Shown: positions 1 to 64,000 of the stretch, piece after piece
How the letters are laid out: every line of letters starts with the position of its first letter
Position numbering within the stretch: position 1 is the first letter of the stretch
Assembly (NCBI GenBank): GCA_016182085.1
Contig: JACOYB010000006.1
Location: 2,015 to 66,014 of the forward strand
DNA from: Candidatus Magasanikiibacteriota bacterium
GTDB lineage: Bacteria > Patescibacteriota > Patescibacteriia > Magasanikbacterales > GWA2-37-8
Direction of reading: 5' to 3'
Length of the DNA: 64,000 nucleotides
The notes under the pieces: model-generated
The model's input: only the letters and a program-made list of their open reading frames with translations
What the model was told of the DNA's origin: nothing
Database searches by the model: none
Program-made: the position numbers and the translations under genes

Positions 1-1
1 T

Positions 2-103
2 GGTACGCAAACCATGATCTGGGCGGTGATTGGCGTGGCACTGGTCTTGGGAAGCTATATACTGCTGTCCACCTTCTTAAATTTTTTAACTAGGAATGGC
101 TAA
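2..103 (+). CDS. T4SS-pilin-like protein, C-terminal fragment (5' end lies outside window)
   Basis: Frame 2 reads ...GTQTMIWAVIGVALVLGSYILLSTFLNFLTRNG*, a hydrophobic C-terminal helix like those of the downstream paralogs. Confidence 0.4.
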   Translation, partial: GTQTMIWAVIGVALVLGSYILLSTFLNFLTRNG

Positions 104-177
104 AAAGGTATGGTATACTATTTTTATAAATTGTTACGATATATGACCATTCTTTCTTACGGAAAGGGGGTGAAAAT

Positions 178-561
178 ATGATGAAATTGAAACAAGTGTT
201 TGCCATGTTAGGTGTGTTTGCCATGTTGGCCCCGGCCGTAGTAATGGCTCAGACTCCGGATGTAACCCCAAATGATTTGGGAATTCAATACGGAGAAGCC
301 ACAGGTTTGGGAAGCAAAGATATCCGCGTTACCGTAGCCAGTATTATTCGTACAGCTATGGGACTTCTCGGTATCGTAGCCGTGGTAATCATTCTTATCG
401 GTGGTTTTAAATGGATGACCGCTGGTGGAAATGACGAACAAACAGGTGAAGCCAAGCAATGGATATTTTCCGGTATTATCGGTTTGGCCATTATCTTGTC
501 TGCCTACGCTTTGGCAACGTACGTTGTCAGCAGTTTGGTGGCAGCTACTACAGGACCATAA
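178..561 (+). CDS. TrbC/VirB2-like type IV secretion pilin-family protein (CPR T4SS_pilin-like), paralog 1
   Basis: Strong SD (GGGGGTG) before the ATG. Signal peptide, long hydrophobic segment and KWMTAGGNDEQTGEAK motif shared by all paralogs, then a second TM helix. Confidence 0.7.
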   Translation: MMKLKQVFAMLGVFAMLAPAVVMAQTPDVTPNDLGIQYGEATGLGSKDIRVTVASIIRTAMGLLGIVAVVIILIGGFKWMTAGGNDEQTGEAKQWIFSGIIGLAIILSAYALATYVVSSLVAATTGP

Positions 562-649
562 TTATTATAATTATACAGAGAAAAAACGCGCTTGTTTTGT
601 TAATACTAACCAAGCAAGCGCGATTTCTCTGGGTTAAAGGCCGTTAATT

Positions 650-786
650 GTCATTCTGATCAGAGCGAAGAATCCCTCTTCACTGTCATTCCCGCCCGAG
701 AGCGGGAATCCAGTCGACAATTGTCTGGATTCCCAATCAAGTTGGGAATGACAGACAAAAATCCTTCGTTACACTGAGGATGACAA
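650..786. repeat. Palindromic repeat cluster, GTCATTCCC..GGGAATCCAG family (copy R1, intergenic)
   Basis: Units gtcattcccgcccgagagcgggaatccag and ctggattcccaatcaagttgggaatgacag plus flanking degenerate units. Same family at 30908, 32971, 35011, 50144, 53502. Confidence 0.8.
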
Positions 787-814
787 AATAAATTGTCTTA
801 AAAGCGGTATTGAT

Positions 815-1339
815 ATGTCACTGAAAAAAATATTTTTACTTGTAGCGGTAATCGGAGTAGTGTTGCCGGTTTTTGTGTTTGCCGATGAGTTTGGTTTGCA
901 GGATGCTGCGCCCCCTGGATTAATCGGTAGCGGCTCCAATGTAAATTCCAGTCAAGCGCTCCCTGAGCTTATTGGTACGATTGTTGGCACAGTGCTTTCA
1001 TTTGTTGGGGCCATATTTTTCCTCCTTATTTTATATGCCGGTCTTTTATGGATGATCGCTTTTGGCAACAGTGAACGAGTAGATAGAGCTAAAAGCATTG
1101 TGGAACATGCGGCCATAGGTCTTATTATTGTGCTTGCGGCTTACGCAATATCCAGGTTTGTCTTTGGTGCCTTAACAAGTACCGACAATAATGCCCCGGC
1201 ACCGACGGCGGCTACAGTAAATTGTCCGTTTATTACGGAGGCAGTTGAATGTAATAATCAATACGATAATGAAACCAGCGTTCCTTTATGTAGATGGGTA
1301 GGGACAGTACAAAATGGTAATTGTGAAAGGAATATTTAA
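815..1339 (+). CDS. T4SS pilin-like protein, paralog 2 (Cys-containing C-terminal tail)
   Basis: Signal peptide, LWMIAFGNSERVDRAKS motif, second TM helix, C-terminal tail with 4 Cys. Confidence 0.7.
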   Translation: MSLKKIFLLVAVIGVVLPVFVFADEFGLQDAAPPGLIGSGSNVNSSQALPELIGTIVGTVLSFVGAIFFLLILYAGLLWMIAFGNSERVDRAKSIVEHAAIGLIIVLAAYAISRFVFGALTSTDNNAPAPTAATVNCPFITEAVECNNQYDNETSVPLCRWVGTVQNGNCERNI

Positions 1340-1353
1340 ATTTAAAATAGCGT

Positions 1354-1884
1354 ATGAAAAAATTTATTTTAACAGCTGCTATAGCCTTAACCATGATGCT
1401 ACCCGTATTTGTCTCGGCCCAGGGGTTACAAGACGCCGGTAAAATTTTAGGCAATATCGGCGGTGAAAGCGGTGAACGACTTGGCGTTTCCGGAGATTTG
1501 GCCACCAGTATAGCCACCGTAATTAAAGCTGTGTTAGCGCTTGTAGGTACTATATTTCTGGTCCTGACCATTTACGCGGGTATAATGTGGATGACCGCTC
1601 AAGGGAACGAAGAAACGGTGACAAAAGCCATGGGAGTTTTAAAAGCTGCGGTAATAGGTTTGGTAATTGTGATGTCCGCATATGCTGTTACTGCTTTTGT
1701 TACCAGCAGGTTGGGAAACCTTTCCGGAAACAACTCCTCTTCATCTCAAACACAAATAACCTGCTCAAGTTTTACAGACCAATCCGGATGTTTGGCGCCG
1801 CGAGATGCCAGCGGCAATTTTGTATGTGCCTGGTCCGTAAGCGCGCAGACAGGACAGACAAGCTGTGAGACAAACACTCAATAA
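1354..1884 (+). CDS. T4SS pilin-like protein, paralog 3 (Cys-containing C-terminal tail)
   Basis: IMWMTAQGNEETVTKA motif. Tail ITCSSF..GCLAP..VCAW..SCETNTQ. Confidence 0.7.
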   Translation: MKKFILTAAIALTMMLPVFVSAQGLQDAGKILGNIGGESGERLGVSGDLATSIATVIKAVLALVGTIFLVLTIYAGIMWMTAQGNEETVTKAMGVLKAAVIGLVIVMSAYAVTAFVTSRLGNLSGNNSSSSQTQITCSSFTDQSGCLAPRDASGNFVCAWSVSAQTGQTSCETNTQ

Positions 1885-1885
1885 T

Positions 1886-2254
1886 ATGAAAAAATATTTA
1901 CTAGTTTCATTATTGGCCTTAAGCTTTCTTTTTGTACCGGCTACCTCTATTTTGGCTCAAACTGATCTTTCTCAAGATATCGCAAACAAAAGCGGTTATG
2001 GACAAGCGGGAGCCTCAACTCTTTCAGAAACTGCGGGTAAAATTATTAAAGCTGTGTTAGGAGTTTTAGGCGTACTATTTCTTGCCCTTACCGTGTACGC
2101 CGGATTTTTATGGATGACCGCGGCCGGCAATGATGAACAGATAACAAAAGCCATGGGGATTTTAAAAACTGCAATTATAGGTTTGGTTATTATTTTAGTT
2201 TCCTATAGTCTTACGTATTTTATTTTAGGCGAAGTATTTAAAGCTACGATGTAA
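1886..2254 (+). CDS. T4SS pilin-like protein, paralog 4
   Basis: Internal start MKKYLLVSLLALSF (signal peptide). The ORF-track start at 1865 overlaps the previous gene. FLWMTAAGNDEQITKA motif. Confidence 0.7.
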   Translation: MKKYLLVSLLALSFLFVPATSILAQTDLSQDIANKSGYGQAGASTLSETAGKIIKAVLGVLGVLFLALTVYAGFLWMTAAGNDEQITKAMGILKTAIIGLVIILVSYSLTYFILGEVFKATM

Positions 2255-2265
2255 ATAATCATAAT

Positions 2266-2748
2266 ATGAAAAAAATATTTACGCTGGCATTTTTTCTTAC
2301 CTCTATATTCTGTGTTCTATATTCTACACCGGTAGGCGCCCAATCTTCAGGCTCAAATCCTCGCCAAGATGCCTTTGATCAATTACGCGCTGCCGGCGGT
2401 TCAAGCGGGGCAGATTTTAATAATCCTAACAATCCTACCGATCCGCGTACACTGGCAGCTAGAATTATTAGTATAGTACTTGGAATAATTGGCACGATAT
2501 TTCTCGCGCTCATTGTCTATGCCGGATTTTTATGGATGACCGCGGCCGGCAATGATGAACAGATAAGCAAGGCCAAGGGTTTATTATATAATGGTGCGAT
2601 CGGCCTGGCAGTAATTTTAGCAGCCTATTCTATTACTTATTTTGTTACGGAAGCCCTTGTAACAGGTACAACCGGAGGAAATTATCAGGGCCAAAATTTT
2701 AATGATTATTGTGTGCAAAATCCATTAGACCCAAATTGCGCGCAATAG
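2266..2748 (+). CDS. T4SS pilin-like protein, paralog 5
   Basis: FLWMTAAGNDEQISKA motif. C-terminal DYCVQNPLDPNCAQ. Confidence 0.7.
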   Translation: MKKIFTLAFFLTSIFCVLYSTPVGAQSSGSNPRQDAFDQLRAAGGSSGADFNNPNNPTDPRTLAARIISIVLGIIGTIFLALIVYAGFLWMTAAGNDEQISKAKGLLYNGAIGLAVILAAYSITYFVTEALVTGTTGGNYQGQNFNDYCVQNPLDPNCAQ

Positions 2749-2757
2749 AAGTGCTGA

Positions 2758-3846
2758 TCAATTTTTAAAAACATGTTCCAAAATAATCTTACTCGGATCA
2801 GGGTAAGATTTTTTGTGTATCATATCGGGTTTAGAAAGTACGAGTTCTATCTTACTCGCCAAATCATCGCTTGAGTGTGCCTGCATGCCATACTGGTTTT
2901 TTTCCAAATATGCCGTATTATAATCTTCTTGTCCGGGAATCGGATTGATAATAATAATTGGCTTTTGCAAAAATAACGCTTCAGAAATGGTGAGTCCGCC
3001 GGCCTTGCTTATAATCACATCGGCAATTCTCATAAGTTCATCTATATTTTCAACATTTTTGAGTAGGATAAAGTTATGCCGCCCACTCGGCCTTAACTCG
3101 CTTAATTTATTAAATGTTTTTTCATTATTTTTTCCGGAAATCGCGATAATATTGAGAGGCCGGTTAAAATTATGGCTAAAAATATGTCGTACCGCCTGCT
3201 CCGGCTTTATATTTCCGCCAGAAACCGGCATTAGTAATATAATAGGCCAATTATTATGAATATTAAATTTGGTTCTTAACTCTTGAGTATTTTTTTCTTC
3301 AAAGAAGCTGGGGTGAATGGGAATGCCGCTAGCCACAGAGTTGATACCGATTTTTGCTAAATCATTTTTTACTTCTTCCGTGGGTACGAATAAGTTTTTA
3401 TTTTTTGGGGAGAGCCAAATTTTATGAGCATAGTAATCGGTTACTACCGCAGCAATAGGAGTGGTATTTTTTTTAGGCAAAATAAATTGAGGTAAGTAGT
3501 GAGTGGAAATTATAAGGTCTGCCTGGTAATCATGTATCTGTTTTATAAATTTTCTGCTTCCTATAGCTATAATTGGGGCCAGGATTTTGAATAGTTTTTG
3601 CACAAACCAATGATCCGTTACATGATAGACAATTTTATAAGATAAGGGGATCAATTTAGAAAAAAAACTATAAAAAGACACTACATATATGTAGGCGATG
3701 CTGTCCAAATGGTTGGCCATATCAAGATGGACTATTTGGGTATCCGGGTAAAGTTTTTCGCAGGTAAGCCGAAGCGCTTCAGCGGCCCGAAAATGCCCGG
3801 ATCCGGTGGAGCACGATACAATAAGTATCTTTTTACCTTCTGGCAT
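2758..3846 (-). CDS. GT28-family glycosyltransferase (MGDG synthase / UgtP-like diacylglycerol glycosyltransferase)
   Basis: N-terminal ILIVSCSTGSGHFRAAEAL and C-terminal GT28 Rossmann half (ISKAGGLTISEAL). Confidence 0.65.
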   Translation of the reverse strand: MPEGKKILIVSCSTGSGHFRAAEALRLTCEKLYPDTQIVHLDMANHLDSIAYIYVVSFYSFFSKLIPLSYKIVYHVTDHWFVQKLFKILAPIIAIGSRKFIKQIHDYQADLIISTHYLPQFILPKKNTTPIAAVVTDYYAHKIWLSPKNKNLFVPTEEVKNDLAKIGINSVASGIPIHPSFFEEKNTQELRTKFNIHNNWPIILLMPVSGGNIKPEQAVRHIFSHNFNRPLNIIAISGKNNEKTFNKLSELRPSGRHNFILLKNVENIDELMRIADVIISKAGGLTISEALFLQKPIIIINPIPGQEDYNTAYLEKNQYGMQAHSSDDLASKIELVLSKPDMIHKKSYPDPSKIILEHVFKN

Positions 3847-3862
3847 ACCTTAACTTTTAATT

Positions 3863-3938
3863 TGGGGTGGCCTACGGGAGTTGAACCCGTGTTGCGAGAT
3901 CCACAATCTCACGTAATAACCGTTATACCAAGGCCACC
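3863..3938 (-). tRNA. tRNA-His(GTG), CCA encoded, with G-1
   Basis: Manual cloverleaf: 8-bp acceptor G-1:C73, anticodon loop TTGTGGA, T-arm ACGGG/TTCAACT/CCCGT. Confidence 0.85.
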
Positions 3939-3953
3939 ATCTATTTCCCTTGT

Positions 3954-3989
3954 GTTCCCAGTAGGAATCGAACCTACACATCCAGCTTA
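3954..3989 (-). pseudogene. Displaced 3' half of a tRNA-Arg(TCT)-like gene (anticodon-stem 3' strand through acceptor, acceptor TGGGAAC)
   Basis: Identical to the intact tRNA-Arg 3' half from GCTGG onward except the acceptor. Pairs with the 5' fragment at 4103-4140 (GTTCCCA). Confidence 0.6.
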
Positions 3990-4102
3990 CCCGCCCGCCT
4001 GACTCGTCTAGTGACCCCAGTAGGAATCGAACCTACACATCCAGCTTAGAAGGCTAGTGTCCTATCCATTAAACGATGGAGTCAACAGGCGAGTCGGGCG
4101 GG
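3990..4102 (-). other. Inverted-repeat-bounded cassette carrying the intact tRNA-Arg(TCT), inserted in the anticodon loop of an older tRNA-Arg copy
   Basis: Minus-strand read: CCCGCCCGACTCGCCT ... tRNA ... AGACGAGTCAGGCGGGCGGG, imperfect 13-17 bp IRs. Confidence 0.55.
4012..4083 (-). tRNA. tRNA-Arg(TCT)
   Basis: Manual fold: acceptor GACTCCA/TGGGGTC, anticodon stem CTAGC/GCTGG, loop CTTCTAA, T-arm GTAGG/TTCGATT/CCTAC. No CCA encoded. Confidence 0.8.
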
Positions 4103-4140
4103 GAAGGCCCCTATTATATATTAGATTAAACGATGGGAAC
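4103..4140 (-). pseudogene. 5' fragment of interrupted tRNA-Arg(TCT)-like gene (copy B, degenerate D-arm)
   Basis: GTTCCCATCGTTTAAT...GGGGCCTTC ends at anticodon-loop position 35 where the cassette begins. Confidence 0.55.
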
Positions 4141-4204
4141 AGTTTAAATAGTATTAATTTATGTGCAGAGCTTATGCGCTCCAGACGCACCCGCCTTGGG
4201 CGGG

Positions 4205-4239
4205 GAAGGCTGGTGTTTTATCCACTGAACTATGAGGAC
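4205..4239 (-). pseudogene. 5' half of a third tRNA-Arg(TCT)-like gene (copy A), ending in the anticodon loop
   Basis: GTCCTCATAGTTCAGTGGATAAAACACCAGCCTTC then CCCGCCCAAGGCGGG hairpin. No matching 3' half nearby. Confidence 0.5.
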
Positions 4240-4311
4240 GAAAAAAGCAAAACTATTCTACCTTATTTTTACAGATAAATCAAGGTATGGTACAATTATC
4301 ACTATAATACA

Positions 4312-4671
4312 GTGATTATAGTTATGGTTAGAAAATTTTTTTTGGTTTTTATATTTTTCTTCGCGCTTTTTAGCATGGCAGCTCCGGTTGCGGCTCAATT
4401 TGGATTGCAAGCAACGGCGAACAAGGCCCAATACGGAGAAACTAATATTTATTCTGTAATCAGCACGGTAATTAGCATGGTACTCTCATTTACCGGTATA
4501 GTTTTTTTGGCCGTTATGTTTTATGCCGGACTCCGCTGGATGACTGCTCGTGGGAATGAAGAATTCGCTACTAAAGCCAAAGATGCCATGTTTGCCGCGG
4601 TTATCGGTTTTATCCTGGTAGTAGCTGCCTATGGAATTTCTACCTTTGTCTTTAACAATCTTCTAAAATAG
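4312..4671 (+). CDS. T4SS pilin-like protein, paralog 6
   Basis: LRWMTARGNEEFATKA motif, two hydrophobic segments. Start may be M5 at 4324. Confidence 0.7.
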   Translation: MIIVMVRKFFLVFIFFFALFSMAAPVAAQFGLQATANKAQYGETNIYSVISTVISMVLSFTGIVFLAVMFYAGLRWMTARGNEEFATKAKDAMFAAVIGFILVVAAYGISTFVFNNLLK

Positions 4672-4866
4672 ACGCTGTATAGCTTGGCTTCTGCGGGGTT
4701 GACCCCATTAAATGTCGCTCTGCGACACCGCCTTGGGCGGATTTAACAAGGGTTGACTTTTTTTGAGTTTTGGGATAAGCTTACAGGCGTATTTAATAAA
4801 CTCCATTTTTGGGGGCGGACTGCCAAGAAACATACTCCTGGCTAGCTCGTTAAGCAACATTTTTGT

Positions 4867-5229
4867 ATGCTAGATAAAAAGAAAAAACAACAGATAATCA
4901 AGAAGTTCCAGTTACACGAGGGTGACACCGGTTCCAACGAAGTTCAGATTGCCATTTTAGCAGCTGAAATTGAGGAACTTGCGGGTCATTTGAAAACCCA
5001 CGCCAAAGACCATTCTTCTCGCCGAGGTTTGCTTCGCAAGGTAAGCAGCCGCCGCAACTTGATGCGTTATTTGAAAAAAGAAAACCCAAAGAGTTACGAA
5101 GAATTGGTGAAAAAACTTAAAATCAAGCCGGCCAAAGTAATCTCCAAACCGGATGGTTCTACCGTGGAAGTTGAAGATGATTTGAGCGACGAAGATTTAA
5201 TGAAGCAAAACCATGAGTCAGGTAATTAA
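4867..5229 (+). CDS. rpsO: 30S ribosomal protein S15 (with C-terminal acidic extension)
   Basis: [53 protein letters not shown] is the S15 core. Precedes pnp. Confidence 0.9.
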
Positions 5230-5788
5230 TAAAAAAAGAAACACGCTTAAACACCCCGACCAGAGAGTAGGGGTGTTTATTGATGTGCAGAATATGTATT
5301 ACAGCGCCAAAAATTTATTTGGCGCCAAAGTTAATTTTGGCAATATCGTAAAAGAAGCCACCGCCGGCCGAAAACTTATCCGCGCGATTGCCTATGTGGT
5401 CAGCACCGAAAGCAAGGAAGAGCAGCCGTTTTTTGATGCCTTGTACAATTTAGGCATAGAAACCAAAGACAAACCACTGCAAATTTTCTTAGGCGGCGAA
5501 AAAAAAGCCGACTGGGATGTGGGGCTAGCTGTAGATGCCATTAGATTTTCTTCCAACTTAGACGCTATAGTTTTAGTAAGCGGTGATGGCGACTATGTGC
5601 CGCTCGTAGATTATTTAAGAGGCCAAGGCAAACAAGTGGAAGTAATGTCATTTGGCGGCACAGCTTCGGGAAAGCTTATAGAAGAAGCCGATGATTTTAT
5701 AGACTTGAGTCAGGACAAAGCAAAGTTTCTAATTGCGGACAAAAGATACGCCGCAAAGAAACCGATATATCCGCCTAAAAAAATTTAA
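5213..5788 (+). CDS. NYN-domain (LabA/DUF88-like) putative ribonuclease
   Basis: [12 protein letters not shown] ... [14 protein letters not shown] motifs of NYN/LabA domain. Confidence 0.7.
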
Positions 5789-5923
5789 TAATTTAATGAA
5801 GTTGGTTTGAGGACACATAGACCATATTTGGTCTGTAGCTCTCAAATCATCTTCCGCCCGCCTTTGCTTAAGCTTCGGCGCGGCAAGAAAGTCCCGGAGG
5901 TAAACCCTTTGGGGAAATATAAT

Positions 5924-8140
5924 ATGTCAGTAAAAAATTGGTCCATGGAATGGGGGGGAAGAACTCTCTCTGTGGAAACAGGTAAGTTGGCTTTACAGGC
6001 CAATGCTTCTTGTATGGTAAGTTATGGCGACACAGTCTTTTTGGCTACTGCCACCATGAGCAAAAACACTCGCGACGGTATAGATTTTCTTCCACTCATG
6101 GTGAACTTTGAAGAAAAGTTATATGCCGCCGGTAAAATCAAAGGCAGCCGCTTTATCAAGCGCGAAGGCCGACCAAGCGACGATGCTATTTTATCCGGCC
6201 GGCTAGTAGACAGAGCTATTCGTCCTCTTTTCAATGATAGTTTACGCAACGATATACAGGTAATTCTAACTGCTCTATCTTTTGACGGAGAAGTTGACTC
6301 GCAAATTCCGGCAATGGTAGCTGCGTCAATCGCGCTATCTATTTCTTCTATTCCTTGGAAAGGTCCTATCGGCGGCGTGCGCGTAGGATCTGTAGACGGA
6401 AAGTGGAAAATAAACCCAACCATTACCGAAAGACAAACTAGCAATGTAGATATTGTGGTAGCCGGCACTCCGGAAAAAGTAATTATGGTAGAAGCGGCTT
6501 GTAAAGAAACTCCGGAAAACGATGTAATAGAAGCGATGCAGTTTGGCGCCAAAGAGATGGCCCCGCTTTTGGATTTTATAAACAAAATTCAAGCCGAAGC
6601 AGGCCAGCCAAAAATGGCGGCTGCCGAAACCGAAAGCGAAGCAGAAATCGCTTTGCAAAAAGCGGAAAAAGAAGCCGACGAGTTGGTGGCTAGCCATGTG
6701 CAAGATTGGATTTTTGATTCAGCTAAGGTAGACAGAAAAGAACGAGTAGCGCTGATCAATAAATTTAGCGATGCCATAAAACAAATGCTGGTAGAAAAAG
6801 AAACCGACGAAACCGTCATGAAAATTGTTTTGGGCCGCGTAAAAATTTATGTAGAAAAATATATTACCGAACAAATCCTGAAAAATAACCAGCGTTTGGA
6901 TGGCCGCAGTATTACCGATGTGCGCGCGCTTAGCGCCGAAGTTGGGTTGCTTCCCCGCACTCACGGTACAGGTATGTTTATGCGCGGCGACACCCAAGTA
7001 TTATCTGTAGTTACTCTTGGCGCTCCCGGCGATGTACAAACTGTAGATACTATGGAAGAAGACGGCACCAAACGCTATATGCATCACTATAGCGACACCC
7101 CAGCCACCTATGGCGAAACCGGCCCACTTCGCGGACCAGGCAACCGAGCTATTGGTCATGGAGCGCTAGCCGAAAGAGCTTTGGAATCTATGCTTCCTGC
7201 CGAAACTGATTTCCCTTACGCAATGAGAGTAGTATCCGAAGTTCTTGGTTCAAACGGCTCTAGTTCCATGGCTTCTGTTTGCGGTTCTACCTTGGCTCTT
7301 ATGGATGCCGGCGTACCGATCAAGAAACCGGTAGCCGGTATTGCGATGGGTCTGGCTAGTGACAAAAGTGGTAACTGGAAAGTTATTACCGACCTACAAG
7401 ATGTAGAAGACGGTCCGGGCGGCATGGATTTCAAGATCGCCGGCACCGCCGATGGAGTAACTGCAATCCAGATGGATACCAAAACCGAAGGTTTAAATTG
7501 GGAAATTGTAAAACAAACATTCTCTCAATCCAAAGAAGCCAGGGTTAAAATTTTGGGCTTCATGAGCAATATTATTTCCGCGCCTCGCGCAGACTTATCC
7601 AAATACGCGCCTCGCATTGTAACAATAAATATCAATCCGGATAAAATCCGTGATGTGATCGGCCCGGGCGGTAAGATGATCAACAAAATCATCGCCGAAA
7701 CCGGCGTATCTATTGATATAGAAGATGACGGACGTGTGTTTGTTACTTCTTCCGATGCAGTTGGCATGGAAAAAGCCGTGCAATGGGTCAAAGAATTAAC
7801 CCATGAAGTAACTGCCGGAGAAATTTATGAAGGCACAGTCGTGCGCATAGAAGATTTTGGCGCGTTTGTACAGGTGCTCCCGGGTCAAGATGGACTCGTA
7901 CATGTTAGTGAAATAGCATGGACACGCACCAATAGTCCCGGAGATGTGTTGAATCTGGGTGATAAGGTAAAAGTGGTTGTAAAGGAAATAGACAGCATGG
8001 GCCGCATTAATTTAAGCATGAAGCAATTATCGCCAAAACCGGAAGGCTATGTAGATCAGCCAAGATTTGAAAGACCGCCGCGCAGTGGAGGTGGACATGG
8101 TGGAAGCAGAGGCGGACATGGCGGCGGCAGAGGAAGATAA
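5924..8140 (+). CDS. pnp: Polyribonucleotide nucleotidyltransferase (PNPase) with Gly/Arg-rich C-terminal tail
   Basis: Two RNase PH domains, KH and S1 domains by motif. Start set at MSVKNW (the ORF-track start at 5807 is an upstream extension). Confidence 0.9.
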   Translation: MSVKNWSMEWGGRTLSVETGKLALQANASCMVSYGDTVFLATATMSKNTRDGIDFLPLMVNFEEKLYAAGKIKGSRFIKREGRPSDDAILSGRLVDRAIRPLFNDSLRNDIQVILTALSFDGEVDSQIPAMVAASIALSISSIPWKGPIGGVRVGSVDGKWKINPTITERQTSNVDIVVAGTPEKVIMVEAACKETPENDVIEAMQFGAKEMAPLLDFINKIQAEAGQPKMAAAETESEAEIALQKAEKEADELVASHVQDWIFDSAKVDRKERVALINKFSDAIKQMLVEKETDETVMKIVLGRVKIYVEKYITEQILKNNQRLDGRSITDVRALSAEVGLLPRTHGTGMFMRGDTQVLSVVTLGAPGDVQTVDTMEEDGTKRYMHHYSDTPATYGETGPLRGPGNRAIGHGALAERALESMLPAETDFPYAMRVVSEVLGSNGSSSMASVCGSTLALMDAGVPIKKPVAGIAMGLASDKSGNWKVITDLQDVEDGPGGMDFKIAGTADGVTAIQMDTKTEGLNWEIVKQTFSQSKEARVKILGFMSNIISAPRADLSKYAPRIVTININPDKIRDVIGPGGKMINKIIAETGVSIDIEDDGRVFVTSSDAVGMEKAVQWVKELTHEVTAGEIYEGTVVRIEDFGAFVQVLPGQDGLVHVSEIAWTRTNSPGDVLNLGDKVKVVVKEIDSMGRINLSMKQLSPKPEGYVDQPRFERPPRSGGGHGGSRGGHGGGRGR

Positions 8141-8154
8141 GCTAATAAATAAAA

Positions 8155-8192
8155 AAACAATCCCGACTTCGCGGGGTTGTTTTTTTTTATTT
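8155..8192 (+). terminator. Rho-independent terminator after pnp
   Basis: caatcccgacttcgcggggttg hairpin followed by T9. Confidence 0.7.
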
Positions 8193-8246
8193 TCTATGGT
8201 ATCAATAATACTCGTCCAGCTTCGCTTTGGCGGGGGTGGAAACTGT

Positions 8247-8330
8247 AGCCGCGGTGGTGAAATTGGTAGACACGCCAGCCTTAGGAGCTGGTTCTCGCAA
8301 GGGAATGAGAGTTCGAGTCTCTCCCGCGGC
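8247..8330 (+). tRNA. tRNA-Leu(TAG), type II
   Basis: Acceptor GCCGCGG/CCGCGGC, anticodon stem CCAGC/GCTGG, loop CTTAGGA, long variable arm, T-arm GAGAG/TTCGAGT/CTCTC. Confidence 0.85.
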
Positions 8331-20677: not shown

Positions 20678-21013
20678 ATGCAAGTGCAAAAAGAAACAAA
20701 AAAAGATTGTTATGGTTTAAGGATTGCCGCCACCGAGGAAGGCCGCGAGATTGGGCGGATTTGGTTGTACATTATATATAATGATCTTCATAAAGAACCG
20801 TATGGACTCTTGGAAGATATTTTTGTAAGTGAAAGTCAGCGGGGCAAGGGCATTGGTACAACCCTGGTCAAAGAGGCTATCGCCGAAGCAAACCGTATCG
20901 GTTGTTATAAACTGGTAGCCACCACCCGAAGCAGCCGCGGCGTAGTCTGCAGCTGGTATGAAAGTTTGGGCTTTAAAAATTACGGCGCGGAATTTAGGAT
21001 GGATTTAATTTAA
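20678..21013 (+). CDS. GNAT-family N-acetyltransferase
   Basis: QRGKGIGTTLV acetyl-CoA binding motif A. Confidence 0.65.
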   Translation: MQVQKETKKDCYGLRIAATEEGREIGRIWLYIIYNDLHKEPYGLLEDIFVSESQRGKGIGTTLVKEAIAEANRIGCYKLVATTRSSRGVVCSWYESLGFKNYGAEFRMDLI

Positions 21014-21021
21014 ATACCAAT

Positions 21022-21909
21022 ATGTCAGTATATAACATTTTAACTACTCCGGCTGGAAAAGATTATGAACTCCTCGACAGTGGCGAAGGAGAAAAATTGG
21101 AACGTTACGGAGATGTGGTGATAGCCCGGCCGGATCCACAGGCTTTGTGGAATAAAAATTTATCCGAATCAGAATGGCAAAAAGGGGATGCCTACTTTAA
21201 ACGCGCCAGCTTTGACGCTAATTGGAGTGTGCGCAATGATTTACCGGAACGTTGGCCCGTAGAACTGGGAGGTCTTAAATTTTGGATTAAACTGTCGGCC
21301 TTTAAACATACCGGCGTATTTCCAGAGCAAGTTGGTAATTGGGATTGGATTAGAGAAAAAATTACTAAAGCTAAGCGAGCGGAGCCTGTTAAAATGTTAA
21401 ACTTGTTTGGCTATACCGGTGGTGCCACGCTGGCAGCGGCTCAAGCCGGGGCCGAGGTAGTGCATGTAGATGGTTCCAAAGTAGCGATTGGTTGGGCTAG
21501 AGATAATGCGGAGTTATCGGGCCTTGCCGAAAAGCCAGTGCGATGGATACTAGATGATGCCCAAAAATTTGTAACCAGAGAGATTAAACGCGGCAAGAAA
21601 TATGATGGTATTATTATGGATCCGCCGGCCTTTGGTCATGGTGCCGAAGGTGAAGTCTGGAAAATCGAACTAGATTTATTGCCACTACTAGAATCTTGCA
21701 AGCAAATACTTACCGATAAGCCTTTGTTTTTTATTATTAATGGCTATGCCTCTGGTTATTCGGCTGTAGCTTATCAAAATAGCCTTGGAGATTTAATGAA
21801 ACAATTTGGTGGCCAGATAGAAATCGGGGAATTAACTATAGCTGAATCAAAAAGCCAAAGACTCTTGCCGGCCGGTATTTTTGCCCGCTGGTCAGCAAAT
21901 CCCCTCTAA
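21022..21909 (+). CDS. Class I SAM-dependent methyltransferase (RlmI/YccW-like)
   Basis: LNLFGYTGGATLAAA and IIMDPPAFG motifs. Confidence 0.7.
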   Translation: MSVYNILTTPAGKDYELLDSGEGEKLERYGDVVIARPDPQALWNKNLSESEWQKGDAYFKRASFDANWSVRNDLPERWPVELGGLKFWIKLSAFKHTGVFPEQVGNWDWIREKITKAKRAEPVKMLNLFGYTGGATLAAAQAGAEVVHVDGSKVAIGWARDNAELSGLAEKPVRWILDDAQKFVTREIKRGKKYDGIIMDPPAFGHGAEGEVWKIELDLLPLLESCKQILTDKPLFFIINGYASGYSAVAYQNSLGDLMKQFGGQIEIGELTIAESKSQRLLPAGIFARWSANPL

Positions 21910-21941
21910 AAAGAGGGGAATACAAACGCTATAATGAAGTT

Positions 21942-22607
21942 ATGATAAAAATTTTATACGAAGACAATCACCTGATAGCTGTATACAAACCGGCCGGAGT
22001 TTTGGTGCAAGGCGACAAGAGTGGTGATAAGTGTTTGATGGACGAAGTCAAAGAATATTTAAAAGATAAATATAATAAACCAGGAAATGTTTTTCTCGGT
22101 TTAGTTCACCGGTTGGATAGAAATGTGCAAGGAATAGTTCTGTTTGCTAAAACTAGCAAAGGCGCCAGCCGTTTGTCGGAACAGTGGCGAGAACATACTG
22201 TAGAAAAAATTTACCATGCAGTAGTGGTCGGCGTTCCACCGATGGAAAAAGATAGATTAGTTCATTGGCTCATAAAAGATGAAAATAAGAACAAGACTAC
22301 TGTTTATGATCACCAGATTACGGGCAGCCAGCCGGCAGAATTATTTTATGAAGTTATCAAGTCAAATAAAAAATATTCTTTGTTAAAAATTAAGCTTGGT
22401 ACGGGTCGGTCACATCAGATTAGATCTCAGCTGGCCTTTATTGGCAGCCCTATTATGGGGGATGTTAAGTATGGCAACGCGGAAGTTTTGCCAGGCCAGG
22501 CTATTGCGCTAGCTGCGACTTCTCTTGGTTTTAATTTGGCTACTGGCGCAGAGAGAAAAATTATAGAAGTTTCTACGCCAAAAGAATGGGCAAAATATTA
22601 TGTCTGA
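21942..22607 (+). CDS. RluA-family pseudouridine synthase
   Basis: HRLDRNVQG catalytic Asp motif. HQIRSQLAFIGSPIMGD. Confidence 0.85.
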   Translation: MIKILYEDNHLIAVYKPAGVLVQGDKSGDKCLMDEVKEYLKDKYNKPGNVFLGLVHRLDRNVQGIVLFAKTSKGASRLSEQWREHTVEKIYHAVVVGVPPMEKDRLVHWLIKDENKNKTTVYDHQITGSQPAELFYEVIKSNKKYSLLKIKLGTGRSHQIRSQLAFIGSPIMGDVKYGNAEVLPGQAIALAATSLGFNLATGAERKIIEVSTPKEWAKYYV

Positions 22608-23862
22608 AAAAATTCTTGATTTGCATATCCACTCTCGCTATTCGCGCGCTTGTTCACGTGATTTAGAATTGCCAAAAATTGCTCTGGCTTGCGAGCGGAA
22701 GGGTATAGATATTGTAGTTACCGGCGACTTTACTCATCCGGCTTGGGTGCAACATATTAAAGAAAATTTGGCAGAAGAAAGACAAGGGGTATACAAATTA
22801 AAAGATAATAGTAGTGTTACCCGGTTTATTCTAGGCACGGAGATTTCTTGTATTTACAAGCACAAAGATGCCACCCGCCGCGTGCACTTGTTGATTTTGG
22901 CGCCGTCTATAGAATCCGTAGAAAAATTTAACGCTGTTTTGGAAGAAAAAGGGGTAAATATCCGTTCGGACGGACGGCCAATTATGGGTCTTTCAGCCAA
23001 GGATGTGCTGCGGATAATGTTGGATATCGACCCCCGTTTTATGATGATTCCGGCCCATGCCTGGACACCCTGGTTTGCCATATTTGGCTCCAAATCCGGG
23101 TATGACCTAATAGAGGATTGTTTTGAAGAGTTAACACCGCATATTACCGCCATAGAGACCGGCCTTTCCAGCGATCCGGTTATGAACCATCGCTTGTCGG
23201 CGCTAGACAAAATTACGCTTGTTTCCAATTCAGACGCGCATAGTTTGAATAATTTGGGCCGTGAAGCCAATGTATTTAATCTTGGCAATGATTTTACTTA
23301 TGATGAAATTATAAAAGTAATAAAAACCGGCGATAGGAAAAAATTTTTGTATACAGTTGAATTTTATCCCGAAGAAGGCAAATATCATCATGATGGCCAT
23401 GCGTCTTGCGGTGTGTGTCTTACGCCCCAAGAAACTAAGGCAAAAAAATTTTTATGTCCAAAATGTAAAAAACAAGTAACGGTCGGTGTTTTGCACCGTG
23501 TGGAAGATTTGGCCGACAGATCCGAAGACCAAATCATCAAAGAAAATTTTATTCCGCACAGATATATCGTGCCGCTTAAAGAAATTATTGCAAAGGTACT
23601 GGCTGTAGGCGTATCTAGCAAGAAAGTGATCGCAGAATACGAAATGATGATTAAAAAATTAGGCAGTGAATTTAGAATTTTACTTTACTGCGGCATAGAA
23701 GAAATTGAAAAACAAGTTTCTCATAAAGATATCGCTTTGGCTATAGCCAACATGCGCGCCGGCAAGGTAAAAGTAAGGCCCGGGTATGACGGTATTTTTG
23801 GCTCAGTAGAGGTAATTCCGCCCAAAACAAAGCCAGGCGACAAACAAAGTAGATTATTGTAA
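22600..23862 (+). CDS. PHP-domain metal-dependent phosphoesterase with C-terminal zinc ribbon
   Basis: LDLHIHSRYSRACS PHP motif I. CGVC...CPKCKK zinc ribbon. Confidence 0.6.
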   Translation: MSEKILDLHIHSRYSRACSRDLELPKIALACERKGIDIVVTGDFTHPAWVQHIKENLAEERQGVYKLKDNSSVTRFILGTEISCIYKHKDATRRVHLLILAPSIESVEKFNAVLEEKGVNIRSDGRPIMGLSAKDVLRIMLDIDPRFMMIPAHAWTPWFAIFGSKSGYDLIEDCFEELTPHITAIETGLSSDPVMNHRLSALDKITLVSNSDAHSLNNLGREANVFNLGNDFTYDEIIKVIKTGDRKKFLYTVEFYPEEGKYHHDGHASCGVCLTPQETKAKKFLCPKCKKQVTVGVLHRVEDLADRSEDQIIKENFIPHRYIVPLKEIIAKVLAVGVSSKKVIAEYEMMIKKLGSEFRILLYCGIEEIEKQVSHKDIALAIANMRAGKVKVRPGYDGIFGSVEVIPPKTKPGDKQSRLL

Positions 23863-23957
23863 GAAAAAAATATTAAGCGCTGGGCTTCAGCGGACGTTGC
23901 CCGGCATGGTTCCGTTGAATTAAAAATCTCTCCTTGCGGAGAGATTTTTATGAAGAT

Positions 23958-24020
23958 TTATCTAGCTTTCTTCTTAGCGGTTTTCTTTTTAGCTTTCTTA
24001 GCTTTCTTTTTTGCTGCCAT
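23958..24020 (-). CDS. Mini-ORF encoding a 20-aa Lys/Ala-rich basic peptide MAAKKKAKKAKKKTAKKKAR
   Basis: Near-ideal SD GGAGGTG 7 nt before ATG. Followed on its strand by a shared hairpin terminator (23925-23950). Confidence 0.4.
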   Translation of the reverse strand: MAAKKKAKKAKKKTAKKKAR

Positions 24021-24857
24021 ATGTGGGCACCTCCTCTCTTATTTCCGATAATTCATGCCGCAAACGCAGCTGTATCATCGGAATTAAATTTTTATTTAAG
24101 TTTTTTCTACTCGCGAGGAAAGAAAAAACTTAATGAAGAAACTTTTACAAGACAAGCATTGCTGTAAAAATTTTTCTCGACATATTTATTATAAAGTGTT
24201 TTTTTTAAATTGTGAATAGTAAAAGCAAAAGTTATGCACAGGGCAGTCAATATTAAATTTTAATTTAAAAATTAATTTCAACACACTAACCGCGAAAATT
24301 TTAGGAAAGATTAGTTAGAAGAAAAAATAATTAAACATAATTTTTTATAAACCAAAAACTCCAAATATTTATAATCAAAAATTTTGTGAGGGTGCTTAGT
24401 TTAAATGAAAATATTTATAAAACAAAAATATCCCGATTTGCTCCGGATATCTTTGTTGACAAGGCTCGGTGTGAGTGGCCATTCAACAAGTCGAGCCTTA
24501 GCCCTGTTGAATGGTTGTCCGGAATTGGACGCGATCAAGAAGAGGTTTTAACCAAGTGCCAGATCCGTCTGGTGACGGGTAAGGCAATAGCCCCGGTTAC
24601 AAGACCGAATCCCTGATCGCAACGGCCGCCTTCCAAACGGCCATAGTGATGGCTGCCGCCATCAGCAAGAGCAACTTCCCCCGTAGCTTGCTTCTTGACA
24701 TGAAATAGTCCCCCCATGGACTAATTAAAATAGTATGCCTGTTTTAAGTAGTCGTCAACTTTATTTTTATAAGCAAAAGTGGATAAATTCTAGATAAAGT
24801 AGATTCTTCCAGCAACCAAATTTAAAAAGACTCACACTCGTGAGTCTTTTTAAATTG

Positions 24858-24929
24858 TGCCCCCAGAGAGAATCGAACTCCCATCTTCAGGTTCGAAGCC
24901 TGACATTCTATCCATTAAACTATAGGGGC
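24858..24929 (-). tRNA. tRNA-Arg(TCG)
   Basis: Acceptor GCCCCTA/TGGGGGC, anticodon stem TCAGG/CCTGA, loop CTTCGAA, T-arm GGGAG/TTCGATT/CTCTC. Confidence 0.8.
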
Positions 24930-24930
24930 A

Positions 24931-24957
24931 AAAAACCAGCCGTTACGGCTGGTTTTT
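24931..24957. terminator. Hairpin between the two tRNAs
   Basis: aaaaaccagccgttacggctggttttt perfect palindrome with A/T runs. Confidence 0.6.
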
Positions 24958-24958
24958 G

Positions 24959-25031
24959 TGGGTCGCGTGGGGATCGAACCCACGACCTTATCCTTAAGAG
25001 GGATCTGCTCTACCAGCTGAGCTAGCGACCC
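24959..25031 (-). tRNA. tRNA-Lys(CTT)
   Basis: Acceptor GGGTCGC/GCGACCC, D-arm GCTC/AGCTGGTA/GAGC, loop CTCTTAA, T-arm GTGGG/TTCGATC/CCCAC. Confidence 0.8.
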
Positions 25032-25051
25032 GTTGAGTTAAAATTTTGATT

Positions 25052-25813
25052 TTACGGGCTTAACTTTATTATATTTATCTTTGGTCCTTTCCAGCCCTTT
25101 ATCTTTAAAGCCGCTTCGGCTGCTTCAGTTTGGCCTTCTTGCTTACTTGTGCCTTCGCCCGTGGCTATCAAATCTTTGCCCAAGTATACACCGATCTTAA
25201 ATGATTTGATATGATCCGGACCTTCTTCATGCAATACTTTGTAGGTTGGGGTAGCGCCTTCAATTTCTTGGGCCGATTCCTGAAAGCGGCTTTTGGCATC
25301 CAAGTATAATCCATTTTCCAAAATATACGGCAATTTTGGCAAGATCCAGCGGGCAATAAATTGTTGAGCTATTTCGTAACCGCTATCCAGATATATGGAA
25401 CCGATTAATGCCTCTATGGCATTGGCCATAATATAATCCCGGGCTTTGGTGCCCGCGTCTTTGGCTTCGCCGTGGCTTAGGAATAAGTATTCTTCCATGC
25501 CAATTTCATAGGCAATACTCGCTAAGATTTTGGCATTTACAAGCGCGGCGCGCCAATTGGTAAGTTCTCCTTCAGGGTTGCCATATTCTTTATATAAAAA
25601 TTCCGTAACAATTAATTCCAACACCGCGTCTCCCAAAAATTCCAATCGTTCATTATGTCCCAGTACAAAATCATGATGTTCATTTAAATATGATCTATGC
25701 ACAAAAGCCTGCACCAGATAGTCAGGGTTATTAAAGATTATACCTAATTTTTTTTGTAAACCCGGGAAGTCCTTTTCTTTAATTTCTGCCAGGTTAAAAA
25801 TATTTGTTGACAT
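25052..25813 (-). CDS. rnc: Ribonuclease III
   Basis: HRSY...ERLEFLGDAVLEL RNase III signature and C-terminal dsRBD. Start at MSTNIF (the ORF-track start at 25888 would overlap nusB). Confidence 0.88.
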   Translation of the reverse strand: MSTNIFNLAEIKEKDFPGLQKKLGIIFNNPDYLVQAFVHRSYLNEHHDFVLGHNERLEFLGDAVLELIVTEFLYKEYGNPEGELTNWRAALVNAKILASIAYEIGMEEYLFLSHGEAKDAGTKARDYIMANAIEALIGSIYLDSGYEIAQQFIARWILPKLPYILENGLYLDAKSRFQESAQEIEGATPTYKVLHEEGPDHIKSFKIGVYLGKDLIATGEGTSKQEGQTEAAEAALKIKGWKGPKINIIKLSP

Positions 25814-25820
25814 ATTCTTT

Positions 25821-26273
25821 TTAGGAGGCCTTGGCTTCGTTTGTTGATTTGGTCTCCAAATCTTTGTATATGGCGCCAAGCACGCCATTTACAAATCTGC
25901 CCGAAGAAGGGCCGCCAAAGTTTTTAGCAAGTTCAATGGCTTCGTTTATGGCGACTTTTGGAGGCACTTCGTTATTAAGTTTAAGCTCGTAAATGCCAAT
26001 GCGAAGTACATTACGATCGATAATCGTTATTTGGTCTATGGGCCACTGCGGCGCGTATTTTTCAATAATCGCGTCTATTTCTTCCAGGTTTTTTTTCACT
26101 TCCTCAATGATTTTTTTGGCAAATTCAGTTTCCGCGAGTCCTGGGCCGAATTCTTTCAGGTCGCGTTCCATGATATCTGGCAACGCATTATGCTCTGGTT
26201 TTCCCCTAAAATCCCACTCAAATAGAGCTTGCATGGCGATGCTTCTGGCTAAGTGGCGATTAGACATAACCAA
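25821..26273 (-). CDS. nusB: Transcription antitermination factor NusB
   Basis: [12 protein letters not shown] ... [12 protein letters not shown] ... FVNGVLG motifs. Confidence 0.85.
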
Positions 26274-26368
26274 ATGTTTTAATGATAAAATGTTACAGGT
26301 GAATAAGCCCAGTAGCTTAAAGTGAAGCGGTTTATCAATTTTATCAAGCGTAACGATTTATCAGACGA

Positions 26369-26584
26369 TTATTTAGCCTTGGTCTTTCTGCCGGAGCGAT
26401 TAGTTCTCTTGTCAACGTTAACTACGGATCTGCCTTTGTAATAACCGCAAAAAGCGCAAGCGCGGTGCGGGCGAAGTGGTTTTTTGCATTTAGGACAAGC
26501 GTTAAAAGCAGTTTCGGCGAGCGCAAAGTGCGCGGCGCGGCGGCGTTTGTGAGAAGACGTTCGTCTATGACCGGGTAAACCCAT
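26369..26584 (-). CDS. rpmF: 50S ribosomal protein L32
   Basis: HKRRRAAHFAL ... CPKC...HRACAFCGYYKGR zinc-ribbon bL32 pattern. Confidence 0.8.
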   Translation of the reverse strand: MGLPGHRRTSSHKRRRAAHFALAETAFNACPKCKKPLRPHRACAFCGYYKGRSVVNVDKRTNRSGRKTKAK

Positions 26585-26771
26585 ATTTTCTAAGATTGAG
26601 CCAAATGAAAAAAAATGTTGTTTTTTTCATTTGCGAAGCCTAGCGGAAATTCAAGCCTCTTTGCTTCTGCGGTTGTGTAGTTATGTAAGTAATGAATACT
26701 CCATACAATACACTAAAATCATAATTTTGGCAAGGGATAGGCTAACATAGGGCAAAAAATGGCATTTTGCT

Positions 26772-26800
26772 TTGACAAAATGGCTAAAAAATGGTATACT
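26772..26800 (+). promoter_or_regulatory. Consensus sigma70 promoter for ORF 26835
   Basis: TTGACA-17-TATACT with TG extended -10. Confidence 0.6.
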
Positions 26801-26834
26801 ATACAAGTAAAATCTAATTTTTTAAGATAACCCT

Positions 26835-27830
26835 ATGATCGAGGGAGGATTTAACCCTGAGGCAGAGCGTTCAAGTAAAAAACCTCGGAAAAAAACCGAA
26901 GCCCCCGGCTCTACTCCTTTAGTTGACCTGACCAAACCGGATGCTTTGGACGATCTCACTGTAAGAAGAAAACGAACTCCAGAAGAACAGCAAAAGCTAA
27001 CAGAACAGATGGTGGTAGAGGATTTGCGTTTTCAAAAAAAACATCCGGAGGTTTTTGCTAAAGGGACTGAAGATTCCACCAGACCAACGCGTGTTGCCAA
27101 GGGTACAGGGAATACGAACATTAATGAGGCAAACTTAAGGGGGAATGACTATAATGAAGAAGATGAATCCTGGGACGATATAACGCAGGTAGATATTAAG
27201 CCGCTCGGACTTTCTACCAATGATGTGTTTGACAAAGAGCAGGATGTAATCCATCTGGCGGATGAAGATTTAGAAGAAATTTCCACCAGAGAAGATTTGG
27301 TAAATTTACCTCAAAAAGAATATAAAAAACTTTCCGCCCAAGAACTCAAGAAAATTCGTGAAAATAAAACCGTAGAGCTTAATGATTCTGATATAGAAGA
27401 AATTAGCGCGGATGATGTCGCGCAGCTAAATGAACATAATTTAAATAAACTTTCTAAAAAAGAAGTTCAGGCTATTGCGGCTAAAGACCTGCAAAATATT
27501 CGTGCAAAAATTTCAAAAAGTCCTGAAAAAGCGCCGGCGCCGACCTTTGAAGCTTCAACAAATCAGCGAGAAGATGCTTTAGAACTCGCGCAGTTACAAT
27601 ATGTCCAGGCATATAGAAAATATAATCCTAAACTTAAATCAAAAGAAGATGGAGAAATTTTGGAAATGAAGCCGCCAACATTAGCTTTTACAATTTTTAA
27701 CCGTGACAAAGTAAGAAAATTAGAGCGTTTATATCTAAATGTAAAGCAGGCCGAAAACAATATGGTTCAAGAGGAAAAAGCTGCGGCGGGGGTGGAAAGT
27801 TTTAGAAGGAGCGCTCGCCTTAAAAAATAA
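26835..27830 (+). CDS. Hypothetical highly charged (Glu/Lys/Asp-rich) low-complexity protein
   Basis: 331 aa with no hydrophobic core. First of three tandem genes of this kind. Confidence 0.5.
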   Translation: MIEGGFNPEAERSSKKPRKKTEAPGSTPLVDLTKPDALDDLTVRRKRTPEEQQKLTEQMVVEDLRFQKKHPEVFAKGTEDSTRPTRVAKGTGNTNINEANLRGNDYNEEDESWDDITQVDIKPLGLSTNDVFDKEQDVIHLADEDLEEISTREDLVNLPQKEYKKLSAQELKKIRENKTVELNDSDIEEISADDVAQLNEHNLNKLSKKEVQAIAAKDLQNIRAKISKSPEKAPAPTFEASTNQREDALELAQLQYVQAYRKYNPKLKSKEDGEILEMKPPTLAFTIFNRDKVRKLERLYLNVKQAENNMVQEEKAAAGVESFRRSARLKK

Positions 27831-27860
27831 TATTTATTTAAAGTTTTTTAATCAAAATAT

Positions 27861-28436
27861 ATGCGCGGCGAAACATTTAGACCTCCAGAGCTAAGTGAAA
27901 AAGAAAAATTAAAAAAAGTACAGGATGAGTTAAACAGAGGAGAGAGCGTGGCTTTTAGAGAAAAAAAGGAAGAAGATTTTGATTTTGCTAACGGCACAGA
28001 CCCGGGTTTGTCAGAAGAAAAAACAGGTGTTTTTACAAAACCTGCTCTTAAGGCTGATCAGCCGGATATTTCCGGTATTTTGGAAGGTTTGGATAAAGCC
28101 GCGGAAATGAGCGTGGCAGAAAAAGCCGAAGAAAAGGAATGGAATCAGGCAATCAAAGCCGCAAAAGATAAAATAGCCGCGGAAGAAACAGGTTTGAGAG
28201 GAAAAATTAAAAATACCTTAAAAGCAGATGAAGAAGCAAGAAAAGCGGCCGAAGAGCAAAGATGGTTGGATAAAGAAGAAGCCGCAAAGAGAAAATTATC
28301 AATGGAAGCCCACAGCCAAGCGCAATCAGAAGAAGCGGAGTGGAATGCCGCGATTGCCAAAGCAAAAAAGAGGGATGAAAATCAATCAGCTATCGGGCGT
28401 TTAATGAAACGTTTAGGTTTTGGTAAAAATAAATAA
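27861..28436 (+). CDS. Hypothetical Glu/Lys/Ala-rich coiled-coil protein
   Basis: AEEQRWLDKEEAAKRK-type heptad-like charged repeats. Confidence 0.5.
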   Translation: MRGETFRPPELSEKEKLKKVQDELNRGESVAFREKKEEDFDFANGTDPGLSEEKTGVFTKPALKADQPDISGILEGLDKAAEMSVAEKAEEKEWNQAIKAAKDKIAAEETGLRGKIKNTLKADEEARKAAEEQRWLDKEEAAKRKLSMEAHSQAQSEEAEWNAAIAKAKKRDENQSAIGRLMKRLGFGKNK

Positions 28437-30009
28437 AAAACGCAATATGATAGAAGGATCCTCTTTAAGGTCAGAAGGGAAAAAATTCTCGTCTTCACCA
28501 GAATTTACGAGTGCTTTTGATTCTCTCGTAAAAGCCAAGCAGGAACAAACAAAAAAAGCCCAAATAGAAAAAAGCAAGTCGCCCGAAGTTGTCGCAAAAA
28601 GAAAATCTGTTTTACAAAGAGTTGACGAGCGTACTGAAAAAATTTTAGAAAAAAGAAAAAAGGTGGCCGAAGCCAGGGCTGCGATTTTAAACGCCGGTCC
28701 TTTAAAATATAAAACCGGAGAAGATATTGCCAAAGGTTTGGCAGAAGCAGGCGCAACCATAGAAAAACAGAAATCAGATCGCGGACGGGCCGAAGCTTCT
28801 CGGAAAAGAATGATAGAAAGATTTGAAAAAAGAACGGATAAATTATCCGAAGTACGCGCTTCGGGGGAAATTGAAGATACCCCGGATATTCATCGGCCAA
28901 TTCCCGAACTAAGCGCGGACTCATTAGCGGAGTTAGATGTTATACGCAATATGGGCAAGCCGGGAGAGCAGTTAACAGAAAAACAGCAGCAGGCCGGTTC
29001 CAGAGTGCCTGAAAATTACATCCCGCAGATTAGTGATAAAAAAGTAAAAAACTTCACGCAATATTTAGATATTAAGGAGCAGGAAGAAAAAATGCAATCA
29101 CGCCATGTAGGCGGCTCCAAACAAACCGCCGGTATTTCTTCGGTTGTGGAAATTGATCCTGCATATCAAAAAGAAATTGAGATGACAGAAGAGCCGGAGA
29201 TTACCATTTCTTATGAAGATACGGAGGATTTGCTGGCAGAACGGAGACATACGGTAAATGAGCAGATGGCAGAAGAGGCTCAAAAAGCTTATGTTGAGGC
29301 GTATAGAAAATATGATCAAGGTTTTACAAAAGGTAAACCGGACGATTTGGTTGCGCTTACCAAACCGTCGATATTTGCTTTTGGCGCGCAAGGAAAAAAT
29401 TTGAAGAAATTATATAAAGAAATGGAAAAATTAAGAACAATTGCCGCTCGCACGTCCGAAGATAATAAAATTGCTGGCAATTTAATTTCCAGTGAAGTTA
29501 AAAATACATTTAAAGGCCAAGTTAGCCCCGAGCTTTCCGCGGCATCCAAAGCTTCAAGCCAAGATGCCGAAGAAAAAGAGTGGTTTCTTGATCCTAAACA
29601 GGTCAAAGCTAATGCCGAAATTGATAGTTTTACAGAAGAACGTAAATTTATTCTTCCTTCATTACAAGAAATAAAGAAGGCTGCTGCAACAGTAAAGCCA
29701 GGATTTAAATCTCCTTTAGTAGAAAAATTTAAAGTTGCGGGAACTGCCCAAGAAGGCATTGATACGGTAATGAAAGAAAAAGCTTTGCAAATCGAACGGA
29801 GGTTAAGAGAGATTGAAAAGTATTTTATAGATAAAAAAATGGCAGAAAGGGAGGATGTCCGGGAATTTTTATTAGGCTCCGAAATAACAGGCTGGTTTAA
29901 GGGAAAAGAGAAACAGATGCAAAAGGATTATAGAACTCTCTATTACGACCCCGCTTTAACTGCTAAAGAGACTAATCGGTATCAAAATTCTAAATTAAAA
30001 AGGCCTTAA
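28420..30009 (+). CDS. Hypothetical Lys/Glu-rich coiled-coil protein
   Basis: 529 aa, charged low complexity. Hairpin terminator 30001-30030. Confidence 0.5.
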   Translation: MVKINKKRNMIEGSSLRSEGKKFSSSPEFTSAFDSLVKAKQEQTKKAQIEKSKSPEVVAKRKSVLQRVDERTEKILEKRKKVAEARAAILNAGPLKYKTGEDIAKGLAEAGATIEKQKSDRGRAEASRKRMIERFEKRTDKLSEVRASGEIEDTPDIHRPIPELSADSLAELDVIRNMGKPGEQLTEKQQQAGSRVPENYIPQISDKKVKNFTQYLDIKEQEEKMQSRHVGGSKQTAGISSVVEIDPAYQKEIEMTEEPEITISYEDTEDLLAERRHTVNEQMAEEAQKAYVEAYRKYDQGFTKGKPDDLVALTKPSIFAFGAQGKNLKKLYKEMEKLRTIAARTSEDNKIAGNLISSEVKNTFKGQVSPELSAASKASSQDAEEKEWFLDPKQVKANAEIDSFTEERKFILPSLQEIKKAAATVKPGFKSPLVEKFKVAGTAQEGIDTVMKEKALQIERRLREIEKYFIDKKMAEREDVREFLLGSEITGWFKGKEKQMQKDYRTLYYDPALTAKETNRYQNSKLKRP

Positions 30010-30061
30010 AAATAGGGCCTTTTTGTTTGATTTTTCCATTTAGATTGGATAAGATAGGGCA

Positions 30062-31141
30062 ATGCAAATTACAGTTATAAAAAATCAAAACGAATGGAAT
30101 AGTTGGTTTTTACAAAAACCAGAGCCTCATAGCTTTGCCCAATCCTGGGCTTGGGGCGATATTTTAATTTCCGAAGGAAAAAAAGTGGAACGATTAGCGG
30201 TCATAGAAAATGAATTAGTTATAGCGCAAGCGCAGGTGGTGTATAGCCCTATTTTTTTCGGCTGGCAGTATGCCTTTTGTCCCAAAGGGCCGGTGGTTGA
30301 TTCACTCAGAAGTGAAGATGGTAAAATACAAATATATAAAATAATCAAAGAATACTTAAAAAATAAAAATTGTATATTTTTTAGAATTGAACCGGGAGTA
30401 TTGCCGGTTATGCCGCGTTCATTTTTTTTCAAAAAAACAATTGATATCAACCCATCAACCACGCTGCTGCTTAATTTAAACCAAACTGCCGCTCAGTTGC
30501 GCGGCAATATGCATCCTAAAACCAGGTATAATATTGCCCTAGCAGAAAAGAAAAATGTAAAGATTATCCAGGAAAAAAATTTGGAAGTATTTTGGATGCT
30601 GATGAATAAAACCGGAAACCGAGATAAATTCAGTTTGCATCATAAAAAACATTATGAAAAAATATTGGCAGCAGAAAGCGTTTTTCAGCTTACAGCGTAC
30701 TATAACTCGGTGCCGGTCGCGTGCGCCGTATTTATTGGTTTTGGAAATACCTTTACTTATCTATACGGCGCGTCAGATTATGAATATAGAAATTTGATGG
30801 CGCCGTATTTGCTCCAATGGGAAGGTATGGAACTGGGTAATGATTTTGGCAGTAAATGGTATGATTTTTTTGGAGTCGCGCCACGTTTACAGTCGGAGTC
30901 GTCAGCTGTCATTCCCGCCGCTAGCGGGAATCCAGACAATTTAGGTCAACACGGGATTCCCAATCAAGTTGGAAATGACAGCTATAACTATAGCTTCAAA
31001 CACCAGTATGCCGGCGTAACCCGCTTTAAATTGGGTTTTGGTGGCGTTCCCTATGAAGCCCCGGGCACGTTTGATCTGGTGGTTGATAAGAAAAAATATA
31101 AAATATATACTTTGCTTCGGTGGTTGCGGCGGTTATTTTAG
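30062..31141 (+). CDS. FemAB-family peptidoglycan interpeptide-bridge aminoacyltransferase-like protein (palindromic repeat inserted in-frame)
   Basis: SWAWGDIL and FemAB-like pattern. Residues SAVIPAASGNPDNLGQHGIPNQVGND are encoded by the repeat. Confidence 0.65.
   Translation: MQITVIKNQNEWNSWFLQKPEPHSFAQSWAWGDILISEGKKVERLAVIENELVIAQAQVVYSPIFFGWQYAFCPKGPVVDSLRSEDGKIQIYKIIKEYLKNKNCIFFRIEPGVLPVMPRSFFFKKTIDINPSTTLLLNLNQTAAQLRGNMHPKTRYNIALAEKKNVKIIQEKNLEVFWMLMNKTGNRDKFSLHHKKHYEKILAAESVFQLTAYYNSVPVACAVFIGFGNTFTYLYGASDYEYRNLMAPYLLQWEGMELGNDFGSKWYDFFGVAPRLQSESSAVIPAASGNPDNLGQHGIPNQVGNDSYNYSFKHQYAGVTRFKLGFGGVPYEAPGTFDLVVDKKKYKIYTLLRWLRRLF
30908..30981. repeat. Palindromic repeat R2 (GTCATTCCC family) inside the FemAB-like CDS, reading frame preserved
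   Basis: gtcattcccgccgctagcgggaatccag ... gggattcccaatcaagttggaaatgacag. Confidence 0.8.
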
Positions 31142-31152
31142 TTTATGAGTAA

Positions 31153-31224
31153 GTCCTCGTAGTCCAATGGATAGGATACCAGCTTCCGAAGCTGATGGTG
31201 CAGGTTCAATTCCTGCCGGGGGCA
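31153..31224 (+). tRNA. tRNA-Arg(CCG)
   Basis: Acceptor GTCCTCG/CGGGGGC (two G-U), anticodon loop TTCCGAA, T-arm GCAGG/TTCAATT/CCTGC. Confidence 0.7.
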
Positions 31225-31230
31225 CTAACC

Positions 31231-31270
31231 AAAAATCCCTCCGATGTTACATCGGAGGGATTTTTGGTTT
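31231..31270 (+). terminator. Rho-independent terminator
   Basis: aaaaatccctccgatgttacatcggagggatttttgg. Confidence 0.75.
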
Positions 31271-31317
31271 AACGAAACCATGTCGCGTAACGTCCTTTGA
31301 GGCGCGGCGCTTAATCT

Positions 31318-33669
31318 TTATTCTTCAGCTGGGTTTGCTTTAGTTGAAGCAGTCTCTTCATTTGTTTTTTTATAATCACATTCTTTACTGCTGCATTTGA
31401 TAACTCCTTTGGCGGCAAAAACCAGTGGCTGTTTGCAGGTCGGGCAGAATTCGCCAGTTGGTTTTTCCCACAACGCATATTCACAATCCGGATAGCGGTT
31501 GCAGCTATAGAATGGCTTGCCGCGCTTGCTGCGGCGCTGCACGATATCGCCCTCGCCACACTTAGGGCACTTCATGTTCATTTTAATTTCAATATTTTTA
31601 ATATTCTTGCATTTAGGATAGCCGGAACATCCTAAAAACGGCCCGAATCGTCCGCGGCGCAGGATCATTGGTTCGCCGCACTTTTCGCATTTTTCGTTTG
31701 CTTCCTCCACCGCTTCTTGCTGTTTGGCTTCCTCGGCGTTTAAAGATTTGGTTGTTTTACACTCCGGATATTTGGTGCAAGCCAAATATTTGCCAAATCG
31801 TCCGGTTTTAATAATCATATCCGAGCCGCACTTTTTACATTTTTCATCGGATTTTTCTTCGGTCAAAACTTTTTTATCTATTTCTTGTTCTTTTTTATCC
31901 AAGTTTTCTTTAAACGGTTTCCAAAAATCACCAATCACCGGCCGCCACTGCTTTTTACCGCGGGCGATTTCATCAAGATTATTTTCCATTTCCGCCGTAA
32001 ATTCATAATCTACGACATGGTGGAAATGTTCTACTAGTAAATCGTTAACAATATAGGCGATGTCTTTGGGGGCAAACCTTTTTTGTTCGTTGCGCTCAAT
32101 ATAGCCCCGATCCTCAATCGTAGAAATTGTGGGAGCATAGGTAGAAGGCCGGCCAATGCCATAATTTTCCATAGCTTTTACGAGTGTTGCGTCCGAGTAT
32201 CTGGCCGGAGGTTCGGTAAAATGCTGTTCCGGTTTAAGTTCGTTACAGGTAAGCGGTTCGTTATTCTTAAGCTGCGGCAAGAGATTTTCTTTGGCTCTAT
32301 CCGGGAACAGCTTTAAGAAACCATCAAAGACAATAGTTTGGCCATTGGCTCGGAATTTATAATCATTTTGGCTAGATATATCTATCGTAGTGGCATTTAG
32401 CTCGGCTGGGGCCATCTGGGTGGCAACAGCGCGTCTCCAGATAAGGTCATAAAGCCTGAATTGTTGTCTGTCTAGGTATTGTTCTATAGACTCGGGTGTG
32501 CGCATAGCTTCGGTAGGTCGTACGGCTTCGTGGGCTTCTTGAGCGTTTTTACTTTTATTATTATAAATTCTAGGAGAATCCAGCTGATATTTTTTGCCAA
32601 AATTATTACCGATAGTATCTTTGGCATCAGCCAAAAATTTTTCCGAAAGATTAACCGCGTCCGTACGCATGTAGGTAATCAGACCTACGGATCCTTCAGT
32701 TCCAAGTTCTATGCCCTCGTATAATTGCTGCGCCAAACGCATAGTCTGTTTGGCCGAAAAACCAAGATGACTGTTGGCTTCTTGTTGGAGGGTAGAAGTG
32801 GTAAATGGGGGAGAAGGCAAGCGTTTGGTTTTTTTCTCTTCCACGTTTTCTACTATATAAGTAGTTTTTTCTAAATCAGCCAAAATTTTGTCTATCTCCG
32901 CTTTAGTTTTTATATCTAGCTTATCTATTTTTTTGTCTTTGATCGCAATGAGCTTTGCGGTCAAGCAATTGTCATTCCCAACGAATTGGGAATCCAGTGT
33001 CCGGTTGTCTGGATTCCCGCTGGAGTTTATCCCGTGCTCCGACACGGGAGCGGGAATGACAAGCGACGAGTCGGAATGACAGAACAGCCCCTCGATACTC
33101 CAGTACTCTTCCGGGTTAAAAGCTTTTATTTCTCTTTCTCGTTCTACAATCAGGCGCACAGCCACCGATTGCACGCGTCCGGCCGACAAACCCTTGGCTA
33201 CTTTGCGCCACAAAAATGGAGATAGTTCATAACCCACTAATCTGTCCAAGATTCGGCGAGCTTGTTGCGCGTCTACCATTTTTAAATCTAGCGGGCGTGG
33301 ATTTTCTAGAGCATGCATTATGGCGGTTTTGGTAATTTCATGGAATACAATGCGTTTGGCGTCTTTTGGTTCAATTCCCAAAATATTGGCCAAGTGCCAA
33401 GAGATAGCTTCTCCTTCTCGGTCCTCATCGGTAGCAAATAGGATACCATCGCATTTTTTGGCCGCTTCTTTTAGTTCTTTGGCTACTTTGGTTTTGTCGC
33501 GGCTTACAATATAATGAGGTTCAAAATTATGTTCTACATCCACCCCCAGTTTGCTTTTTGGCAAATCACGGACATGGCCAAAAGAAGACTTCACAACAAA
33601 GTTTCTGCCCAAAAATTTGGAAATAGTTTTGGCTTTAGTAGGGGATTCTACGATGACTAAATTTTTCAT
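31318..33669 (-). CDS. topA: DNA topoisomerase I with C-terminal zinc ribbons (palindromic repeat inserted in-frame)
   Basis: Toprim VIVESPTKAKTI, active-site region, four C4 zinc ribbons. Repeat encodes SLVIPAPVSEHGINSSGNPDNRTLDSQFVGND. Confidence 0.9.
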   Translation of the reverse strand: MKNLVIVESPTKAKTISKFLGRNFVVKSSFGHVRDLPKSKLGVDVEHNFEPHYIVSRDKTKVAKELKEAAKKCDGILFATDEDREGEAISWHLANILGIEPKDAKRIVFHEITKTAIMHALENPRPLDLKMVDAQQARRILDRLVGYELSPFLWRKVAKGLSAGRVQSVAVRLIVEREREIKAFNPEEYWSIEGLFCHSDSSLVIPAPVSEHGINSSGNPDNRTLDSQFVGNDNCLTAKLIAIKDKKIDKLDIKTKAEIDKILADLEKTTYIVENVEEKKTKRLPSPPFTTSTLQQEANSHLGFSAKQTMRLAQQLYEGIELGTEGSVGLITYMRTDAVNLSEKFLADAKDTIGNNFGKKYQLDSPRIYNNKSKNAQEAHEAVRPTEAMRTPESIEQYLDRQQFRLYDLIWRRAVATQMAPAELNATTIDISSQNDYKFRANGQTIVFDGFLKLFPDRAKENLLPQLKNNEPLTCNELKPEQHFTEPPARYSDATLVKAMENYGIGRPSTYAPTISTIEDRGYIERNEQKRFAPKDIAYIVNDLLVEHFHHVVDYEFTAEMENNLDEIARGKKQWRPVIGDFWKPFKENLDKKEQEIDKKVLTEEKSDEKCKKCGSDMIIKTGRFGKYLACTKYPECKTTKSLNAEEAKQQEAVEEANEKCEKCGEPMILRRGRFGPFLGCSGYPKCKNIKNIEIKMNMKCPKCGEGDIVQRRSKRGKPFYSCNRYPDCEYALWEKPTGEFCPTCKQPLVFAAKGVIKCSSKECDYKKTNEETASTKANPAEE
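32971..33082. repeat. Palindromic repeat R3 inside topA, frame preserved
   Basis: gtcattcccaacgaattgggaatccag ... ctggattcccgctgg...gggagcgggaatgacaag ... tcggaatgacag. Confidence 0.8.
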
Positions 33670-33725
33670 AATCGAAATGAGTGAGTAAATATATAAGCTT
33701 GCTTATTTATTTACGAGCGAATGAG
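33670..33725 (-). promoter_or_regulatory. Bipartite conserved upstream motif (box A and box B) abutting the topA start
   Basis: Minus-strand read ...CTCATTCGCTCGTAAAT...TTACTCACTCATTTCGATT-ATG. Extra degenerate boxes further upstream. Confidence 0.6.
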
Positions 33726-33889
33726 TTTATTTACAAGCGAAGTGAGTGAAAAGGACATTTATGTGCTTTTCCGAACAAGCGCAGTAAATATGGAAACCTA
33801 TATATGAGCTTTGCCCTATTTTATTGAAAAATAGAAGTTACAAGAATTAAAGATAATATAAATTATACCATTTGTCAACCGGGGCCATA

Positions 33890-34969
33890 TTATCTCACAA
33901 TATAATTCATCCCGCCCAAGTTGCGAACTCGCCCTTTCATCTCCATTAAAACCAGGGCGCTATTTACCGTCGGGCTCTCTAAACCGGTGGTTTTTATAAT
34001 CAAATCTATATGCACCGGTTCTTTGGAAAGACACTCCAATATCCTGGCTTCGGTGGCGTTGGTCGGTACAGTTTTTTTATCGTTTACTATTTCTTTCAGT
34101 TCTTGGATGTTTAAAGCCTCTAAAACATCTTTGGCTTCAGCAACCAATTTTGCTCCCATTTTTATTAAATTATTTGGGCCAATGCCGGTGGGAGAGTTAA
34201 TAGGGTGGGGAACAGCAAAAACTTCGCGGTTATAATCAAGAGCGCAACGGGTAGTAATAAGAGCACCAGAAATTTCGGCTGCTTCTATAATTAGTGTGCC
34301 TAAACTGAGGCCGGCAATAATACGATTGCGAGCCGGAAAAGAATAAGCGGTTGGCGCAAACCCTGGTGGGTATTCGGAAATTACCGCTCCGCCGGAGGCG
34401 ATAATCTGTTCGGCCAGCAAATTATGAGTGGTAGGAGCCACAGTTTTTTTATCTATGCCGCCGCCCAAAACCGCAACCGTGATCCCGCCATTATCAAGTG
34501 TGGTCTGGTGCGCGATACCGTCTATGCCAAGAGCTAGACCGCTTACAATTACCACGCCTTGTTTGGCTAAAGGGCCCACGATTTCTTCACAAGCAAGCTT
34601 GCCATACGCGGTATATTTTCTGGTGCCAACTACGCCTATAGCCGGCGATTCGTCCGGTGGCAGTATGCCGCGAACAAACAATGTGTGCGGCGGATCGTTT
34701 ATTTCTTTTAAGAGTTTAGGAAATCCCGGTTCGGTTATAGATACCGTTTGTATTTGTTCTTTTTCCAGTCGTTCCATGATCTTGTCTATGGGGTTGTCTT
34801 CGCGCCAGGATAAAAATTCATGAGCAATATTCTCTTCCAGTCCGGCCGGCACCAGGTCGCTTATTTCCGCCTCCCAAAGATTTTTGAAATTAGAAAAATA
34901 AGCCGCCAATTTTTGGTAGCGGTTGTAGGTGATTTTGGGGAAGTGAGCCAGGGCGGCGTGGTATTTCAT
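33890..34969 (-). CDS. dprA: DNA processing protein DprA (Smf)
   Basis: GLALGIDGIAHQ, AVLGGGID, ISEYPPG motifs of the DprA Rossmann domain. Confidence 0.85.
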   Translation of the reverse strand: MKYHAALAHFPKITYNRYQKLAAYFSNFKNLWEAEISDLVPAGLEENIAHEFLSWREDNPIDKIMERLEKEQIQTVSITEPGFPKLLKEINDPPHTLFVRGILPPDESPAIGVVGTRKYTAYGKLACEEIVGPLAKQGVVIVSGLALGIDGIAHQTTLDNGGITVAVLGGGIDKKTVAPTTHNLLAEQIIASGGAVISEYPPGFAPTAYSFPARNRIIAGLSLGTLIIEAAEISGALITTRCALDYNREVFAVPHPINSPTGIGPNNLIKMGAKLVAEAKDVLEALNIQELKEIVNDKKTVPTNATEARILECLSKEPVHIDLIIKTTGLESPTVNSALVLMEMKGRVRNLGGMNYIVR

Positions 34970-35010
34970 GGTGAGGAGTAGAGAGTAAGTGGTAAGGAGT
35001 AGTGTTTGTT

Positions 35011-35217
35011 TGTCATCCCGCCTGCCCGCCCTGTCGTTGGCGGGAGTGAGGCCTTAGCCGACGAGGGATCTAGGGTTGTCATTCCCGCCACAGCGGGAAT
35101 CCAGTATCCAATCAAATCGACTGGATCCCCGCTGTGGCGAGGATGACAACTGTGCAGACAGAGATTCCCTACCTACCGCAGGTAGGCTCACCCCTGCGAA
35201 GGGATTCGGAATGACAG
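35011..35217. repeat. Composite four-module palindromic repeat R4 (intergenic dprA-pth)
   Basis: Four modules: gtcatcccgc..gagggatctag, gtcattcccgccacagcgggaatccag, ctggatccccgctgtggcgaggatgacaa, cagacagagattccc..gggattcggaatgacag. Same architecture as R6. Confidence 0.8.
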
Positions 35218-35218
35218 C

Positions 35219-35752
35219 TTAAATCAGTGTCTCAATTTCTTTAATAATATTTTTCGCTACTGTATCTAAAATCTTTTTTTCGGCAGCTGTGAATTTTCCC
35301 AACACAAAGCCAGCGGTGTCTTTTATCTTTTCTTGTTCTTTTGGCGCCACGCCCACGCGAATGCGAGTAAAGTTTTGCGTGCCTAGATGTTCTATAATTG
35401 ATTTGATGCCATTATGTCCCGCTGGCCCGCGATTGGTCTGTATGCGCGTTTCTCCCAAAGGAATATCTTTATCATCATGAATAACAATTAAATTTTCCGG
35501 TTTTAGTTTATAAAAATTAAGTAAGGCCTGAACCGCTACGCCAGAGTTATTCATATAGGTTTGAGGCATGGCCAGGGCAGTGCGCTTTTTATTTATTTTA
35601 CCTTTGCTGATTAAAGCATTTGATTTTTTATCAAAATTCCAATCTGCAAATTCAAATGTGGCGAGCAGTTTTTCTAATATTAAAAAACCGGCATTATGAC
35701 GAGTGTCGGTATATTCTTTTTCCGGATTGCCCAAGCCGATTATAAGTTTCAT
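35219..35752 (-). CDS. pth: Peptidyl-tRNA hydrolase
   Basis: MKLIIGLGNPEKEYTDTRHNAGF and HNG motifs. Confidence 0.9.
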   Translation of the reverse strand: MKLIIGLGNPEKEYTDTRHNAGFLILEKLLATFEFADWNFDKKSNALISKGKINKKRTALAMPQTYMNNSGVAVQALLNFYKLKPENLIVIHDDKDIPLGETRIQTNRGPAGHNGIKSIIEHLGTQNFTRIRVGVAPKEQEKIKDTAGFVLGKFTAAEKKILDTVAKNIIKEIETLI

Positions 35753-36033
35753 ATTGTTTTTAACTTTGCCAGGGCGCTCTCAATATCTCCGTTTAATTCT
35801 TTCAGTTTGCGTATTCTTTCTTGACCCGACAGATTTTCTACTGTTTCATACTCAGTTCCTATTCTTTGAATCTCGCTAATCAATAGTGCCGTGGTACGAT
35901 TAGGGCCTTCTGTCAGCCTTTCTTTATTTTGCGCGAGTCTCTTTAATTCTGTCCCAGTATTTGACAGCAGGTCAATAAGTTTTTTATTTAAAGTATCCTC
36001 CATGTCTGTTATGGGAGATTCTTTTTCGCTCAT
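35749..36033 (-). CDS. Hypothetical small coiled-coil protein
   Basis: 94 aa, in apparent operon with der and pth. Confidence 0.4.
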   Translation of the reverse strand: MSEKESPITDMEDTLNKKLIDLLSNTGTELKRLAQNKERLTEGPNRTTALLISEIQRIGTEYETVENLSGQERIRKLKELNGDIESALAKLKTI

Positions 36034-37409
36034 ATATTCGTAATATTTCTCCTAAGCTTTGTTAGTTTTATCACAATCGGCGTGGCAAAAAATCCAAACC
36101 GCTGGCGTAAACGATTTTCTATATAGCGCACATAAGAAAAATGCACGGAGGTTTTGAATTTTATCATCATTTCAAATAGAGGCGGATTGTTGTGCAACTG
36201 ATGAAATGCCATGATTTGCGGATGGCGGGTACCCTTGCCGCGGGATGGCCGATGTTCTTTGGTGACAGTTTTAATAAATTCCTGCAATTCTTCGTCAGGG
36301 ATAATAACATGACGCTCTTCCCAAGCGCGGAAAATCAACGGAAATATTTGGTGTACTTTATATTTTGTTTTGGCGCTGGTAATAACAATCGGCGCGAAAG
36401 TTAAATGAGGGAAGTCGGCGTAAATTCTTTCTTTAACTTCGTTTCTAAATTCTTCGCTATGGTCTTCCACTAAATCCCATTTGTTTATAAGAATAATCGT
36501 GCTGCGCGTATTTTCTCGCAATAATCCGGCGAGCTGCTGATCTTGGGTGGTGATTGGTTCGCTGGCATCAAGCACCAAAAGTACAATATCAGCTTTTTTT
36601 ATCATATTAAGGCTTTTGCCAATGCCGGCTCTTTCTAGTTCTCCGGAAACTTTTGCTTTTCTTCTGATACCGGCAGTATCTACAAACAGAATCGGTTTAC
36701 CATCAACTTCTACCAGTGTATCATGCGGTTCACGGGTCGTGTGGGGGAGCGAACTGACAATAACCTGTTCTTTGCCGATTAGGTCGTTAAAGAGTGAAGA
36801 CTTGCCCACGTTGGGTTTGCCAATAAGCGCAACCTTAATTGGGCTCATCTCTTTTGTCTTTTTTGGTTTTTTGGCGGTTTTGCCCAAGCGTTTAAATATT
36901 TCATCAAGCAAGTTGCCAACATTAGAGCCATTGGCCGCCGAAACAGGGAACGGTTCGCCAAGTCCCAATCTGCGCCACTCGCCACTATGAATATCCACGC
37001 GAAGTCGTTCGTTGTCCGCTTTATTGGCAACAAAGAGTATTCTATTTTTTTCTTTAATAAAACGTTTGGCCAGTTCGCGTTCCTGTGGCAATAGTCCGGC
37101 CTGGACATCCACTACAAACAAAATCAAATCTGCTTCGCGCAGGGCAAGTTCGGTTTGTTTGACTATCTCTTCTTCCAATTCTACGTCTTCGGAAAAAGTA
37201 ATGCCGCCCGTATCTACCAGGGTAAAATTTTTACCTCGCCAGTGCACGGCCCCGATATTTCTGGTTCGGGTAGTGCCGGCTATATCTGAAACAATCGCTT
37301 TATTTTCCTCCAGCATTTTGTTAAACAGGCTGGATTTGCCAACATTAACTCGGCCAACGAGAGCAACCGTAGGTAAATTGGTATCAATGATTTTTGCGGG
37401 CGTAGCCAT
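36030..37409 (-). CDS. der: GTPase Der (EngA), tandem GTP-binding domains
   Basis: Two G domains (GRVNVGKSSLFN / DTGG and GKPNVGKSSLFN / DTAG) plus C-terminal KH-like domain. Confidence 0.9.
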   Translation of the reverse strand: MATPAKIIDTNLPTVALVGRVNVGKSSLFNKMLEENKAIVSDIAGTTRTRNIGAVHWRGKNFTLVDTGGITFSEDVELEEEIVKQTELALREADLILFVVDVQAGLLPQERELAKRFIKEKNRILFVANKADNERLRVDIHSGEWRRLGLGEPFPVSAANGSNVGNLLDEIFKRLGKTAKKPKKTKEMSPIKVALIGKPNVGKSSLFNDLIGKEQVIVSSLPHTTREPHDTLVEVDGKPILFVDTAGIRRKAKVSGELERAGIGKSLNMIKKADIVLLVLDASEPITTQDQQLAGLLRENTRSTIILINKWDLVEDHSEEFRNEVKERIYADFPHLTFAPIVITSAKTKYKVHQIFPLIFRAWEERHVIIPDEELQEFIKTVTKEHRPSRGKGTRHPQIMAFHQLHNNPPLFEMMIKFKTSVHFSYVRYIENRLRQRFGFFATPIVIKLTKLRRNITNI

Positions 37410-37470
37410 ATGCGAAATAAGTATGTGTGGGTTTTAGCCCCTATATATAAAAAATTCCAAATTCTATATT

Positions 37471-38955
37471 CTAAATCGCATCTTCTCCCAGAATCACTAT
37501 AATATCTGGTTTTGATCTAGAAGTGGTTGTAGCCTCATTATATGTTAGCGCAAGCCATTCTGGCAAATCGGTACTGGAAGAAGCGTTTAGTTCTTTGGAA
37601 AGCGTACCCACCGTGGTATTTGGGACATTACTGTTTACTATATATATAGTAGTGATAGAAATTGGTCGTTTGGCGCTATTGCCAACGCTTGAAATAAAGA
37701 GGCCCTTTGTTTCCAGTTGTTGCTTTTTTAAAGCTGCCAGCCCGGCTTGCCAAGTGCCGTTTTGGATTTCAATACTGGCGTTAGGAATGGCCATGGAAGC
37801 AGGCGTTTGTTTTGGCTGGATTTGTCCGGTGGCAAGAGCAGACGCGGAAGCGGTTGTCGGGGTACTCGTTGCTTCAAAAATATTATTTATAGCATCCTTG
37901 ATTTCGGAAAAATTTCCGGTTTTAGGTATAAGCAGATACGCGCCGCCTTCGCCAGTTATGGGTTTTAAAAATCCCGTAGGCGCGTCGTTTAAAACCAATG
38001 TTTTTATTTCATCATTTTGTATTTCTTTTCCTAGACTGGCTAAAAACATTATCTGTCCGAAATCAATATTGGTTTCAACGTGTTTGGATAGGGAAGAGAT
38101 AACTCGTTGTAACGTCATGGGGTTTAAGAATGTTTCACTGGTAAGCAGTTTTTTCTTAAAGGCAGTAAGCATAAGTTGTTGGCGTTTGGCTCGGGCAAAA
38201 TCCGAACCCTCGCCGTTTGAACCATGGCGGGAGCGGGTAAAAATGAGCGCTTGTTCGCCGCTCATCTGCTGCAGTCCGGCTTGAAAAGATACGGTTCGGT
38301 ATGAATCATTTGGGCCAGGATAAGCAGTATCGGTAAATGATCGTTGTACATCTACTTCAATGCCGCCAATCGCATCTATGATTTCTTGGAAGGCGGCAAA
38401 GTCCACGCGCGCGTAATAGGGGATGCTGATGCTAAATGTTTCTTCAAAAATTTTACGTGCGTATTCTCCGCCACCGCCCGCAGCCTCGGCTTCACCAAAA
38501 GCATTAGCATTATTTATTTTTCTCACTCCGTGTCCGGGAATTTTTACGGCCAAGTCGCGGGGCACTGATACCATGGAAACTTCCTTAGTGCTTGGTTTGA
38601 TGCTTAAAATAATATTGGTGTCGCTTAAAAATGGGCCATCGTGTCCAAGGCCGCCAATACCAAGCAGTAGAATATTTATCCGATCCTCACTTTGGCCAAT
38701 CATTACGTTGTCGGATTTGAAAATAAAGTTTCTAACGGTTTGCAGGAAGCCAATTTTTTTCGGTTTAAGCGTAACCGGATCATAATCAGACGGGCTGCTT
38801 GGCCATGTGTTCATCATGTTGTAATTTCGCAGCAGTAGTAAACCCATAATAACCGCGCCCAAAATTAAAAACACCGCCCATTTTGCCTTGGTTTTTTGGG
38901 GAGGAGTGAGGGGGTAGCGTTGAGGTTGGAGTAAATTTATTTTCTGATCATCCAT
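37471..38955 (-). CDS. LytR-CpsA-Psr (LCP) family cell-envelope polymer transferase
   Basis: N-terminal TM helix. RINILLLGIGG...SDTNIILSI...MVSVPRDL LCP motifs. Confidence 0.8.
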   Translation of the reverse strand: MDDQKINLLQPQRYPLTPPQKTKAKWAVFLILGAVIMGLLLLRNYNMMNTWPSSPSDYDPVTLKPKKIGFLQTVRNFIFKSDNVMIGQSEDRINILLLGIGGLGHDGPFLSDTNIILSIKPSTKEVSMVSVPRDLAVKIPGHGVRKINNANAFGEAEAAGGGGEYARKIFEETFSISIPYYARVDFAAFQEIIDAIGGIEVDVQRSFTDTAYPGPNDSYRTVSFQAGLQQMSGEQALIFTRSRHGSNGEGSDFARAKRQQLMLTAFKKKLLTSETFLNPMTLQRVISSLSKHVETNIDFGQIMFLASLGKEIQNDEIKTLVLNDAPTGFLKPITGEGGAYLLIPKTGNFSEIKDAINNIFEATSTPTTASASALATGQIQPKQTPASMAIPNASIEIQNGTWQAGLAALKKQQLETKGLFISSVGNSAKRPISITTIYIVNSNVPNTTVGTLSKELNASSSTDLPEWLALTYNEATTTSRSKPDIIVILGEDAI

Positions 38956-39087
38956 GGTGTTTGGGCTTAAAAACTAAAACCGGTTCAGTGAAATTTAATT
39001 TTAACATATTAAAAACATAAAGGCAATTTATCCTTTACCGACAGATATTAATTGTGTTATACTTTAGAAAAAGGAGGTCGCGCTTGC

Positions 39088-39164
39088 GGCCACTTGGCTC
39101 AGTTGGTTAGAGCGTTGCATTCACATTGCAAAGGTCACTGGTTCAAATCCAGTAGTGGCTACCA
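39088..39164 (+). tRNA. tRNA-Val(CAC), CCA encoded
   Basis: D-arm GCTC/GAGC, anticodon stem TTGCA/TGCAA, loop TTCACAT, T-arm ACTGG/TTCAAAT/CCAGT. Confidence 0.75.
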
Positions 39165-39179
39165 AAAAAATTAACATAT

Positions 39180-39686
39180 ATGCCAATCAATTTAAATAAA
39201 CAAGAAGCAAACACCGGTGATCTGGTTTTTTCCTGGACCGTAAAAGAATATGAAGAACACGACCGAAGCCCTCGTTGGTATTTGGTAATGGGCTTAATTG
39301 GAGCTGCCCTCTTGCTTTTTTCTGTTATTTCTGGTAATTATCTATTTGCGCTTATAGTCGTACTATTTGGCATTATCCTGTTTTTGCAGGATACCCAGCG
39401 GCCGATGGAAGTTTTCTTCGGTGTTACCGAAGCAGGCTTAATTGTAGGTGATAAGTATTATCCGTTTAAGGAGCTATCCAAGTATTGGATAGTCTATAAT
39501 CCGCCGGAAGTAAAAAATATCTATTTTGTAACCACGAGCATTTTAAAACATCGTTTACAGGTTCCGCTGCTTGATAATGATCCGCGCCCGGTTAGGGATT
39601 TTCTCAATCAATTTATTGTGGAAGACGTGGATCAGGAGGAGGAGCCCTTAAGCGACCGGTTGGGCAGGGTTTTCAAAATACATTAA
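39180..39686 (+). CDS. Hypothetical membrane protein
   Basis: Two adjacent TM helices after N-terminal region. Confidence 0.45.
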   Translation: MPINLNKQEANTGDLVFSWTVKEYEEHDRSPRWYLVMGLIGAALLLFSVISGNYLFALIVVLFGIILFLQDTQRPMEVFFGVTEAGLIVGDKYYPFKELSKYWIVYNPPEVKNIYFVTTSILKHRLQVPLLDNDPRPVRDFLNQFIVEDVDQEEEPLSDRLGRVFKIH

Positions 39687-39725
39687 AATTACAATCCCGA
39701 CGCCAGTCGGGGTTGCTGTATACAT

Positions 39726-39797
39726 GCACTCGTCGTTCAATGGATAGGACGCCAGCTTGCGGAGCTGGCGATCTAGGTTCGATTCCTAGCGAGTGCA
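39726..39797 (+). tRNA. tRNA-Arg(GCG)
   Basis: Acceptor GCACTCG/CGAGTGC, anticodon stem CCAGC/GCTGG, loop TTGCGGA, T-arm CTAGG/TTCGATT/CCTAG. Confidence 0.75.
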
Positions 39798-39802
39798 CAA
39801 TG

Positions 39803-39830
39803 GAAACAACTACGAATCCGTAGTTGTTTT
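39803..39830 (+). terminator. Rho-independent terminator
   Basis: aaacaactacgaatccgtagttgtttt. Confidence 0.7.
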
Positions 39831-39882
39831 GTTTTAAATACAAAGAGCAGGAACTTGCCTGCTCTTAACTCCTTACTTTGCC

Positions 39883-40290
39883 TCAAATCGGTAGGCATGC
39901 CTTGATCTTCGCGGCGATAGCCTGTCCATTCTGCAGCTTGGTGCGGGCTGACAGAAAATGTCCGAACCCCGCCGCATCGCCCTTGTAGCGAGGCACGAGA
40001 TGGAAGTGAACGTGGCGAACTTGTTCGCCAATTGACGCTATGTAGATGAACTCGGCGCCAAGGGCTGCTTTCAGTGCGCCGCCGATCCGTGCGACCGACC
40101 GCCCCATTTCCGCTGCGTCCGTCGGCGATACCGTAGTCAGATCGGGGTGATGGCTTTTCAGAATGACAAGCGTGTGGCCTTCTGCCAGGGGGTTGTCATC
40201 CAGGATTGCGAGGACGCAATCATCCTCATACACCATCTGGCTGTGACGTCGTCGTGTGGCAACGAAGTCGCAAAATACGCAATCGGCCAT
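39883..40290 (-). CDS. HIT-family (histidine triad) nucleotide hydrolase
   Basis: HVHFHLVPR triad. Start MADCVF. GC-rich islet. Confidence 0.8.
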   Translation of the reverse strand: MADCVFCDFVATRRRHSQMVYEDDCVLAILDDNPLAEGHTLVILKSHHPDLTTVSPTDAAEMGRSVARIGGALKAALGAEFIYIASIGEQVRHVHFHLVPRYKGDAAGFGHFLSARTKLQNGQAIAAKIKACLPI

Positions 40291-40390
40291 GTTTGTTTTC
40301 CTCCTGCCCAGATTATAGTGTGTGTATGCTTGAAAAGTCAAGATTTTTTTATAAAAAAACACTAAACCTCGCGCGGTGACACGAGGCAGT

Positions 40391-41095
40391 TTACGGCTTG
40401 AGGAAGAATTCCTTCAGTTTTGCCAGGCATGACGGGCAAAACGGCCACCCTCTAATTTTTTTGAGCATCTCTTCGTTGAAGGTCCAATACATCACGCATT
40501 CATTCTGGCAATGCGCTTGTTTCAGATCCTCGTCGCTCGCATTAGCGGGGCCACTATAAGGGAACAGACCGAAGATGTGTCCAAGCTCGTGCATCGTCAG
40601 CATCAGAAGGTAAAGAGAAGAGATCGAGTCTTCGTTTTCTTCGGCAGTTCTGTTGTCTTCTCCGTTCACCGGCCGGAGAAGCTGTTTTACTTCGCTATAG
40701 GTAACAACGGCGCCATAGTTCTCAAGTCCGACTCCCCCGACGCTTCGGGATGAATCGTTATGCCAGTGCAATGGTTCCGTTACCAGTGTCACATCATACC
40801 GTTCTTCTTTGCTGCGACTCGCATCATCTTTTATAGAGTATAGCAAGCTTGAAGCATTGAGGTGCCCCGCAACGATGCTTTCTCGGCGCGCCTTGGAAAT
40901 ATGCGGTCTGGGGTTGAAATTAGTTTTTTGGAAAACGTAATTTCCCACCGTGCTATTAAACAAGCGGTCGTATTCCTCCAAGATACCGGCAGCGTAAAGA
41001 ACAGTTATGATAGCGCGGTCAACAACAGATTGAGCTAATTGGCCCGTGCCCTTTTGAGACAGAACCGTAATCGGCTTGATCTTGTAAAACGCCAT
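40391..41095 (-). CDS. Archaemetzincin-like (peptidase M54-type) zinc metallopeptidase
   Basis: HELGHIFGL ... CQNECVMY ... CPSC arrangement (HExxHxxG + Cys4). GC-rich. Confidence 0.6.
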   Translation of the reverse strand: MAFYKIKPITVLSQKGTGQLAQSVVDRAIITVLYAAGILEEYDRLFNSTVGNYVFQKTNFNPRPHISKARRESIVAGHLNASSLLYSIKDDASRSKEERYDVTLVTEPLHWHNDSSRSVGGVGLENYGAVVTYSEVKQLLRPVNGEDNRTAEENEDSISSLYLLMLTMHELGHIFGLFPYSGPANASDEDLKQAHCQNECVMYWTFNEEMLKKIRGWPFCPSCLAKLKEFFLKP

Positions 41096-41244
41096 GATCT
41101 TACCCCTCCTACTGCTTGAAGCAGATCATATAGGTAGTATATGCTAGCTAAATTTTTTTGCAAACTTATGCACAGCCGCCTTAGACGGAATTTTGTGGTA
41201 TAATGTATCCATACATTTCTAATGGATACCAAATTTATCTGCGT

Positions 41245-42390
41245 ATGATTACTCACAGAGTTGCCACCAAGTTGGCGCCAGAACCACCGGTACGCTTTTA
41301 TCGCACGATTGCCGTTACCTTTTTAATTGTTACTTTAGTTTTACTGGGTGTTATCATATTTTTTACTTCCAAAAAAGCTACAATTGTTATTGTTGCTAAG
41401 ACAGATAATAAAAATGTAAATTTGGATATAAATGTTGCCTCGCAAAAAAGCAGCGACCTTGCGATTGTTGGGCTTGTTACCACTACTAAATTTAGTTCAT
41501 CACAAAAATATTTTCCTACGGGCAACAAAACCACCGATGGTTTAGCTGTAGGAGAAGTTACGCTATTTAACGAAACCGGCGCCGTGCAAGCTCTGGTAAA
41601 AACTACCAGACTGCTTACTCCATCTGGCGTTCTATTCCGTCTTTCAAATAATGTAACGGTGCCAGCCAGAGGCCAGGTACAGGCAGCCGTATATGCCGAT
41701 CAGTTGGGAGCCGGAGGAAATATTGGCCCAAGCAGTTTTACAATTCCTGGACTCAATGAAGAAAAGCAAAAAGTTATTTACGCGAGCAGCAGCAAAGATA
41801 TGGTAGGAGGAGTCAGAACCGTTGGGGTATTAAATGCTGAAGATGTAAAATCCGCAAAATCTGATTTTGCCGGTAAAATAAAAAAGACCGTAGAAGATTC
41901 TTTGGAGCAGAATACTAATTTTTCACAAAAATTAATTTTTGTTCCGGATAATAACGTAATGGTTGATAGGCAAATTGGCGAAGAAGTAACGGAGTTTAAT
42001 TTATCCGGCACAAGCACGGTTGTGATTGTCTACTATAATAGCCAAGATTTAAAATCTATTTTAGCCAGAGAAGTTGAGAGTCGCATAGATATAAGCACTG
42101 AAAAAGTATTATCGGTTACCAAGGATCCGCAAGTAACGCTGGGTAGTTATGACCTAGAAAAACAGAAAGCAGTATTATCGGTATATCAAGATGTTTTGGT
42201 AACGCTCGATGTAAATGGTGAAAAATTAGCGGTAAATAATTTTTTTGGAAAGAAGAAAGATGAAATTGAGCGATATATATTTGGTTTAGGCCATGTGGTG
42301 GGTGTAGATGTGAAATTTTCACCTGGTTGGATGAGAACCGCTCCAGGCGTGGCCGACAAAGTGCAGGTGGTAGTAAAAAATGTAGAGTAG
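41245..42390 (+). CDS. Hypothetical N-terminally anchored exported protein
   Basis: Start at MITHRV, single TM helix then soluble domain. Confidence 0.45.
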   Translation: MITHRVATKLAPEPPVRFYRTIAVTFLIVTLVLLGVIIFFTSKKATIVIVAKTDNKNVNLDINVASQKSSDLAIVGLVTTTKFSSSQKYFPTGNKTTDGLAVGEVTLFNETGAVQALVKTTRLLTPSGVLFRLSNNVTVPARGQVQAAVYADQLGAGGNIGPSSFTIPGLNEEKQKVIYASSSKDMVGGVRTVGVLNAEDVKSAKSDFAGKIKKTVEDSLEQNTNFSQKLIFVPDNNVMVDRQIGEEVTEFNLSGTSTVVIVYYNSQDLKSILAREVESRIDISTEKVLSVTKDPQVTLGSYDLEKQKAVLSVYQDVLVTLDVNGEKLAVNNFFGKKKDEIERYIFGLGHVVGVDVKFSPGWMRTAPGVADKVQVVVKNVE

Positions 42391-42398
42391 TTCTTTGT

Positions 42399-42427
42399 TT
42401 GACAAAGAAAAGCGGTTGTTTTAAAAT
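42399..42427 (+). promoter_or_regulatory. Sigma70-type promoter of thrS
   Basis: TTGACA-17-TAAAAT. Confidence 0.6.
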
Positions 42428-42439
42428 GCTTCTAAGGCT

Positions 42440-42640
42440 CGTTATTACGAGAACCCGCCCAGTTTACCCCGACCTGTTTTCGGAATGCGTCGGGGTTGAT
42501 ATGGTACCACTCTTGGAGAGCCGCGTAAAAAAAGTTAAATATTCGGGTGGAACCGTCCTTGGCAGTAGTGCTAGAGACCCCGATGCGTATTATTATAATA
42601 GTGCGTAGCGGGGTCTTTTTATTTAAATTTATTAAATCAT
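42440..42640 (+). promoter_or_regulatory. Putative T-box riboswitch leader of thrS (T-box-like GGGTGGAACCG plus intrinsic terminator)
   Basis: attcGGGTGGAACCGtc resembles T-box AGGGTGGTACCGCG. Terminator gaccccg..cggggtcTTTTTATTT at 42577-42625. Confidence 0.45.
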
Positions 42641-42653
42641 TTTATACTTTCCT

Positions 42654-44402
42654 ATGGATCAAGAACGACTAGAACACATCCGTCATTCTGCCGCCCACAT
42701 GTTGGCCGCGGCCGTATTAGAACTTTACCCAAGAACCAAATTGGGTATTGGCCCAACCGTAGAAAACGGGTTTTATTATGATTTTTTATTTCCCCAAGGC
42801 ACAACGGTTTCCGAAGAGGATTTGGCGAGTATTGAGACTGTAATGAAAAAAATTATCAGCGGCCACCATGATTTTGTGGGTCGCAGCGTTACCGCTGTTG
42901 AGGCAGAAAGCGAAGAAGCGGACCAGCCATTTAAATTGGAGCTCATAAAAGAATTTGCCGGAGAAGGCAAGAACTTAACCATTTATGAATCCGGCCCATT
43001 TAAAGATTTGTGCCGAGGCGGACATGTAGACAACACCTCAGAAATTCCGGCTGACGGATTAAAATTGCATAGAGTGGCCGGCGCCTATTGGCGCGGCAGT
43101 GAAAAAAACCCGATGCTTACCCGTATTTACGGACTACTATTTGCTACTAAAGAAGAGCTCGATAGTTATTTAGAAAAATTAGAAGAAGCGAAAAAACGAG
43201 ATCATAGAAAGTTGGGAGCGGAGTTGGATCTGTTTACTTTTTCCGATTTGGTGGGAGCTGGCCTGGCTTTATGGACCCCAAAAGGCACCTTGCTGCGCAA
43301 TACCTTGGATGATTTTGTTTGGCAGCTTCGTAAAGAGCGCGGATATGAAAAAGTTACGATTCCACACATTACCAAGAAAGATTTATATGAAACAAGCGGT
43401 CACTGGGATAAATTTAAAGATGATTTGTTTAAGATTACCACCCGTGAAGGCCACGAATTTGCCATGAAGCCGATGAACTGCCCGCATCATACCCAGATAT
43501 TTAATCATGTTTCCCGCAGCTACCGTGATTTGCCGCAACGCTACGCTGAAACCACAATGTGTTATCGTGATGAGCAAACGGGAGAGTTGCACGGCCTGTC
43601 GCGCGTGCGCGGATTTACGCAAGATGATGCCCATGTGTTTTGTCGGGAAAGCCAAGTAAAGGAAGAGATGTTTAAAATTTGGGATATTATTGAAGCTTTT
43701 TATAAAGCGGTTGGATTTAATGATTTACGCGTGCGATTATCATTGCACGATCCGGCTCAGTTTGAAAAATATTTAGGCACAAAAGAAGTCTGGGAAAATA
43801 CAGAAAAACAATTGCGTGAAATGGTGGCAGAACGAGGCGTAGAAGCTTTTGAAGCGCTTGGTGAAGCGGCCATGTACGGACCGAAAATAGATTTTATGGC
43901 CAAAGATTCCATTGGCCGTGAGTGGCAGGTGGCAACCATTCAAATTGATCGCAATCAGCCTGAACGGTTTGATCTGGTATGCGTAAATGAACAGGGAGAA
44001 AAAGAAAGAGTGGTGATGGTGCATGCGGCAATTATGGGATCTATTGAACGATTCCTTTCAATTCTTATTGAACATCATGCCGGCGCGTTTCCGGTCTGGG
44101 TATCTCCGGTACAGGTGCTGCTTGCGCCGGTTTCGTCCAAGCATGTAGGTGGCGCTAGAGCCTTATTAAACGAATTGACCGAGGCCGGTATTAGGACAGG
44201 AATAGACGAAGCCGATGAAACTATTGGCAATAAAGTACGCAAGGCCGCCGGACAGAAAATTCCATATATTGTGGTGGTGGGAGACAAAGAGTTAGGTGGG
44301 GAACCGTGGATGATACGCGTGCGAGGGCAAAAAGATCAGGTTAAAATGACCAAGGAAGAGTTTATAGAGAAGGTAAGAAATGAGATAGCCGGTAAAATAT
44401 AA
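42654..44402 (+). CDS. thrS: Threonine--tRNA ligase (lacks N-terminal TGS domain)
   Basis: Second additional domain (SAD) histidines, class II motifs (HRDLPQRYAE..., GFTQDDAHVFC), anticodon-binding domain. Confidence 0.92.
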   Translation: MDQERLEHIRHSAAHMLAAAVLELYPRTKLGIGPTVENGFYYDFLFPQGTTVSEEDLASIETVMKKIISGHHDFVGRSVTAVEAESEEADQPFKLELIKEFAGEGKNLTIYESGPFKDLCRGGHVDNTSEIPADGLKLHRVAGAYWRGSEKNPMLTRIYGLLFATKEELDSYLEKLEEAKKRDHRKLGAELDLFTFSDLVGAGLALWTPKGTLLRNTLDDFVWQLRKERGYEKVTIPHITKKDLYETSGHWDKFKDDLFKITTREGHEFAMKPMNCPHHTQIFNHVSRSYRDLPQRYAETTMCYRDEQTGELHGLSRVRGFTQDDAHVFCRESQVKEEMFKIWDIIEAFYKAVGFNDLRVRLSLHDPAQFEKYLGTKEVWENTEKQLREMVAERGVEAFEALGEAAMYGPKIDFMAKDSIGREWQVATIQIDRNQPERFDLVCVNEQGEKERVVMVHAAIMGSIERFLSILIEHHAGAFPVWVSPVQVLLAPVSSKHVGGARALLNELTEAGIRTGIDEADETIGNKVRKAAGQKIPYIVVVGDKELGGEPWMIRVRGQKDQVKMTKEEFIEKVRNEIAGKI

Positions 44403-44407
44403 GGAAA

Positions 44408-44440
44408 AAATCCGCTCAAATTCTTGAGCGGATTTTTTAT
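44408..44440 (+). terminator. Rho-independent terminator after thrS
   Basis: aaaaaatccgctcaaattcttgagcggatttttt. Confidence 0.8.
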
Positions 44441-44490
44441 TGACTTTTATAAAATATATTGATTGAATATGTCTAAGAGGAGGATGGTTT

Positions 44491-44733
44491 ATGGCAGAAA
44501 CTAACGTTTACAAGTGTGTTTGTGGCCAGATGGGTCAGAGTTGTGGTTCGGTCCAGGGCTATCCTGGATTGCAATGCAGTTCATGCAAGATCAGGTGGTG
44601 GCACACCAGTTGCTGGAAGTGCCGCCAACCTATTGATGGGCGGCACGCGCAACAGTGTCCGCGCTGTAAGTATTGGCACTGTCCTGAACCTAATTGTGGC
44701 GTGTGCAGCCGCGGATGTGCAGGTCGTGTATAA
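44491..44733 (+). CDS. Hypothetical Cys-rich small protein (80 aa, 17 Cys, several CxxC pairs)
   Basis: AGGAGG SD 7 nt before ATG. Sits in a GC-rich patch. Confidence 0.55.
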   Translation: MAETNVYKCVCGQMGQSCGSVQGYPGLQCSSCKIRWWHTSCWKCRQPIDGRHAQQCPRCKYWHCPEPNCGVCSRGCAGRV

Positions 44734-44820
44734 GGAGATTAAGGGGTTGCCCGGGTATAAGGAGGTACCCGGGCATGATAGAAAATTAGCTAAAGTTAGC
44801 CAAAAAATGGCAAAAATCTA

Positions 44821-44849
44821 TTGACAAAATGCTCAAAAAGTGTTATAAT
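44821..44849 (+). promoter_or_regulatory. Perfect consensus sigma70 promoter of an orphan transcription unit
   Basis: TTGACA-17-TATAAT exact. Confidence 0.7.
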
Positions 44850-45124
44850 TCCTTTTGTGTTTAACTTTTAAATAAAAGTTATGCGAGAAGGAAATAGACA
44901 TCAGCAAATCAAAGCCGGCCTGGAAAAAGCTGTGGATATTAAAAAACAGCGAGAAAGCATGTCTTTATCCCATTCTTGAAAAGAATGCTGTGTCCAAAAA
45001 GAAGAAACCAATTGATGTGGTTCATGTTATATCTCCAGAGGATGCCCGTGAAGCTTTAGAGGCAGCCAAGGGTGGGTATGATGAGTATGAGGAGAAAGAA
45101 GAAGAAATAAATTAAAATTAAAAA

Positions 45125-45156
45125 TCAAAAAACATCCGTGAGATAAGGATGTTTTT
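45125..45156 (+). terminator. Rho-independent terminator closing the orphan unit
   Basis: aaaaaacatccgtgagataaggatgttttttg. Confidence 0.75.
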
Positions 45157-45170
45157 TGTTCCTAGCTTAG

Positions 45171-46097
45171 ATGAATAAAAAATTGCCAAAAATTATTGTT
45201 ATTGTTGGCCCAACCGCTTCTGGTAAAACAGACCTGGGTTTATTATTGGCAAAAAAATTTAACGGCGAGATTATTTCCGCCGACTCTCGGCAGGTATATA
45301 AAAAAATGGATATCGGCACGGCCAAACCAAAGGGTGAATGGATAAGTGGAAGTTATGTGGTGGATGGCGTACCGCACTATATGATGGATATTGTAGAGCC
45401 GGACAAAGACTTTAGCCTGGCAGATTTTAAAGCTCGGGCGATAAAACATATACAGGATATCTTACAAAGAAATAAATTACCGATCATTGTCGGTGGTACA
45501 GGATTGTATGTATGGACAATTATTGATAACTTGGATATTCCCAAAATCAAACCCGATTTGCAGTTGCGAAAAAATTTAGAAGAAAAAACCCTCGCAGAAT
45601 TAGCAGCCATGCTTCAAGAAATAGATCCAGAAAGTGCCAAAAAAATAGATCTAAAAAATCCTCGCCGCGTCCTTCGGGCGCTGGAGGTAGCCATAACCAG
45701 CGGAGAGTCTTTTTTTGCGCAGCGTACAAAATCAAATCCATTGTTTGAGGCTTTGCAGGTCGGCATTGAAGTATCTAAGGAAGAACTAAACGATCGTATT
45801 GATGCTAGAGTTGATAAACAGATTACAGAAGGACTCGTAGAAGAAACAAAACAGTTGGCGCAGATCGGGTATGGTTGGAATTTGCCAAGCATGAGTGGTA
45901 TTGGCTATCGCCAGATGGGGTATTATATAAAAGGGGAGATGACTCTGGAAGAAGCGATAGCCACGTTAAAAAAAGATACCAAACGATACGCCAAAAGACA
46001 GATGACTTGGTTTAAACGAGACAAAAGGATTGAGTGGATAAAAAATACCGATCCGGACACGGCCGGCAGTCTTGTAAAATATTTTTTACAGAAGTAA
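45171..46097 (+). CDS. miaA: tRNA dimethylallyltransferase
   Basis: VIVGPTASGKTDL P-loop, SADSRQVYKKMDIGTAKP. Confidence 0.9.
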   Translation: MNKKLPKIIVIVGPTASGKTDLGLLLAKKFNGEIISADSRQVYKKMDIGTAKPKGEWISGSYVVDGVPHYMMDIVEPDKDFSLADFKARAIKHIQDILQRNKLPIIVGGTGLYVWTIIDNLDIPKIKPDLQLRKNLEEKTLAELAAMLQEIDPESAKKIDLKNPRRVLRALEVAITSGESFFAQRTKSNPLFEALQVGIEVSKEELNDRIDARVDKQITEGLVEETKQLAQIGYGWNLPSMSGIGYRQMGYYIKGEMTLEEAIATLKKDTKRYAKRQMTWFKRDKRIEWIKNTDPDTAGSLVKYFLQK

Positions 46098-46098
46098 G

Positions 46099-48024
46099 TT
46101 ATCTTTCAAGCTTAATTTCTTCTCCCATAAAGTCCAATGTTGCGCCGGTAACCGTATCTTCAGCTTGAACATGGACTTTGGAAACAAGCAGGTCTTGCGT
46201 AGGGTTGATTTTGTTTAAGGTAATGGTAAAAGGCAGAGCCAGAACGTCTATGCTTTCCGGCATTTCGGCAATTGTCCAAGTTATTTTTTTGCTTTGGGCG
46301 CTCCAGGTAGCTTGTCCGGCTGGGGCAGAACTTGGCAAGTCTACAGTTACATCACCATAGACATCGGCAGATAGGGTAATATTTTTTAGGGCGTGAAAAT
46401 TATTGGTAAGTACCCAGCTGAGCTGGTGTTTTTCACCGCTACCCACTGGCGATACATTGTCGCGCGCTTCAAACACCAGGTCGGAATTAACGGTAATTAC
46501 AATTTGGTTACTGGATAAATTTTGAGCAGCATTTTTTTGGTCCTTGAAACTTATTTCAGCCAGGGCTGTAATTTGAGAAGAAGATGCCAGGTCGGATAGG
46601 GCGAAGGAAGAAGCGTCTTTTATCGGTAATTTAATGTCTAGAGTAACTTCTTTGCCCTTGGCAATGTTTGCGAGTGCCGGGAATTTACTTTTGTCCCAGG
46701 TAATTTCCCCGCGTCTTAAGTTGTCGTTAATTTGCGTGCCGCGAATATCGCCGTCATACTTGTCTTCAATCTTTGACCAGTCAACGAGCGTAAGTTTTTT
46801 AACTGCCGGCGTGTTTATGCCCAGTTTTAGAATCGCATTCTTTATATCTTCATCACCTTGATTTTTTAAGGTAATTGTCATATTTAAATCATCACCCGGT
46901 TTGACGTTAAAGTTTGATAATGAGCCGTTTATAGCCAGATTGAAATCCAGGTCATTTTCCGCCAGTTGGGGAGTAAGTTTGGAATCAGACAAGTTGAATG
47001 TTTTGTTGTTGGCAGTAACAAGCAAGGCCCCGGAAATATCAGCGGAACTACTTTCGCCGTCACTGGTACTAGAAGAAAAACGGCCGGTGATTTTAAATGT
47101 CCAGCTGTCTGGAGGCGTGGAAGTAGGAGTTATTTTTTTATTTGTTTCAATAATCCACCTGAAATCTTTGCTCATTGCCGGAGAAGAAGAAGTGATAAAG
47201 AAATTTTTAGGCCAAGATGGTTTTAATTCCAATTTGCCGATTGTTGACGGAGCTTCTCTTTTTATGACAAAGGCATATTCGGCAACATTGCCCACGAGTG
47301 TTTTGCTGGAGCCGTTAATGGAGAGAGAAAAGGGTGATTTATCAACCACAACATCCAAAATGGAAGCTTTTTGCAGCTCGGAACCAAAATTTTCAGGCTG
47401 GTATGTGAGGAGTACTCTCCAGGACTGTTTTTGATTTAATGATCCGTATGTAAGGCCGGTAATAGAAATTTCTTTCTTTTTTCCGATGCCAATTTCTCCG
47501 AGATCAAATTCGGTATGGCTGGCGTTTTTTGCTTCTATATCGCTTGAGGAAAACACAAAGCCGTCCGGATATTGAATATTTAAGGTGGCCTTTTTTAGAG
47601 CCAGGCCTTGGTTGTTGTTATAAAATATTTTATAAGTGGTCGTTGTGCCGGCAGTAACACTTGTCGGTCCGCTCACGCGCAGTTCAACCTTATCTTCAGC
47701 GAATTTTTTATTGCTTGGCATGAAGAAAAATCCAGCCCAAGCCGCAGCCGCAAGCAGTCCGCCCAGGAACATAACTATCAAAAATGTTTTAAAGCCAGAG
47801 CGGCTTTTTTTAATTTTAATTTTTTTCATATCCGGTAAATGGCCTCGTTCATCTTGATAAATTTTGGTAAGCTGCTGCGATATCTTTGTTTGTTTGGCGT
47901 TTGCGCTGGGTGGCGGGGCCGCCGGTTTGGCGCGTTTTTTTCGGACAACTTTTTTTGGTTTTATATTAGTTTCAACATCATCAGAGATAGAAGTAGAGGA
48001 AAAAGATGGTTCTTCGGCGGGCAT
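46099..48024 (-). CDS. Hypothetical large exported protein with N-terminal TM anchor
   Basis: 641 aa, Ser/Thr-rich beta-rich repeats. Confidence 0.5.
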   Translation of the reverse strand: MPAEEPSFSSTSISDDVETNIKPKKVVRKKRAKPAAPPPSANAKQTKISQQLTKIYQDERGHLPDMKKIKIKKSRSGFKTFLIVMFLGGLLAAAAWAGFFFMPSNKKFAEDKVELRVSGPTSVTAGTTTTYKIFYNNNQGLALKKATLNIQYPDGFVFSSSDIEAKNASHTEFDLGEIGIGKKKEISITGLTYGSLNQKQSWRVLLTYQPENFGSELQKASILDVVVDKSPFSLSINGSSKTLVGNVAEYAFVIKREAPSTIGKLELKPSWPKNFFITSSSPAMSKDFRWIIETNKKITPTSTPPDSWTFKITGRFSSSTSDGESSSADISGALLVTANNKTFNLSDSKLTPQLAENDLDFNLAINGSLSNFNVKPGDDLNMTITLKNQGDEDIKNAILKLGINTPAVKKLTLVDWSKIEDKYDGDIRGTQINDNLRRGEITWDKSKFPALANIAKGKEVTLDIKLPIKDASSFALSDLASSSQITALAEISFKDQKNAAQNLSSNQIVITVNSDLVFEARDNVSPVGSGEKHQLSWVLTNNFHALKNITLSADVYGDVTVDLPSSAPAGQATWSAQSKKITWTIAEMPESIDVLALPFTITLNKINPTQDLLVSKVHVQAEDTVTGATLDFMGEEIKLER

Positions 48025-48054
48025 AAGAAATGAGTTAAAGTAAATTAGGTTATT

Positions 48055-50619
48055 TTAGTTGTCGTTTTTTTTCATGACCAAACTCCAGATTTTGTCGGAA
48101 CCAAGCTCTGTTAGTTTTATTGACATGCCATTAGCTGCAGCCGAAAGTCCGAGGCCGTCGTGCCAAATTGGCAGCCAGCCATCCGGGAAAATTACCTGGC
48201 TTTCAAAGTTGCTGTTAATGCCGGATTGTTTTTGCGCCACAAGTTGATAATTGGAAATTGGTTCCTGAGATTGAAAAATTTTTGCCCAATTATTTAAGTT
48301 TGAATCACCTTGTTTTTCCCAGGCTTTAAATGGTAATTTGTAGATAAATTGAACTTCTGTCGTTTGGCCTGGTTCGGTAATGATCCAGTTGCCAAAAGCT
48401 GTTTTGCCAAATTCTTTGGTAATGCGGGTACCTGATAAACTATCGGTTGATTCTTCTTTTTCCAGGGCAGCTAAGGTTTGGTCTTTTTCATACCAGCTTT
48501 CCGGAGCTCTAAATATTCTTTCTTCTGGCCAGGTAAAGCCGCTGGCGCGCACGAGCTCACTGCCTTCGGGTACATAGATTCGCAGGTAATCAATATTGGT
48601 TTGTCCATATAATTTTTCTTGACTGTTTCCGGTATGCTCTCGGGTTATAACGACGCTGTTTACAATCGTGCCGTCTGGCTGGATAACCGCCTGGTGGCTG
48701 ATGTTTTGTTTTATTTTTGCGTCACTTTTCTGTCCTTGAATATTGGTATTTACTACAAGCAGGTAATCTTGATTTGGATTTGTTTGTATGATTTCGCCGC
48801 TCCAGCCAAATTCGCGAATCGTTTTTTGAGTATTTTCATCGGTAAAGTATGTTTGAATTTCTTTTTGCTGCAAGCCTTCTTCCAAGTTGGTAAGCATTGG
48901 CAAAACTGCTTTTGGTGTTATGTTTTTGAAATTTTCAATAAAAACCGGCGCCAAATCCGATAGAATTTGTTTAGGTTTATTATCCTTTTTTTCTGGGCCA
49001 TACTCTACGATATCTTGAATGGTGGCGAGTGCATTTGTTTTGTCTAAAACCAGTCCGCGATTCTCGTCGGCTACCGGACCCATTATGGAAAGTAGGCGAT
49101 TCAAAACACTGGCATTTATAGCGATTACCCCGTCAGCCGTAACTCCGCGGCTATGGCGGTAGAACCAAAGTGCTTTTTCGGCACTGGCCGGAAAGTCAGG
49201 GAACCAGTTGGCATCCTGGAACTCCCAGCGTTTATTGGATAATAGTAGCGGCGTAGGCGGGACAATATACTCGGTAAGCTGTCCTTGCAGGTCATAGGAT
49301 CCGCCGGCGGGAATGTCTATATGTATTATTTCACCATCCTTAATGTCTAACATGGCAAAACTGCCCATAAAACCGCCGGTAGGACGGAGCTCAGCCGGAT
49401 TTTGGAAAATAAGCAAGTATCTTCGCAGACCCTTGCCGCCAAAAATTTCCTGTACGGCGTTATTTAACTGAGCGATGGTTTCCAGATCTTTGACGTAGAC
49501 ATTAAATAAAACACGGAATTCTTTAAATGTGTCTTGGTATTCAAACGGCAACACATCTGAATCAACGTTATTTAATTCACGCACGGCTGTTTGATAATGG
49601 GGCAGGGAAAATTTTAGATGATCTCCCACAAGCGCCAGATTTTTGGTGATGGTGGAGTTGGATTGTTGAATTTCAGACAAACCTTTGAGCAAGTAGGTGT
49701 TGCCTAAGGAAATTTCTTGTCCGGCGACGATAAGCCGCTGGCGGCTTTGGACCTCGTTGTTCACGATAGGTACGGCTGAAATGATTTTTTGTAAAAAGCT
49801 ATATTTACTGTCCAAGATATTTACAGCCTGTTCAAAATTTTGCAGCGCGTCAGTGAGTGATAGCTGGGCATCGGTTAGGTTGCCGCTCATAAGCGCGGAA
49901 GTAGAATCGTGCAGCGCGGTAAAACCGGCGGTGCTGCTATCCGCGATTTTGTTGGTTGTGGATTTGAGGTCAAAGTAATAGGTGCGCGCGCCAGACGGTA
50001 CGAATATTAAAAAGAGTATGGCGAGTGTCGCGCCTACAAAATGCTTGGGAGCGGCTGTAGCGCGAATTTTATGTATGGCAGATTTAGCTTTTTGCGCGTG
50101 TGAAAATTTTAGATCAGAAAGTTTTTGGGATAATTTTTTAATTGTCATCCCGAACTTGTTTCGGGATCTAGATGCTGAAACAAGTTCAGCATGACGCTGT
50201 GTATTTTTTTGTTGAGTTGGTTCTTTTTGGGCTTCCATTATTTTTGGCAAGAAAGACGGCGCTGCCACCGGCTTAGCAGCCGATTGCGCAGCGGTATGCC
50301 GCTCATGAAAAAAATAAAAATCATTATTTTCTTCCGGAGCCACGGCTTGGATATGTTCCAGTAATTTATTCTTTTCTTTTTTAAGATTTACCAGGTGCGG
50401 GGATTCATGATTTTGATATTGAACATGGTGTACAAAAAATTTGAGCGGCGCGCGTTCCGTTTGACCAGTGTTTGTTTGCGATACCATGTTTGGGCTCACT
50501 TGTTTGTCCAGGTTGAAACTTAAAGCATCTGGGCAAGTGGATTTGTTGTGCCCTACTTTTTGGCAGAAACCGCAATGTCGGAGCTGGAGTTTTTTAGCCG
50601 GTTTTAGTTTTTTGGCCAT
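48055..50619 (-). CDS. Hypothetical large membrane-anchored protein with N-terminal zinc-knuckle (palindromic repeat inserted in-frame)
   Basis: CGFCQKVGHNKSTC, one TM helix, ~650-aa extracytoplasmic domain. Repeat R5 encodes HAELVSASRSRNKFGMT. Confidence 0.5.
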   Translation of the reverse strand: MAKKLKPAKKLQLRHCGFCQKVGHNKSTCPDALSFNLDKQVSPNMVSQTNTGQTERAPLKFFVHHVQYQNHESPHLVNLKKEKNKLLEHIQAVAPEENNDFYFFHERHTAAQSAAKPVAAPSFLPKIMEAQKEPTQQKNTQRHAELVSASRSRNKFGMTIKKLSQKLSDLKFSHAQKAKSAIHKIRATAAPKHFVGATLAILFLIFVPSGARTYYFDLKSTTNKIADSSTAGFTALHDSTSALMSGNLTDAQLSLTDALQNFEQAVNILDSKYSFLQKIISAVPIVNNEVQSRQRLIVAGQEISLGNTYLLKGLSEIQQSNSTITKNLALVGDHLKFSLPHYQTAVRELNNVDSDVLPFEYQDTFKEFRVLFNVYVKDLETIAQLNNAVQEIFGGKGLRRYLLIFQNPAELRPTGGFMGSFAMLDIKDGEIIHIDIPAGGSYDLQGQLTEYIVPPTPLLLSNKRWEFQDANWFPDFPASAEKALWFYRHSRGVTADGVIAINASVLNRLLSIMGPVADENRGLVLDKTNALATIQDIVEYGPEKKDNKPKQILSDLAPVFIENFKNITPKAVLPMLTNLEEGLQQKEIQTYFTDENTQKTIREFGWSGEIIQTNPNQDYLLVVNTNIQGQKSDAKIKQNISHQAVIQPDGTIVNSVVITREHTGNSQEKLYGQTNIDYLRIYVPEGSELVRASGFTWPEERIFRAPESWYEKDQTLAALEKEESTDSLSGTRITKEFGKTAFGNWIITEPGQTTEVQFIYKLPFKAWEKQGDSNLNNWAKIFQSQEPISNYQLVAQKQSGINSNFESQVIFPDGWLPIWHDGLGLSAAANGMSIKLTELGSDKIWSLVMKKNDN
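50144..50197. repeat. Palindromic repeat R5 (two hairpin units, 54 nt = 18 codons) inside CDS 48055..50619
   Basis: gtcatcccgaacttgtttcgggatctag + atgctgaaacaagttcagcatgac. Confidence 0.7.
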
Positions 50620-50781
50620 TACAAAAAAATATGTGGAATTACTTCCATATTATACACTATTTTTGAGGTTTTGAGGACTGTGAATAAAGGTGTTTGATTT
50701 TGACAAAATGGAAGCTGTAAAGGTAGTATACTTTTAGTTGTTTGGCGTGCTCTTTGAACAAGAATCAACAGGGGGGAACCT

Positions 50782-51177
50782 ATGCTGTACGTCCTTTTGA
50801 CACTGGCAAGCGTCGGATACCTGAACGTTGGCCTTCACTTGACTAGCAAGAAAAAGGCCGCAGAGGCCTTGGCTTCTAAGGATAGAAATAAAAAAGAGTG
50901 GCATAAGTTCAATCGAGATTGGCTATTCTCTATGCTATGGCTGCCGCCTTGGCGTTTGGTTCAAGAGGTGGTTAAGGCTGGGATTTTCCCGGCGCTTCTT
51001 AGCCATAGGAAGCGTGTTAGGGAATTGGCGGCCAAATTCGCAAACGAGCCTGATGATCCGAAGCTTCTGGCCGAGGCCGAACGGGAAGCGGATCGGGCCG
51101 CGCGGGGGGTTGCTGAACCCGAACCAGACAATGCCTTGAATCAGGTGTTGAACCCACAAGACCTGCCAGACGAATGA
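50782..51177 (+). CDS. Hypothetical protein (GC-rich patch)
   Basis: 131 aa with N-terminal hydrophobic segment. Confidence 0.4.
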   Translation: MLYVLLTLASVGYLNVGLHLTSKKKAAEALASKDRNKKEWHKFNRDWLFSMLWLPPWRLVQEVVKAGIFPALLSHRKRVRELAAKFANEPDDPKLLAEAEREADRAARGVAEPEPDNALNQVLNPQDLPDE

Positions 51178-51208
51178 GGGTCTTTAGTTTGAAGGCACGG
51201 CCGTTTAA

Positions 51209-52303
51209 TCAAGGCAGATTAGCGGCTTTTTTCATTTCTGCTATAAAAGTTTTTTCAGTAAATTTTTGAGCAGTTTTTTGGCAAAATTCTTCCATTTGCA
51301 CGGCTTTTTCCAAAGTCATATTTTTTACGGCTTCGCGCAAATTATTTGTGTTAAAATTAGGCGGCAGTAAAATGCCATTTTTTCCGTCTTCAATTATTTC
51401 TAAGAGTCCTCCCTCGGCCACGCCGATGACCGGTTTGCCGGCTTGCATGGATTCTACGGCGCTCATGCCAAAATCTTCACGGATGGGTATGTATATGGTG
51501 GCTAAACATTTTCCCAAATATTCCAAAAGCTGCTCATCGCTCACCCAGCCGAGAATAGTGATATTATTATGGCCCTTGGCCAGATTTTTAATTTTTTCCA
51601 GTTCGGGCCCGCCCGAAGCCACCACTAATTTTTTATCCGGCATGCCCACGAAAGCTTCTACGATTTTGTCTACTCGTTTTACATCATAAAGACGAGCCCA
51701 AGAGAAAAAGTACTCACCGTAGCCCAGATTTTTAAATGGTAGGGTATCGCAAGGGGGGTAGACCACGACAGACTCCAGTCCTAAATATTTTTTAATTCGC
51801 TCTTGAGTATTTTTGGAGTTGGTAATAATCAGGTCCAAACGTCGGGAGAGAGTTTCAAATCGCCAGCGATTAAGCCGGACAAAAGGAATGAAGATGATTT
51901 TTTTCCAAAGCGGGTATTGTGTTAAACGATTTTGGTAAGTGTCGTATAGATGTCTGGGAGGAGTGTGCATGTAGGCAATGTTTCGTTTGCTGCGTAGCCG
52001 CGTAAGCGCGATAAGACAATCACCGCTGTAGATTATAATGTCGTATTTTTTGGCAAAACCAGTTTTGAACAAAAAGGAAAATTGTACTTGCAGATAACGA
52101 AATCCCGGCAGGTTTGACCAAGCTTTTTCTTTATATAATTCTATAGTATGTATGCCTTCCGCACGCGGATCAAAAGCATCTTTGCCAATAAAAGCTGTGG
52201 CTATATCGGCATGCAGGTTTTTGGCCAGGCTGATGACAAGTCGTTCGCCGCCGCCTTTGTACAAAAAGTAATCGTGCAGGATAAGAATTTTAGGATTGGC
52301 CAT
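51209..52303 (-). CDS. GT4-family glycosyltransferase
   Basis: N-terminal GGGERLV and C-terminal EDFGMSAVESMQAGKPVIG (E-X7-E). Confidence 0.8.
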   Translation of the reverse strand: MANPKILILHDYFLYKGGGERLVISLAKNLHADIATAFIGKDAFDPRAEGIHTIELYKEKAWSNLPGFRYLQVQFSFLFKTGFAKKYDIIIYSGDCLIALTRLRSKRNIAYMHTPPRHLYDTYQNRLTQYPLWKKIIFIPFVRLNRWRFETLSRRLDLIITNSKNTQERIKKYLGLESVVVYPPCDTLPFKNLGYGEYFFSWARLYDVKRVDKIVEAFVGMPDKKLVVASGGPELEKIKNLAKGHNNITILGWVSDEQLLEYLGKCLATIYIPIREDFGMSAVESMQAGKPVIGVAEGGLLEIIEDGKNGILLPPNFNTNNLREAVKNMTLEKAVQMEEFCQKTAQKFTEKTFIAEMKKAANLP

Positions 52304-52455
52304 AAATGAATAGGGTGCGACTTCAGCCTGTATATTGGCATTGGCTAAAGATCGGGAATATGTTATGATTTCCCCAAGGAGAATAATAGGCTAATTGTAG
52401 CATATTATTTAATATTTACCAGGTATTTTTCTATAGGGGCTAAAGCCCATATATG

Positions 52456-52545
52456 CTCATTCGCTCGGAAATATCCAGTATAAATATTTTAGCTCGCAAG
52501 CGATCAAAAATATTTTCCTGTCTATTTCACTCACTCATTTCGTAT
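52456..52545 (+). promoter_or_regulatory. Bipartite conserved upstream motif (box A, box B) abutting the start of ORF 52546
   Basis: tatatgCTCATTCGCTCGGAAAT ... CACTCACTCATTTCGTAT-ATG. Confidence 0.6.
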
Positions 52546-52956
52546 ATGAAAGAATCATTTTTCAAACATATTCCAAAACCGGAATCAGGCGCTGAAGAAC
52601 CGCACAAACAACCCAAAGTTGTAGACATTCCAGCCGGCGGCAAAGAGAAAAAAATAGATGCAGACCCGATTGCCCGATACACTAAAACTTACCACAAAAT
52701 CATGCTTGATTTCGGTCATCAAATTATAAACTCAAAAGAGAAAAGCCTGGCTATACCAAATAGTTTAGAACTCATGATAAAAAATTGCGACACCGATCAG
52801 CTGGTTGGTGAGATTGAGAATACAAAAAAGGAAGACTGGAAACGCAGGGAAGTGTTGTTTAAAGCAATTACCGATGAAATTTATCTGCGGTTATGGGAAG
52901 CAAGGAAAGGTTCAAAAAGAAAAACTAAATCCGCCGATATTATAAAAGTTCAATAA
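52546..52956 (+). CDS. Hypothetical protein
   Basis: Start set at MKESFF, where the conserved box B ends. The ORF-track start at 52453 would put the motif inside coding sequence. Confidence 0.45.
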   Translation: MKESFFKHIPKPESGAEEPHKQPKVVDIPAGGKEKKIDADPIARYTKTYHKIMLDFGHQIINSKEKSLAIPNSLELMIKNCDTDQLVGEIENTKKEDWKRREVLFKAITDEIYLRLWEARKGSKRKTKSADIIKVQ

Positions 52957-54235
52957 ACTCTTTGGCAGATTCTGTCCAGCTAAATTTTTTAGCTTGCTCT
53001 GGGCCTAATTTTTTAAAATCTTCTCTCAAGGATTCATTTTTTAGTATATCCGCCATTGCTTTTGCTAGTTCTGAAGGGCGGTTGGGGTTTACCAAATAGG
53101 CGGCATTTTCGGTGATTTCCGGCAAGGATGAGCGGTGGGAGGTAATAACCGGTACGCCACAGGCCATCGCTTCGGCTACAGGAAAACCAAAACCTTCATA
53201 AAAACTTGGGTAGACAAATAAGTCCGCTAATGAATACAAAATGTGTTTATCTATTTCTGCTACCGAACCGATAAATATTATTTTATCTCTGGCTGGTGAT
53301 TTTTGCGCGGCGCTAAAAATGGCTTCGTCATTCCAGCCTTTATGGCCGGCAATTATTAGGGAGTAGGTGGTAGGCAGTAGGGAGTAGCATTGTTCAAAAG
53401 CACTTATTAGGCCAATAATATTTTTGCGCGGTTCTATAGTGCCTAGGAAAAGAATAAACTTACCTGGAAGGTTGTATTTTTTTTGTACCATTTCTTTGTT
53501 TGTCATCTCGAGCGATCCCGACTGCTCGGGAGACGAGGGATCTTTATCCGTTGTCATTCCCGCCGCAAGCGGGAATCCAGTATCCGATTGTCTGGATTCC
53601 CGCTGTGGCGGGAATGACAAGTGACCGGACAGAGATTCCTCGCCGATGCGAACCGGGTTCGGAATGACAGTTGATTGATTGTTTGAGCAGGTAACCCCAG
53701 GATAAATCACTTTAATTTTTTCCGATGGAATTTTGTACAAGTCAATGATATCTCGTTTGGTATTTTCCGACGGCGTAATGATAATCTCAGCCTGCTGGCA
53801 TTGTTTTTTTGGGTTAACCGCCCAGTGCCATAAGCGTTGTTTGGGAGAAAAAAATTGCGGAAAAAATTCAAAAGACAGATCGTGGACAGTAAGTATCTGT
53901 TTTGGTTTTTTGGTTAGGGCGGTAAAGCCAAAATTTGGTGAAAAGAAATAGTCCAGTTTAATTTTTTTGTCTATTTTTGGCGCGTTTAGAAGTTTTGTAG
54001 ATGCGTTAAATAATTTGTTGGGCCAGCGCGTGGCAACATAGCCTATATTAGGCTGTTTCCACTCAGGAATATTTTTGGAAATATCCGTATATGAATTATA
54101 AAAAAGAAAATATTGATTTTGTTTATCAATTTCAAAAATAGCATTCAGAAGTTCGTGTGTATATTCGCCTATGCCAGCCCGAACGGGAGACATGAGAGAG
54201 CGGATATCTATGCCAATTTGCAACATACTACCCAA
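52940..54235 (-). CDS. GT4-family glycosyltransferase (composite palindromic repeat inserted in-frame)
   Basis: C-terminal EGFGFPVAEAMACGVPVI. Residues LSGHLSFPPQRESRQSDTGFPLAAGMTTDKDPSSPEQSGSLEMTNKE come from repeat R6. Confidence 0.75.
   Translation of the reverse strand: MGSMLQIGIDIRSLMSPVRAGIGEYTHELLNAIFEIDKQNQYFLFYNSYTDISKNIPEWKQPNIGYVATRWPNKLFNASTKLLNAPKIDKKIKLDYFFSPNFGFTALTKKPKQILTVHDLSFEFFPQFFSPKQRLWHWAVNPKKQCQQAEIIITPSENTKRDIIDLYKIPSEKIKVIYPGVTCSNNQSTVIPNPVRIGEESLSGHLSFPPQRESRQSDTGFPLAAGMTTDKDPSSPEQSGSLEMTNKEMVQKKYNLPGKFILFLGTIEPRKNIIGLISAFEQCYSLLPTTYSLIIAGHKGWNDEAIFSAAQKSPARDKIIFIGSVAEIDKHILYSLADLFVYPSFYEGFGFPVAEAMACGVPVITSHRSSLPEITENAAYLVNPNRPSELAKAMADILKNESLREDFKKLGPEQAKKFSWTESAKEFIELL
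53502..53670. repeat. Composite four-module palindromic repeat R6 inside GT4 CDS, frame preserved
   Basis: Modules parallel R4: gtcatctcgagcgatcccgactgctcgggagacgagggatct, gtcattcccgccgcaagcgggaatccag, ctggattcccgctgtggcgggaatgacaag, cagagattcc..ggaatgacag. Confidence 0.8.
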
Positions 54236-55346
54236 TCAAAGCCTGCTGATTAAAGCCGTTTTTAAAATCTTCGTATCTGTCTGTAACGTATTTTTTAATG
54301 TTATTTTTAAAGTTTATCGCATCAAATTTAGCAGCTTGTTCGCGGATTTTGCCGCTGTCCCAATTTTCATAATTAAAATGTAATAGTTTGTCTAAGAGCG
54401 ACTCCCATGTTTGAGCGTGAAAAAATACGCCGGTTTCATTAGAGATGACAGTTTCGGTGGCGCCGCCTTGGGAAAAGGCAATAACTGGCCGTCCGCAGGC
54501 CATAGCTTCTACGGCCGTAATGCCAAAGTCCTCTAGTTGCGGATGAATAAATGCGCGCGCGCCAGAGAGGATTTTGCCTTTTTCCTCGTCCGTAATCTGC
54601 CCTAAAAATTCTATATTATTTTTGGCTATTTTTCGCAGGCTATTTAATTCCGGCCCGTCGCCAAAAATTTTTAGTGGCCATTGTAAGCGGTTAAATGCCT
54701 TCACGATCAAGTCGAATCGTTTGTAGCCAACCAACCTTCCGCCAGCCGCGTAATAAGTGCTGGTTTTTTGCAGAGAACAAGACGAAAGCTCTACGGGCGG
54801 GTAAATAACCTCGCTTTCGCGGCGATAGTATTTATTAATCCTTTGTTGGACGGTGCGTGAGTTAGCGATAAAATTATCAACTCTATCTACGCTCATTTTA
54901 TCCCAAATGCGCAGACGATGAATAAAGTGAGGAAGTAGAAATTTTATAAAACGATTTTGTTTTAAATCCGAAATATAATTATAATTATCCGCCCACAAAA
55001 ATCGCGGCGGGGTGTGGCAATAGGAGATGTGTAGGGTGTTGGGGCTGGTGATCACGCCTTTGGCAAACATGCTGGAAGTGGAAATAACTACATCAAAACC
55101 TTTTAAATTATGCTGTTCGGTAGCCAGCGGCATCCAAGGCAGATACCATTGATACGATGAATTACGAAACGGCATTTTGGCCAGAAAAGACTCGCGAATA
55201 TTTTTGTTATTAAAGAATCTTATTTTTTCCTTGTCATGAAATAAAACAAATATCGGCGCGTCCGGCCAAATTTCGTGCAGAGATTTTAAGACCCGCTCCG
55301 CCCCTCCATCCTGAGCGAGATAATCGTGTACAAGGGCGATTTGCAT
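54228..55346 (-). CDS. GT4-family glycosyltransferase
   Basis: GGAERVL and EDFGITAVEAMACGRPVIA motifs. Confidence 0.8.
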   Translation of the reverse strand: MQIALVHDYLAQDGGAERVLKSLHEIWPDAPIFVLFHDKEKIRFFNNKNIRESFLAKMPFRNSSYQWYLPWMPLATEQHNLKGFDVVISTSSMFAKGVITSPNTLHISYCHTPPRFLWADNYNYISDLKQNRFIKFLLPHFIHRLRIWDKMSVDRVDNFIANSRTVQQRINKYYRRESEVIYPPVELSSCSLQKTSTYYAAGGRLVGYKRFDLIVKAFNRLQWPLKIFGDGPELNSLRKIAKNNIEFLGQITDEEKGKILSGARAFIHPQLEDFGITAVEAMACGRPVIAFSQGGATETVISNETGVFFHAQTWESLLDKLLHFNYENWDSGKIREQAAKFDAINFKNNIKKYVTDRYEDFKNGFNQQALIG

Positions 55347-55367
55347 ATACCAAGAGATTTTGGCGAT

Positions 55368-56789
55368 TTATACGACTGATCCGTTTCTGCCCAGTACTAC
55401 AAACGGGGTTTTGATAATAATAATTAAGTCCATATACAAGCTCCAGTTCTCAATATAAAAGGTATCTAAGTTTATTTCTTCTTCATAACTTAAACTGCTG
55501 CGTCCGGAAATTTGAGATAAGCCGGTAAGACCCGGCTTGATAGCCAAGACAATTTTATGCTGGCGTTTATACCCTTGCACCTCGCGCGGCTGGTGCGGAC
55601 GCGGACCAACCAAACTCATTTCTCCTTTTAACACATTAAAGAATTGCGGTAATTCATCTAAACTATAGCGACGCAGGAGCCTGCCAATCGGCGTAATACG
55701 AGGATCGTCTTTAATTTTATAAATCGGACCGGGTTTTATACTTTGTTTGGCGATTAATTCTTTTTCCGTCTTGAGCGCAACTACACCTTGTTTGCCAAAT
55801 TGTGGGCCGGTAGAGAATTTTTGATACATCGTACGGAATTTTAAGGCAAAGAATTTGTTATCTTCTTGGCCCACGCGTTCGTTTTTATAAATCACCGGAA
55901 AACCGCTTTCTATAGCGATAATTATATAAATTAAAATAAATAATGGTGAAAATAATAGGATAAAAAATATACTCCCCATTACATCAACCAGTCTTTTAAT
56001 AATTCGGTTCCAGCCGGTAAGACGAGTGAGCCGCAGTTCAATAATTGGAATACCGCCGATTGTGCTTACAGCCATATTGGTGGAAATAGTAGAAAATAAA
56101 TCCGCGCTGTATTTAAAAGCAATATGGTGTTCGTTGGCAAAATCGATCGCTTCTAAGGCTTCGTCGCCATGAGCCTTTGGATCGGTGAAAATTATTTCAT
56201 CCGGACGATTTTTTAATAAATATTCTCTGGTTTCCAGATTAAAATGTGAAAATACCTTCATTAGTTTGTATCCAAGAGCCGGGCGCGATTCTAGTACATC
56301 TTTAATTTGGCTGGCTATAATTTCTTTTCCAATAATTGCAGTTTTGCGCAAGCCAAAACCAGCGCGGTACATTAATTTTTTTAGTCCACTCATAGCGATT
56401 CGGCCGACACAGACATAGATCATAGCCAGAATCCAACCGACCAGGACCAAAAAGCGAGAATCAAATTTTTGCAAGGCAAAGAACACGTAAATCGCAATAG
56501 CCGCAAAGCCGGTGGAACAGGCAAAAATTACGCGAGTTAAATCGGCTGCCAATTTACGGTTGGGGGAAGTGCTGTATAAACCGGAGAAAGCAAAAATAAT
56601 TATCCAAACCAGGGCGGTGATAAGCAGCAAGGGCCAATATTTTTCCCAAGCTAAATTGAATAAAACCGGACGGATATTTTTGGTAAAAGTTGTAAAACGC
56701 AAGCCGTACGCGGTCATGCCCGCCAGCACCAGAAGGGTATAATCTACGGGAAGCTGGGCAAAAGCAAAGGTTAGTTCCAATTTTTTCAT
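55368..56789 (-). CDS. Polyprenyl-phosphate sugar-1-phosphate transferase (WbaP/CpsE-like bacterial sugar transferase)
   Basis: Five N-terminal TM helices. C-terminal DELPQ...GEMSLVGPRP ... PGLTGLSQ motifs. Confidence 0.85.
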   Translation of the reverse strand: MKKLELTFAFAQLPVDYTLLVLAGMTAYGLRFTTFTKNIRPVLFNLAWEKYWPLLLITALVWIIIFAFSGLYSTSPNRKLAADLTRVIFACSTGFAAIAIYVFFALQKFDSRFLVLVGWILAMIYVCVGRIAMSGLKKLMYRAGFGLRKTAIIGKEIIASQIKDVLESRPALGYKLMKVFSHFNLETREYLLKNRPDEIIFTDPKAHGDEALEAIDFANEHHIAFKYSADLFSTISTNMAVSTIGGIPIIELRLTRLTGWNRIIKRLVDVMGSIFFILLFSPLFILIYIIIAIESGFPVIYKNERVGQEDNKFFALKFRTMYQKFSTGPQFGKQGVVALKTEKELIAKQSIKPGPIYKIKDDPRITPIGRLLRRYSLDELPQFFNVLKGEMSLVGPRPHQPREVQGYKRQHKIVLAIKPGLTGLSQISGRSSLSYEEEINLDTFYIENWSLYMDLIIIIKTPFVVLGRNGSVV

Positions 56790-56959
56790 AGGGTATTTTA
56801 AGGTCTATTTTACCCCATTATTTTTCTTTGAGCAAGCGAGTTTTAGCGCTGTGTTATTAATATTTTTTTCACCTTTTATAACCCCGTCCGCTTTGGACGG
56901 GGTTATAAAAGGTGAAATTAAGACGTTGACAAAACGCCTAGTTTATGCTAATATATCGT

Positions 56960-57353
56960 TCGCATAGTGATGATCGTCCCGACTCAGTCGGGAAGGAAAG
57001 TCCGAACATTCCCTCTGTATAGTCACGCCAGAGGAAAAAGGTAGTGGGTAATTCCCATCGGCCGCAAGGCCTGAGGTGCGAGCAGAGACGTTTCTTTTTG
57101 AAAGAAAAGAAAGAGCAAACCTTAAATTTTTGTTCAATCAAAAATATTGCTCAGTTCTTAGCGGAGGTAGTAAGCTAAGAGGTGAAACGGCTAAATCCTT
57201 ACTTGAATGCAAGAACAGCCCTAAACCAAATTTGGTTTTTGGAAAAGTTCGTTCGCTTGAGGTTTCGAGTAATCGAGATCCTAGATAAATGATCGTCGAC
57301 CATTTAGCGCGCAAGCGTTAATACGGATACAAAATTCGGCTTATACTATGCAA
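56960..57353 (+). ncRNA. rnpB: RNase P RNA
   Basis: P1 gcatagt/actatgc. P4 strands ggaaggaaagtccgaac and aaaattcggcttatac. Followed by hairpin terminator 57357-57385. Confidence 0.75.
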
Positions 57354-57356
57354 AAC

Positions 57357-57385
57357 AAAAACTTCCCCGATCGGGGAAGTTTTTG
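57357..57385. terminator. Bidirectional hairpin terminator
   Basis: aaaacttccccgatcggggaagttttt. Confidence 0.75.
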
Positions 57386-57396
57386 TTTTGGTTGAT

Positions 57397-58998
57397 TTAT
57401 AATGGAAGTTGGCTTGAACCTTCCGTAGGTTGTTCGGTCGGGGCCGGTTGTTTTGGCTGAATAAATTTATCAAATCCTTGCGGCAATTCCACTCGTCTGA
57501 ATTGTTGTGGGCCTTGTTCCCAAGGCAGCTCGTCTTCTTTCCCGGTTAGATCCTCAATTTTGCTTTCAAACTCTTGTTTTATATTTTCTAAGTCATCCAA
57601 AGCATCGCTAACCATGTCGGTGTCTACGGGCTTGGTTTTTAAGAGGTTGAGAACTTCTACGCCCTTTTCGTTCGCTTGGGCAAGAATAGATTCTAGTTCG
57701 CTAGTATCTACTTTTTTTCTCTTTAAGTTTTTAATAGTGAGATTGGCTTGAGCCATGCCTCGCTTGAATTCGGAATTAAAGCGGCCTAAATTGCTCATTG
57801 TCATTATGACTCTTTGATATTGCCAAACATCATCCATTTGGCCAAAGAAATCATCTTCCAAAGCAGAAAATGCTTCTTCCGAGTTGCCAGCCTTCATTTT
57901 AGCTACAGCATCATCACGAACACTTTTTAGTTTGTTTACAGCTTCTTCAAAAGCTGTGTATTCGCTCTGAACATCTATGCCTTTTTTAGCCAGAGTGGCT
58001 ACAGTTAATTTTGCTCGTTTTAAAGCGGCGGATAGTTGAGCTAATTGACGATCAATTTGTTTTAAGGTTTGTGGCCAGCGAGCCAAAACCTCCAATTGTT
58101 GGCGGTCTTCGTCAAATGTCTCCATCATATCTCGCATTGATTCCATTTCTTCCTGCACATCTTCAAAAGATGTTGCGTTTTTGACCTTATCAACCACAGA
58201 ACGAAGTTTGGCTACATGTTCGGTAATATCAGTAGGCACGGTTATGCCTTTTTTAGACAGAACGGCTAGCTGTCTCTCAAACATTTTGAGCCCTGTTTCC
58301 ATGCCTTTCATGCCGCGTTTCATGCCTTCTATTTGTTGCGCCTTTTCAAAAATTTCTCTTCTGGCATCTTCTAGATAGCGCATTAAAACTTGCACCTCGC
58401 TTATATCAACGTCTTCCAAGCCTTCAGCGCTCGTGGCATTTTGGATTTTATCAAGCAGAGTCTTTAGGTCGCTTAATTTTTGTTTTACTTCTTCAGGAAC
58501 AGCCGTGCCTTTTTTTTCGGCGCTGGCGATCATTAGTTCAAATTGCTTGACTTGGCGGGCCATTTGTTTCATCCCTCTTTTTATTTGCTCCAATTGTCTG
58601 CCATCATTTTGTCCGCCCATCATGCCTTGATTCTGGCTAGGGTCATAATTTGGCGGCATTTGGCCTGGGTACTGTTTATATTGATCGCCAGATGGGGGCA
58701 TCATGCCTTGAGGCGGCATTGGGTATTGCCCTTGGTTTGGATCTTGGGGGTACATTGTTCCCTGGGGAGGCATTGGATATGTCTGATCGGAGCCGCTTGG
58801 TGGAGGGGGCGGCATAGGAGAGGTAGGAGCCGGGGCAATGGTTGTATTGTCTTCGGCGTATACTTGGGTTGATCGTACGGCCTTAAACAGTACCTTAAGG
58901 CTTTGTGGTAATTCTAAATAAAAAGCGTGTGCTGGTTTTGCCATTAATGTGAACGCAAAAATAGCAAAAATTGATATTATTTTTGCAAAATGTTTCAT
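57397..58998 (-). CDS. Hypothetical secreted Pro/Gln-rich coiled-coil protein
   Basis: Signal peptide MKHFAKIISIFAIFAFTLMAKPAHA, PPxG low complexity, then long heptad region. Confidence 0.5.
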   Translation of the reverse strand: MKHFAKIISIFAIFAFTLMAKPAHAFYLELPQSLKVLFKAVRSTQVYAEDNTTIAPAPTSPMPPPPPSGSDQTYPMPPQGTMYPQDPNQGQYPMPPQGMMPPSGDQYKQYPGQMPPNYDPSQNQGMMGGQNDGRQLEQIKRGMKQMARQVKQFELMIASAEKKGTAVPEEVKQKLSDLKTLLDKIQNATSAEGLEDVDISEVQVLMRYLEDARREIFEKAQQIEGMKRGMKGMETGLKMFERQLAVLSKKGITVPTDITEHVAKLRSVVDKVKNATSFEDVQEEMESMRDMMETFDEDRQQLEVLARWPQTLKQIDRQLAQLSAALKRAKLTVATLAKKGIDVQSEYTAFEEAVNKLKSVRDDAVAKMKAGNSEEAFSALEDDFFGQMDDVWQYQRVIMTMSNLGRFNSEFKRGMAQANLTIKNLKRKKVDTSELESILAQANEKGVEVLNLLKTKPVDTDMVSDALDDLENIKQEFESKIEDLTGKEDELPWEQGPQQFRRVELPQGFDKFIQPKQPAPTEQPTEGSSQLPL

Positions 58999-59091
58999 AT
59001 ACGAAATGAGTGAGAGAGCTAAATTAAATGTGCTTAATTTAGTTCCGAACGAATGAGTATATACCTTAGTATATTCGAAATGAGTGAGAGA
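58999..59091 (-). promoter_or_regulatory. Conserved upstream motif cluster (box B, box A, box B) abutting the start of ORF 57397..58998
   Basis: Minus-strand read CTCTCACTCATTTCGAATATAC...TATATACTCATTCGTTCGGAA...CTCTCACTCATTTCGTAT-ATG. Confidence 0.6.
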
Positions 59092-59279
59092 AAGAATTAA
59101 ATGTTTTAATTCTTTCCCAGTGTTTGAGCATATACCTGAAGTATATGCGTTTTAAAAAAGAAGCTGATTAGATATATAGCCGCAGAAGCGGCAACGACCT
59201 TTTAGGAGATTTATTTTACGATAAAAGTATTATACCATAAATTTTGAAAAAAATCAAGGTCTATTCTAGCTAAAGTTTG

Positions 59280-59696
59280 TTATTTTGTGTCTATGCTGTT
59301 ATAAATCTGGTGCAATTCCGATTTTGCTTGCGCATCATTGTCTGGGTAAAACAGCCAAACATTGTAAGTTTCATTTTTTGATTTAATAGTAAATTGTTCT
59401 TTGGTCGTATTACCTTCATCTCTGGCGCCGAAATCAGCCGAACGAAAAATTTCTATACGGCGCTCGCTATCTTTGCTTACAGTTAAGACCTTAAAATATT
59501 TGGAGTAGTCTTGCACGGAGTAATATGTTGGATAGTTAAAGCTAAGACCTGGAAAATAGTCAGAAGAAAAATTGTTTAGTTGATTTTTGGGAACGGGGTT
59601 GGAAACCGGAATTTTTCCGTAAAAAAAACTAAAATAAACACCGCCAATTATCAGTATGGCCAAAATTACGGGAAGTAGTATTTTTTTTGAAGGCAT
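59280..59696 (-). CDS. Hypothetical membrane-anchored protein
   Basis: N-terminal TM helix ILLPVILAILIIGGVYFSFF. Confidence 0.45.
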   Translation of the reverse strand: MPSKKILLPVILAILIIGGVYFSFFYGKIPVSNPVPKNQLNNFSSDYFPGLSFNYPTYYSVQDYSKYFKVLTVSKDSERRIEIFRSADFGARDEGNTTKEQFTIKSKNETYNVWLFYPDNDAQAKSELHQIYNSIDTK

Positions 59697-59849
59697 ATTT
59701 TTTAAATTTATTTATTGTTTATATTGTAGATCATTGTGTATTTTTAGGCAAACACCTTTTCTCCCCATTTCTTTAGTAAAAACATTTTTTCACCTTTCAT
59801 AATTAAAAATCATTTTTCTACCTTTTGTACAAACAAAAGGTAGAGCCCA

Positions 59850-60360
59850 AAATTGCCGAGCGGATACTCACCTGACGGTACTTCCATCGGTTCAATGTCG
59901 TTTTGGCGGTCAATCGGCATAGTCGCATGACCGCCAATCCCCCACCACTTTCATTTGAAAGTGGTGGGGGATCCCTCCATTTCACCGTGGCAAGTACGCG
60001 CAGGTTTGTATATGCTCGGATATCGAACCGTTGTCCCAACGGTGTCCGGTCGATACCCGAGCCTATGGACTTTGGCCGAACTGGCCACAGTGATGGCAAA
60101 CGGTTCCTCCAGCTTGACGGGAGGAATTTGTCCTGCTGTTTGAGAACACCTGTTATAGACAGGTGTTTGAGTTCAGGACAAAAGCGAGACAGAGCTGATG
60201 GCAGTTCGAGACAACAGTACATCCGCGAGGCAGTTTTGGGGTATCACCCCGTTTTGCTGACAAAATGGGGTGATAAATCGTTGATAGAGATGTTTTTACT
60301 AAAGAAAGCGGCAAGGAGGGAGATCTTGGTGGTTAAAGAAGATGGGAAAAAGATAAAATA
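59850..60360. ncRNA. Candidate large structured non-coding RNA / highly structured non-coding island (identity unknown)
   Basis: At least 8 perfect 7-12 bp hairpins and long-range pairings; GC above flanks. No plausible ORF: both long ORFs here read as R/S/G-rich low-complexity. Confidence 0.45.
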
Positions 60361-60400
60361 AAAAACCTCCTGTTGAGCAGGAAGTTTTTATTTAAGTAGT

Positions 60401-62242
60401 TTATACTTCTATAACTACGGGTAATATCATCGGTCTCTTTTCAGTTTTACTGAACAAGAATTGTCCCACGTAATCGCGCAATTTATTTTTTATACCATTG
60501 GTATCTGCCCAGGAAAGCGGATCGGAATCGGTTACCATCTTTTTTACGCGATGGCGTAAATCTTCTATTAGTTCCTTGTGTTCTTTGAGGAATACAAAGC
60601 CGCGGGAGATAATATCCGGGTTTTGGATCAGTTTGCCGGTTTTGCTGTCTACGGTGGCAATGATTACCACCATCCCGTCTTCAGCGAGTACTTGTCTATC
60701 GCGCAAGACGATATTGGTTTCATCGCTGACACCAAGACCATCCACAAATACATGATCCGAAGGCAGTTTTTCTTTGGTTAAGACGCCCATGCCGTTTTTA
60801 AATTCCATGACTTGTCCGTTGTCAGCAATAAAGATATTTTCTTTTGGTATGCCCATGGAAGCCGCTACTTTACCGTTTAAGCGCAACATGAAATGATTGC
60901 CGTGCTGTGGAATAAAGTATTTTGGTTTAAGCAGCGTGAGCATTAGTTTTACTTCATCAGCTTTGGCATGTCCGCCGGCGTGCACGTCCATCATTTCGTG
61001 ATGAATAACTTCCGCGCCTTTTCTAAATAAGGTGTCCTTCAAGCGCTGCACCGTGCGTTCGTTGCCCGGGACAACTGAAGAGGAAAATACGACCGTATCG
61101 CCCGGAACTAATTTGATGTCCCTATGTTCACCGGTAGCGATACGCATAAGAGTCGCGTTTTTTTCTCCTTGGGCGCCGGTACAAATAATCACCACTTTAT
61201 TTGGCGGGTATTTGTCCACCTGTTGCATATCAATCAGAATTTTGGGGTTAAATTTCATGTAGCCAAGTTCTTTGGCAATTTCTACATTGCTTTTCATGCT
61301 AAAACCGCCAAGCGCCACAACTTTGCCGTGTTTTTCGGACATTTCAATAAGCATTTTGATACGAGAAAGCAAAGAAGAAAAGGCGCCGATAATGATGCGG
61401 CCCGGCGCTTTTTGGATAAGATTTTCCAAATTAACACCAATTTCTGTTTCCGAAGTTTGGTGTCCAGGCATCATGGCATTGGTAGAATCGCTCATAAGCG
61501 CGAGCACGCCCTGGTCGCCAATTTTGGCGATGCGCTGTAAATCAGCCGGAGGTTCGCCAACCGGCTGGTAATCAAATTTCCAATCGCCGGTATGGATAAC
61601 CGTGCCTTCAGGAGTGCGAATCACTATTCCCATTGAATCAGGGATGTTGTGATTTACATGGAAAAATTCCACTTCAAATGAGCCAAGCTGCAGTTTGTCC
61701 GTAAGTTTTACGTTGTTGATGGAAAATTGACCGACATCTCTAAAGTCTTCTTGGCGTTTTTTGATAATACTGTTGGTCATCGGTAGGGCGTAAATAGGCG
61801 GATAGCCAATCTTTGGAATAAGGTGGGGAATGCCGCCGATATGGTCGTAATGACCATGAGTGATGATAACGCCGCGGATATGTTTTTCTTTACCTTTGAG
61901 GTAACCCATGTTGGGAATAATATAATCAATGCCGGGCATATCTTCTTCCGGAAATTGCAGACCCATATCCACAAGGATTATGTCCTCGCCATATTCAAAC
62001 ATGGTACAGTTGCGGCCAACTTCTTCCAGACCTCCGATTACCGCCACACGCAATTTTGTGTCTTGGGTTCTAAATCTGGCAAAAGACGGGGCTTCGGCCG
62101 GTTTTTTTATTATAGGTGTCCGGCCCGTTTGAAACGACCGTTTTTGTCTATTTTGCCCAGCCGCATGCGTGCCACCGAGACGGTTTACGCCAGCGTGCTG
62201 AGGCCGCATCTGATTTTGCGGACTTGATGAATATCTCATCAT
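60401..62242 (-). CDS. rnj: Ribonuclease J (metallo-beta-lactamase / beta-CASP RNase)
   Basis: VIITHGHYDHIGG MBL motif. beta-CASP and C-terminal domain pattern. N-terminal ~60-aa basic extension. Confidence 0.88.
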   Translation of the reverse strand: MMRYSSSPQNQMRPQHAGVNRLGGTHAAGQNRQKRSFQTGRTPIIKKPAEAPSFARFRTQDTKLRVAVIGGLEEVGRNCTMFEYGEDIILVDMGLQFPEEDMPGIDYIIPNMGYLKGKEKHIRGVIITHGHYDHIGGIPHLIPKIGYPPIYALPMTNSIIKKRQEDFRDVGQFSINNVKLTDKLQLGSFEVEFFHVNHNIPDSMGIVIRTPEGTVIHTGDWKFDYQPVGEPPADLQRIAKIGDQGVLALMSDSTNAMMPGHQTSETEIGVNLENLIQKAPGRIIIGAFSSLLSRIKMLIEMSEKHGKVVALGGFSMKSNVEIAKELGYMKFNPKILIDMQQVDKYPPNKVVIICTGAQGEKNATLMRIATGEHRDIKLVPGDTVVFSSSVVPGNERTVQRLKDTLFRKGAEVIHHEMMDVHAGGHAKADEVKLMLTLLKPKYFIPQHGNHFMLRLNGKVAASMGIPKENIFIADNGQVMEFKNGMGVLTKEKLPSDHVFVDGLGVSDETNIVLRDRQVLAEDGMVVIIATVDSKTGKLIQNPDIISRGFVFLKEHKELIEDLRHRVKKMVTDSDPLSWADTNGIKNKLRDYVGQFLFSKTEKRPMILPVVIEV

Positions 62243-62314
62243 AACTTAATTATTTAATAATATCCTCGATTTAACCAAGGTTGAAATCGGGGGAGTTAAA
62301 ATTTTTATTTAATG

Positions 62315-62494
62315 TGGACGAGGAGGGGCTTGGCTTCGACTAAAATTTTCTTCCGAAAATTTTGTCTAGCCACCCGTCCGAACGGATTCATCCGGGCGGG
62401 CCGCCTCACGGCCGCGCTCGCCCGCCTGCGTCGCGCGACATCGTTCCGGCGTTCTCGTCCCTCGCCGCAACACAAACTATTGTGTTGCTCTTAG
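62315..62494 (-). other. Conserved GC-rich tRNA-Leu-associated element (copy 2) ending in a direct repeat of the tRNA-Leu(CAG) 3' end
   Basis: Reverse complement ~85% identical to 8331-8514. Terminal cccctcctcgtcca repeats the tRNA 3' end. Confidence 0.75.
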
Positions 62495-62576
62495 TGGACG
62501 AGGAGGGACTTGAACCCTCAAGGATTGCTCCATACGCTTCTGAGACGTACGCGTATACCAGTTCCGCCACTCGTCC
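62495..62576 (-). tRNA. tRNA-Leu(CAG), type II
   Basis: Acceptor GGACGAG/CTCGTCC, anticodon stem TACGT/GCGTA, loop CTCAGAA, long variable arm, T-arm GAGGG/TTCAAGT/CCCTC. Confidence 0.8.
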
Positions 62577-62608
62577 TTTGGGGAACGCAAGCGCGTTCCG
62601 CCGCTGAT

Positions 62609-64000
62609 TTAAAAGCCATTCCACTGGCGTTTGGTTTTTATGTACCAACTACCCAGATCATTGAATCTGTCCGACGGTGAAAATATTTGTTTAAATGTAA
62701 TGCCTTTTATTTTTTTATCCGCGACAAAGTTATACGTGGGGGTATACAGAAATATTGCCGGTATTTCTTTAATTAAAATTTCTTGGAATTTTTCATACAA
62801 CTGCGCGCGCACGGCTGGGGTGGTGGTAGCTCGAGCATCTTCCAGCAATTTATCAACTGTACGATTTACATATAGTGATAGGTTGAGCCCCGGGTATGCA
62901 ATTTGTGAAGAATGCCAGAATGGGTACGGATCAGGGTCGGCGCCGACAATTTCTCCGTAAAGCAACACTTCGTAATTTCTATCACGCAAGATGTCTTGAA
63001 CGATCTGGTAGCCGTTAATCGTCAGAATTGTTGTCTTAACTCCAACTGTTCGCCACATTTTAGCGATAGCTTCGGCAGCTAATTGGTATTCAGGACTATC
63101 TACGGTAGTAATGGCAACGGATAAAATTTCGTTACTTTTATTTTTTCTATAAAAGCTTTGGTCCGGGCTCATATCCTGGCGGATGGATTCGCTGATCTCC
63201 TCTTCTATTTTTTTAATTGCCGCTTCTATTTCTTCCGGAGGCGTGCTGGTATTTTCTTTAATTGCATCTATTTCATTTTGTTTGGCTTTAAGGCTGCTTT
63301 CGTATTGAGTTTTGAAAAAATCTTCAGGTTGAATTTTTGTCCAACTCTTATTTAACAACTGATTGGCTTTTTCAAGATCAAAGGCGGGAGTATTTGTAAC
63401 CGTGCCATAACTGGGCGCTCCTTTGAGGATAGGAGAATTGATAATTTCGCCTTTGCCGGCCAAGGCATCATCTACAATTTTATTTTTGTCCAAGGCAGTT
63501 TGTAAAGCCAAACGAAAATCATTATCCTTTAAGACTGGCGCGGTGTCAGGATTAAAGAATAGGGCGGTATATTGAGGCAGTTCAAATTGGTATGAGTCAA
63601 AATTTTTACCGACAATTTTTTCAGTTAAATCATTGGGAAGAAAACTGACAGCCATCACATTTTGGTTTTTAAGAAAACTGGCGGTATCGGTAAAGTCAAT
63701 ATAAAATTTAAAAACAAGCGTTTGTAAATAGGGCAATTTGTTGTAATATAATTCGTTCCGCTGCAAGGTGTAGCTTTGAATGTTGCCGGCCGAATTTGTG
63801 AGTTTGCTAAATTTCCAAGGGCCGGTGCCGATTGGCTGTAAATTGCTTTTTGATACCCGAATAGCCGAAGGAGGTAAATTACCCCACGTATGCTGTGGTA
63901 AAATTCCCAGTGTTAAGCTGTTTAAAAAGGGGGCAAATGGTTCTTTTAACGTGAAACGAACGGAATGGTCGCTGGTTTGTTCTATCTCAATACCTTGAAA
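62609..64000 (-). CDS. ABC-transporter substrate-binding protein, family 5 (peptide/nickel-type), 5' end outside window
   Basis: In-frame continuation upstream of the TTG at 63766 reads ..GTGPWKFSKLTNSAGNIQSYTLQRNELYYNKLPYLQ (SBP_bac_5 GTGPYK motif), no stop before the window edge. Confidence 0.7.
   Translation of the reverse strand, partial: FQGIEIEQTSDHSVRFTLKEPFAPFLNSLTLGILPQHTWGNLPPSAIRVSKSNLQPIGTGPWKFSKLTNSAGNIQSYTLQRNELYYNKLPYLQTLVFKFYIDFTDTASFLKNQNVMAVSFLPNDLTEKIVGKNFDSYQFELPQYTALFFNPDTAPVLKDNDFRLALQTALDKNKIVDDALAGKGEIINSPILKGAPSYGTVTNTPAFDLEKANQLLNKSWTKIQPEDFFKTQYESSLKAKQNEIDAIKENTSTPPEEIEAAIKKIEEEISESIRQDMSPDQSFYRKNKSNEILSVAITTVDSPEYQLAAEAIAKMWRTVGVKTTILTINGYQIVQDILRDRNYEVLLYGEIVGADPDPYPFWHSSQIAYPGLNLSLYVNRTVDKLLEDARATTTPAVRAQLYEKFQEILIKEIPAIFLYTPTYNFVADKKIKGITFKQIFSPSDRFNDLGSWYIKTKRQWNGF

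Follow-up and report, generated by a model that had tools for sequence, protein, structure and literature searches.

Arrays of VirB2-like pilin genes are already known in Patescibacteria (Wang 2023; Quinonero-Coronel 2025), among them the T4SS cluster SEML1_0006-0019 of Southlakia epibionticum ML1 and the 'Sec-secreted array' of Nanosynbacter lyticus TM7x, and 441 such arrays have been surveyed (Quinonero-Coronel et al. 2025). The pilin genes of Southlakia are essential and located within the T4SS cluster (PMC10633639), and arrays of 2–11 copies have been reported close to virB4 (PMC12102498). Several divergent tandem virB2 copies also occur in Anaplasma, Ehrlichia and Bartonella, where they have been proposed to vary the exposed surface (PMC12102498); their hosts are diderm intracellular pathogens whose VirB2 is of the canonical PF04956 type. 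Small two-helix proteins are also found in monoderm MPF-FATA conjugation, as the Mycoplasma ICE Mbov_0395 family pilin-like conjugal transfer protein (NF045849). The NF045849 family is not known to form arrays or to carry Cys-rich extensions.

Here we analysed a 64,000-nt stretch of a Candidatus Magasanikiibacteriota genome (the window) and put a probability of roughly 60% on its first 4671 nt being the downstream two-thirds of a nine-gene array of differentiated VirB2-like (PF18895) pilin paralogues in a Candidatus Magasanikbacteria host (Patescibacteria, GTDB class ABY1). The locus falls within the published definition of an array, namely at least two PF18895/VirB2-like genes, in tandem or with one non-pilin gene between them, in a Patescibacteria genome. 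As in the published arrays, the copies are PF18895 proteins, divergent, in tandem on the same strand with occasional non-pilin genes between them, and the host is a monoderm CPR bacterium without a relaxase-type conjugation context. Pairwise identity is also similar, with a mean of 30% and a maximum of 49% among the nine paralogues here against 25% and 54% there. However, the published arrays were scored as near virB4 whereas this one lies away from it, and Magasanikbacteria loci related to this array have up to 15 copies. Positional order, Cys-rich end modules and flanking galU/UgtP-like genes go unmentioned for the published arrays in the literature searched.

Extent and Composition of the Array

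The six complete pilin ORFs of the window all reached the curated whole-protein gathering score of Pfam PF18895 T4SS_pilin (26.6 bits; Table 1), which confirms the first-pass annotation in assigning them to the T4SS-pilin family of a CPR genome; the related loci belong to Candidatus Magasanikbacteria. That annotation had counted seven copies, and these are indeed present as six complete ORFs and a partial seventh, but the true array has nine genes, as counted in a close relative (L002) in which eight are contiguous and the ninth follows the glycosyltransferase and tRNA genes. Overlapping contigs place the start of the window inside this array, with six and a half genes in the window and positions 1–3 upstream of it save for the 3′ end of position 3. 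The 33 residues encoded by this fragment belong to the second helix and give only a marginal match within the window (E 0.015); a Logan contig (L001) that is 100% identical to window 1–730 carries the entire position-3 gene, whose 176-aa product has an N-terminal extension with 6 Cys and the loop variant FQWLTSAGNAE. PF18895 scores for the positions not complete in the window were 44.2 bits at position 1 and 37.4 bits at position 3, with position 2 slightly under the cut-off at 25.7 bits. An HMM built from the six window copies found no additional copy across the remaining 59 kb of the window. NF045849 was the best NCBIfam match of the window pilins and covered 67 of 80 model positions, with gene 178 scoring 31.7 bits and gene 1354 scoring 25.3 bits, both under its 40-bit cut-off.

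The signal peptide, two long hydrophobic helices and short conserved loop of the PF18895 architecture, which had been read directly from the sequence in the first pass, are common to the copies. The signal peptides are Sec-type and end in V-x-A or A-x-A, followed by Q in five of the six copies as judged by eye. The loop motif is WM[TI]AxGNxE, in agreement with the form WMTAxGNxE proposed earlier, although a second rendering as 'A..GN' had one dot too many, and G65, G76, W79, M80, A82, G84, G102 and Y110 are invariant in the alignment. AF2 placed the helices at residues 49–81 and 86–126 in gene 1354 and at 22–57 and 62–101 in mature gene 178, which was predicted as a two-helix hairpin with a pLDDT of about 90. 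The start of the last gene, previously set at GTG 4312, is likelier to be ATG 4324 (MVRKFF..., 115 aa), from which the L002 orthologue is 97% identical.

Table 1. Features of the array region, in window coordinates.
Feature	Position	Strand	Basis
Array position 3, last 33 codons and stop	2–103	+	Translation; L001 contig
Array position 4, bare 127-aa pilin without Cys	178–561	+	PF18895, 42.1 bits
Long hairpin immediately 3′ of gene 178 stop	576–631	+	Inverted repeat
Nested palindromic insert, two ATTCCC-N-GGGAAT units	649–786		Repeat count; absent from relative
Array position 5, 174-aa pilin, C-terminal PSI-like 4-Cys module at 1214–1336	815–1339	+	PF18895, 32.8 bits; tail alignment
Array position 6, 176-aa pilin, PSI-like 4-Cys tail cassette at 1717–1884	1354–1884	+	PF18895, 33.5 bits
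Array position 7, bare 122-aa pilin	1886–2254	+	PF18895, 40.6 bits
Array position 8, 160-aa pilin, short C-terminal 2-Cys loop CVQNPLDPNC	2266–2748	+	PF18895, 38.6 bits
UgtP-like glycosyltransferase, MGDG_synth and GT28 C-terminal domains	2758–3846	−	Pfam
tRNA-His(GTG)	3863–3937	−	ARAGORN, Rfam
Copy of tRNA-Arg 3′ half, between tRNA-His and tRNA-Arg	3953–3989	−	Direct repeat
tRNA-Arg(TCT)	4011–4083	−	ARAGORN, Rfam
Two orphan 5′ halves, tRNA-Arg(TCT)-like	4103–4140 (degenerate), 4205–4239	−	Sequence reading
Promoter-like site TTTACA-17-TACAAT, with TG, ahead of last pilin gene	4268–4296	+	Consensus match only, 10/12
Array position 9, bare pilin, 119 aa from GTG 4312	4312–4671	+	PF18895, 34.2 bits (4312/4324)

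Elements Between the Pilin Genes

The palindromic cluster, GT28-type glycosyltransferase and tRNA genes that had been described as interrupting the array were all found. The region 562–814 folds with a z of −8.8, and a simple terminator scan made no call there; it is possible that the hairpin behind gene 178 acts as a transcription stop, though no U-run follows it. The palindromic insert is a dispersed REP/MITE-like repeat, as its ATTCCC-N-GGGAAT unit occurs in 7 copies in the window against 0.03 expected, and window 637–823 is missing from the 90%-identical relative L002. The best NCBIfam match of the glycosyltransferase was diglucosyl-diacylglycerol synthase at 175.8 bits, under the equivalog cut-off of 500. 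This gene is syntenic with the array, being found in 46 related loci and lying within the array in 31 of them. Both orphan tRNA-Arg 5′ halves break after CCTTC in the anticodon loop and continue into a CCCGCCC motif, and the acceptor arm of 4205–4239 occurs in one intact tRNA of L002. No intron-containing tRNA was predicted at the tRNA cluster.

Gene Order Across Relatives

Eighty related loci were compared, 60 of which have 8–15 copies on the same strand. Among the 21 nine-gene loci, the best positional match lay at the same position in 17–20 loci for positions 1–8 and in 13 for position 9, and the module architecture (bare, N-terminal extension or C-terminal extension) is kept by position across loci. 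Positional orthology holds among species that are 40–70% identical, and cross-species orthologues (43–62% identity) are closer to each other than are paralogues within a genome. Position 4 is the best conserved across species, with a median identity of 62% to its positional orthologues and a median tail of only 7 aa, making gene 178 a candidate for the major subunit. Going by these sequence comparisons, the array is an ordered set of old, position-fixed paralogues across Magasanikbacteria.

This conserved order is evidence against cassette-type antigenic variation. The first-pass annotation had suggested surface or antigenic variation for the seven copies; in such a system no more than a few copies would be in use at any time, and recombination among them would alter the exposed surface to evade hosts or phages. 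There are observations that point this way. One tail has clearly been replaced between strains of about 90% DNA identity, tail types differ among close orthologues at positions 5, 6 and 9, and a 46-nt exact tract at the core of genes 1886 and 2266 (2102–2147 = 2524–2569) suggests a gene-conversion patch; an analogy with the virB2 paralogues of Bartonella and Anaplasma has also been published. However, apart from this tract the exact DNA common to paralogues is at most 16 nt, and the replacement tail of L002 matches the neighbouring tail over 32 nt at only about 87% identity and is therefore not a fresh copy from within the array. Every copy is complete with a start codon and signal peptide, so none of them is a silent cassette, and the four genes from 815 to 2748 are packed like an operon with gaps of 14, 1 and 11 nt (the start codon of gene 1886 lies 1 nt past the stop of gene 1354) and are probably co-transcribed. 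The single expression locus, promoterless truncated silent cassettes and long identical tracts of Neisseria pilE/pilS-type systems were not found here, and unlike the virB2 clusters of Anaplasma, Ehrlichia and Bartonella the copies are ancient, position-conserved and probably transcribed together. We consider antigenic or phase variation to be quite improbable for this locus. The alternative offered with it, a set of alternative pilus tips, is close to the set of specialised or alternative subunits that we describe, and is plausible.

Cysteine-Rich End Modules

The variable parts of the pilins are modular and have even Cys numbers, and are found at the N-terminus at positions 1–3 and at the C-terminus at positions 5, 6 and 8. 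Three tails had been reported to carry 2–5 Cys; the three genes stand, with counts in the mature proteins of 4, 4 and 2 for 815, 1354 and 2266, the third Cys of 2266 being in its signal peptide. The tails had also been described as mutually unrelated, which does not hold for 815 and 1354, as their tails align with four Cys, F, W and C-E in register and judging by this alignment are homologous, both being a PSI-like 4-Cys module. The tail of gene 1354 is predicted by AF2 with a pLDDT of about 90. Across 626 pilins, tails of at least 20 aa had an even, non-zero number of Cys in 174 cases and an odd number in 6, and the core was without Cys in 119 of 119 homologues.

The C-x6-8-C ... C-x-W ... 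C pattern of the 815 and 1354 tails resembles the N-terminal half of the PSI repeat (PF01437). The match is weak for gene 1354 (E 0.049), and the window tails are sub-threshold at 14.4 bits, with four Cys against eight and coverage of model positions 1–30 of 52, whereas a related tandem-repeat protein (P0127) attains the PSI whole-protein score at 26.8 bits. A profile of this tail type (tail A) also detects the module, repeated in tandem, in large surface proteins with PKD or InlB B-repeat domains. The mini-domain types seen so far are the PSI-like 4-Cys module, GCC...W..C and C-C-C-C-CC. Exchange of a whole module is seen at position 6, where the L002 orthologue of gene 1354 is identical at 116 of 121 residues and then continues into an unrelated tail (55 vs 25 aa), with a 2-Cys loop in place of the PSI-like 4-Cys module. 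At least five tail types are found on close homologues of 1354, and the close orthologues of positions 5, 6 and 9 likewise bear several. Neither the fixed order across species nor the swappable disulfide-rich end modules are described in the literature searched.

Some homologues outside the window have 6-Cys tails (C-x5-C-x3-C-x12-C-x4-CC), a spacing that we take to resemble that of beta-defensin, and tails of homologues are present as one to three tandem copies. These tails would suit an arrangement in which the hairpin is a carrier and the Cys-rich tails, cleaved off or displayed, would target the host cell as toxins or signalling peptides. Against this, the PSI-like module of the window tails also recurs in tandem as a structural unit of large surface proteins, pointing to a structural or adhesive role rather than a toxic one. 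Neither a processing site nor a protease gene is evident, and no toxin family was matched. A role as effector peptides seems very remote.

Relationship to VirB2 and Type IV Secretion

The array pilins and VirB2/TrbC (PF04956; Agrobacterium VirB2, RP4 TrbC) are alike in being small, with a long signal peptide, A-x-A before Q (also invariant in the VirB2 alignment), and two hydrophobic helices with a short loop between them, with 'WM' ending helix 1. In contrast, the loop of the array pilins is about 7 residues longer and bears the GNxE...K motif, the host is monoderm, neither virB1 nor virB3 is adjacent, and in many family members a large Cys-rich extension at the N- or C-terminus rules out head-to-tail cyclisation. 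TrbC/VirB2-like membership had been proposed in the first pass; PF18895 bears it out, but PF04956 stays sub-threshold, with best scores of 18.2, 17.1, 15.5 and 14.3 bits against a gathering score of 27.9. These matches (E 0.003–0.05, four of the nine copies) cover the same two helices. Aligning the family with seven genuine VirB2/TrbC proteins in hhalign paired the end of helix 1 ('G..WM') and helix 2 over 35 columns (E 0.0012, probability 19.6%), and a PDB sequence search gave spurious matches only. Foldseek against the PDB returned no match at E ≤ 0.001, its top matches being generic helical hairpins with no VirB2 or TraA pilin among them; a two-helix hairpin offers too little signal to decide the matter, and the fold was not told apart from ATP synthase subunit c and the like. 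The sequence tie of the array proteins to VirB2 itself is thus weak, and their link to a T4SS is one of homology.

The genomic surroundings leave room for another reading. As first reported, there is no VirB4, VirB6 or PilB gene nearby, and none was found in the 64-kb window; neither was a VirB4-like ATPase or other T4SS gene seen among the recurrent neighbour-gene clusters inspected within 10 kb on each flank of the array across the 80 related loci. Upstream of the array lie instead galU and genes for type IV pilus minor-pilin-like proteins, a giant PKD/LamG protein and a solute-binding protein. Such a cell-surface-like neighbourhood, together with fold searches that do not separate the hairpin from other membrane hairpins, is compatible with the hairpin being a permanent membrane anchor that displays disulfide-rich modules as adhesins or receptors, with no polymer and no T4SS. 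The large N-terminal domains at positions 1–2 suit an anchor more than a packed pilus, and a tightly packed VirB2-type pilus would have little room for extensions of up to about 200 aa if every subunit bore one. No filament of these proteins has been reported for any Patescibacterium in the literature searched. However, three of the nine copies consist of a bare hairpin and have no module to display, and the best-conserved position 4 is one of these, which suits a structural polymer subunit more than an empty anchor. The invariant loop and helix residues (G, W, M, A, G, G, Y) would be expected for packing or recognition by a machine, and the family members of Southlakia are essential and inside a T4SS cluster. 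Magasanikbacteria GW2011_GWA2_37_8, the source of one related array locus (L028), is VirB4-positive in published Table S1. On balance we regard a permanent anchor as rather unlikely.

A Possible Modular Filament

As part of our preferred reading of the locus, the following route can be proposed. The pilins would be exported via Sec and cleaved after V/A-x-A, leaving Gln as the new N-terminus in five of the six copies. Given the signal peptide, the AF2 hairpin and the restriction of Cys-rich modules to the termini and never the core, the two-helix hairpin would sit in the membrane with the invariant WMTAxGNxE...K loop in the cytoplasm and both termini outside. By homology with the essential pilins of Southlakia, a VirB4-type T4SS encoded elsewhere could then extract these subunits, which would polymerise into a filament or conduit at the surface. 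The shaft would be made of the bare, best-conserved subunits at positions 4, 7 and 9 (genes 178, 1886 and 4324), while subunits from positions 1–3 (N-terminus) and 5, 6 and 8 (C-terminus; genes 815, 1354 and 2266) would expose their disulfide-bonded end modules outside as adhesion or host-recognition elements. Diversity would arise mainly by replacement of whole end modules and not by one-at-a-time expression of silent cassettes. A more far-reaching version, namely a heteropolymeric filament with a bare shaft subunit, eight position-fixed paralogues with interchangeable mini-domains on the terminus that points outwards, and a galU/UgtP-like glycolipid partner, is tentative and rather unlikely.

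F and T pili have a 1:1 pilin-phospholipid make-up. By analogy, if the modular filament exists, the flanking galU (UDP-glucose synthesis) and UgtP-like enzyme may supply the lipid partner of the pilin, which would be a glycolipid, and the filament itself would amount to a plug-in host-recognition system of an epibiotic CPR bacterium.

Pilin family membership and shared core

The first 4671 nt of the window carry six complete same-strand ORFs (see table), each named here by its start nucleotide; for gene 1886 the earliest start in the ORF listing is a GTG at 1865. The first-pass annotation had read this region as seven paralogous type IV secretion system (T4SS) pilin genes sharing a signal peptide, two helices and a loop motif. 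That family assignment was right, as all six complete ORFs match PF18895, the Pfam family "Type IV secretion system pilin", at 32.8–42.1 bits, above the gathering score of 26.6 bits. The seventh, ORF 2-103, holds the C-terminal helix alone and gave an E value of 0.015 when judged on the window sequence only; a Logan contig with 100% identity to window positions 1–730 showed it to be the 3′ part of the gene for a 176-aa PF18895 protein. An HMM trained on these six complete copies recovered each of them at E 1e-42 to 1e-52 and found no further pilin copies in the remaining 59 kb of the window. Read from the sequence, every copy has a basic and hydrophobic N-terminal signal peptide (ending VMA, VFA, VSA, ILA, VGA or VAA, with Q following in five of the six), two long hydrophobic helices and the loop motif WM[TI]AxGNxE. 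The similarity goes beyond hydrophobic runs, since G, W, M, A, G, G and Y are invariant in an alignment of 56 family members. Pilin arrays of this family have already been published, with a mean identity of 25% and a maximum of 54% among their members (PMC12102498); the nine pilins of the full array described below have a mean pairwise identity of 30% and a maximum of 49%.

Features of the pilin array and of other loci in the window
Feature	Coordinates	Strand	Description
Positions 1–3	upstream of window		N-terminal Cys-rich extensions, median 8, 12 and 2 Cys
Position 4, gene 178	178–561		bare (no Cys-rich end module); most conserved, median 62% identity
Position 5, gene 815	815–1339		Cys-rich tail at C-terminus
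Position 6, gene 1354	1354–1884		Cys-rich tail at C-terminus
Position 7, gene 1886	1886–2254		mostly bare
Position 8, gene 2266	2266–2748		tail short
Position 9, gene 4312/4324	4312–4671
tRNA-Arg locus	3949–4239	-	intact tRNA-Arg(TCT) at 4011–4083
tRNA-Arg(TCT) 3′-half copy	3953–3989
Orphan tRNA-Arg 5′ halves	4103–4140; 4205–4239		first one degenerate
ATTCCC-N(8-10)-GGGAAT palindromes	649–786; 30911; 32974; 35081; 53556; 53596		first is a nested pair
23S rRNA gene	9485–12690		group I intron at 12119–12317
5S rRNA gene	12754–12860
LytR_cpsA_psr protein	37471–38955		apart from polysaccharide cluster
Cell-envelope polysaccharide cluster	48055–56789	-	DUF4012 protein (854 aa), three GT4 glycosyltransferases, Bac_transf priming transferase

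An ordered nine-gene set

The copies in the window are real, but the array is bigger than the seven first counted. A close relative, GCA_964619625.1 (L002; DNA identity to the window 85–93%), has nine pilin genes followed by rpsO, an NYN-domain gene and pnp in the order found in the window. Eight of these pilin genes form an unbroken run, and the ninth comes after an opposite-strand glycosyltransferase gene and tRNA genes. Positions 1–3 fall upstream of the window start and have N-terminal Cys-rich parts with 2, 20 and 6 Cys.

The named homologues and a set of 80 loci from GTDB species representatives come mostly from Candidatus Magasanikbacteria (alias Magasanikiibacteriota), placed in GTDB class ABY1. 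Between 8 and 15 same-strand PF18895-like ORFs occur in 60 of the 80 loci, as counted with our own HMM on raw ORFs, so that single counts may be off by one. Among the 21 loci with exactly nine genes, the best match fell at the same ordinal position in 17–20 for positions 1–8 and in 13 for position 9. Since best matches and architecture (see table) both track array position, the paralogues are old and differentiated, and they form an ordered set kept across the whole lineage rather than interchangeable copies. Several of these arrays (L007–L012, L018, L021, L022 and others) are of the Magasanikbacteria type and sit in MAGs titled "uncultured Gammaproteobacteria bacterium", which appears to be a systematic mislabel of the assemblies.

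Cys-rich end modules

The tails had been described as mutually unrelated and as carrying 2–5 Cys. Both points need correction. The three Cys-bearing pilins in the window have 4, 4 and 2 Cys in their mature parts. Genes 815 and 1354 have homologous tails, which align on the pattern C-x(8)-C-x(n)-C-x-W-x(n)-C-E and match at F and D/E as well; about 20 orthologues from other genomes show this pattern too. Across 626 pilin ORFs, tails of 20 aa or more occur in 245, with an even, non-zero number of Cys in 174, an odd number in 6 and none in 65; another 109 ORFs are extended by Cys-rich sequence at the N-terminus. The two-helix core was free of Cys in all 119 homologues examined. Even counts, a strictly terminal location and a signal peptide, taken together, agree with a topology in which both termini lie outside and the modules are disulfide-bonded.

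An AlphaFold2 model of the gene 1354 tail gives a short helix and a β-hairpin with pLDDT about 90. Ten end modules, cut out and scanned against Pfam, matched no family above threshold; the one signal, for the gene 1354 tail, was a sub-threshold match to PSI, the plexin repeat, to which the 815/1354-type module bears a weak likeness. Searched against 1.84 billion representative proteins, a profile of the 1354-type tail matched 87 proteins at E ≤ 1e-3, most of them carrying the unit in tandem (up to 20 matched stretches) and some being large surface proteins with PKD or InlB B-repeat domains. Other tail types recur in the family, including a 6-Cys type (GCCF...C...C..LW.AG.C..C) and a C-C-C-C-CC type. 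A 4-Cys type (GCC...C.GFQE.W.AG.C) sits at the N-terminus of the position-3 pilin of the window's own array, and other homologues bear one to three tandem copies of it at the C-terminus. Variation sits mainly in exchangeable, predicted disulfide-rich modules at the outward-facing terminus, whether N or C. Outside the window, a 6-Cys end module with the spacing C-x5-C-x3-C-x12-C-x4-CC is found in nine homologous proteins (P0051, P0055, P0058, P0093, P0095, P0101, P0102, P0104 and P0116) and at loci L014, L019, L022, L023, L029 and L030; it has no Pfam match, and its spacing may resemble that of β-defensins.

Module exchange and antigenic variation

The position-6 orthologue in L002 is identical to gene 1354 at 116 of the first 121 residues and then ends in an unrelated 25-aa tail with a CVQNPLDPSC loop, as opposed to the 55-aa 4-Cys module in the window; in the DNA, the alignment is lost exactly from where helix 2 ends (nt 1716) up to the following start codon (nt 1886). 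L003, a syntenic relative at greater distance, carries the 4-Cys type, which places the replacement on the L002 side. The possibility that L002 had taken a fresh copy of a neighbouring gene's tail was ruled out, as its new tail is only loosely like the position-8 tail (about 87% identity across 32 nt) and so is no recent conversion within the array.

Hypervariable tails had been proposed along with antigenic variation or alternative pilus tips. The remaining orthologue pairs between the window and L002 are 84–97% identical along their full length, so the tails are not hypervariable by point mutation. Antigenic variation is also weakened by the age and positional conservation of the set, by the array copies all being complete genes, by the intergenic gaps of 14, 1 and 11 nt across genes 815–2748, and by the exact DNA common to copies, which reaches at most 16 nt save for one tract. 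This tract, 46 nt at the loop (2102–2147 in gene 1886 and 2524–2569 in gene 2266, whose proteins are 49% identical), could reflect gene conversion over a short patch. The last pilin gene alone comes with its own good promoter-like site. We therefore favour specialised subunits that form an ordered set and carry exchangeable modules facing outward.

Relation to VirB2 and type IV secretion

The relation to VirB2 and a T4SS is the weakest link of this interpretation. PF04956 (TrbC/VirB2) gave sub-threshold matches only, and the nearest NCBIfam model, a Mycoplasma-ICE "pilin-like conjugal transfer protein", was also below threshold. With hhalign, the family was compared to seven genuine VirB2/TrbC genes from plasmids, each adjoining virB1 and/or virB3; the "G..WM" end of helix 1 and helix 2 aligned, at a probability of 19.6%. 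Foldseek against the PDB, using the full 1354 model and the mature 178 model, returned nothing significant and no pilin, a result that we count as uninformative and not as negative, since hairpins of two helices score poorly and the method does not separate the pilin hairpin from other hairpins. A PDB sequence search with the family profile returned designed "Pizza" repeat proteins only, which we discarded as spurious, there being no matching stretch.

As the first-pass annotation had noted for VirB4, VirB6 and PilB, no T4SS or type IV pilus machinery genes were found among window ORFs of at least 150 aa, nor were T4SS genes present among the recurrent neighbour-gene clusters inspected within 10 kb of the array in the 80 loci. 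With weak VirB2 similarity and no neighbouring T4SS gene, a functional link rests on published work. In the cultivated Patescibacterium Southlakia, predicted pilins lie inside a T4SS cluster and are essential (PMC10633639); few systems other than the T4SS with its pilin set have been shown to be indispensable to its epibiotic life. VirB4 occurs widely across Patescibacteria, and a Magasanikbacteria genome with one of these arrays is among its carriers (PMC12102498). In the literature searched we found no description of the position conservation, the Cys-rich modules or the distance from virB4.

Neighbouring genes and other features of the window

Upstream of the array, L002 (1–6893) has a gene for a giant LamG/PKD protein, three more with weak features of type IV pilus minor pilins (ComGE, GspI and PilV matches), galU (TIGR01099 equivalog) and one for a solute-binding protein, an order kept in 24–57 of the 80 related loci: the giant PKD/LamG protein in 34, proteins with type IV prepilin-like N-termini in 24–25, galU in 52 and the solute-binding protein in 57. 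Since minor-pilin-like genes precede the array, two different "pilin" systems lie side by side. In 46 loci, a UgtP-like glycosyltransferase gene lies within the array or follows it; in NCBIfam it matches diglucosyl-diacylglycerol synthase best, below the equivalog cut-off. Its pairing with galU suggests local glycolipid synthesis, and that such a glycolipid is tied to a pilus lipid is speculation.

The tRNA-Arg pieces between positions 8 and 9 are all broken at one anticodon-loop point (CCTTC / TAAG) and joined to CCCGCCC / GGGCGGG motifs. In L002, the 90%-identical relative, one intact tRNA-Arg(TCT) stands instead, and its acceptor arm is that of the 4205–4239 fragment. An intron-containing tRNA was rejected, as none is predicted by ARAGORN when introns are allowed and one of the 5′ halves is degenerate; the pieces look like remnants, scars of repeated insertion or excision at the tRNA. 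The palindrome occurs seven times in the window against 0.03 expected. Its nested pair between genes 178 and 815 is absent from L002 and so behaves like a small mobile REP/MITE-like element; region 562–814 has a folding z of -8.8. The 16S rRNA gene is not adjacent to the 23S and 5S genes, and this unlinked, intron-bearing arrangement fits what is typical of CPR genomes.

Together with the 80 related loci, the array gives a testable structure to the question of what the multiple pilins do. It also indicates that a pilin array can lie far from the secretion machine, beside genes for glycolipid synthesis and type IV pilus minor pilins. Should the modules serve in host recognition, their comparison between strains could allow the host range of uncultivated CPR bacteria to be predicted.

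Follow-up and report, generated by a model that had tools for sequence, protein, structure and literature searches.

The 64-kb stretch of DNA analysed here (the window), from an uncultured member of the Magasanikbacteria, contains six loci built of palindromic repeats, which together make up 19 hairpin modules and occupy 752 nt, or 1.2% of the window. Two of them are intergenic. Locus 1 (649–785) lies between two T4SS-pilin paralogues, and its four modules comprise an outer pair (649–678, +; 758–785, −) and an inner heterodimer (684–713, +, CCCGC stem; 725–753, −, CCCAA stem). Locus 4 (35011–35216), also a four-module composite, lies between pth and dprA, both on the minus strand, with outer modules at 35011–35073 (+) and 35159–35216 (−) and an inner homodimer at 35077–35104 (+) and 35121–35148 (−).

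The other four loci are read in frame within genes. Locus 2 (30907–30980), a two-module heterodimer (30907–30935, +; 30952–30980, −), is translated as ...AVIPAASGNPDNLGQHGIPNQVGND... within a gene for a FemAB-family peptidoglycan bridge-forming enzyme (30062–31141, +; Pfam PF02388, E = 1.4e-41), whose product aligns as a 359-aa protein with closest orthologues of 337 aa. Locus 3 (32970–33081) has three modules, namely 32970–32997 (+), a long-loop module with an inner hairpin at 33009–33061 (−) and a partial module at 33062–33081 (−), and is translated as CHSDSSLVIPAPVSEHGINSSGNPDNRTLDSQFVGNDN inside topA, the gene for DNA topoisomerase I (31318–33669, −; Pfam Toprim, Topoisom_bac and Zn_ribbon_Top1). 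The topA product is 783 aa long, versus 751 aa in close orthologues that have no insert, and a weak AF2 model (pTM 0.40) places the inserted residues 201–232, at pLDDT 26–32, between strands 188–197 and 235–243. Locus 5 (50143–50196), translated as ...HAELVSASRSRNKFGMT..., consists of two modules (50143–50171, +; 50168–50196, −) that have their central CTAG in common, and sits in a linker of an 854-aa DUF4012 protein (48055–50619, −; Pfam PF13196); the N-terminal zinc-knuckle-like segment of this protein is contiguous with the rest, and homologues span the insertion point. Locus 6 (53501–53669) is a four-module composite, with outer modules at 53501–53544 (+) and 53630–53669 (−) and an inner homodimer at 53552–53580 (+) and 53592–53619 (−), in a GT4-family glycosyltransferase gene (52940–54235, −; Pfam Glyco_transf_4 at residues 77–183 and Glycos_transf_1 at 251–411). 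The 431-aa product compares with about 370–390 aa in homologues and has ~51 extra residues when aligned with the PDB structure of MshA. All 150 GT4 representatives listed match the protein in more than one stretch, the best match covering mostly query residues ~6–185 or ~245–430, and in the AF2 model only residues 185–241 fall below pLDDT 50, both Rossmann halves being modelled confidently.

Each intragenic copy has a stop-free frame, and both intergenic composites contain stops in all six frames. Given the four in-frame loci, the original prediction that the elements have no coding capacity is true only in the sense that no protein is encoded by an element alone; the intragenic copies are read as parts of host proteins. 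Judged by the alignments and structural models, the intragenic inserts fall in variable loops or linkers and add segments of ~18 to 57 residues that are modelled with very low confidence (pLDDT below 50) and are probably disordered. This in-frame residence had been missed in the original prediction, and it bears out the comparison drawn there with the behaviour of Rickettsia palindromic elements (RPEs).

Module anatomy and conservation of the hairpin

A module of ~28 nt consists of an unpaired (T/C)GTC tag, an 8-bp stem enclosing a loop of 4–6 nt, and an unpaired C(C/T)AG tail. The stem opens with A-T and T-A pairs and has the sequence ATTCCCGC/GCGGGAAT or compensated variants of it; the tag reads TGTCAT in 18 modules and CGTCAT in the remaining one, and the tail that follows the typical ATTCCCGC/GCGGGAAT stem is CCA(G) or CTA(G). 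The basic element is a pair of inverted modules with tags facing outward and a spacer of 0–17 nt, an arrangement present at all six loci. There are two modules at loci 2 and 5, three at locus 3 and four at loci 1, 4 and 6, the four-module composites being a dimer nested within a dimer; larger composites result when a dimer occupies the spacer of another dimer or a small hairpin occupies a loop. The elements thus end in TGTCAT...ATGACA and start one base earlier than had been predicted; the six positions were right, their limits needed the adjustment reflected in the coordinates given above, and what had been counted as six copies are six loci holding the 19 modules.

The strict pattern GTCATYCC-N4-34-GGRATSYAG occurred eight times on the two strands, versus 0.00 expected from 100 dinucleotide-preserving shuffles, and GTCATYCC alone 15 times versus 2.05 expected. 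An nhmmer search (--max) with a profile built from the modules returned no further convincing copy in the window, so the list of six loci is complete for it.

Folding of the units and comparison of orthologous loci had both been proposed along with the prediction. As DNA and as RNA, and on both strands, the composites fold far better than mononucleotide shuffles (z −5.3 to −10.5), with weaker values for the short locus 2 (z −2.0 to −3.4). Stem covariation was analysed in 119 unique 28-mers gathered by flank anchors only. In this set 89% of stem cells pair, versus 75% after shuffling, two-sided changes occupy 97 cells versus 19.4 in shuffled sets, with none of 500 shuffles reaching the observed value, and slid controls pair at 19–49%. 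The hairpin stems of the modules are therefore under constraint, and pairing is kept through compensatory change.

Relationship to the dRS3/NTS, SRM and CGTC-REP repeats

The prediction had noted a likeness to Neisseria dRS3, and the relationship proved closer than claimed. The study that described the NTS repeats, the SRM pattern and SsnA (Nat Commun 2025; PMC11893778) gives the consensus of NTS, or extended dRS3, as CGTCATTCCCGCGMAVGCGGGAATCYRG. In a search that allowed up to three mismatches, the 28-nt modules 35077–35104 and 53592–53619 were identical to it at 25 of 28 positions, two of the three differences lying in the loop. The strict dRS3 motif ATTCCC-N8-GGGAAT has three exact matches in the window versus 0 expected, and modules with 5–6-nt loops have N9–N10 in place of N8. 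The degenerate SRM pattern HGTCWYN(0-2)YYVSBRHN(0-5)WNVSBRGN(0-2)RNCYNB (PMC11893778) matches 30907–30935, 35121–35148 and 53552–53580 together with one probable chance match, versus 0.09 expected, and misses the CCCAA-stem and long-loop modules. The GTC directly 5′ of the palindrome and the C directly 3′ of it, both reported as critical for SsnA cleavage and binding (PMC11893778), are kept in all B/C-type modules (GTC-ATTCCC...GGGAAT-C).

The CGTC-tagged REPs of Di Nocera, De Gregorio and Rocco (BMC Genomics 2013; PMC3733652) are defined by a terminal CGTC tag, with TGTC or CCTC accepted as variants, a stem of 8–9 bp opening with A-T and T-A, a loop of 4–5 nt and a 3-nt unpaired tail close to CCA; they occur mostly as inverted homo- or heterodimers, some of them intragenic, with no adjacent transposase gene. 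The window elements resemble the CGTC-1 and CGTC-2 families in tag, stem, loop, tail, inverted dimers, intragenic units and the absence of an adjacent transposase gene, whereas the long-loop and nested variants (33009–33061, 35011–35073, 35159–35216, 53501–53544 and 53630–53669) exceed the 4–5-nt loop. By sequence, then, the modules fit the definition of CGTC-tagged REPs and, in part, the published SRM. The elements belong to a known and widespread repeat family and reveal no new kind of system; we assign them with high confidence, for family and anatomy alike, to the CGTC-tagged REP/dRS3–NTS/SRM hairpin superfamily, here in Magasanikbacteria (CPR).

With Neisseria NTS and SRM the window elements have in common a near-identical module, mosaic clusters and an NTS–ssn–NTS arrangement, which we found in metagenomes. 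They differ in their tag, which is TGTC rather than CGTC, in the many inverted dimers that have no ssn and 0–17-nt spacers, and in the in-frame position of four of six loci. The role in transformation has been shown for Neisseria (PMC11893778). The host differs as well: Patescibacteria and Candidatus taxa go unmentioned in the RefSeq-based SRM survey (PMC11893778), and the assignment places a CPR genome in a repeat family whose partner enzyme, Ssn, was identified only in 2025.

The same family brings together Neisseria dRS3 and certain Rickettsia palindromes that lie in protein-coding sequence, since RPE-4 and RPE-6 are members of the CGTC family according to Di Nocera et al. (PMC3733652). As with RPEs, palindromes in the window lie in frame in housekeeping genes at permissive sites, add a peptide, and vary in presence among relatives; in TopA, FemAB, GT4 and DUF4012 alike, the insert is in frame, the gene is intact and the site is variable. 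Unlike RPEs, which Ogata et al. 2000, as cited in PMC3733652, describe as usually single units of 100–150 bp, the window elements are modular nested dimers in another host phylum, and the likeness is one of behaviour, not of RPE consensus sequences. No mention of RPEs together with CPR, Patescibacteria or Parcubacteria appeared among the 10 best of 630 full-text literature matches, and literature searches on element-encoded peptides (IPAFAGMT, SFPRRRES and others) returned nothing relevant. Selfish DNA can thus sit within genes, including essential ones such as that for topoisomerase I, in an ultra-small genome outside Rickettsia.

Occupancy among relatives and the origin of the elements

Occupancy of the same sites differs among relatives. 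Neither the nearest orthologue (L124) nor L001 has the locus 2 insert, and the FemAB gene of a further relative, L126, carries the outer pair of locus 1 alone. The topA insert is absent from orthologues P0002–P0005 and has a counterpart, 24 nt shorter, in P0007/L125; related inserts occupy this loop in ~80%-identical orthologues, and closer orthologues are without them. At the pth–dprA site the window has four modules, L001 has two, L125 has an empty 5-nt spacer and L124 has unrelated sequence. The DUF4012 homologue P0404 has no locus 5 element and P0405 has a shorter remnant, and none of the 13 aligned GT4 homologues has the ~52-aa insert. All three sites that could be compared with L124 (about 88% DNA identity) differ in occupancy. 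The repeats are therefore not part of a protein domain conserved in all homologues, the nearest orthologues having no inserts.

Direct repeats that would mark a target-site duplication were found neither at the six junctions nor in comparisons of filled and empty sites; because the insertion sites are hypervariable loops, precise empty and filled junctions are not definable. The topA gene of the window is itself a recombination mosaic. We also considered whether an L125-like donor had passed on the insert by gene conversion, which is not supported, as there is no L125-like flank beyond the element. The sequence pattern at topA is explained equally well by recent mobility and by an old insertion that was lost repeatedly.

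In Neisseria, Ssn binding requires the module to be folded and single-stranded and is limited to one of the two strands; cleavage falls a few nucleotides 5′ of the tag. Among genomes that exceed 200 SRMs, 81% also have an ssn homologue (PMC11893778). We analysed 80 metagenomic loci chosen only for the presence of a homologue of Ssn, a GIY-YIG single-stranded DNA nuclease of the cd10448 type, and found the strict pattern of the original prediction in 50 of them and the SRM in 58. Within 150 nt of ssn, 33 upstream modules were in the orientation of the gene and 34 downstream modules in the opposite one, and the base before GTCAT was T in 47 cases versus C in 48. Among the module–ssn–module units, 22 are listed, from 18 loci and 354–485 bp long, some of them overlapping and containing the same ssn gene; these units encode only the 95-aa GIY-YIG nuclease. 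Three loci (L198, L217 and L219) carry TGTCATTCCCGCGAAAGC(G/T)GGAATCCAG – ssn – CTGGATTCCCAATCAAGTTGGGAATGACA, a left and right pair like that of the window heterodimers. In the L198 and L219 units the right module has exactly the sequence of window positions 725–753; in L217 such an identical copy lies ~240 nt further downstream and the ssn-adjacent module is one base off. Since the outward arrangement is the same and some of these loci carry modules identical to those of the window, the window dimers look like nuclease-less miniature derivatives of module–ssn–module units, to which they would stand as MITEs stand to insertion sequences. As for the Ssn most similar to that of L198, its gene neighbourhood does not resemble CPR.

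Searches closer to the window returned no such gene. Neither ssn nor another GIY-YIG gene was found in the 64-kb window (regular expression, phmmer and HMM search), 48 window ORFs gave no transposase, integrase or nuclease candidate in Pfam, and phmmer/hmmsearch found no ssn in ~72 kb from four relatives (L001, L124–126) or in ~75 kb from ten CPR-like fragments with the same dimers (L127–136), a fraction of each genome in both cases. The named Ssn homologues retrieved and their clusters carry names from other phyla only, none of them CPR, and no NCBIfam model was found for the Ssn seed. A genome-collection search with GGGAATCCAGACAAY-N4-9-CTGGATTCCC, a pattern that is too narrow, returned only ten stretches.

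We tentatively propose that the elements originated and spread in this lineage with the help of Ssn. The dimers would be nuclease-less miniature derivatives of compact 355–395-bp units in which ssn lies between a module and an inverted module. Hairpins would form whenever replication, transformation or repair exposes single strands, an Ssn present now or in the past would act on them in trans, and repair or recombination set off by the nuclease could add, remove and nest copies. The persistence of copies shows a pattern in which selection removes those that break genes: the intragenic survivors keep the frame, have no in-frame stop and lie in tolerant surface loops or linkers. As a GIY-YIG nuclease alone cannot perform strand transfer, the copying step of this proposal lacks an explanation, in the literature too. 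Taken as a whole, family, anatomy and Ssn-dependent origin and spread are probably the best account of these loci. The description of the repeats as non-autonomous mobile palindromes is plausible: occupancy differences among close relatives and the ends of the module–ssn–module units back it, and the movement itself is inferred.

Occupancy differences could also be left by fossil repeats that entered the Magasanikbacteria lineage long ago and do not move now, with deletion, hairpin slippage, and recombination or gene conversion producing the variation and no enzyme needed. That ~210 kb of the lineage hold no nuclease or transposase agrees with such a history, as do the mosaic structure of topA, the sharing of its element with an 81%-identity orthologue, element copies being 83–87% identical versus ~80% for the genes, and the suggestion that CGTC repeats are perhaps heading for extinction (Di Nocera et al., PMC3733652). 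We nevertheless consider it unlikely, given that module 53592–53619 of locus 6 is 100% identical over 29 nt to module 35077–35104 of locus 4, that every comparable site differs from the relative of ~88% DNA identity, that nested architectures imply repeated insertion events, and that stem pairing has been kept through compensatory change. Selection for a function, either as RNA or regulatory structures (terminators, attenuators or mRNA stabilisers) or as a peptide motif, would be in keeping with the strong predicted folds and with the position of two loci between genes in probable operons. This is highly improbable: Rfam matches at the gathering threshold were confined to rRNA, tRNA and a group I intron, with none at any of the six loci, promoter and terminator scans of both intergenic composites found no terminator-like T-tracts and no promoter excess above chance, and the repeats occur in both orientations and in unrelated proteins, whose nearest orthologues have no inserts and in which the inserted residues have very low model confidence and no secondary structure. 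The repeats might instead persist as attachment or target sites of a site-specific recombinase, through their use by mobile elements. Neisseria dRS3 serves Nf filamentous phages, which carry an IS110-type recombinase, as their integration site (PMC11893778), and at least 120 stretches of IMG/VR viral contigs contain the exact module pattern; none of the six loci, however, has a recombinase, prophage or IS next to it, and such use would explain what the repeats serve for rather than how they multiply. We regard this as very unlikely in itself, and it is compatible with the Ssn-dependent account.

Two transposase-based systems produce similar elements. Bertels and Rainey are said to have described, in 2011, REP doublets that form hairpins in REPIN–RAYT systems, in which REP sequences are mobilised by RAYT, an IS200-like Y1 transposase; PMC3733652 discusses these systems as well. 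Here, too, two short inverted palindromes form a long hairpin, occur in mosaic clusters and are occasionally intragenic, and a non-autonomous inverted doublet is related to a single-copy gene that these palindromes also flank. An explanation by REPINs is nonetheless barely credible, because the defining GTAG/GTGG tag is absent, the window tag being TGTC/CGTC, the window has no Y1_Tnp gene, no RAYT is flanked by CGTC repeats (Di Nocera et al., PMC3733652), and the gene that lies between modules of the window type encodes a GIY-YIG nuclease in place of an HUH Y1 transposase. Classical MITEs, deletion derivatives of DDE-transposase insertion sequences that move by cut and paste with target-site duplications, would match the small size, the TGTCAT...ATGACA terminal inverted structure, the lack of an own ORF and the presence/absence polymorphism. 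Neisseria Correia elements and Coxiella QMITE1/2 (PMC5896051) are likewise small, have a terminal inverted structure, possess no ORF and can overlap or extend ORFs. The window elements differ from MITEs in having neither a visible target-site duplication at any of the six loci nor a DDE-transposase parent: no IS with TGTCATTCCC... termini was found, and the 95-aa GIY-YIG nuclease is all that longer units with these ends encode. A MITE origin is accordingly extremely unlikely. The Coxiella QMITEs were rejected as a match, QMITE2 carrying a GTAG REP (PMC5896051).

Returning to Ssn, a bolder version of the proposal would have the dimers spreading actively through CPR in dependence on the nuclease, as ssn-less minis of a ~360-bp module–ssn–module unit that crosses phyla, repeatedly hitting the same surface loops of essential proteins (TopA, FemAB and glycosyltransferases) and systematically remodelling the small CPR proteome; we find this quite improbable. 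It is also a possibility that the elements move by a copying mechanism new for a GIY-YIG nuclease, or without Ssn altogether.

Consequences for annotation and assembly

Repeats of this kind inflate protein lengths and seed spurious ORFs and "domains" in the annotation of CPR genomes. They also end or break metagenome contigs. Over window positions 50140–52485, locus 5 included, the Logan assembly L220 (run SRR12113430) matches at 100% identity, and this independent identity excludes an assembly artefact at that locus; the contig stops 3 nt from the repeat.

Six repeat loci of a CGTC-tagged REP family

Searching both strands of the window with the pattern GTCATYCC-N4-34-GGRATSYAG returned eight matches and none in 100 dinucleotide-preserving shuffles. 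The 8-mer head GTCATYCC alone occurred 15 times against 2.05 expected, and the strict dRS3 pattern ATTCCC-N8-GGGAAT three times against none expected. All six repeat stretches of the original prediction read as described, but their limits were shifted: the true start lies one base earlier, at TGTCAT, and the end at ATGACA. With these limits the elements occupy 649-785 (locus 1), 30907-30980 (locus 2), 32970-33081 (locus 3), 35011-35216 (locus 4), 50143-50196 (locus 5) and 53501-53669 (locus 6), which add up to 752 nt (1.2% of the window) and contain 19 modules. A profile made from 13 modules and searched with every filter switched off found nothing convincing beyond these loci, and the list is therefore complete for the window. 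The repeats are neither a protein domain conserved in all homologues nor an assembly artefact, two possibilities raised with the original prediction. Locus 5 cannot be an artefact because an independent Logan assembly of run SRR12113430 (L220), whose contig ends three bases before this locus, is 100% identical to window positions 50140-52485, locus 5 included.

Each module is about 28-30 nt long and consists of an unpaired TGTC tag (once CGTC), an 8-bp stem beginning with A-T and T-A, a loop of 4-6 nt and an unpaired CCAG or CTAG tail. The commonest stem is ATTCCCGC/GCGGGAAT, and others include ATTCCCAA/TTGGGAAT, ATCCCGAA/TTCGGGAT, ATGCTGAA/TTCAGCAT and similar sequences. Modules are paired in inverted orientation, the TGTCAT tags at the outer ends and the tails face to face, 0-17 nt apart. 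Heterodimers (loci 1, 2 and 3) combine one CCCGC stem with one CCCAA stem, homodimers (loci 4 and 6) contain two CCCGC stems, and in the four-module composites one dimer is nested in the spacer of a second. The outer pair of modules from locus 1 (TGTCATTCTGAnCAGAG... and ...CTsAGGATGACA) stands alone, with an unbroken 14-nt spacer, in the FemAB gene of a relative (L126). Loops can accommodate an extra small hairpin, as in the window topA module, which has TCCCGTGTCGGAGCACGGGATAAACTCCA where the relative L125 has CGCAA; a module adjoining an ssn gene in the metagenomic locus L150 has a long loop much like it. Folding, suggested as a check of the original prediction, revealed that the composites are far more stable than shuffled sequences as single-stranded DNA or RNA and on either strand (z = -5.3 to -10.5 against mononucleotide shuffles; -2.0 to -3.4 for the short locus 2).

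The CGTC-tagged REP superfamily was defined by Di Nocera et al. in 2013 as units with 4-5-nt loops and a CCA-type tail that occur mostly as inverted homo- or heterodimers, include intragenic copies and have no associated transposase; CGTC-1 is Neisseria dRS3, and two further CGTC families are Rickettsia RPE-6 and RPE-4 (PMC3733652). The window modules share every one of these features. More recently, dRS3 was extended to the 28-nt NTS, CGTCATTCCCGCGMAVGCGGGAATCYRG, and a degenerate Ssn-related motif (SRM) was defined; repeats of this type flank ssnA, a small GIY-YIG nuclease gene, across phyla (PMC11893778, 2025). SsnA binds the folded motif in single-stranded DNA only and on just one of the two strands, and its cut falls about 3 nt 5′ of the motif; cutting depends critically on the three bases 5′ of the palindrome, and binding on the C immediately 3′ of it (PMC11893778). 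Compared with the 28-nt NTS, two window modules have three mismatches, two of these in the loop; three modules match the SRM pattern against 0.09 expected, and GTC before and C after the palindrome are kept in all B/C-type modules. The two papers settle the assignment of the window repeats to the CGTC-tagged REP/dRS3-NTS-SRM family (PMC3733652, PMC11893778). The family is thus known and its member in a CPR genome is new. Our analysis adds that four genes, topA among them, carry the elements in frame, that dimers are nested within one another and that, at the sequence level, ssn-less dimers match both ends of ssn units from another lineage.

In-frame elements and their turnover

Four of the six loci lie in frame within genes: FemAB (30062-31141, + strand; locus 2), topA (31318-33669, - strand; locus 3), a DUF4012 protein gene (48055-50619, - strand; locus 5) and a GT4 glycosyltransferase gene (52940-54235, - strand; locus 6). 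The original prediction correctly placed the repeats near dRS3 and likened their behaviour to that of Rickettsia palindromic elements, but missed both this intragenic location and the partner enzyme. Every intragenic copy has its stop-free frame in the frame used by the gene, and in both intergenic composites (loci 1 and 4) every one of the six frames is interrupted by stops. When the window and 14 related loci are taken together, long ORFs contain 8 of the 21 element loci.

The topA element encodes CHSDSSLVIPAPVSEHGINSSGNPDNRTLDSQFVGNDN and is missing from four of the five closest orthologues (P0002-P0005; 751 aa; 86-93% identical in the alignment). A TopA that is 81% identical (P0007) carries this element without the 24-nt loop hairpin, and P0008, P0011, P0012 and P0013 have other module combinations in the same loop, bounded by TGTCAT...ATGACA and read as CHS...DDNC. 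The nearest relative (P0001, encoded in L124, GCA_964619625.1) has a different palindromic insert a few codons away: 63 nt in frame at ~10590-10655 of L124, with hairpins GCCGATTTTGC/GCAAAATCG and ATTCCGC/GCGGAAT and no TGTCAT ends. More than one kind of palindrome has therefore inserted into this loop. In a rather weak TopA model (mean pLDDT 66.8, pTM 0.40) the insert lies between two strands with pLDDT 26-32.

The FemAB insert of ~23 residues (VIPAASGNPDNLGQHGIPNQVGND) is missing from L124 and L001 despite near-identical flanks, and in L126 this loop is occupied by an outer-type dimer. The GT4 protein has ~52 surplus residues between its two Rossmann halves (~51 in a PDB alignment with MshA), and the 13 homologues aligned with it all lack them. 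For each of the 150 representative homologues the match is split into several stretches, the best-scoring of which lies mostly at query ~6-185 or ~245-430. In the AlphaFold model (mean pLDDT 83, pTM 0.80) only residues 185-241 fall below pLDDT 50, and this segment has no secondary structure. Three GT4 homologues (P0243, P0288 and P0304) have other long inserts in a different loop (alignment A3, columns 101-185), with peptides such as ...SIARDPSTP...ARDDVSR and ...SLDFARDRLAGG... that look repeat-derived; this suggests that palindrome-derived inserts are common in these glycosyltransferases. The long DUF4012 ORF is real, because two homologues span the insertion point, one without the element and the other with a shorter remnant, ...SLGMTTKK.

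Presence/absence differences, a proposed check of mobility, were evident in the closest relative: L124 is ~88% identical to the window over 20 kb (locally 78-97%), and the two differ in occupancy at each of the three sites they have in common. L124 has an empty FemAB site, the different topA insert described above and unrelated sequence in its pth-dprA spacer; the pth-dprA site has two modules in L001, four in the window and none in the 5-nt spacer of L125. One module of locus 4 and one of locus 6 are 100% identical over 29 nt. The topA element is common to the window and an orthologue that is only 81% identical, and the element copies have diverged about as much as the host genes, which would argue against recent mobility of this element. 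We found no L125-like flanks indicating gene conversion around it, and no target-site duplication was readable at any junction of the six loci or in the filled/empty comparisons. The window topA is itself a mosaic of L001-like and L124-like parts: the first ~500 nt are ~80-94% identical to both, slightly closer to L001, and from ~nt 895 on the gene is mostly 90-98% identical to L124 and ~74-88% to L001, a pattern that indicates recombination between related lineages.

Hairpin constraint and the link to ssn

Collecting 28-mers by their flanks only (YGTCA...TCYAG) from all available sequence yielded 119 unique sequences. In 98 of them seven or all eight stem positions pair, with 29 different stem sequences. 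In a fixed-register alignment, 89% of stem cells pair against 75% when shuffled, and sliding the partner by 1-3 columns lowers pairing to 19-49%. Cells changed on both sides number 97 against 19.4 in shuffles, none of 500 shuffles reaching 97, although these compensatory changes are not independent events because the set mixes many genomes. The direction of the covariation is unambiguous, and the hairpin is under constraint.

Four Ssn-like ORFs adjoining modules were found among viral-contig matches, and their alignment retrieved 80 metagenomic loci for which an encoded Ssn relative was the sole criterion. The strict form of the originally predicted pattern is present in 50 of the 80 and the SRM in 58; T and C are equally common before GTCAT (47 versus 48). 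Within 150 nt of ssn, 33 modules upstream point the same way as the gene and 34 modules downstream point the other way. Eighteen loci gave 22 module-ssn-module units, some overlapping, the smallest per locus being mostly 354-395 bp. Such a unit has the architecture of a window dimer in which a 290-nt gene replaces the short spacer.

Three of these loci (L198, L217 and L219; GC 0.29-0.31), whose gene context is not CPR-like, have the left module TGTCATTCCCGCGAAAGC(G/T)GGAATCCAG and the right module CTGGATTCCCAATCAAGTTGGGAATGACA, the CCCGC-left and CCCAA-right arrangement that the window heterodimers also have. In L198 and L219 the right module is identical to window 725-753; in L217 the module adjoining ssn differs by one base and an identical copy lies ~240 nt further downstream. 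Ssn proteins of 95 aa that are 75-96% identical to the Ssn of these loci and to one another (P0121-P0240) are encoded in MAGs whose names point to five or more phyla (Thermotogae, Deltaproteobacteria, Gemmatimonadota, Kiritimatiellae and Zixibacteria), and very many of their genes are on contigs below 3 kb, which fits a horizontally moving, multicopy, assembly-breaking unit. Searches of the window, of ~72 kb from four relatives and of ~75 kb from ten fragments with the same dimers detected no ssn gene. We infer an origin of the window dimers from module-ssn-module units, as miniature derivatives without the nuclease gene, a relationship parallel to that of MITEs to insertion sequences and of REPINs to REPtrons. 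Their spread could proceed while DNA is transiently single-stranded, through repair or recombination triggered by the nuclease.

Genome context and other repeats

The window represents ordinary chromosomal DNA of Candidatus Magasanikbacteria (CPR/Patescibacteria), the name borne by the best TopA homologues, with a GC content of 40-45%. Pfam scans of 48 ORFs identified housekeeping genes (PNPase, S15, GlmS, RNase III, EngA, ThrRS, MiaA and a glycosyltransferase cluster) and no transposase, integrase or GIY-YIG nuclease. A group I intron in the 23S rRNA gene is usual for CPR bacteria. The window carries one at 12119-12317 (Rfam RF00028, 69.9 bits). Six T4SS-pilin paralogues (PF18895) lie in a row at 178-4671, with one glycosyltransferase gene and two tRNA genes in between, and locus 1 is located between the first two.

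Both tRNA-Leu genes are directly followed by a 172-nt structured element (8334-8505, + strand; 62322-62493, - strand; RNA fold z = -5.3) without an Rfam family at E ≤ 1. The two copies are 90% identical to each other, and L001 has a 90% identical copy at 18284-18412. After each window copy comes a second copy of the last 16-17 nt of its own tRNA, for example GAGTCTCTCCCGCGGC. The arrangement is reminiscent of a miniature integrative element bounded by att-like repeats, or of an unusual intervening sequence. Short boxes (CTCACTCATTTCG, CTCATTCGCTCGGAAAT and TATAGGGGCTAAAGCCC) are repeated just 5′ of several genes including topA (8558-8627, 33659-33760, 52426-52560 and 58988-59102), and in L124 the pth-dprA spacer is filled with the same boxes, which may represent a common promoter or leader, or another repeat family. 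A 56-nt sequence occurs twice (12820-12875 and 12939-12994; 88% identical, 119 nt start to start), the first copy overlapping the 3′ end of the 5S rRNA gene. The same dimers as in the window are present in MAG records CAYIHE01, CAZBWU01, CAYIJG01 and CAZXML01 (L127-L130 and L132-L136), and nine of the ten same-dimer fragments are labelled 'uncultured Gammaproteobacteria'. At least one of the fragments, L129, looks like a mislabelled CPR genome because it has a CPR-type array of T4SS-pilin paralogues, nine or more in number and with up to 61% identity to those of the window.

Follow-up and report, generated by a model that had tools for sequence, protein, structure and literature searches.

Mobile DNA that enters an essential single-copy gene is normally either spliced out again, as introns and inteins are, or rebuilds the end of the gene, as islands do. 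In bacterial tRNA genes the anticodon loop is a known site of group I introns, including at position 35/36 in Patescibacteria, where a U precedes the 5' splice site, the last base is G and the length is ∼200 nt or more (PMC13011429). The GIY-YIG enzyme SegB of phage T4 recognises a tRNA motif and drives the inheritance of tRNA genes (PMC2330249), and the archaeal cases cited in PMC10714607 comprise the split tRNAs of Nanoarchaeum, the tri-split tRNAs of Caldivirga and intron transposition in the Thermoproteales. Here we analyse a locus in a 64,000-nucleotide stretch of DNA (the window) in which an intact tRNA-Arg(UCU) gene lies within the anticodon loop of another copy of the same gene. In the searchable literature we found no account of bacterial tRNAs nested in this way or of tRNA cassettes clamped by repeats.

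The nest spans positions 4239–3953 of the minus strand, on which all features below are read, and contains the 5' half of one tRNA-Arg(UCU) gene (copy A), a 30-nt hairpin insert, a split tRNA (copy B) and one intact tRNA-Arg(UCU), with the breaks in A and B both located after C35. A consensus scan places a promoter-like site just upstream (4255–4283; TTGATT, 17-nt spacer, TAGAAT) that would drive the entire tRNA-Arg/tRNA-His transcript, and the motif CTTGATT(A/T)ATCTGTAAAAATA upstream of tRNA-Arg(TCT) is kept in eight syntenic loci. Copy A retains positions 1–35 (GTCCTCATAGTTCAGTGGATAAAACACCAGCCTTC, 35 nt, 4205–4239) and ends in C35, followed by the 30-nt insert (4175–4204) with its two hairpins, the cargo-less repeat hairpin CCCGCCCAAGGCGGG and TGCGTCTGGAGCGCA, and by TAAGCT (4169–4174), which corresponds to tRNA positions 36–41 and is the sole remnant of the former 3' half of A. 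An AT-rich spacer of 28 nt (4141–4168) precedes copy B, whose 5' half (4103–4140) has an intact acceptor GTTCCCA, a degenerate D arm and anticodon stem, and the end GGCCTTC. The cassette that splits B measures 113 bp and has zero coding capacity: a left inverted repeat of 19 nt (CCCGCCCGACTCGCCTGTT, 4084–4102), the inner intact tRNA-Arg(UCU) (4012–4083) and a right inverted repeat of 22 nt (CTAGACGAGTCAGGCGGGCGGG, 3990–4011). Copy B then resumes with positions 36–73 (TAAGCTGG...TGGGAACA, 3953–3989), and a 14-nt spacer (3939–3952) leads to tRNA-His(GUG) with encoded G-1 and CCA (3863–3938, or from 3937 if the alternative start is taken).

The original prediction of an intact tRNA-Arg(TCT) nested between GC-rich inverted repeats in the anticodon loop of B was confirmed base for base, together with the break point after C35 shared by the two copies. 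Its fragments and coordinates were exact save for the start of copy A, which is 4239 and not 4240, and its description of A was right for the 5' half up to C35 while overlooking the TAAGCT beyond the insert. The acceptor strands of B are complementary at 8/8 positions by inverted-repeat comparison, as had been supposed from its 3' half and GTTCCCA, and the same comparison gives repeat arms of 26 nt that are 81% complementary. The 3' halves of the inner tRNA and of B form a 41-nt direct repeat with 93% identity and share 33 identical bases. At the cassette junctions, CCTTC/CCCGCC and GGCGGG/TAAGC, no sequence is duplicated at either end; the base preceding the insert is C35 and its last base is G. 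Folding of the cassette, as had been proposed, yields a clamp plus cloverleaf (RNA z = -4.3), and 0/200 shuffles fold equally well.

The inner copy is called as tRNA-Arg(tct) by ARAGORN (4083–4012) and scores 61.6 bits against the Rfam tRNA model RF00005 (gathering score 29), which upholds the claim that the insert carries a complete replacement tRNA. Direct reading of its sequence gives the anticodon UCU, the arginine identity elements A20, C35 and U36, and the D loop AAUGGAUA with an A after G18 G19. The partial copies A and B are real, and ARAGORN finds no tRNA gene when the 5' and 3' halves of B are joined in silico; in this copy AT-rich sequence stands where the D arm and the anticodon stem's 5' strand should be. 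The inner copies of all nests are likewise called as tRNAs, and those of L066 and L069 differ by compensatory pairs. Removal of the inserts in silico at other loci leaves outer tRNAs of which 7/8 are still called, with defects that include acceptor-stem mismatches in 4/8, extra hairpins, and an anticodon mutated to UUU in L067. Every interrupted copy seen adjoins an intact one. On these sequence grounds we infer that the inner tRNA (4083–4012) is the working gene and the sole mature species, with copies A and B apparently dead.

Loci of relatives were gathered via homologues of the neighbouring glycosyltransferase, whose exact-protein match gave only a 1.4-kb contig; the contigs of several relatives stop inside the locus. 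In the closest relative, L211, in which the neighbouring gene is 94% identical to that of the window, copy A is a single intact tRNA matching at 34/35 positions, so copy A is no chance match, and the upstream flank and copy A together are 122/126 identical. The empty site of the cassette is likewise represented, copy B being intact in L041, L054, L002 and L215, and the 3' half of B in the window is identical to that of intact B tRNAs in relatives. The existence of relatives with A or B intact is what had been expected of a site-specific DNA insertion at one shared site, and it answers the search for empty sites in related genomes. L003 and L047 have the same tRNA as the inner one of the window as their only copy; inner and outer tRNAs have different acceptor stems, each matching the resident tRNA of a different relative, and tRNA-gene allele changes are concentrated in the acceptor stem. 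Inserts homologous to that of copy A lie at the same junction in L041 and L213, with the same TAAGCT after the hairpins and spacers of 26 and 29 nt where the window has 28 nt.

Alignment with L211 shows that 129 ancestral nt have been exchanged in the window for a foreign block of 263 nt (3942–4204), with its left junction exactly at C35 and its right junction 2–3 nt before tRNA-His. Recipient-specific bases are retained up to position 31 of copy A, so the left junction must lie within the last 7 nt, and ordinary homologous exchange inside the 5' half is thereby ruled out. The block probably already held the B nest before the replacement. The comparison shows that the ancestral locus consisted of a promoter, one tRNA-Arg(UCU), a spacer and tRNA-His, and that copy A is the lineage's own resident tRNA and the most recently hit, which differs from the original order of events in which it was old debris. 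The proposal of repeated insertions keeps its shared C35 site, but the last event was no simple insertion, a 263-nt block having been exchanged for 129 nt.

The repeat-tRNA-repeat cassette occurs in at least eight other Patescibacteria loci besides the window, so the anticipated recurrence of the cassette family is borne out. The tips CCCGCCYGMC...GGCGGGCRGG are conserved in nine nests and several cargo-less copies, and nests with the same junction and related arms are present in L014, L060, L065, L066/L068, L067 and L069, with an identical nest in the two independent assemblies L066 and L068. L065 carries an additional nest in tRNA-Arg(CCU) at position 37/38, and in L006 the nest lies in the D loop with its arms flipped relative to the cargo. 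No target duplication was found at the nest junctions of the window or of the other loci. When leader-trailer pairing was ranked for 158 tRNAs from all loci, the top eight were all nested Arg tRNAs. L069 combines arms nearly identical to those of the window with another inner tRNA, covariation is seen in the inner helix of the arms (GACTCG/CGAGTC in one form, GACTTG/CAAGTC in the other), and L041 has the same arm architecture without cargo. The CCCGCCC hairpin in copy A of the window is itself a cargo-less version of the cassette repeat element, and cargo-less hairpins are also found in D and T loops. A second family, a double hairpin in the D arm with TCCCGA...TCGGGA ends, always follows TAG (L002, L219, L220 and L069). 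No target sequence common to all hairpin insertions was found: a break after TTC suits the sites in the anticodon loop and some of those in the T loop, and one after TAG suits the double-hairpin family, while the D-loop 21/22 sites fit neither. Within the window the cassette arms are confined to the nest locus, other CCCGCC hairpins being different elements, and no Rfam family matches the clamp or double hairpins at permissive thresholds. A phage or plasmid origin is unsupported, since viral contigs scanned for the patterns of the arms and junctions yielded no more than chance hits, in GC-rich phages, and BLAST of the locus retrieved only ordinary tRNA-Arg genes from phage records and no match from plasmids.

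A survey of ORFs in the 64-kb window identified housekeeping and pilin-like genes only, with no autonomous element and no nuclease, transposase or integrase gene. In relatives the locus is crowded with genes for small homing-type endonucleases. In L002 a GIY-YIG gene (Pfam E = 3e-14) is inserted at this C35 junction too, and homologues of it lie after TTC in tRNA-Glu, each then followed by a fresh tRNA; GIY-YIG genes also lie directly upstream of the outer tRNAs in L067 and L065, a LAGLIDADG gene is present at the locus in L003, and HNH genes in L216 and L016. A gene for an Xer-like recombinase is located just upstream of tRNA-Arg(TCT) in 16 fetched loci, with or without a nest.

We consider it probable, if well short of certain, that dead remnants have piled up at the locus as its tRNA-Arg(UCU) gene was repeatedly replaced through an intron-like, non-splicing homing cassette that carries a spare tRNA, and that only the inner tRNA is functional. 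A site-specific break would be made after TTC in the anticodon loop and repaired by copying of the occupied allele, with the tRNA halves serving as homology arms. In the window, the comparison shows that everything downstream of C35 in the resident copy A, ending just short of tRNA-His, was swapped for the 263-nt block, with tRNA-His as the right-hand homology. The cassette would not splice, and would bring instead a spare tRNA of the same isoacceptor, so that the insertion is survivable; as the outer copy decays, the host would come to depend on the tRNA of the cassette. The nuclease would act in trans, candidates being the small homing-type endonucleases found at the locus in relatives. In the transcript the repeats may lengthen the acceptor stem, which would keep the homologous outer halves from disturbing the folding of the inner pre-tRNA, with RNase P and RNase Z then freeing the mature tRNA. 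As for other homing elements, occupied and empty alleles are found at the same site in related genomes, while an endonuclease gene in or beside the element is seen in relatives and not in the window. Several observations count against this explanation: the 5' half of B is far more decayed than its 3' half, the GIY-YIG proteins of 87 aa (L002, L219 and L220) have no DNA-binding domain like that of the homing enzymes characterised so far, and the inner tRNA has an identical anticodon arm, so that a nuclease directed to this loop should attack it too. Homing also needs no inverted repeats, so the fact that their tips are conserved and their stem covaries hints at a role at the RNA level or at an enzyme that recognises hairpins.

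Such an enzyme is central to the alternative of single-strand transposition, in which a palindromic miniature element, moved by an HUH-type (IS200/IS605-like) or other structure-specific enzyme, enters the loops of a tRNA gene folded as single-stranded DNA, and only those insertions that bring a matching tRNA survive, with the same outcome from a different engine. We regard this as unlikely, though worth keeping in mind. The flipped arms of L006 and the cargo-less hairpins in D and T loops fit structure-targeting transposition better than pure homing, and the restriction of insertions to D, anticodon and T loops, the imperfect hairpin with conserved bulge architecture common to the window, L069 and the cargo-less L041, and the constant position of the D-arm double hairpins after TAG are also in its favour. 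The lack of target duplication speaks for it as well, and in terms of miniature palindromic elements the conserved terminal inverted repeats or hairpin ends are present while the target-site duplication of most MITEs is absent from every junction. However, no transposase was found in the window or beside any nest, the arms occur in the window at the nest locus only, the insertion sites have no common target tetranucleotide, and the ends of IS200/IS605 are two separate hairpins whereas here one long hairpin runs from end to end. An IS91-type GTTC target was considered and dropped. A further alternative is integration into the anticodon loop by a tyrosine recombinase (integrase or Xer-type), with small integrative elements that carried tRNA segments and, through later deletions, left the nest as a scar. 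Classical integrase crossover sites include the anticodon and T loops, an Xer-like gene accompanies tRNA-Arg(TCT) as described above, and two tRNA-Leu genes of the window carry a ∼160-nt element followed by a repeat of their own 3' ends. Tyrosine and serine recombinases both leave a duplicated overlap at their junctions, yet CTTC/CCCG and GGG/TAAG show none; the 3'-half copies lie just 22 nt apart, the Xer-like gene occurs regardless of a nest, and the window has no integrase. The junction sequences largely refute this reading, which we hold to be improbable, and the original suggestion of anticodon-loop integrase debris is not supported. An integrase-mediated island was likewise rejected, as the 113-nt insert has no attL/attR overlap repeat and the window no recombinase ORF.

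A different possibility is that the outer tRNA is a real split gene whose inserts are RNA-level introns, removed by an endonuclease and ligase as in archaea so that inner and outer tRNAs both mature. This would imply archaeal-like, protein-dependent splicing or trans-joining at D, anticodon and T loops in Patescibacteria, with at least the well-preserved outer tRNAs of L006, L066 and L069 maturing. The high proportion of outer tRNAs called after insert removal (7/8), the two or three precise loop insertions in otherwise clean exons of L069, L065 and L060, and insertion positions that mirror archaeal non-canonical intron sites all speak for it, as does the GC-rich pairing, a trait of the split tRNAs of Nanoarchaeum. 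The spliced outer B of the window nevertheless gives no tRNA call, so that the intron-like arrangement originally entertained holds at the DNA level only, and copy A has no 3' half altogether. The UUU anticodon of L067, the acceptor-stem mismatches and the intact neighbour of every interrupted copy also argue against splicing. For the junction the folds predict a simple helix containing a 4x3 or 4x7 internal loop, with no bulge-helix-bulge, and pairing drawn by hand gives a relaxed single bulge at best. No splicing endonuclease or ligase ORF is evident in the 64 kb of genome, and the phylum is not known to have a splicing endonuclease. We therefore judge RNA-level splicing here very improbable; if true, the tRNA-in-tRNA would be a compact two-for-one gene. 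A group I intron was rejected, as positions 3700–4400 give no RF00028 match even at E <= 10 while the same Rfam library detects a 23S intron elsewhere in the window (12119–12317, 69.9 bits), C35 rather than U precedes the insert, and 113 nt (30 nt in copy A) is too short. Finally, there may be no mobile element at all, the repetitive nature of the tRNA locus having led to local duplication, to slippage in replication or to faulty assembly. The 33 bases shared by the inner and outer 3' halves invite this reading, and assemblers do struggle here, several relatives' contigs ending in the locus; but the acceptor stems of inner and outer tRNAs differ and match the resident tRNAs of separate relatives, the junctions are precise and shared, and the arms are conserved across unrelated assemblies, including the identical nest of L066 and L068, leaving it scarcely credible.

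If our preferred explanation of a homing, non-splicing cassette is correct, it would add a third solution to those available to DNA invading an essential gene: a tiny non-coding element splits the gene and delivers a complete spare copy, making the host dependent on the invader while the old halves persist as a fossil record. The locus would then be a readable record of tRNA-gene turnover in ultra-small bacteria, and annotators should be warned that fragmentary tRNAs, and assemblies that break at loci of this kind, are real biology. It would also provide a DNA-level model for how tRNA genes with GC-rich clamps come to be split or interrupted several times over, a matter long argued over for archaeal tRNAs, and would single out a set of tiny GIY-YIG proteins, which lie fused ahead of fresh copies of a tRNA, as candidate tRNA-gene-specific nucleases.

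The locus resembles the SegB system in that a nuclease gene sits among tRNA genes and its own region, tRNA genes included, replaces the homologous region of a relative; the relatives of the window carry GIY-YIG, LAGLIDADG and HNH genes at the locus, and the tRNA-Arg allele changes with them. Unlike the situation with SegB, an endonuclease gene is missing from the window, the anticodon loop of the resident tRNA has been broken open and the two halves left behind, and the tRNA that comes in has conserved inverted repeats on either side, which SegB-type homing neither needs nor makes. With group I tRNA introns the cassette shares the phylum, the loop, the 35/36 position, precise insertion without target duplication, and occupied and empty alleles, but it has no ribozyme core, is preceded by C, contains a tRNA within its 113 nt, and rescues function by a spare gene rather than by splicing. 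Islands and prophages in tRNA genes similarly target a tRNA, leave the displaced fragment as a remnant and supply the missing function; these bring their own partial copy, whereas here a complete tRNA is carried by a 113-bp non-coding element with no integrase and no attL/attR, and both halves of the old gene flank the cassette. REP/PATE and Rickettsia palindromic elements are also short, GC-rich, imperfect non-coding palindromes that form families and lie inside genes, RNA genes included, but those are dispersed in many copies without functional gene cargo, while the cassette arms are nearly confined to tRNA genes, where they surround a tRNA of the same isoacceptor. The split and multi-intron tRNAs of archaea have in common with the locus that halves are joined via complementary stretches rich in GC, that the D, anticodon and T loops receive short inserts in the form of hairpins, and that different tRNAs carry related inserts. 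The present locus differs from them in belonging to a bacterium, in having no bulge-helix-bulge, in the decay of its outer halves and in the complete tRNA inside, and the evidence points to DNA-level debris rather than RNA splicing.

ARAGORN and Rfam both call two tRNAs at this locus, both on the minus strand: an intact tRNA-Arg(UCU) (4083-4012) and tRNA-His (3937-3863). The partial copies around them were read in the sequence. On the same strand copy A, a clean 5' half of tRNA-Arg(UCU) (4239-4205), ends at C35 and is followed by a 30-nt insert of two hairpins (4204-4175) and then by TAAGCT (positions 36-41), beyond which tRNA character is gone. Copy B begins with a 5' half (4140-4103, acceptor GTTCCCA, ending ...CCTTC) in which neither the D arm nor the anticodon stem is preserved. 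After it stands the intact tRNA between two arms, of 19 nt on the left and 22 nt on the right, and copy B then closes with a perfect 3' half (3989-3953), whose terminal TGGGAAC pairs 7/7 with the B acceptor. The nested layout described in the original prediction matches base for base, as does its common break at 35/36, with copies A and B both ending at C35. A repeat finder, unprompted, showed that the two 3' halves form a direct repeat of 41 nt, that the arms are complementary over 26 nt and that the B acceptor strands match 8/8. The cassette, that is the inner tRNA with its inverted-repeat arms, is predicted to fold into a long clamp prolonging the acceptor stem of a normal cloverleaf (RNA z = -4.3, 0/200 shuffles folding equally well; DNA z = -2.7).

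The window is bacterial chromosome from Patescibacteria (candidate phyla radiation), because it carries a 23S rRNA gene (9485-12690, + strand, Rfam) containing a group I intron (12119-12317, + strand, Rfam 69.9 bits), no 16S gene beside the 23S-5S pair within the window, and pilin-like genes in rows, and because the MAGs closest to it bear the label Candidatus Magasanikbacteria. At 178-2748 and 4312-4671 (+ strand) six genes, in tandem or close together, encode small secreted membrane proteins of T4SS_pilin type, Pfam PF18895 being recorded on their orthologues in L211, one of the loci of other genomes and metagenomes (L-numbers) compared with the window. Intergenic GC-rich palindromic repeats at 660-760 and 35010-35115 (+ strand), of the type GTCATTCCCGC...GCGGGAATCCAG / GGGAATGAC, form a hairpin family distinct from the cassette arms.

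A scan for the tRNA 3' half, using one genome per species, gave 63 loci, nearly all from Patescibacteria. The synteny of the window (pilin gene, conserved promoter-like motif, tRNA-Arg(UCU), tRNA-His, glycosyltransferase) recurs in seven of these and in loci fetched via homologues of the neighbouring glycosyltransferase. The closest relative, L211, whose neighbouring protein is 94% identical, has one intact tRNA-Arg(UCU) at the corresponding place, its first 35 bases matching copy A at 34/35. Upstream, the flanks agree at 122/126 positions, and on the other side they are identical from tRNA-His onwards; the left breakpoint falls exactly after C35 and the right 2-3 nt before tRNA-His, enclosing 263 nt in the window versus 129 nt in L211. 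By this alignment, copy A is the lineage's own gene, recently destroyed. Bases distinguishing copy A from donor-type 5' halves are kept up to position 31, placing the left junction within the last seven bases of the 5' half, a position more in keeping with a site-specific break than with a crossover at an arbitrary point within that half. The incoming 263-nt block has its own history. The hairpins of the A insert also occur in L041 and L213, followed by TAAGCT, a short AT-rich spacer and a new tRNA, the unit standing there after a different dead 5' half.

Empty-site variants were found in related genomes not only for copy A (in L211) but for copy B, since the B-type tRNA (GTTCCCA...TGGGAACA) is intact in L041, L054, L002 and L215, the empty site for the window's nest. 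The inner-type tRNA (GACTCCA...TGGGGTCA) is the sole resident, without arms, in L003 and L047. In several related MAGs (L212, L214, L215, L218) the contig ends inside or just upstream of tRNA-Arg(UCU), and L027, from the same assembly as L212, has a contig end with a chimeric tRNA (5' GTCTCCA, 3' TGGGGTC). Short-read assemblies are probably broken or wrongly joined by the repeats of this locus.

When inserts were removed in silico and the products scored by ARAGORN, all inner tRNAs were called (8/8) and the window's outer copy B was not. Outer copies elsewhere carry an anticodon mutated to UUU plus an acceptor mismatch (L067), one acceptor mismatch each (L014, L065, L066), a broken T loop (L060) or an 86-nt insert in the D arm (L069); that of L006 is clean. 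Between the related L066 and L069 cassettes, the anticodon and T stems of the inner tRNA show compensatory pair changes, as would be expected of working tRNAs, and each interrupted copy seen adjoins an intact one. From the outer defects, the compensatory inner changes and the intact neighbour each time, we infer that the outer halves are decaying remnants.

Insertion into the anticodon loop of tRNA-Arg(UCU), proposed originally as a repeated event, does recur in Patescibacteria. Three of the 63 unselected loci hold nests (L014 and L060 at 35/36; L006 in the D loop at 21/22), and about ten more have partial copies or hairpin-bearing fragments adjoining an intact tRNA. A metagenome scan with the right-junction pattern gave five loci, all with nests at 35/36, one nest being present in two independent assemblies (L066 and L068). 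The L065 contig has a second nest (620-850, minus strand), where a tRNA-Arg(CCU) with arms of the window type interrupts another tRNA-Arg(CCU) at 37/38; the double hairpin in the outer D loop of this nest is found again in the outer tRNA-Arg(UCU) 1.9 kb away. Arm tips agree across all these nests (5' CCCGCCYGMC ... GGCGGGCRGG 3'), and in L069 arms nearly identical to the window's enclose another inner tRNA. L065 has a compensatory pair change in the arms' inner helix (GACTTG/CAAGTC vs GACTCG/CGAGTC), and arm pairing is therefore maintained. The same helix-bulge-helix architecture occurs in the L041 D loop with a 6-nt loop in place of the tRNA, and dead copies in L019 and L058 have cargo-less palindromes of the arm family in their T loops. 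When leader-trailer pairing was compared over the 158 tRNAs of all DNA fetched, nested Arg tRNAs took the top eight places. None of the junctions has a target duplication, no Rfam family matched the cassette, and it was not found in the phage and plasmid collections searched. L048 (386-459 and 7560-7700) has a tRNA-Arg(UCU) flanked by a 21-bp AT-rich inverted repeat without outer halves, and a dead 5' half with a whole anticodon loop preceding tRNA-Arg(CCU).

No nuclease, transposase or integrase genes were seen within the 64-kb window. In relatives, by contrast, homing-type endonuclease genes crowd the locus. In L002 an 87-aa GIY-YIG gene (7097-7360, minus strand) is inserted precisely where a dead 5' half breaks off at C35, and its stop codon falls within the fresh B tRNA that follows. 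Homologues of its product show the same arrangement in tRNA-Glu(UUC) and tRNA-Glu(CUC): a dead 5' half ending after TTC, the GIY-YIG gene, then a fresh tRNA. In the L067 and L065 nests, too, a GIY-YIG gene directly precedes the outer tRNA; between tRNA-Arg and tRNA-His there is a LAGLIDADG gene in L003 and an HNH gene in L216 and L016, and upstream in L060 lies a DUF559 gene. Four tRNA species have a gene for a very small GIY-YIG protein (about 80-110 aa) immediately before them, its stop codon within the first ~22 nt of the tRNA (L219:1199-1468, L220:1501-1761, L067:3-203 and, besides the L002 gene, L065:852-1166 on the minus strand). These proteins seem to form a separate nuclease family of Patescibacteria that is linked to tRNA genes. 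A conserved double-hairpin insert, TCCCGATTTT...AAAATCGAGGATCC...TCGGGA, whose two hairpins are alike and in direct order and which has no Rfam match, occupies the D arm or D loop of dead Arg and Glu tRNA copies (L002:7380-7450, minus strand; L219:1090-1160; L220:1400-1480 and 1870-1950; L069:720-810), always after TAG and usually with a small GIY-YIG gene.

In 16 of the loci fetched, an Xer-like gene stands close upstream of tRNA-Arg(UCU); that of L060 (4121-6433, + strand), a tyrosine recombinase gene of 770 aa, seems to be split by an intein-like insert (...TLRHC|LHKN... to ...ISHN|SFATDLL). Within the window, two copies of a ~160-nt non-coding element, about 90% identical (8333-8494, + strand; 62333-62493, minus strand), begin right after tRNA-Leu(UAG) and tRNA-Leu(CAG), each followed by a repeat of its own tRNA's last ~19 nt (8495-8511; 62314-62332). 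They represent a second family of tRNA-associated mini-elements, the duplication being target-derived.

That an incoming cassette displaces the resident tRNA gene is very probable; what moves the cassette is the weakest link of the account. In our model a break would be made after TTC in the anticodon loop, an occupied allele would serve as repair template, the tRNA halves (or tRNA-His) would provide the homology, and the cassette would act as a DNA-level intron that is not spliced and brings a spare gene along. Homing of this kind is at odds with an inner tRNA that has the same anticodon arm and should be cut too, and it does not need the inverted repeats. The flipped arms of L006 and the cargo-less hairpins sitting in loops fit transposition by an engine that recognises hairpins, which is therefore kept as the main rival to homing.

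Other explanations fare less well than homing or transposition. A group I intron was rejected (core absent, C preceding the insert, a length of 113 nt), true group I introns being known at 35/36 in other tRNAs of the same phylum (PMC13011429). Debris of an integrase, an alternative raised originally, was discarded because the junctions lack an overlap repeat. The intron-like alternative survives in our model as a DNA-level intron; archaeal-type splicing of the RNA is unlikely, given the dead outer copy in the window, the lack of a bulge-helix-bulge motif and the want of any known enzyme for it.

In the literature searched we found no description of a tRNA nested in a tRNA, or of a repeat-clamped tRNA cassette; it does describe group I introns in Patescibacteria tRNAs and a phage precedent. 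The GIY-YIG enzyme SegB of phage T4, which has a motif of tRNA genes as its recognition site and drives the inheritance of tRNA genes nearby, is that established precedent (PMC2330249). The principle that mobile DNA in a tRNA gene restores the function it destroyed is known; the form described here is new in supplying a complete spare tRNA, in being a non-coding, repeat-bounded cassette in the anticodon loop of its own isoacceptor, and in recurring phylum-wide.

Follow-up and report, generated by a model that had tools for sequence, protein, structure and literature searches.

How do two enzyme genes stay open across palindromic repeats lodged inside them, and to what kind of element do such repeats belong? 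The question was raised by a first-pass annotation of a stretch of 64,000 nt from Candidatus Magasanikiibacteriota, a CPR bacterium (contig JACOYB010000006.1), which we analysed as a whole and refer to as the window. That annotation described palindromes in frame within a FemAB-like gene and topA. The ORF list confirmed that both ORFs run open across repeats of 74 and 112 nt, and the encoded peptides are exactly those that had been quoted. The repeats are indeed palindromic, dispersed, frame-preserving and free of stops in the host frame. Six hairpin-repeat loci are present in the window (Table 1), four of them in frame inside genes; the copies in a GT4 glycosyltransferase gene and in a gene for a DUF4012 protein had been overlooked.

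Table 1. Host genes and hairpin-repeat loci, with positions counted from the first nucleotide of the window.
Feature	Position	Strand	Remarks
Intergenic nested composite	649..785	+	Outer pair TGTCATTCTGA... / ...GAGGATGACA; no open frame
FemAB-like host gene (PF02388)	30062..31141	+	359 aa; ORF list and Pfam
74-nt hairpin doublet, in frame in the FemAB-like gene	30907..30980	+	Read from the sequence
topA host gene (Toprim, Topoisom_bac and three Zn ribbons)	31318..33669	-	783 aa; ORF list, Pfam and PDB matches
112-nt composite element, in frame in topA	32970..33081	-	Read from the sequence
Intergenic nested composite of three or more hairpin units, between dprA and pth	35011..35216	+	No open frame
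Short doublet GTCATGCTGAA... / ...CGGGATGACA, in frame in the N-terminal region of the DUF4012 protein (48055..50619)	50143..50195	-	
169-nt nested composite, in frame in the GT4 glycosyltransferase gene (52940..54235)	53501..53669	-	~56 residues encoded

In-frame insertions in host genes under purifying selection

The FemAB doublet is laid out as TGTCATTCCCGCCGCTAGCGGGAATCCAG / 16-nt spacer / CGGGATTCCCAATCAAGTTGGAAATGACA, 74 nt in all, with its left unit at 30907-30935, its spacer at 30936-30951 and a slightly decayed right unit at 30952-30980. It encodes residues V283-D306 (VIPAASGNPDNLGQHGIPNQVGND) of the FemAB-like protein. Alignment with orthologues, which the first-pass annotation had called for, identified the segment as an insertion: the two closest orthologues, both syntenic (L001 and L003), are 337 aa long and lack the doublet. 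The distant L007 orthologue carries the same doublet at the same site as in the window. On the FemA structure 1lrz the insertion maps to residues 372-375, and in the FemAB-like protein it occupies a C-terminal loop. Among orthologues, 17 to 65 residues separate the conserved anchors on either side, a length that varies even where no insert is present.

The topA element shares its termini with the FemAB doublet, TGTCAT at the start and ATGACA at the end. On the coding strand it comprises a 20-nt outer-left remnant (33062-33081), a unit whose inner hairpin is extended (33009-33061), an 11-nt spacer (32998-33008) and an AAT-loop-type unit (32970-32997). It encodes C197-D233 of TopA; about 105 of 121 orthologues have no counterpart and make the hairpin turn with ~7 residues. 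Most TopA orthologues are ~751 aa in length and miss the segment, which is thus an insertion here as well, with a net gain of 32 aa in the query.

The TopA insert (residues 197-235) replaces a beta-hairpin turn between strands 188-197 and 235-243, directly after the EEYWSIEG motif; the turn is taken to be in domain II. An earlier placement of the insert between the core and the zinc ribbons proved wrong, since it lies within the Topoisom_bac domain (128-579) and the ribbons begin near residue 608, about 370 residues further on. Alignments of TopA to 6ozw and 4rul by phmmer break precisely at the insert. Mapping on structure did bear out the suggestion of a loop: residues 201-231 have an AF2 pLDDT below 50, and the insert is predicted to be a disordered loop.

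Repeat units are far more frequent in the window than expected. GTCATTCCCGC with at most one mismatch occurs 10 times (0.79 expected), and GTC-anchored hairpin units number 11, against 0.98 in shuffles. All units start with GTCAT and close with the complementary stem, and as single strands the elements are much better folded than shuffles, with z from -3.8 to -10 (FemAB element, -3.8; TopA element, -5.3; DUF4012 copy, -6.0; inner doublet of the GT4 copy, -10). Across the intragenic copies one or two of the six frames are open, always including that of the host: it is the single open frame in the FemAB and GT4 copies, and it is open in the DUF4012 copy. None of the six frames is open in either of the two intergenic copies. 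Neither 74 nor 112 is divisible by three; the reading frame is kept only because a few target codons were also replaced. We found no target-site duplication at the six loci and no defined target motif.

Both host genes are under purifying selection and are not pseudogenes. Compared with the closest relative (L003), dN/dS is 0.086 for topA (dS 0.49) and 0.17 for the FemAB-like gene (dS 0.25), and both ORFs are intact; pseudogene decay, which in the first-pass annotation would have counted against the reading, was not found.

The GT4 composite lies between the N- and C-terminal Rossmann domains. Pfam domains stop at residue 183 and resume at 251, and 72 residues separate the aligned blocks in the query versus 21 in MshA (3c4q). 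This copy and both intergenic composites are nested, with inner doublets sitting within the spacers of outer ones; at the first intergenic locus the inner doublet (684-753) has the unit types of the FemAB copy. The second intergenic locus provides filled and empty sites in close relatives. The spacer between pth and dprA is 6 nt in L004 and L008, an empty site, and it is filled in the window and in L001, where it holds a different composite of the same family.

The NTS/SRM family and its partner gene

The repeats in the window are members of the pan-bacterial NTS/SRM family, whose partners are the Ssn proteins, small GIY-YIG nucleases of a single domain. They represent a known kind of element in a new lineage, not a new element type. 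The NTS/SRM-SsnA system and its pan-bacterial distribution were described by Chenal et al., Nat Commun 2025 (PMC11893778). On single-stranded DNA, SsnA binds to the hairpin and makes its cut immediately upstream, and NTS are rarely intragenic, 2% of them in N. meningitidis (PMC11893778). That study, in which CPR bacteria go unmentioned, documents cleavage of ssDNA and an influence on transformation but not transposition, and lists Rickettsia among the genomes with >300 SRM (PMC11893778).

Units of the family have the form (T)GTCATTCCC-stem-loop-GGGAATCCAG and usually occur as head-to-head pairs with TGTCAT...ATGACA ends, often nested. The exact doublet pattern was found in at least 120 stretches from >20 phyla. 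Of the lineage-specific loops proposed earlier, the loop stands, as a prediction for TopA, and the lineage specificity of the element does not. One unit of the window is identical to an N. gonorrhoeae sequence at 29 of 31 positions.

The published degenerate SRM motif, HGTCWYN(0-2)YYVSBRHN(0-5)WNVSBRGN(0-2)RNCYNB, matches the window four times (0.09 expected). Three matches are genuine (the FemAB left arm at 30907-30935, 35121-35148 and 53552-53580) and one, at 17988, looks spurious. The TopA arms and several other units fall outside this expression as close variants of the motif. The strict Neisseria NTS string has no match in the window, where position 1 is T, not C, and the loop is longer. 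The dRS3 inverted repeat ATTCCCN8GGGAAT is satisfied, for example, by ATTCCCGCCACAGCGGGAAT (35081-35100) and ATTCCCAACGAATTGGGAAT (32974-32993); other units have N9.

Small GIY-YIG genes are bracketed by the same hairpins. Of 80 metagenomic loci that carry a ~95-aa GIY-YIG gene, 74 have a GTCAT hairpin at most 300 nt away. Hairpins reach a density of 6 per kb up to 250 nt from the gene versus about 0.3 per kb farther off (about 20-fold), upstream units being mostly forward (83:24) and downstream units mostly reverse (85:24), and both flanks are occupied in 49 of 68 loci. The unit subtypes of the window (AATCAAGTT loop; GGAGTTTATCCCG extension) are found downstream of GIY-YIG genes, and the extended-loop unit type of the TopA element also stands beside an ssnA-like gene in L132. 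This association of units with ssnA (cd10448 GIY-YIG, ~94 aa) agrees with the published values of 71% and 42% (PMC11893778).

One Patescibacteria contig (L075) encodes an ssnA homologue. No ssnA homologue was detected in the 64-kb window, which covers ~6% of a roughly 1-Mb genome, nor in ~90 kb from the relatives L001-L008. Many Ssn genes were recovered on very short contigs. One exact Ssn protein was found at a single conserved locus in 8 samples and therefore looks domesticated, not mobile.

Comparison with known small repeats

With NTS/SRM the window units share the core sequence (NTS, CGTCATTCCCGCGMAVGCGGGAATCYRG; window, TGTCATTCCCGCCGCTAGCGGGAATCCAG), the directional GTC flank, a pan-bacterial spread and the bracketing of ~95-aa cd10448-type GIY-YIG genes. 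They differ in forming tight inverted doublets and nested composites with loops 1 nt longer, and in lying in frame inside genes at four of six loci, a location that is rare for meningococcal NTS.

RPEs (Ogata et al. 2000, 2002), as summarised in PMC10969869, are dispersed palindromic repeats of about 100-150 bp that lie in frame in unrelated housekeeping genes; they form genus-specific families, each with a conserved peptide, and the extra peptide segments that they encode are compatible with fold and function. The analogy with Rickettsia drawn in the first-pass annotation is apt as a description of behaviour, in that a palindromic repeat lies in frame in four unrelated genes of the window. 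The likeness described is one of behaviour: the peptides here vary with loop length and frame (VIPA... versus SFPP... versus CHS...), the family is pan-bacterial, and insert content differs between orthologues. An approximate RPE probe had no match in the plasmid collection, and the one lead to a possible sequence kinship of RPEs with SRM is the SRM-rich status of Rickettsia noted above.

NIMEs are intergenic arrays in which dRS3 are separated by 50-150-bp RS elements, and they are said to be Neisseria-specific (PMC1797815). Although window units satisfy the dRS3 repeat, they are paired tightly across spacers of 11-16 nt, many are intragenic, and no RS-element arrays are formed. REPINs are extragenic inverted REP doublets whose partner RAYT is an HUH Y1 transposase. 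The window elements resemble them in having two inverted hairpins with a short spacer, no target duplication, and a partner gene that has these hairpins on its flanks and may occur in a single copy, as for the one Ssn protein above. The partner here, however, is a GIY-YIG nuclease and not an HUH Y1 transposase; no hairpin-flanked Y1 (HUH) transposase was found near 125 doublets or in the window. Set beside a classical MITE, the elements have terminal inverted repeats (TGTCAT...ATGACA) and no target duplication seen at the six loci; a gene-bearing form exists, but its nuclease is not known to be a transposase.

Mitochondrial GC clusters and double-hairpin elements are likewise small and structured; at times they are located in ORFs, where they add peptide segments. 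The same holds for ERIC, BOX, Coxiella QMITE1 and Anabaena MITEs, the intragenic small repeats listed in PMC10969869. All of these, GC clusters included, are like the window elements in ORF location and unlike them in sequence and partner; none was reported in CPR in the literature searched.

Persistence of the repeats inside genes

The in-frame copies are very probably NTS/SRM hairpin repeats that survive as translated insertions in permissive loops, subject to neutral decay. The doublets would be the two hairpins that normally bracket ssnA, with the gene absent, and would resemble REPINs or MITEs for that reason. Copies would persist inside genes because the gene-dense Magasanikbacteria genome has almost no intergenic space, provided that the length changes by a net multiple of three, no stop arises in the host frame and the site is a permissive loop. 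Candidate sites of this kind are the TopA hairpin turn, the FemAB C-terminal loop, the GT4 interdomain linker and the DUF4012 N-terminal region, where copies would be translated as unstructured loops before decaying. Ssn, or recombination begun by its nicks, would spread the copies, and the inserts appear to be translated and tolerated, not useful. The window would then add to Rickettsia an independent second case of essential proteins being remodelled by selfish palindromes. It also calls for caution when CPR proteins are annotated or used in phylogenetics.

Insert-bearing alleles occur in more than one lineage, contrary to what had been supposed: at the same two loops, different elements are found in scattered orthologues of TopA and FemAB. 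Identical junctions in scattered lineages are not explained by simple random insertion and selection. Their recurrence points to nesting into an older element and to allele exchange by recombination.

We regard as doubtful a bolder extension, in which SRM doublets are still active, alleles bearing them spread among related CPR lineages by transformation-driven gene conversion, a homing-like process started at Ssn nicks, the copies in essential genes are tags at which an Ssn nuclease cuts incoming homologous ssDNA, and RPEs belong to the same Ssn-linked family. If true, one mechanism would account for in-frame selfish palindromes in reduced genomes. The 2025 description left open the movement of the repeats and their role outside Neisseria (PMC11893778). 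The filled and empty sites in close relatives, the nesting and the repeated occupation of the same TopA and FemAB loops bear on both, and the TopA and FemAB units are concrete substrates for Ssn specificity.

That the intragenic copies are maintained for some benefit is improbable, whether Ssn cuts incoming homologous ssDNA as in Neisseria or the loops gained a function. Since Ssn would cut incoming ssDNA there, copies in topA, the FemAB-like gene and further genes would restrict or steer the replacement of alleles by transformation; in N. meningitidis, NTS-bearing DNA is integrated about 5-fold less with SsnA (PMC11893778), and dprA adjoins topA in the window. Many lineages carry an element in these TopA and FemAB loops, yet most orthologues are empty, and content, length and unit type vary freely among them. 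Between the query and L007 the FemAB stems are nearly identical and the loops and spacer randomised, at a gene dS of about 1.5. Recent insertion from conserved master copies accounts equally well for the likeness of the stems, and the right arm of the query FemAB copy already carries two stem mutations. The AF2 model leaves the TopA loop unstructured, and ssnA was not seen in the window or in L001-L008.

Spread of the repeats by some other enzyme (RAYT/IS200-type Y1, or IS110/Piv-type, which targets dRS3 in Neisseria), with the Ssn gene merely homing to or sitting among them, likewise seems unlikely. The doublet anatomy equals that of REPINs, whose partner is RAYT, neisserial filamentous phages integrate into dRS3 via their own transposase, and the Ssn gene may be present once and at a stable position. 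Clustering of the 845 ORFs within 1.5 kb of 125 doublets, however, revealed no recurrent transposase, and small GIY-YIG was the only family directly flanked by hairpin units. The enrichment and orientation of hairpins around the GIY-YIG gene also argue against another enzyme, as does the published genome-wide screen, which picked out ssnA (PMC11893778).

Largely refuted, and very improbable, is the view that the segments are old fast-evolving loops, that the hosts are decaying pseudogenes, or that the inserts are removed before or during translation. Both sites are hypervariable even in insert-free orthologues, but the inserted DNA is a repeat-family member with intergenic copies in the window and relatives across >20 phyla, the closest relatives lack the segment, and the ORFs are intact with dN/dS far below 1. 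Skipping or splicing would not require an open host frame, yet that frame is kept open; the elements are moreover too short for inteins or introns, lack features of either and have no Rfam match.

Although repeats break metagenome assemblies, and the short contigs of many Ssn genes fit with this, repeat-induced chimeras that put the element inside genes during assembly or binning can practically be discounted, because independent NCBI, JGI, ENA and Logan assemblies agree on in-frame elements at the same two sites, with flanks and synteny intact.

In-frame palindromic insertions in protein loops encoded by the window

Palindromic repeats had been reported within topA and the FemAB-like gene by the first-pass annotation. 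Both reading frames were confirmed to be open across the repeats, which encode exactly the peptides quoted there. The closest TopA homologues place the organism in Candidatus Magasanikbacteria, a lineage of the CPR (Patescibacteria). Alignment with orthologues established that both repeats are true insertions. TopA orthologues are mostly ∼751 aa long and read ...EEYWSIEGxF-TPDSKEIF-TGKL...; most lack the segment, residues C197-C235 of the query (the window's own protein), so that 39 residues stand against seven in orthologues, a net gain of 32 aa. In each of the two closest relatives, the syntenic FemAB-like orthologue is 337 aa long and lacks the FemAB insert, with 25 query residues corresponding to three in the closest relative, contig L003 (net gain, 22 aa). 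Two further genes carry in-frame copies, giving six element loci in the window, two intergenic and four within genes.

Repeat elements and the two principal host genes in the window
Feature	Position	Strand	Description
Intergenic element	649-785		
FemAB-like gene	30062..31141	+	ORF open, 359 aa; FemAB (Pfam)
FemAB element	30907-30980		74 nt: TGTCATTCCCGCCGCTAGCGGGAATCCAG / 16-nt spacer / CGGGATTCCCAATCAAGTTGGAAATGACA
topA	31318..33669	-	ORF open, 783 aa; Toprim, Topoisom_bac 128-579, three zinc ribbons from ∼608 (Pfam)
TopA element	32970-33081		112 nt; TGTCAT to ATGACA on coding strand
Intergenic element	35011-35216		
In-frame element, DUF4012 protein	50143-50195		
In-frame element, GT4 glycosyltransferase	53501-53669		169 nt, ∼56 residues; between two Rossmann domains

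The TopA insert had been placed between the core domains and the zinc ribbons. This proved incorrect, as it lies in a beta-hairpin turn ∼370 residues upstream of the ribbons. Alignments to solved topoisomerases (phmmer) were interrupted exactly at the insert, query 198 to 250 corresponding to 237 to 253 of 6ozw. An AlphaFold2 model built on 63 sequences predicted one strand at 188-197 and another at 235-243; the flanks were confident, and pLDDT fell below 50 for residues 201-231. The element takes the place of the turn, in agreement with the surface loop anticipated earlier, within a hairpin which we take to belong to domain II, as in the E. coli structure. The FemAB insertion site corresponds to a tight turn of S. 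aureus FemA (residues 372-375), and phmmer alignments against 1.84 billion representatives mostly split at query residues 272-280. In the GT4 protein, the gap between domains contains ∼50 extra residues in Pfam and PDB alignments.

The host genes are alive. Besides retaining open ORFs, they show purifying selection in comparison with L003 (TopA, dN/dS 0.086, dS 0.49; FemAB-like, dN/dS 0.17, dS 0.25); they are not pseudogenes. Six-frame translation of the four intragenic copies found only one or two frames open, the host frame always among them, as selection on a translated insert predicts; both intergenic copies were closed in 6/6 frames. Splicing or bypass would not require an open host frame in the inserts. 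Since none of the element lengths (74, 112 and 169 nt) is divisible by three, the frame is preserved only by replacement of a few target codons. Reading the inserts as an intein, an intron, a translational bypass or a CRISPR-like element was rejected on account of size, lack of motifs and frame analysis. We infer that the host proteins tolerate the inserts as translated passengers; the very limited space between genes in this genome would explain why coding copies are so many.

The elements share a common anatomy. The 11-mer GTCATTCCCGC (≤1 mismatch) occurs 10 times in the window for 0.79 expected, GTC-anchored hairpins number 11 compared with ∼1 in shuffles, and single-strand folding of the elements gave z-scores of -3.8 to -10. 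The unit is a ∼28-nt hairpin, (T)GTCATTCCC-stem-loop-GGGAATCCAG, and the encoded peptide varies with loop length. Two inverted units separated by 11-16 nt form a doublet, and at three loci an inner doublet is nested within the spacer of an outer pair. All composites start with TGTCAT and end with ATGACA; no target-site duplication was seen at those of the window. Comparison of the pth-dprA spacer between related contigs identified empty sites (6 nt in L004 and L008) and filled ones, the window spacer holding a 206-nt composite and that of L001 another composite of the same hairpin family. Rfam searches at gathering and E-value thresholds assigned the elements to no family; the only returns were long-hairpin noise below threshold. 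A search of a 5.8-billion protein index, whose word index is unsuited to short peptides, for a 54-aa tandem of the repeat-encoded peptide returned one candidate, which was no match.

Membership of the NTS/SRM-Ssn family

The exact doublet pattern was found in at least 120 stretches of a one-genome-per-species collection, for a chance expectation that we estimate, from its 31 specified bases, at far below one. The matches listed span >20 phyla, including several Patescibacteria groups, and include isolates of Sphingopyxis, Novosphingobium, Ottowia and Pseudomonas. Only ∼8/125 of these listed copies lie inside long open frames, and most copies in other Patescibacteria groups are intergenic. Because copies elsewhere are mostly outside genes, intragenic retention is a trait of this clade and not of the family. 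A hairpin-unit match (H3) lies under the annotated ileS of a Sphingopyxis indica replicon (NZ_CP076395.1, 32498-32527) and could represent a case of intragenic SRM beyond the CPR bacteria.

The window repeats are not a new class of element, and the association of such hairpins with a GIY-YIG gene is already published (Chenal et al. 2025, PMC11893778). In Neisseria, the NTS is CGTCATTCCCGCGMAVGCGGGAATCYRG, with dRS3 inside, and a degenerate SRM motif was also defined; SsnA, a GIY-YIG protein of 94 aa with a single domain, binds the hairpin of single-stranded DNA, cleaves on its upstream side and reduces the integration of transforming DNA bearing the NTS (PMC11893778). SRM adjoin 71% of ssnA homologues, on both sides in 42%, and 81% of genomes carrying >200 SRM possess ssnA; Rickettsia and Wolbachia are among the SRM-rich genomes, just 2% of N. 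meningitidis NTS are inside genes, and NTS-ssnA-NTS was likened to IS elements and REP-RAYT (PMC11893778). The words 'intragenic' and 'Patescibacteria' are absent from the text of that study, and we found no description of in-frame repeats of this type in CPR bacteria in the literature searched.

One window arm is identical to N. gonorrhoeae DNA at 29/31 positions, and the published SRM regex matched the window four times (0.09 expected), three matches being genuine units, including the left arm of the FemAB element; the fourth, at 17988, looks spurious.

When the 845 ORFs lying within 1.5 kb of 125 doublets were clustered all against all, no recurrent transposase emerged, only generic families and a small GIY-YIG protein of ∼95 aa, present at four loci in three phyla with hairpins directly flanking each. 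Of 80 metagenomic loci with a gene for a relative of this protein, 74 have a GTCAT hairpin ≤300 nt from that gene. Hairpins reach a density of 6 per kb in the 250 nt flanking each side of the gene, compared with ∼0.3 per kb farther out, and units are mostly forward upstream (83:24) and reverse downstream (85:24). Both flanks are occupied at 49/68 loci with enough flanking sequence (median gaps, 30 and 16 nt). The arm types of the window, with the AATCAAGTT loop or with the GGAGTTTATCCCG extension (as in TopA), are also found downstream of such GIY-YIG genes. The family of this ∼95-aa protein is very large, with 75-96% identity between phyla.

An identical 95-aa Ssn protein occurs in 8 independent samples (L209-L216), its gene lying downstream of pyrG with kdsA on one side and kdsD on the other. 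This locus is stable and single-copy within a conserved gene cluster; recent transposition of the Ssn gene itself is therefore unsupported. One Patescibacteria contig (L075) encodes ssnA. No ssnA was detected by tblastn in the window or in L001-L008 (∼90 kb from relatives), which says little for a genome of ∼1 Mb, and Pfam assigned 30 window ORFs to housekeeping genes only. On a Pseudomonadota contig (L086, ∼241-700), an ssnA-like ORF meets no stop ahead of its downstream hairpin units and runs through them (..TVIPAFPTVIPAHAGIQN..), and truncated units form a tandem array upstream.

By sequence and partner, the window repeats belong to the NTS/SRM-Ssn family. The likeness to Rickettsia RPEs drawn by the first-pass annotation holds for behaviour; an approximate RPE probe matched no Rickettsia record in the plasmid collection searched. 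The repeats differ from NIMEs in respect of arrays and intergenic position, and from REPIN-RAYT systems in respect of a Y1 transposase.

The TopA and FemAB loops as recurrent sites of inserts

Across 121 TopA orthologues, major internal insertion is confined to a single site, the hairpin turn that follows residue 196, where 16 sequences have ≥8 extra residues. Inserts of orthologues P0007, P0008, P0011, P0012 and P0013 start with CHS or CNA and end with D-N-C or D-N-S, corresponding to TGTCAT...ATGACAAYTGC, and that of P0115 starts with CHP; internal unit content varies among them all. At the FemAB loop, the doublet and its junctions are the same in the query and the distant contig L007, a CHSEQSEESL...QDD element is present in L005 and L006, and inserts of the CH[SP]D...[ND]D type occur in 3/137 diverse representatives. 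The FemAB loop behaves in the same way as the TopA turn.

On a TopA tree built without insert columns, alleles with inserts are interspersed with insert-free sisters. Here the query clusters with P0001-P0005 (97-88% identity), of which P0001 carries a different insert at a slightly shifted point and P0002-P0005 carry none. Since insert-free alleles of both major clades retain a similar short turn that is absent from insert alleles, the insert-free state could not be regenerated by simple loss. We favour an old first insertion, followed by nesting and deletion within it, together with exchange of insert alleles by homologous recombination. Repeated independent insertion into the same loops is a less favoured alternative; in a recombination-patch test, flank identities of the query TopA to L003, L001 and L004 did not discriminate between the two. 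We also infer that the repeats are spread by Ssn nicking, or by recombination provoked by the nicks; NTS/SRM repeats are not known to transpose. The window loci offer evidence from nature on the mobility of SRM and, after Rickettsia, a second instance of palindromes that encode protein.

Repeat-like in-frame inserts were also seen at further sites in the FemAB orthologues of L004 and L006 (TTVPEPLCDSVRGFA and NTPPFIPPLKGEGRGVGL) and after residue ∼400 in TopA P0054, P0055 and P0073 (PSPLQSPSGRG). They suggest that this clade also has translated copies of additional GC-rich repeat families. In the relatives L006 (165-4712) and L007 (828-3782), the region upstream of topA instead holds AbiEii, bAvd and Bro-N-type genes, a defence or phage-like content, so that synteny is broken there.

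Other features of the window

A second, AT-rich repeat family of ∼130 nt lies directly upstream of start codons at 33690-33830 (topA ATG at 33669), 8558-8627 and 58988-59102; in L003 its sequence also occupies the pth-dprA spacer. A mobile element that carries a promoter or 5′UTR is one possible reading. The 23S rRNA gene (9485-12690, ∼3.2 kb) contains a group I intron at 12119-12317 (Rfam, 69.9 bits); rRNA insertions of this kind are common in CPR bacteria. A 172-nt inverted duplication (8334-8505 / 62322-62493) is 90% complementary, and each copy is abutted by a tRNA-Leu (8248-8332, anticodon tag; 62494-62576, anticodon cag). Finally, a tandem array at 178-2748 and 4324-4671 encodes small membrane proteins that are paralogues and have the motif G(F/L)xWMTAxGN(D/E)E in common.

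Follow-up and report, generated by a model that had tools for sequence, protein, structure and literature searches.

Genes and hairpin composites in the window

The 64-kb stretch of DNA analyzed here (the window), from Candidatus Magasanikbacteria (Patescibacteria), carries, between dprA (33890-34969, minus strand) and pth (35219-35752, minus strand), a palindromic element that runs from TGTCAT at position 35011 to GGAATGACAG at position 35217 (copy A). A second such element (copy B) occupies positions 53501/53502-53670 and lies in-frame, without a stop codon, inside a GT4 glycosyltransferase ORF on the minus strand (52940-54235; Pfam PF00534 and PF13439). A sequence-only reading of this DNA had located both stretches, and its positions were correct to within 1 nt, as were the neighboring genes and the in-frame location that it gave. 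It had also described the two copies as the same ordered series of modules (M1 to M4). Indeed, the copies could be aligned in module order at 78 to 79% identity (78% mean column identity in one alignment and 139/176, or 79%, in another). The likeness is complete for the order of the modules and partial for the outer ones: M1 and M4 are alike only at their ends and over some of their interior, and their lengths differ (M1, 61 nt in copy A and 43 nt in copy B; M4, 60 and 42 nt).

The composites have a twofold symmetry, in that GTCAT... is read on the plus strand in M1 and M2 and on the minus strand in M3 and M4. M2 and M3 are, almost without deviation, the same 28-nt hairpin in opposite orientations; it has a stem of 8 bp (ATTCCCGC), a loop of 4 nt, and a CAG tail and is referred to here as the NTS type. 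In copy A, M2 and M3 form a 31-nt inverted repeat that is 90% complementary and separated by 14 nt, and M2 of copy A (35076-35104) is complementary at 29 of 29 positions to M3 of copy B (53592-53620). M1 (GTCATC.CG..GACGAGGGATCT) and the reverse complement of M4 (GTCATTCCGA..GAGGAATCTCTG) represent two related hairpin types, which we designate D (GTCATCCCGAG..GACGAGGGATCT) and E (GTCATTCCGA..GGAGGAATCTCTG). The unit order is outer D type, inner NTS type, spacer, inverted NTS type, and inverted outer E type; in each composite, one inverted hairpin doublet occupies the spacer between the two units of another.

In copy A, the outer D-type hairpin M1 (35011-35071, plus strand) reads TGTCATCCCG...GACGAGGGATCT, and its interior holds two extra small GC hairpins; the interior sequences GAGGCCTTAGCCGACGAGGGATCT and CCCGCCCTGTYGTTGGCGGG were seen again at loci L161 and L006, respectively. 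M1 is followed by the inner hairpin M2 (35077-35104, plus strand; TGTCATTCCCGCCACAGCGGGAATCCAG), with its 8-bp stem, 4-nt loop, and CAG tail, and by a spacer (35105-35120; TATCCAATCAAATCGA) that is homologous to the spacers of copy B and of L001, the orthologous GT4 site of a relative whose protein is 70% identical. An inverted form of this spacer is present in L161 and L221. The inverted inner hairpin M3 (35121-35148, minus strand; TGTCATCCTCGCCACAGCGGGGATCCAG) fits the published SRM pattern described below, and the inverted outer E-type hairpin M4 (35158-35217, minus strand; CTGTCATTCCGAATCCC...GGGAATCTCTGT) contains an extra nested palindrome, CCTACCTGCGGTAGG. Copy B comprises a D-type M1 (53501-53543, plus strand), over which the gene strand encodes ..DPSSPEQSGSLEMT..; an NTS-type M2 that fits the SRM pattern (53552-53580, plus strand; TGTCATTCCCGCCGCAAGCGGGAATCCAG); a spacer (53581-53591; TATCCGATTGT); an inverted NTS-type M3 (53592-53619, minus strand) that matches the NTS with 3 mismatches; and an inverted E-type M4 (53629-53670, minus strand), over which the gene strand encodes TVIPNPVRIGEESLS.

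Folded as single-stranded DNA (ssDNA), each composite forms one long nested hairpin, with energies of -56.8 and -57.3 kcal/mol (z = -6.7 and -9.2); none of 200 shuffled sequences was equally stable. The string GTCATTCCCGC, with at most 1 mismatch allowed, occurs 10 times in the window, against 0.79 occurrences expected.

Identity of the hairpin units

Two bodies of published work describe hairpins of this kind. The Neisseria NTS is a 28-nt sequence, CGTCATTCCCGCGMAVGCGGGAATCYRG, that contains the dRS3 repeat (ATTCCC-N8-GGGAAT); it is bound by the 94-amino-acid GIY-YIG nuclease SsnA, which cleaves it solely as ssDNA. The motif has been generalized to "Ssn-related motifs" (SRM), and an NTS-ssnA-NTS gene architecture has been described, in a survey that was based on RefSeq representative genomes and leaves Patescibacteria unmentioned (PMC11893778, 2025). 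Earlier, Di Nocera, De Gregorio and Rocco (2013; PMC3733652) defined CGTC-tagged REPs, which have a CGTC or TGTC tag, an 8- to 9-bp stem starting with AT, a 4- to 5-nt loop, and a 3-nt tail and which occur mostly as inverted dimers, some of them grouped. In that work CGTC-1 is the same as dRS3, the Rickettsia repeats RPE-4 and RPE-6 are of the CGTC type, intragenic copies encode 20 to 82 residues (43 to 82 for clusters), and the repeats had, as of 2013, no known dedicated transposase.

The SRM pattern matched the window 4 times, against 0.13 matches expected from Markov simulations, and three of these matches lie within the elements (at 30907, at 35121 on the minus strand, and at 53552). When 3 mismatches were allowed, the NTS string matched at 35077 (M2 of copy A) and at 53592 on the minus strand (M3 of copy B). 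No match to the published SRM pattern was obtained for M1 or M4, because their interiors are long (20 to 45 nt) and irregular; both start with AT. All units in the window read TGTCAT..., with the TGTC tag directly before the stem. Among 261 canonical units, GTC is preceded by T in 141 and by C in 113, and the stem begins with AT. In 98 to 99% of these units, the bases at stem positions 7 and 8 form Watson-Crick pairs; compensatory changes (GC to AT and CG to TA) are seen, and the four innermost nucleotides, which make up the loop, are not paired. At the 3' end, GGGAATC is followed by CAG in 184 of the 261 units, and ATCCAG ends every inner unit of the window. Judging from tag, stem, loop, and tail, the inner units are members of the known dRS3/NTS/SRM (CGTC/TGTC-tagged REP) family and not a new repeat, and the outer units probably belong to it as well. 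An Rfam search of the whole window at gathering thresholds gave no match at any element. An adaptor or assembly artifact was ruled out, since isolate genomes carry the units with unique spacers.

Further copies and reading frames

Elements are present at six loci in the window, and at four of these they lie in-frame within genes. The third four-unit composite (copy C, 649-786) is more diverged, and its outer units are in the opposite order (E..D'). It is intergenic, flanked by two small paralogous membrane-protein ORFs, and an almost identical version of its inner doublet is present in L084. Small secreted or membrane proteins with the motif WMTA.GN.E (direct repeat family D2) form a tandem family in this region (178-561, 815-1339, 1354-1884, and further paralogues to ~4600), and copy C sits between two members. 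An inner-type doublet (30907-30980) lies in-frame in a FemAB-family ORF (30062-31141, plus strand), where it encodes the peptide AVIPAASGNPDNLGQHGIPNQVGNDS. The topoisomerase I ORF, topA (31318-33669, minus strand), holds an in-frame inner-type doublet plus a half unit (32970-33081; peptide CHSDSSLVIPAPVSEHGINSSGNPDNRTLDSQFVGNDN), in which the loop of one unit is expanded. The remaining locus is a tail-to-tail doublet of another subtype (GTCATCCCGAACTTGTTTCGGGATCTAG) at 50143-50196, in-frame in an 854-residue DUF4012-like ORF (48055-50619, minus strand). A generic detector of GTCAT-headed hairpins was too permissive (18 matches against 8.9 expected) and served only to spot this doublet.

In all of the intragenic copies (GT4, FemAB, topA, and DUF4012-like), the host frame is open and the other frames are closed, whereas the intergenic copies have stop codons in six of six frames. 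This indicates that openness derives from selection on the host gene and is not a built-in property of the repeat.

Partial 5' half units such as CGTCATTCCCGCGTCTTCTCC are reiterated in tandem beside full units (L122, 74-138; window, 33062-33081 and 30890-30906) and could have arisen through repeated cutting and repair on the side of the tag.

Several other features of the window were recorded. A group I intron (Rfam RF00028, 69.9 bits) is located at 12119-12317 within the 23S rRNA gene (9485-12690). A 172-nt inverted repeat that is 90% complementary has its arms at 8334-8505 and 62322-62493, each directly downstream of a tRNA-Leu gene (8248-8332, plus strand; 62494-62576, minus strand). A leader-like motif of approximately CTCACTCATTTCGTAT is found immediately upstream of several start codons (8596-8627, 33663-33694, 52526-52551, 58993-59017, and 59071-59102), and a related ACTCC-rich leader precedes dprA both in the window and in L249.

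The insert in the GT4 glycosyltransferase

The GT4 insert had been estimated at about 48 residues; we measured about 56, corresponding to residues 186 to 241 of the 431-residue ORF. This ORF starts with TTG, and the NCBI protein (P0001) begins 3 codons downstream; an exact-protein look-up of the TTG-start ORF returned no record. An AlphaFold model built with an alignment of 30 orthologues was confident overall (mean pLDDT, 85.8; pTM, 0.83). Residues 186 to 241, which lie between the two Rossmann-like halves, had a pLDDT below 50 and no secondary structure, and the insert is therefore predicted to be a disordered, 56-residue interdomain loop.

Orthologues of GT4, topA, and FemAB differ in length at the insert-bearing loops. 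A second loop of the GT4 family, located after PKxDK, bears NTS-type inserts in some orthologues (LSFPRKRES...FRRNDN; alignment columns ~120 to 165; P0074, P0086, and P0100), and the linker of P0020 and P0023 contains another type of palindrome, encoding PSPYRGG...PSPIRGG.

At the nucleotide level, the composite of the window and that of L001 are 86% identical, whereas the GT4 coding sequence around them is 70% identical (Fisher P = 3e-5), a difference that suggests constraint or homogenization acting on the DNA hairpin rather than on the protein. Alternatively, the higher conservation of the composite could reflect a recent independent insertion or gene conversion.

Distribution outside the window

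The doublet junction was used to scan one genome per species, which gave at least 126 matches at no fewer than 120 loci. Among the matches listed, 74 of 126 also carry both flanks, GTCATTCCC and GGGAATGAC, which were absent from the search pattern. The matches listed come from Proteobacteria, Nitrospirae, Planctomycetes, Acidobacteria, Gemmatimonadetes, Chloroflexi, Rickettsiales, and several Candidate Phyla Radiation (CPR) lineages, and they include one from a Rickettsia endosymbiont (L069). The doublet is spread across many bacterial phyla. Seven complete NTS-type doublets were also found in IMG/VR contigs classified as viral (L257, L259, L260, L263, L264, L273, and L274); they might mark the edges of prophages or a path by which the repeats spread horizontally.

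The sequence-only reading had proposed a search for further full-length composites. Besides copy C and L001, such composites were recovered from metagenomes, where contigs were retrieved with an outer-to-inner junction pattern (at least 120 contigs). The D-N-N'-E' architecture is present at unrelated sites in at least four of the 120 contigs listed (L162, L207, L219, and L221). Among the same 120 contigs, there were 51 two-unit matches and 4 four-unit matches, and the commonest arrangement was E followed in tandem by NTS without partner units.

Modularity and movement of the composite

The sequence-only reading held that the composite transposes as a unit. This is borne out in part: the whole composite has been copied at least once, but it is not a single, indivisible transposon. 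The homology of copies A, B, and L001 covers their full length. All three share the spacer TATCC..TCAAAT.G and the M4 interior ATTCCGAATCCC.TTCGCA.GGGG, neither of which is required by the hairpins, and therefore at least one duplication must have copied the whole composite.

Modularity is apparent at the same GT4 site. The linker is empty in some orthologues and in others holds, on its own, an E unit, the outer E-plus-D doublet, a single inner unit, or the inner doublet. At L161, a D unit like that of copy A M1 is accompanied by a near-identical but inverted spacer, and with L221 this locus places the inner spacer in both orientations relative to the outer units. Expanded NTS loops often hold recurrent smaller hairpins. 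These observations favor an account in which the composite never moves whole, each locus having been built by successive insertions into earlier loops and the likeness between loci being due to homogenization. All of the substates are seen at the single GT4 site, the inner spacer is found either way round with respect to the D unit, nested subhairpins in loops are common, and two-unit matches outnumber four-unit matches by 51 to 4 among the 120 metagenome contigs listed. Such independent assembly would not, however, reproduce the idiosyncratic nonstem sequence that A, B, and L001 share in units, linkers, and spacer. Nor does it sit easily with the distribution of copy A: three syntenic relatives (L248, L249, and L250) lack it in the orthologous spacer between pth and dprA, so that it must have arrived as a complete 204-bp block or been built very quickly. 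We consider independent assembly as the sole process unlikely.

The pth-dprA spacers of these relatives measure 169 nt (L248), 174 nt (L249), and 25 nt (L250) and are otherwise unrelated; in none of the three did we find a clean empty site for copy A with definable exact junctions. The topA and FemAB loops are hot spots in which the types of unit differ between lineages. In the FemAB loop, the element is absent in the close relative L248 and different units are present in L250; the topA loop is empty in L249 and L250 and contains different hairpins in L248. Two sites that look unoccupied, in GT4 of L005 and in FemAB of L248, nevertheless retain the sequence TGTC...GATGACA. They perhaps are not truly empty: the sequence may be left over from an element since deleted or may be a tag-like target.

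The sequence-only reading had proposed to look for target-site duplications at the ends of the elements; none was seen at any of 10 copies. All of the copies have short inverted termini, and these together with the length of 135 to 205 bp, typical of a MITE, could be taken to mean that the composite is a classical MITE, that is, a deletion derivative of an insertion sequence with the terminal inverted repeats TTGTCAT/ATGACAA that is mobilized by a DDE transposase. The missing target-site duplications argue against this. In addition, the 7-nt termini are merely the tags of the outermost hairpin units, the internal organization is modular and separable, and the units exist across phyla as singletons and doublets. 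A MITE of this kind is hardly credible as the explanation.

In a neighbor-joining tree of the GT4 orthologues, the two genes with a full composite were not sisters, and the tree thus does not decide on a history of nesting followed by losses; an ancestral composite and one gained twice were not distinguished. On the sequences compared, the insertion of one doublet into the loop of another, yielding a product that could then be copied whole, looks like the most economical reading. The composite is a defined, recurrent, and copyable architecture, yet it is modular and not a classical transposon; movement as a unit is partly supported.

We also weighed the possibility that the element has been domesticated, either as programmed Ssn sites that limit the recombination of incoming ssDNA or as RNA hairpins that stabilize or punctuate transcripts. 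In Neisseria, NTS and SsnA together reduce transformation by NTS-bearing DNA (PMC11893778). Copy A lies between pth and dprA, the next gene, topA, bears a doublet, and the composite is better conserved than the coding sequence around it, all of which would suit such a role. However, copy A is missing from the pth-dprA spacer of the three relatives (in one of them this spacer is just 25 nt long), insertion sites are scattered over unrelated genes, the hairpins match no Rfam family, and presence or absence is too patchy for a conserved function. There is also no T run after the hairpins, on which ground a role as an intrinsic terminator was rejected. Overall, domestication appears very unlikely.

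Copy A is situated directly upstream of dprA (34970-35217), which encodes an ssDNA-handling protein of natural transformation, with topA as the next gene. As the three relatives have no copy A, this proximity is probably a coincidence.

Proposed mechanism and candidate enzyme

The best explanation of the data, to which we assign a probability of about 65%, is that the composite is a cluster of four TGTC-tagged units arranged as nested doublets and generated as follows. The units would be nonautonomous selfish repeats that spread via ssDNA hairpin intermediates, acted upon in trans by a hairpin-specific enzyme. The best candidate for this enzyme would be Ssn, a small GIY-YIG nuclease that cleaves ssDNA a few nucleotides 5' of the tag and whose gene is itself flanked by hairpins, apparently also in a patescibacterial genome. 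New units would prefer the single-stranded loop or spacer of existing hairpins, giving a Russian-doll structure, and the nested product could then be copied whole. In coding DNA, the survivors would be only those insertions that are in-frame, free of stop codons, and placed in tolerant surface loops.

The candidacy of Ssn draws on gene neighborhoods. Ssn-like GIY-YIG ORFs of 94 to 98 residues lie 9 to 206 bp from NTS units in seven of the loci fetched, one of them patescibacterial (L106). The L106 protein has Tyr10, Tyr21, and Glu68, whose spacing is the same as that of the catalytic residues Y6, Y17, and E64 of SsnA (PMC11893778), and we take these residues to be equivalents. Close homologues of Ssn number in the thousands, many of them labeled Patescibacteria. 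Within the 64-kb window, we found no ssn gene by regular-expression search or by tblastn (E ≤ 10) and no recognizable transposase linked to the units. Ssn has been demonstrated to cut ssDNA and to modulate transformation, not to mobilize repeats (PMC11893778), and a part for it as mobilizer would be an extension of that activity.

An alternative is that the inverted doublets are REPINs mobilized by a REP-associated tyrosine (HUH/Y1) transposase (RAYT), as has been proposed for the ATTCCCGCGCAGGCGGGAATC repeat in Neisseria, which Bertels and Rainey attribute to the Group-2 RAYT NMAA_0235. The doublet fits the definition of a REPIN (two inverted hairpins with a short spacer that form one long hairpin), and the lack of target-site duplications is compatible with it. 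Against this, the tag is TGTC/CGTC and not GTAG, a RAYT gene with CGTC units at its flanks was found in no species (Di Nocera et al.; PMC3733652), and Ssn-like ORFs adjoin units 7 times in the unit-bearing loci. A tblastn search with Escherichia coli RayT (E ≤ 1), a single distant query of limited sensitivity, found no match in the window or in 1.6 Mb of unit-bearing loci. Mobilization by a RAYT is accordingly regarded as quite unlikely.

A stronger form of the preferred mechanism can be envisaged, in which the units are moved by a transposition-like, Ssn-dependent process with no tyrosine or DDE transposase. Such a process would target the loops of extruded hairpins, build nested mobile elements, and be a regular source of new disordered loops in essential CPR proteins, for example, topoisomerase I. 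We advance this as speculation only and consider it doubtful.

Implications and comparison with known systems

The dRS3/NTS repeats, the CGTC-tagged REPs, and the RPEs have been named separately; here they are joined, and the repeat is now seen in a CPR bacterium. A known family is thereby placed in an additional phylum, where it is regularly nested and where an unusually large proportion of the copies lie in-frame in genes. The GT4, topA, and FemAB loops provide a natural series (empty, one unit, doublet, and nested composite) in which the birth, nesting, and loss of repeats can be studied and which bears on a question dating from 2013, namely, whether the Ssn nuclease mobilizes the repeats. 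For annotation, the repeats explain odd low-complexity peptides of CPR proteins such as VIPAKAGIQ, SFPRKRES, CHSEQSEESL, and DPSS..LGMT.

Like the CGTC-1 REPs (PMC3733652), the window units occur mostly as inverted dimers, and the inner ones combine an unpaired CGTC/TGTC tag with an 8-bp stem whose first bases are AT, a loop of 4 nt, and a tail of 3 nt. The CGTC-1 REPs were described in Proteobacteria, Chlorobi, Bacteroidetes, Spirochaetes, and Thermotogae, whereas the host of the window belongs to Patescibacteria (CPR). Unlike CGTC-1 REPs, the outer units (D and E) are long and irregular on the inside and fall outside the rule of a 4- to 5-nt loop, and the fixed, nested, four-unit arrangement is not described in PMC3733652. 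With regard to the Neisseria dRS3/NTS system, M2 and M3 differ from the NTS at 3 positions or fit the SRM pattern, and unit-flanked Ssn-like genes are present in a patescibacterial MAG. In Neisseria meningitidis, however, only 2% of NTS copies lie within genes (PMC11893778), compared with four of six loci in-frame in genes here, and that system includes ssnA, whereas the 64-kb window is without an ssn gene.

REPINs, BIMEs, and NIMEs are likewise inverted REP doublets that form one long hairpin, or mosaics of alternating units with semiconserved linkers. REPINs and BIMEs have a GTAG tag and are linked to RAYTs, whereas the window units have a TGTC tag and no RAYT was found; compared with the NIME arrays described, the doublet-in-doublet arrangement with fixed unit types is more regular.

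The RPEs of Rickettsia are palindromic repeats inserted in-frame in many unrelated, intact genes, where the added peptides are placed at positions compatible with the fold (Ogata et al. 2000, via PMC10969869 and PMC3733652). The window copies are similarly in-frame in the otherwise intact GT4, FemAB, topA, and DUF4012-like ORFs, and the GT4 insert is found where the modeled fold should tolerate it (pLDDT below 50, between the Rossmann domains). The host phylum is different, and RPE-1 is a longer element of ~150 bp and not a cluster of four short units. The window units are nevertheless likely to be relatives of the RPEs, a link that rests on the assignment of RPE-4 and RPE-6 to the CGTC type (PMC3733652) and on the doublet junction match in L069.
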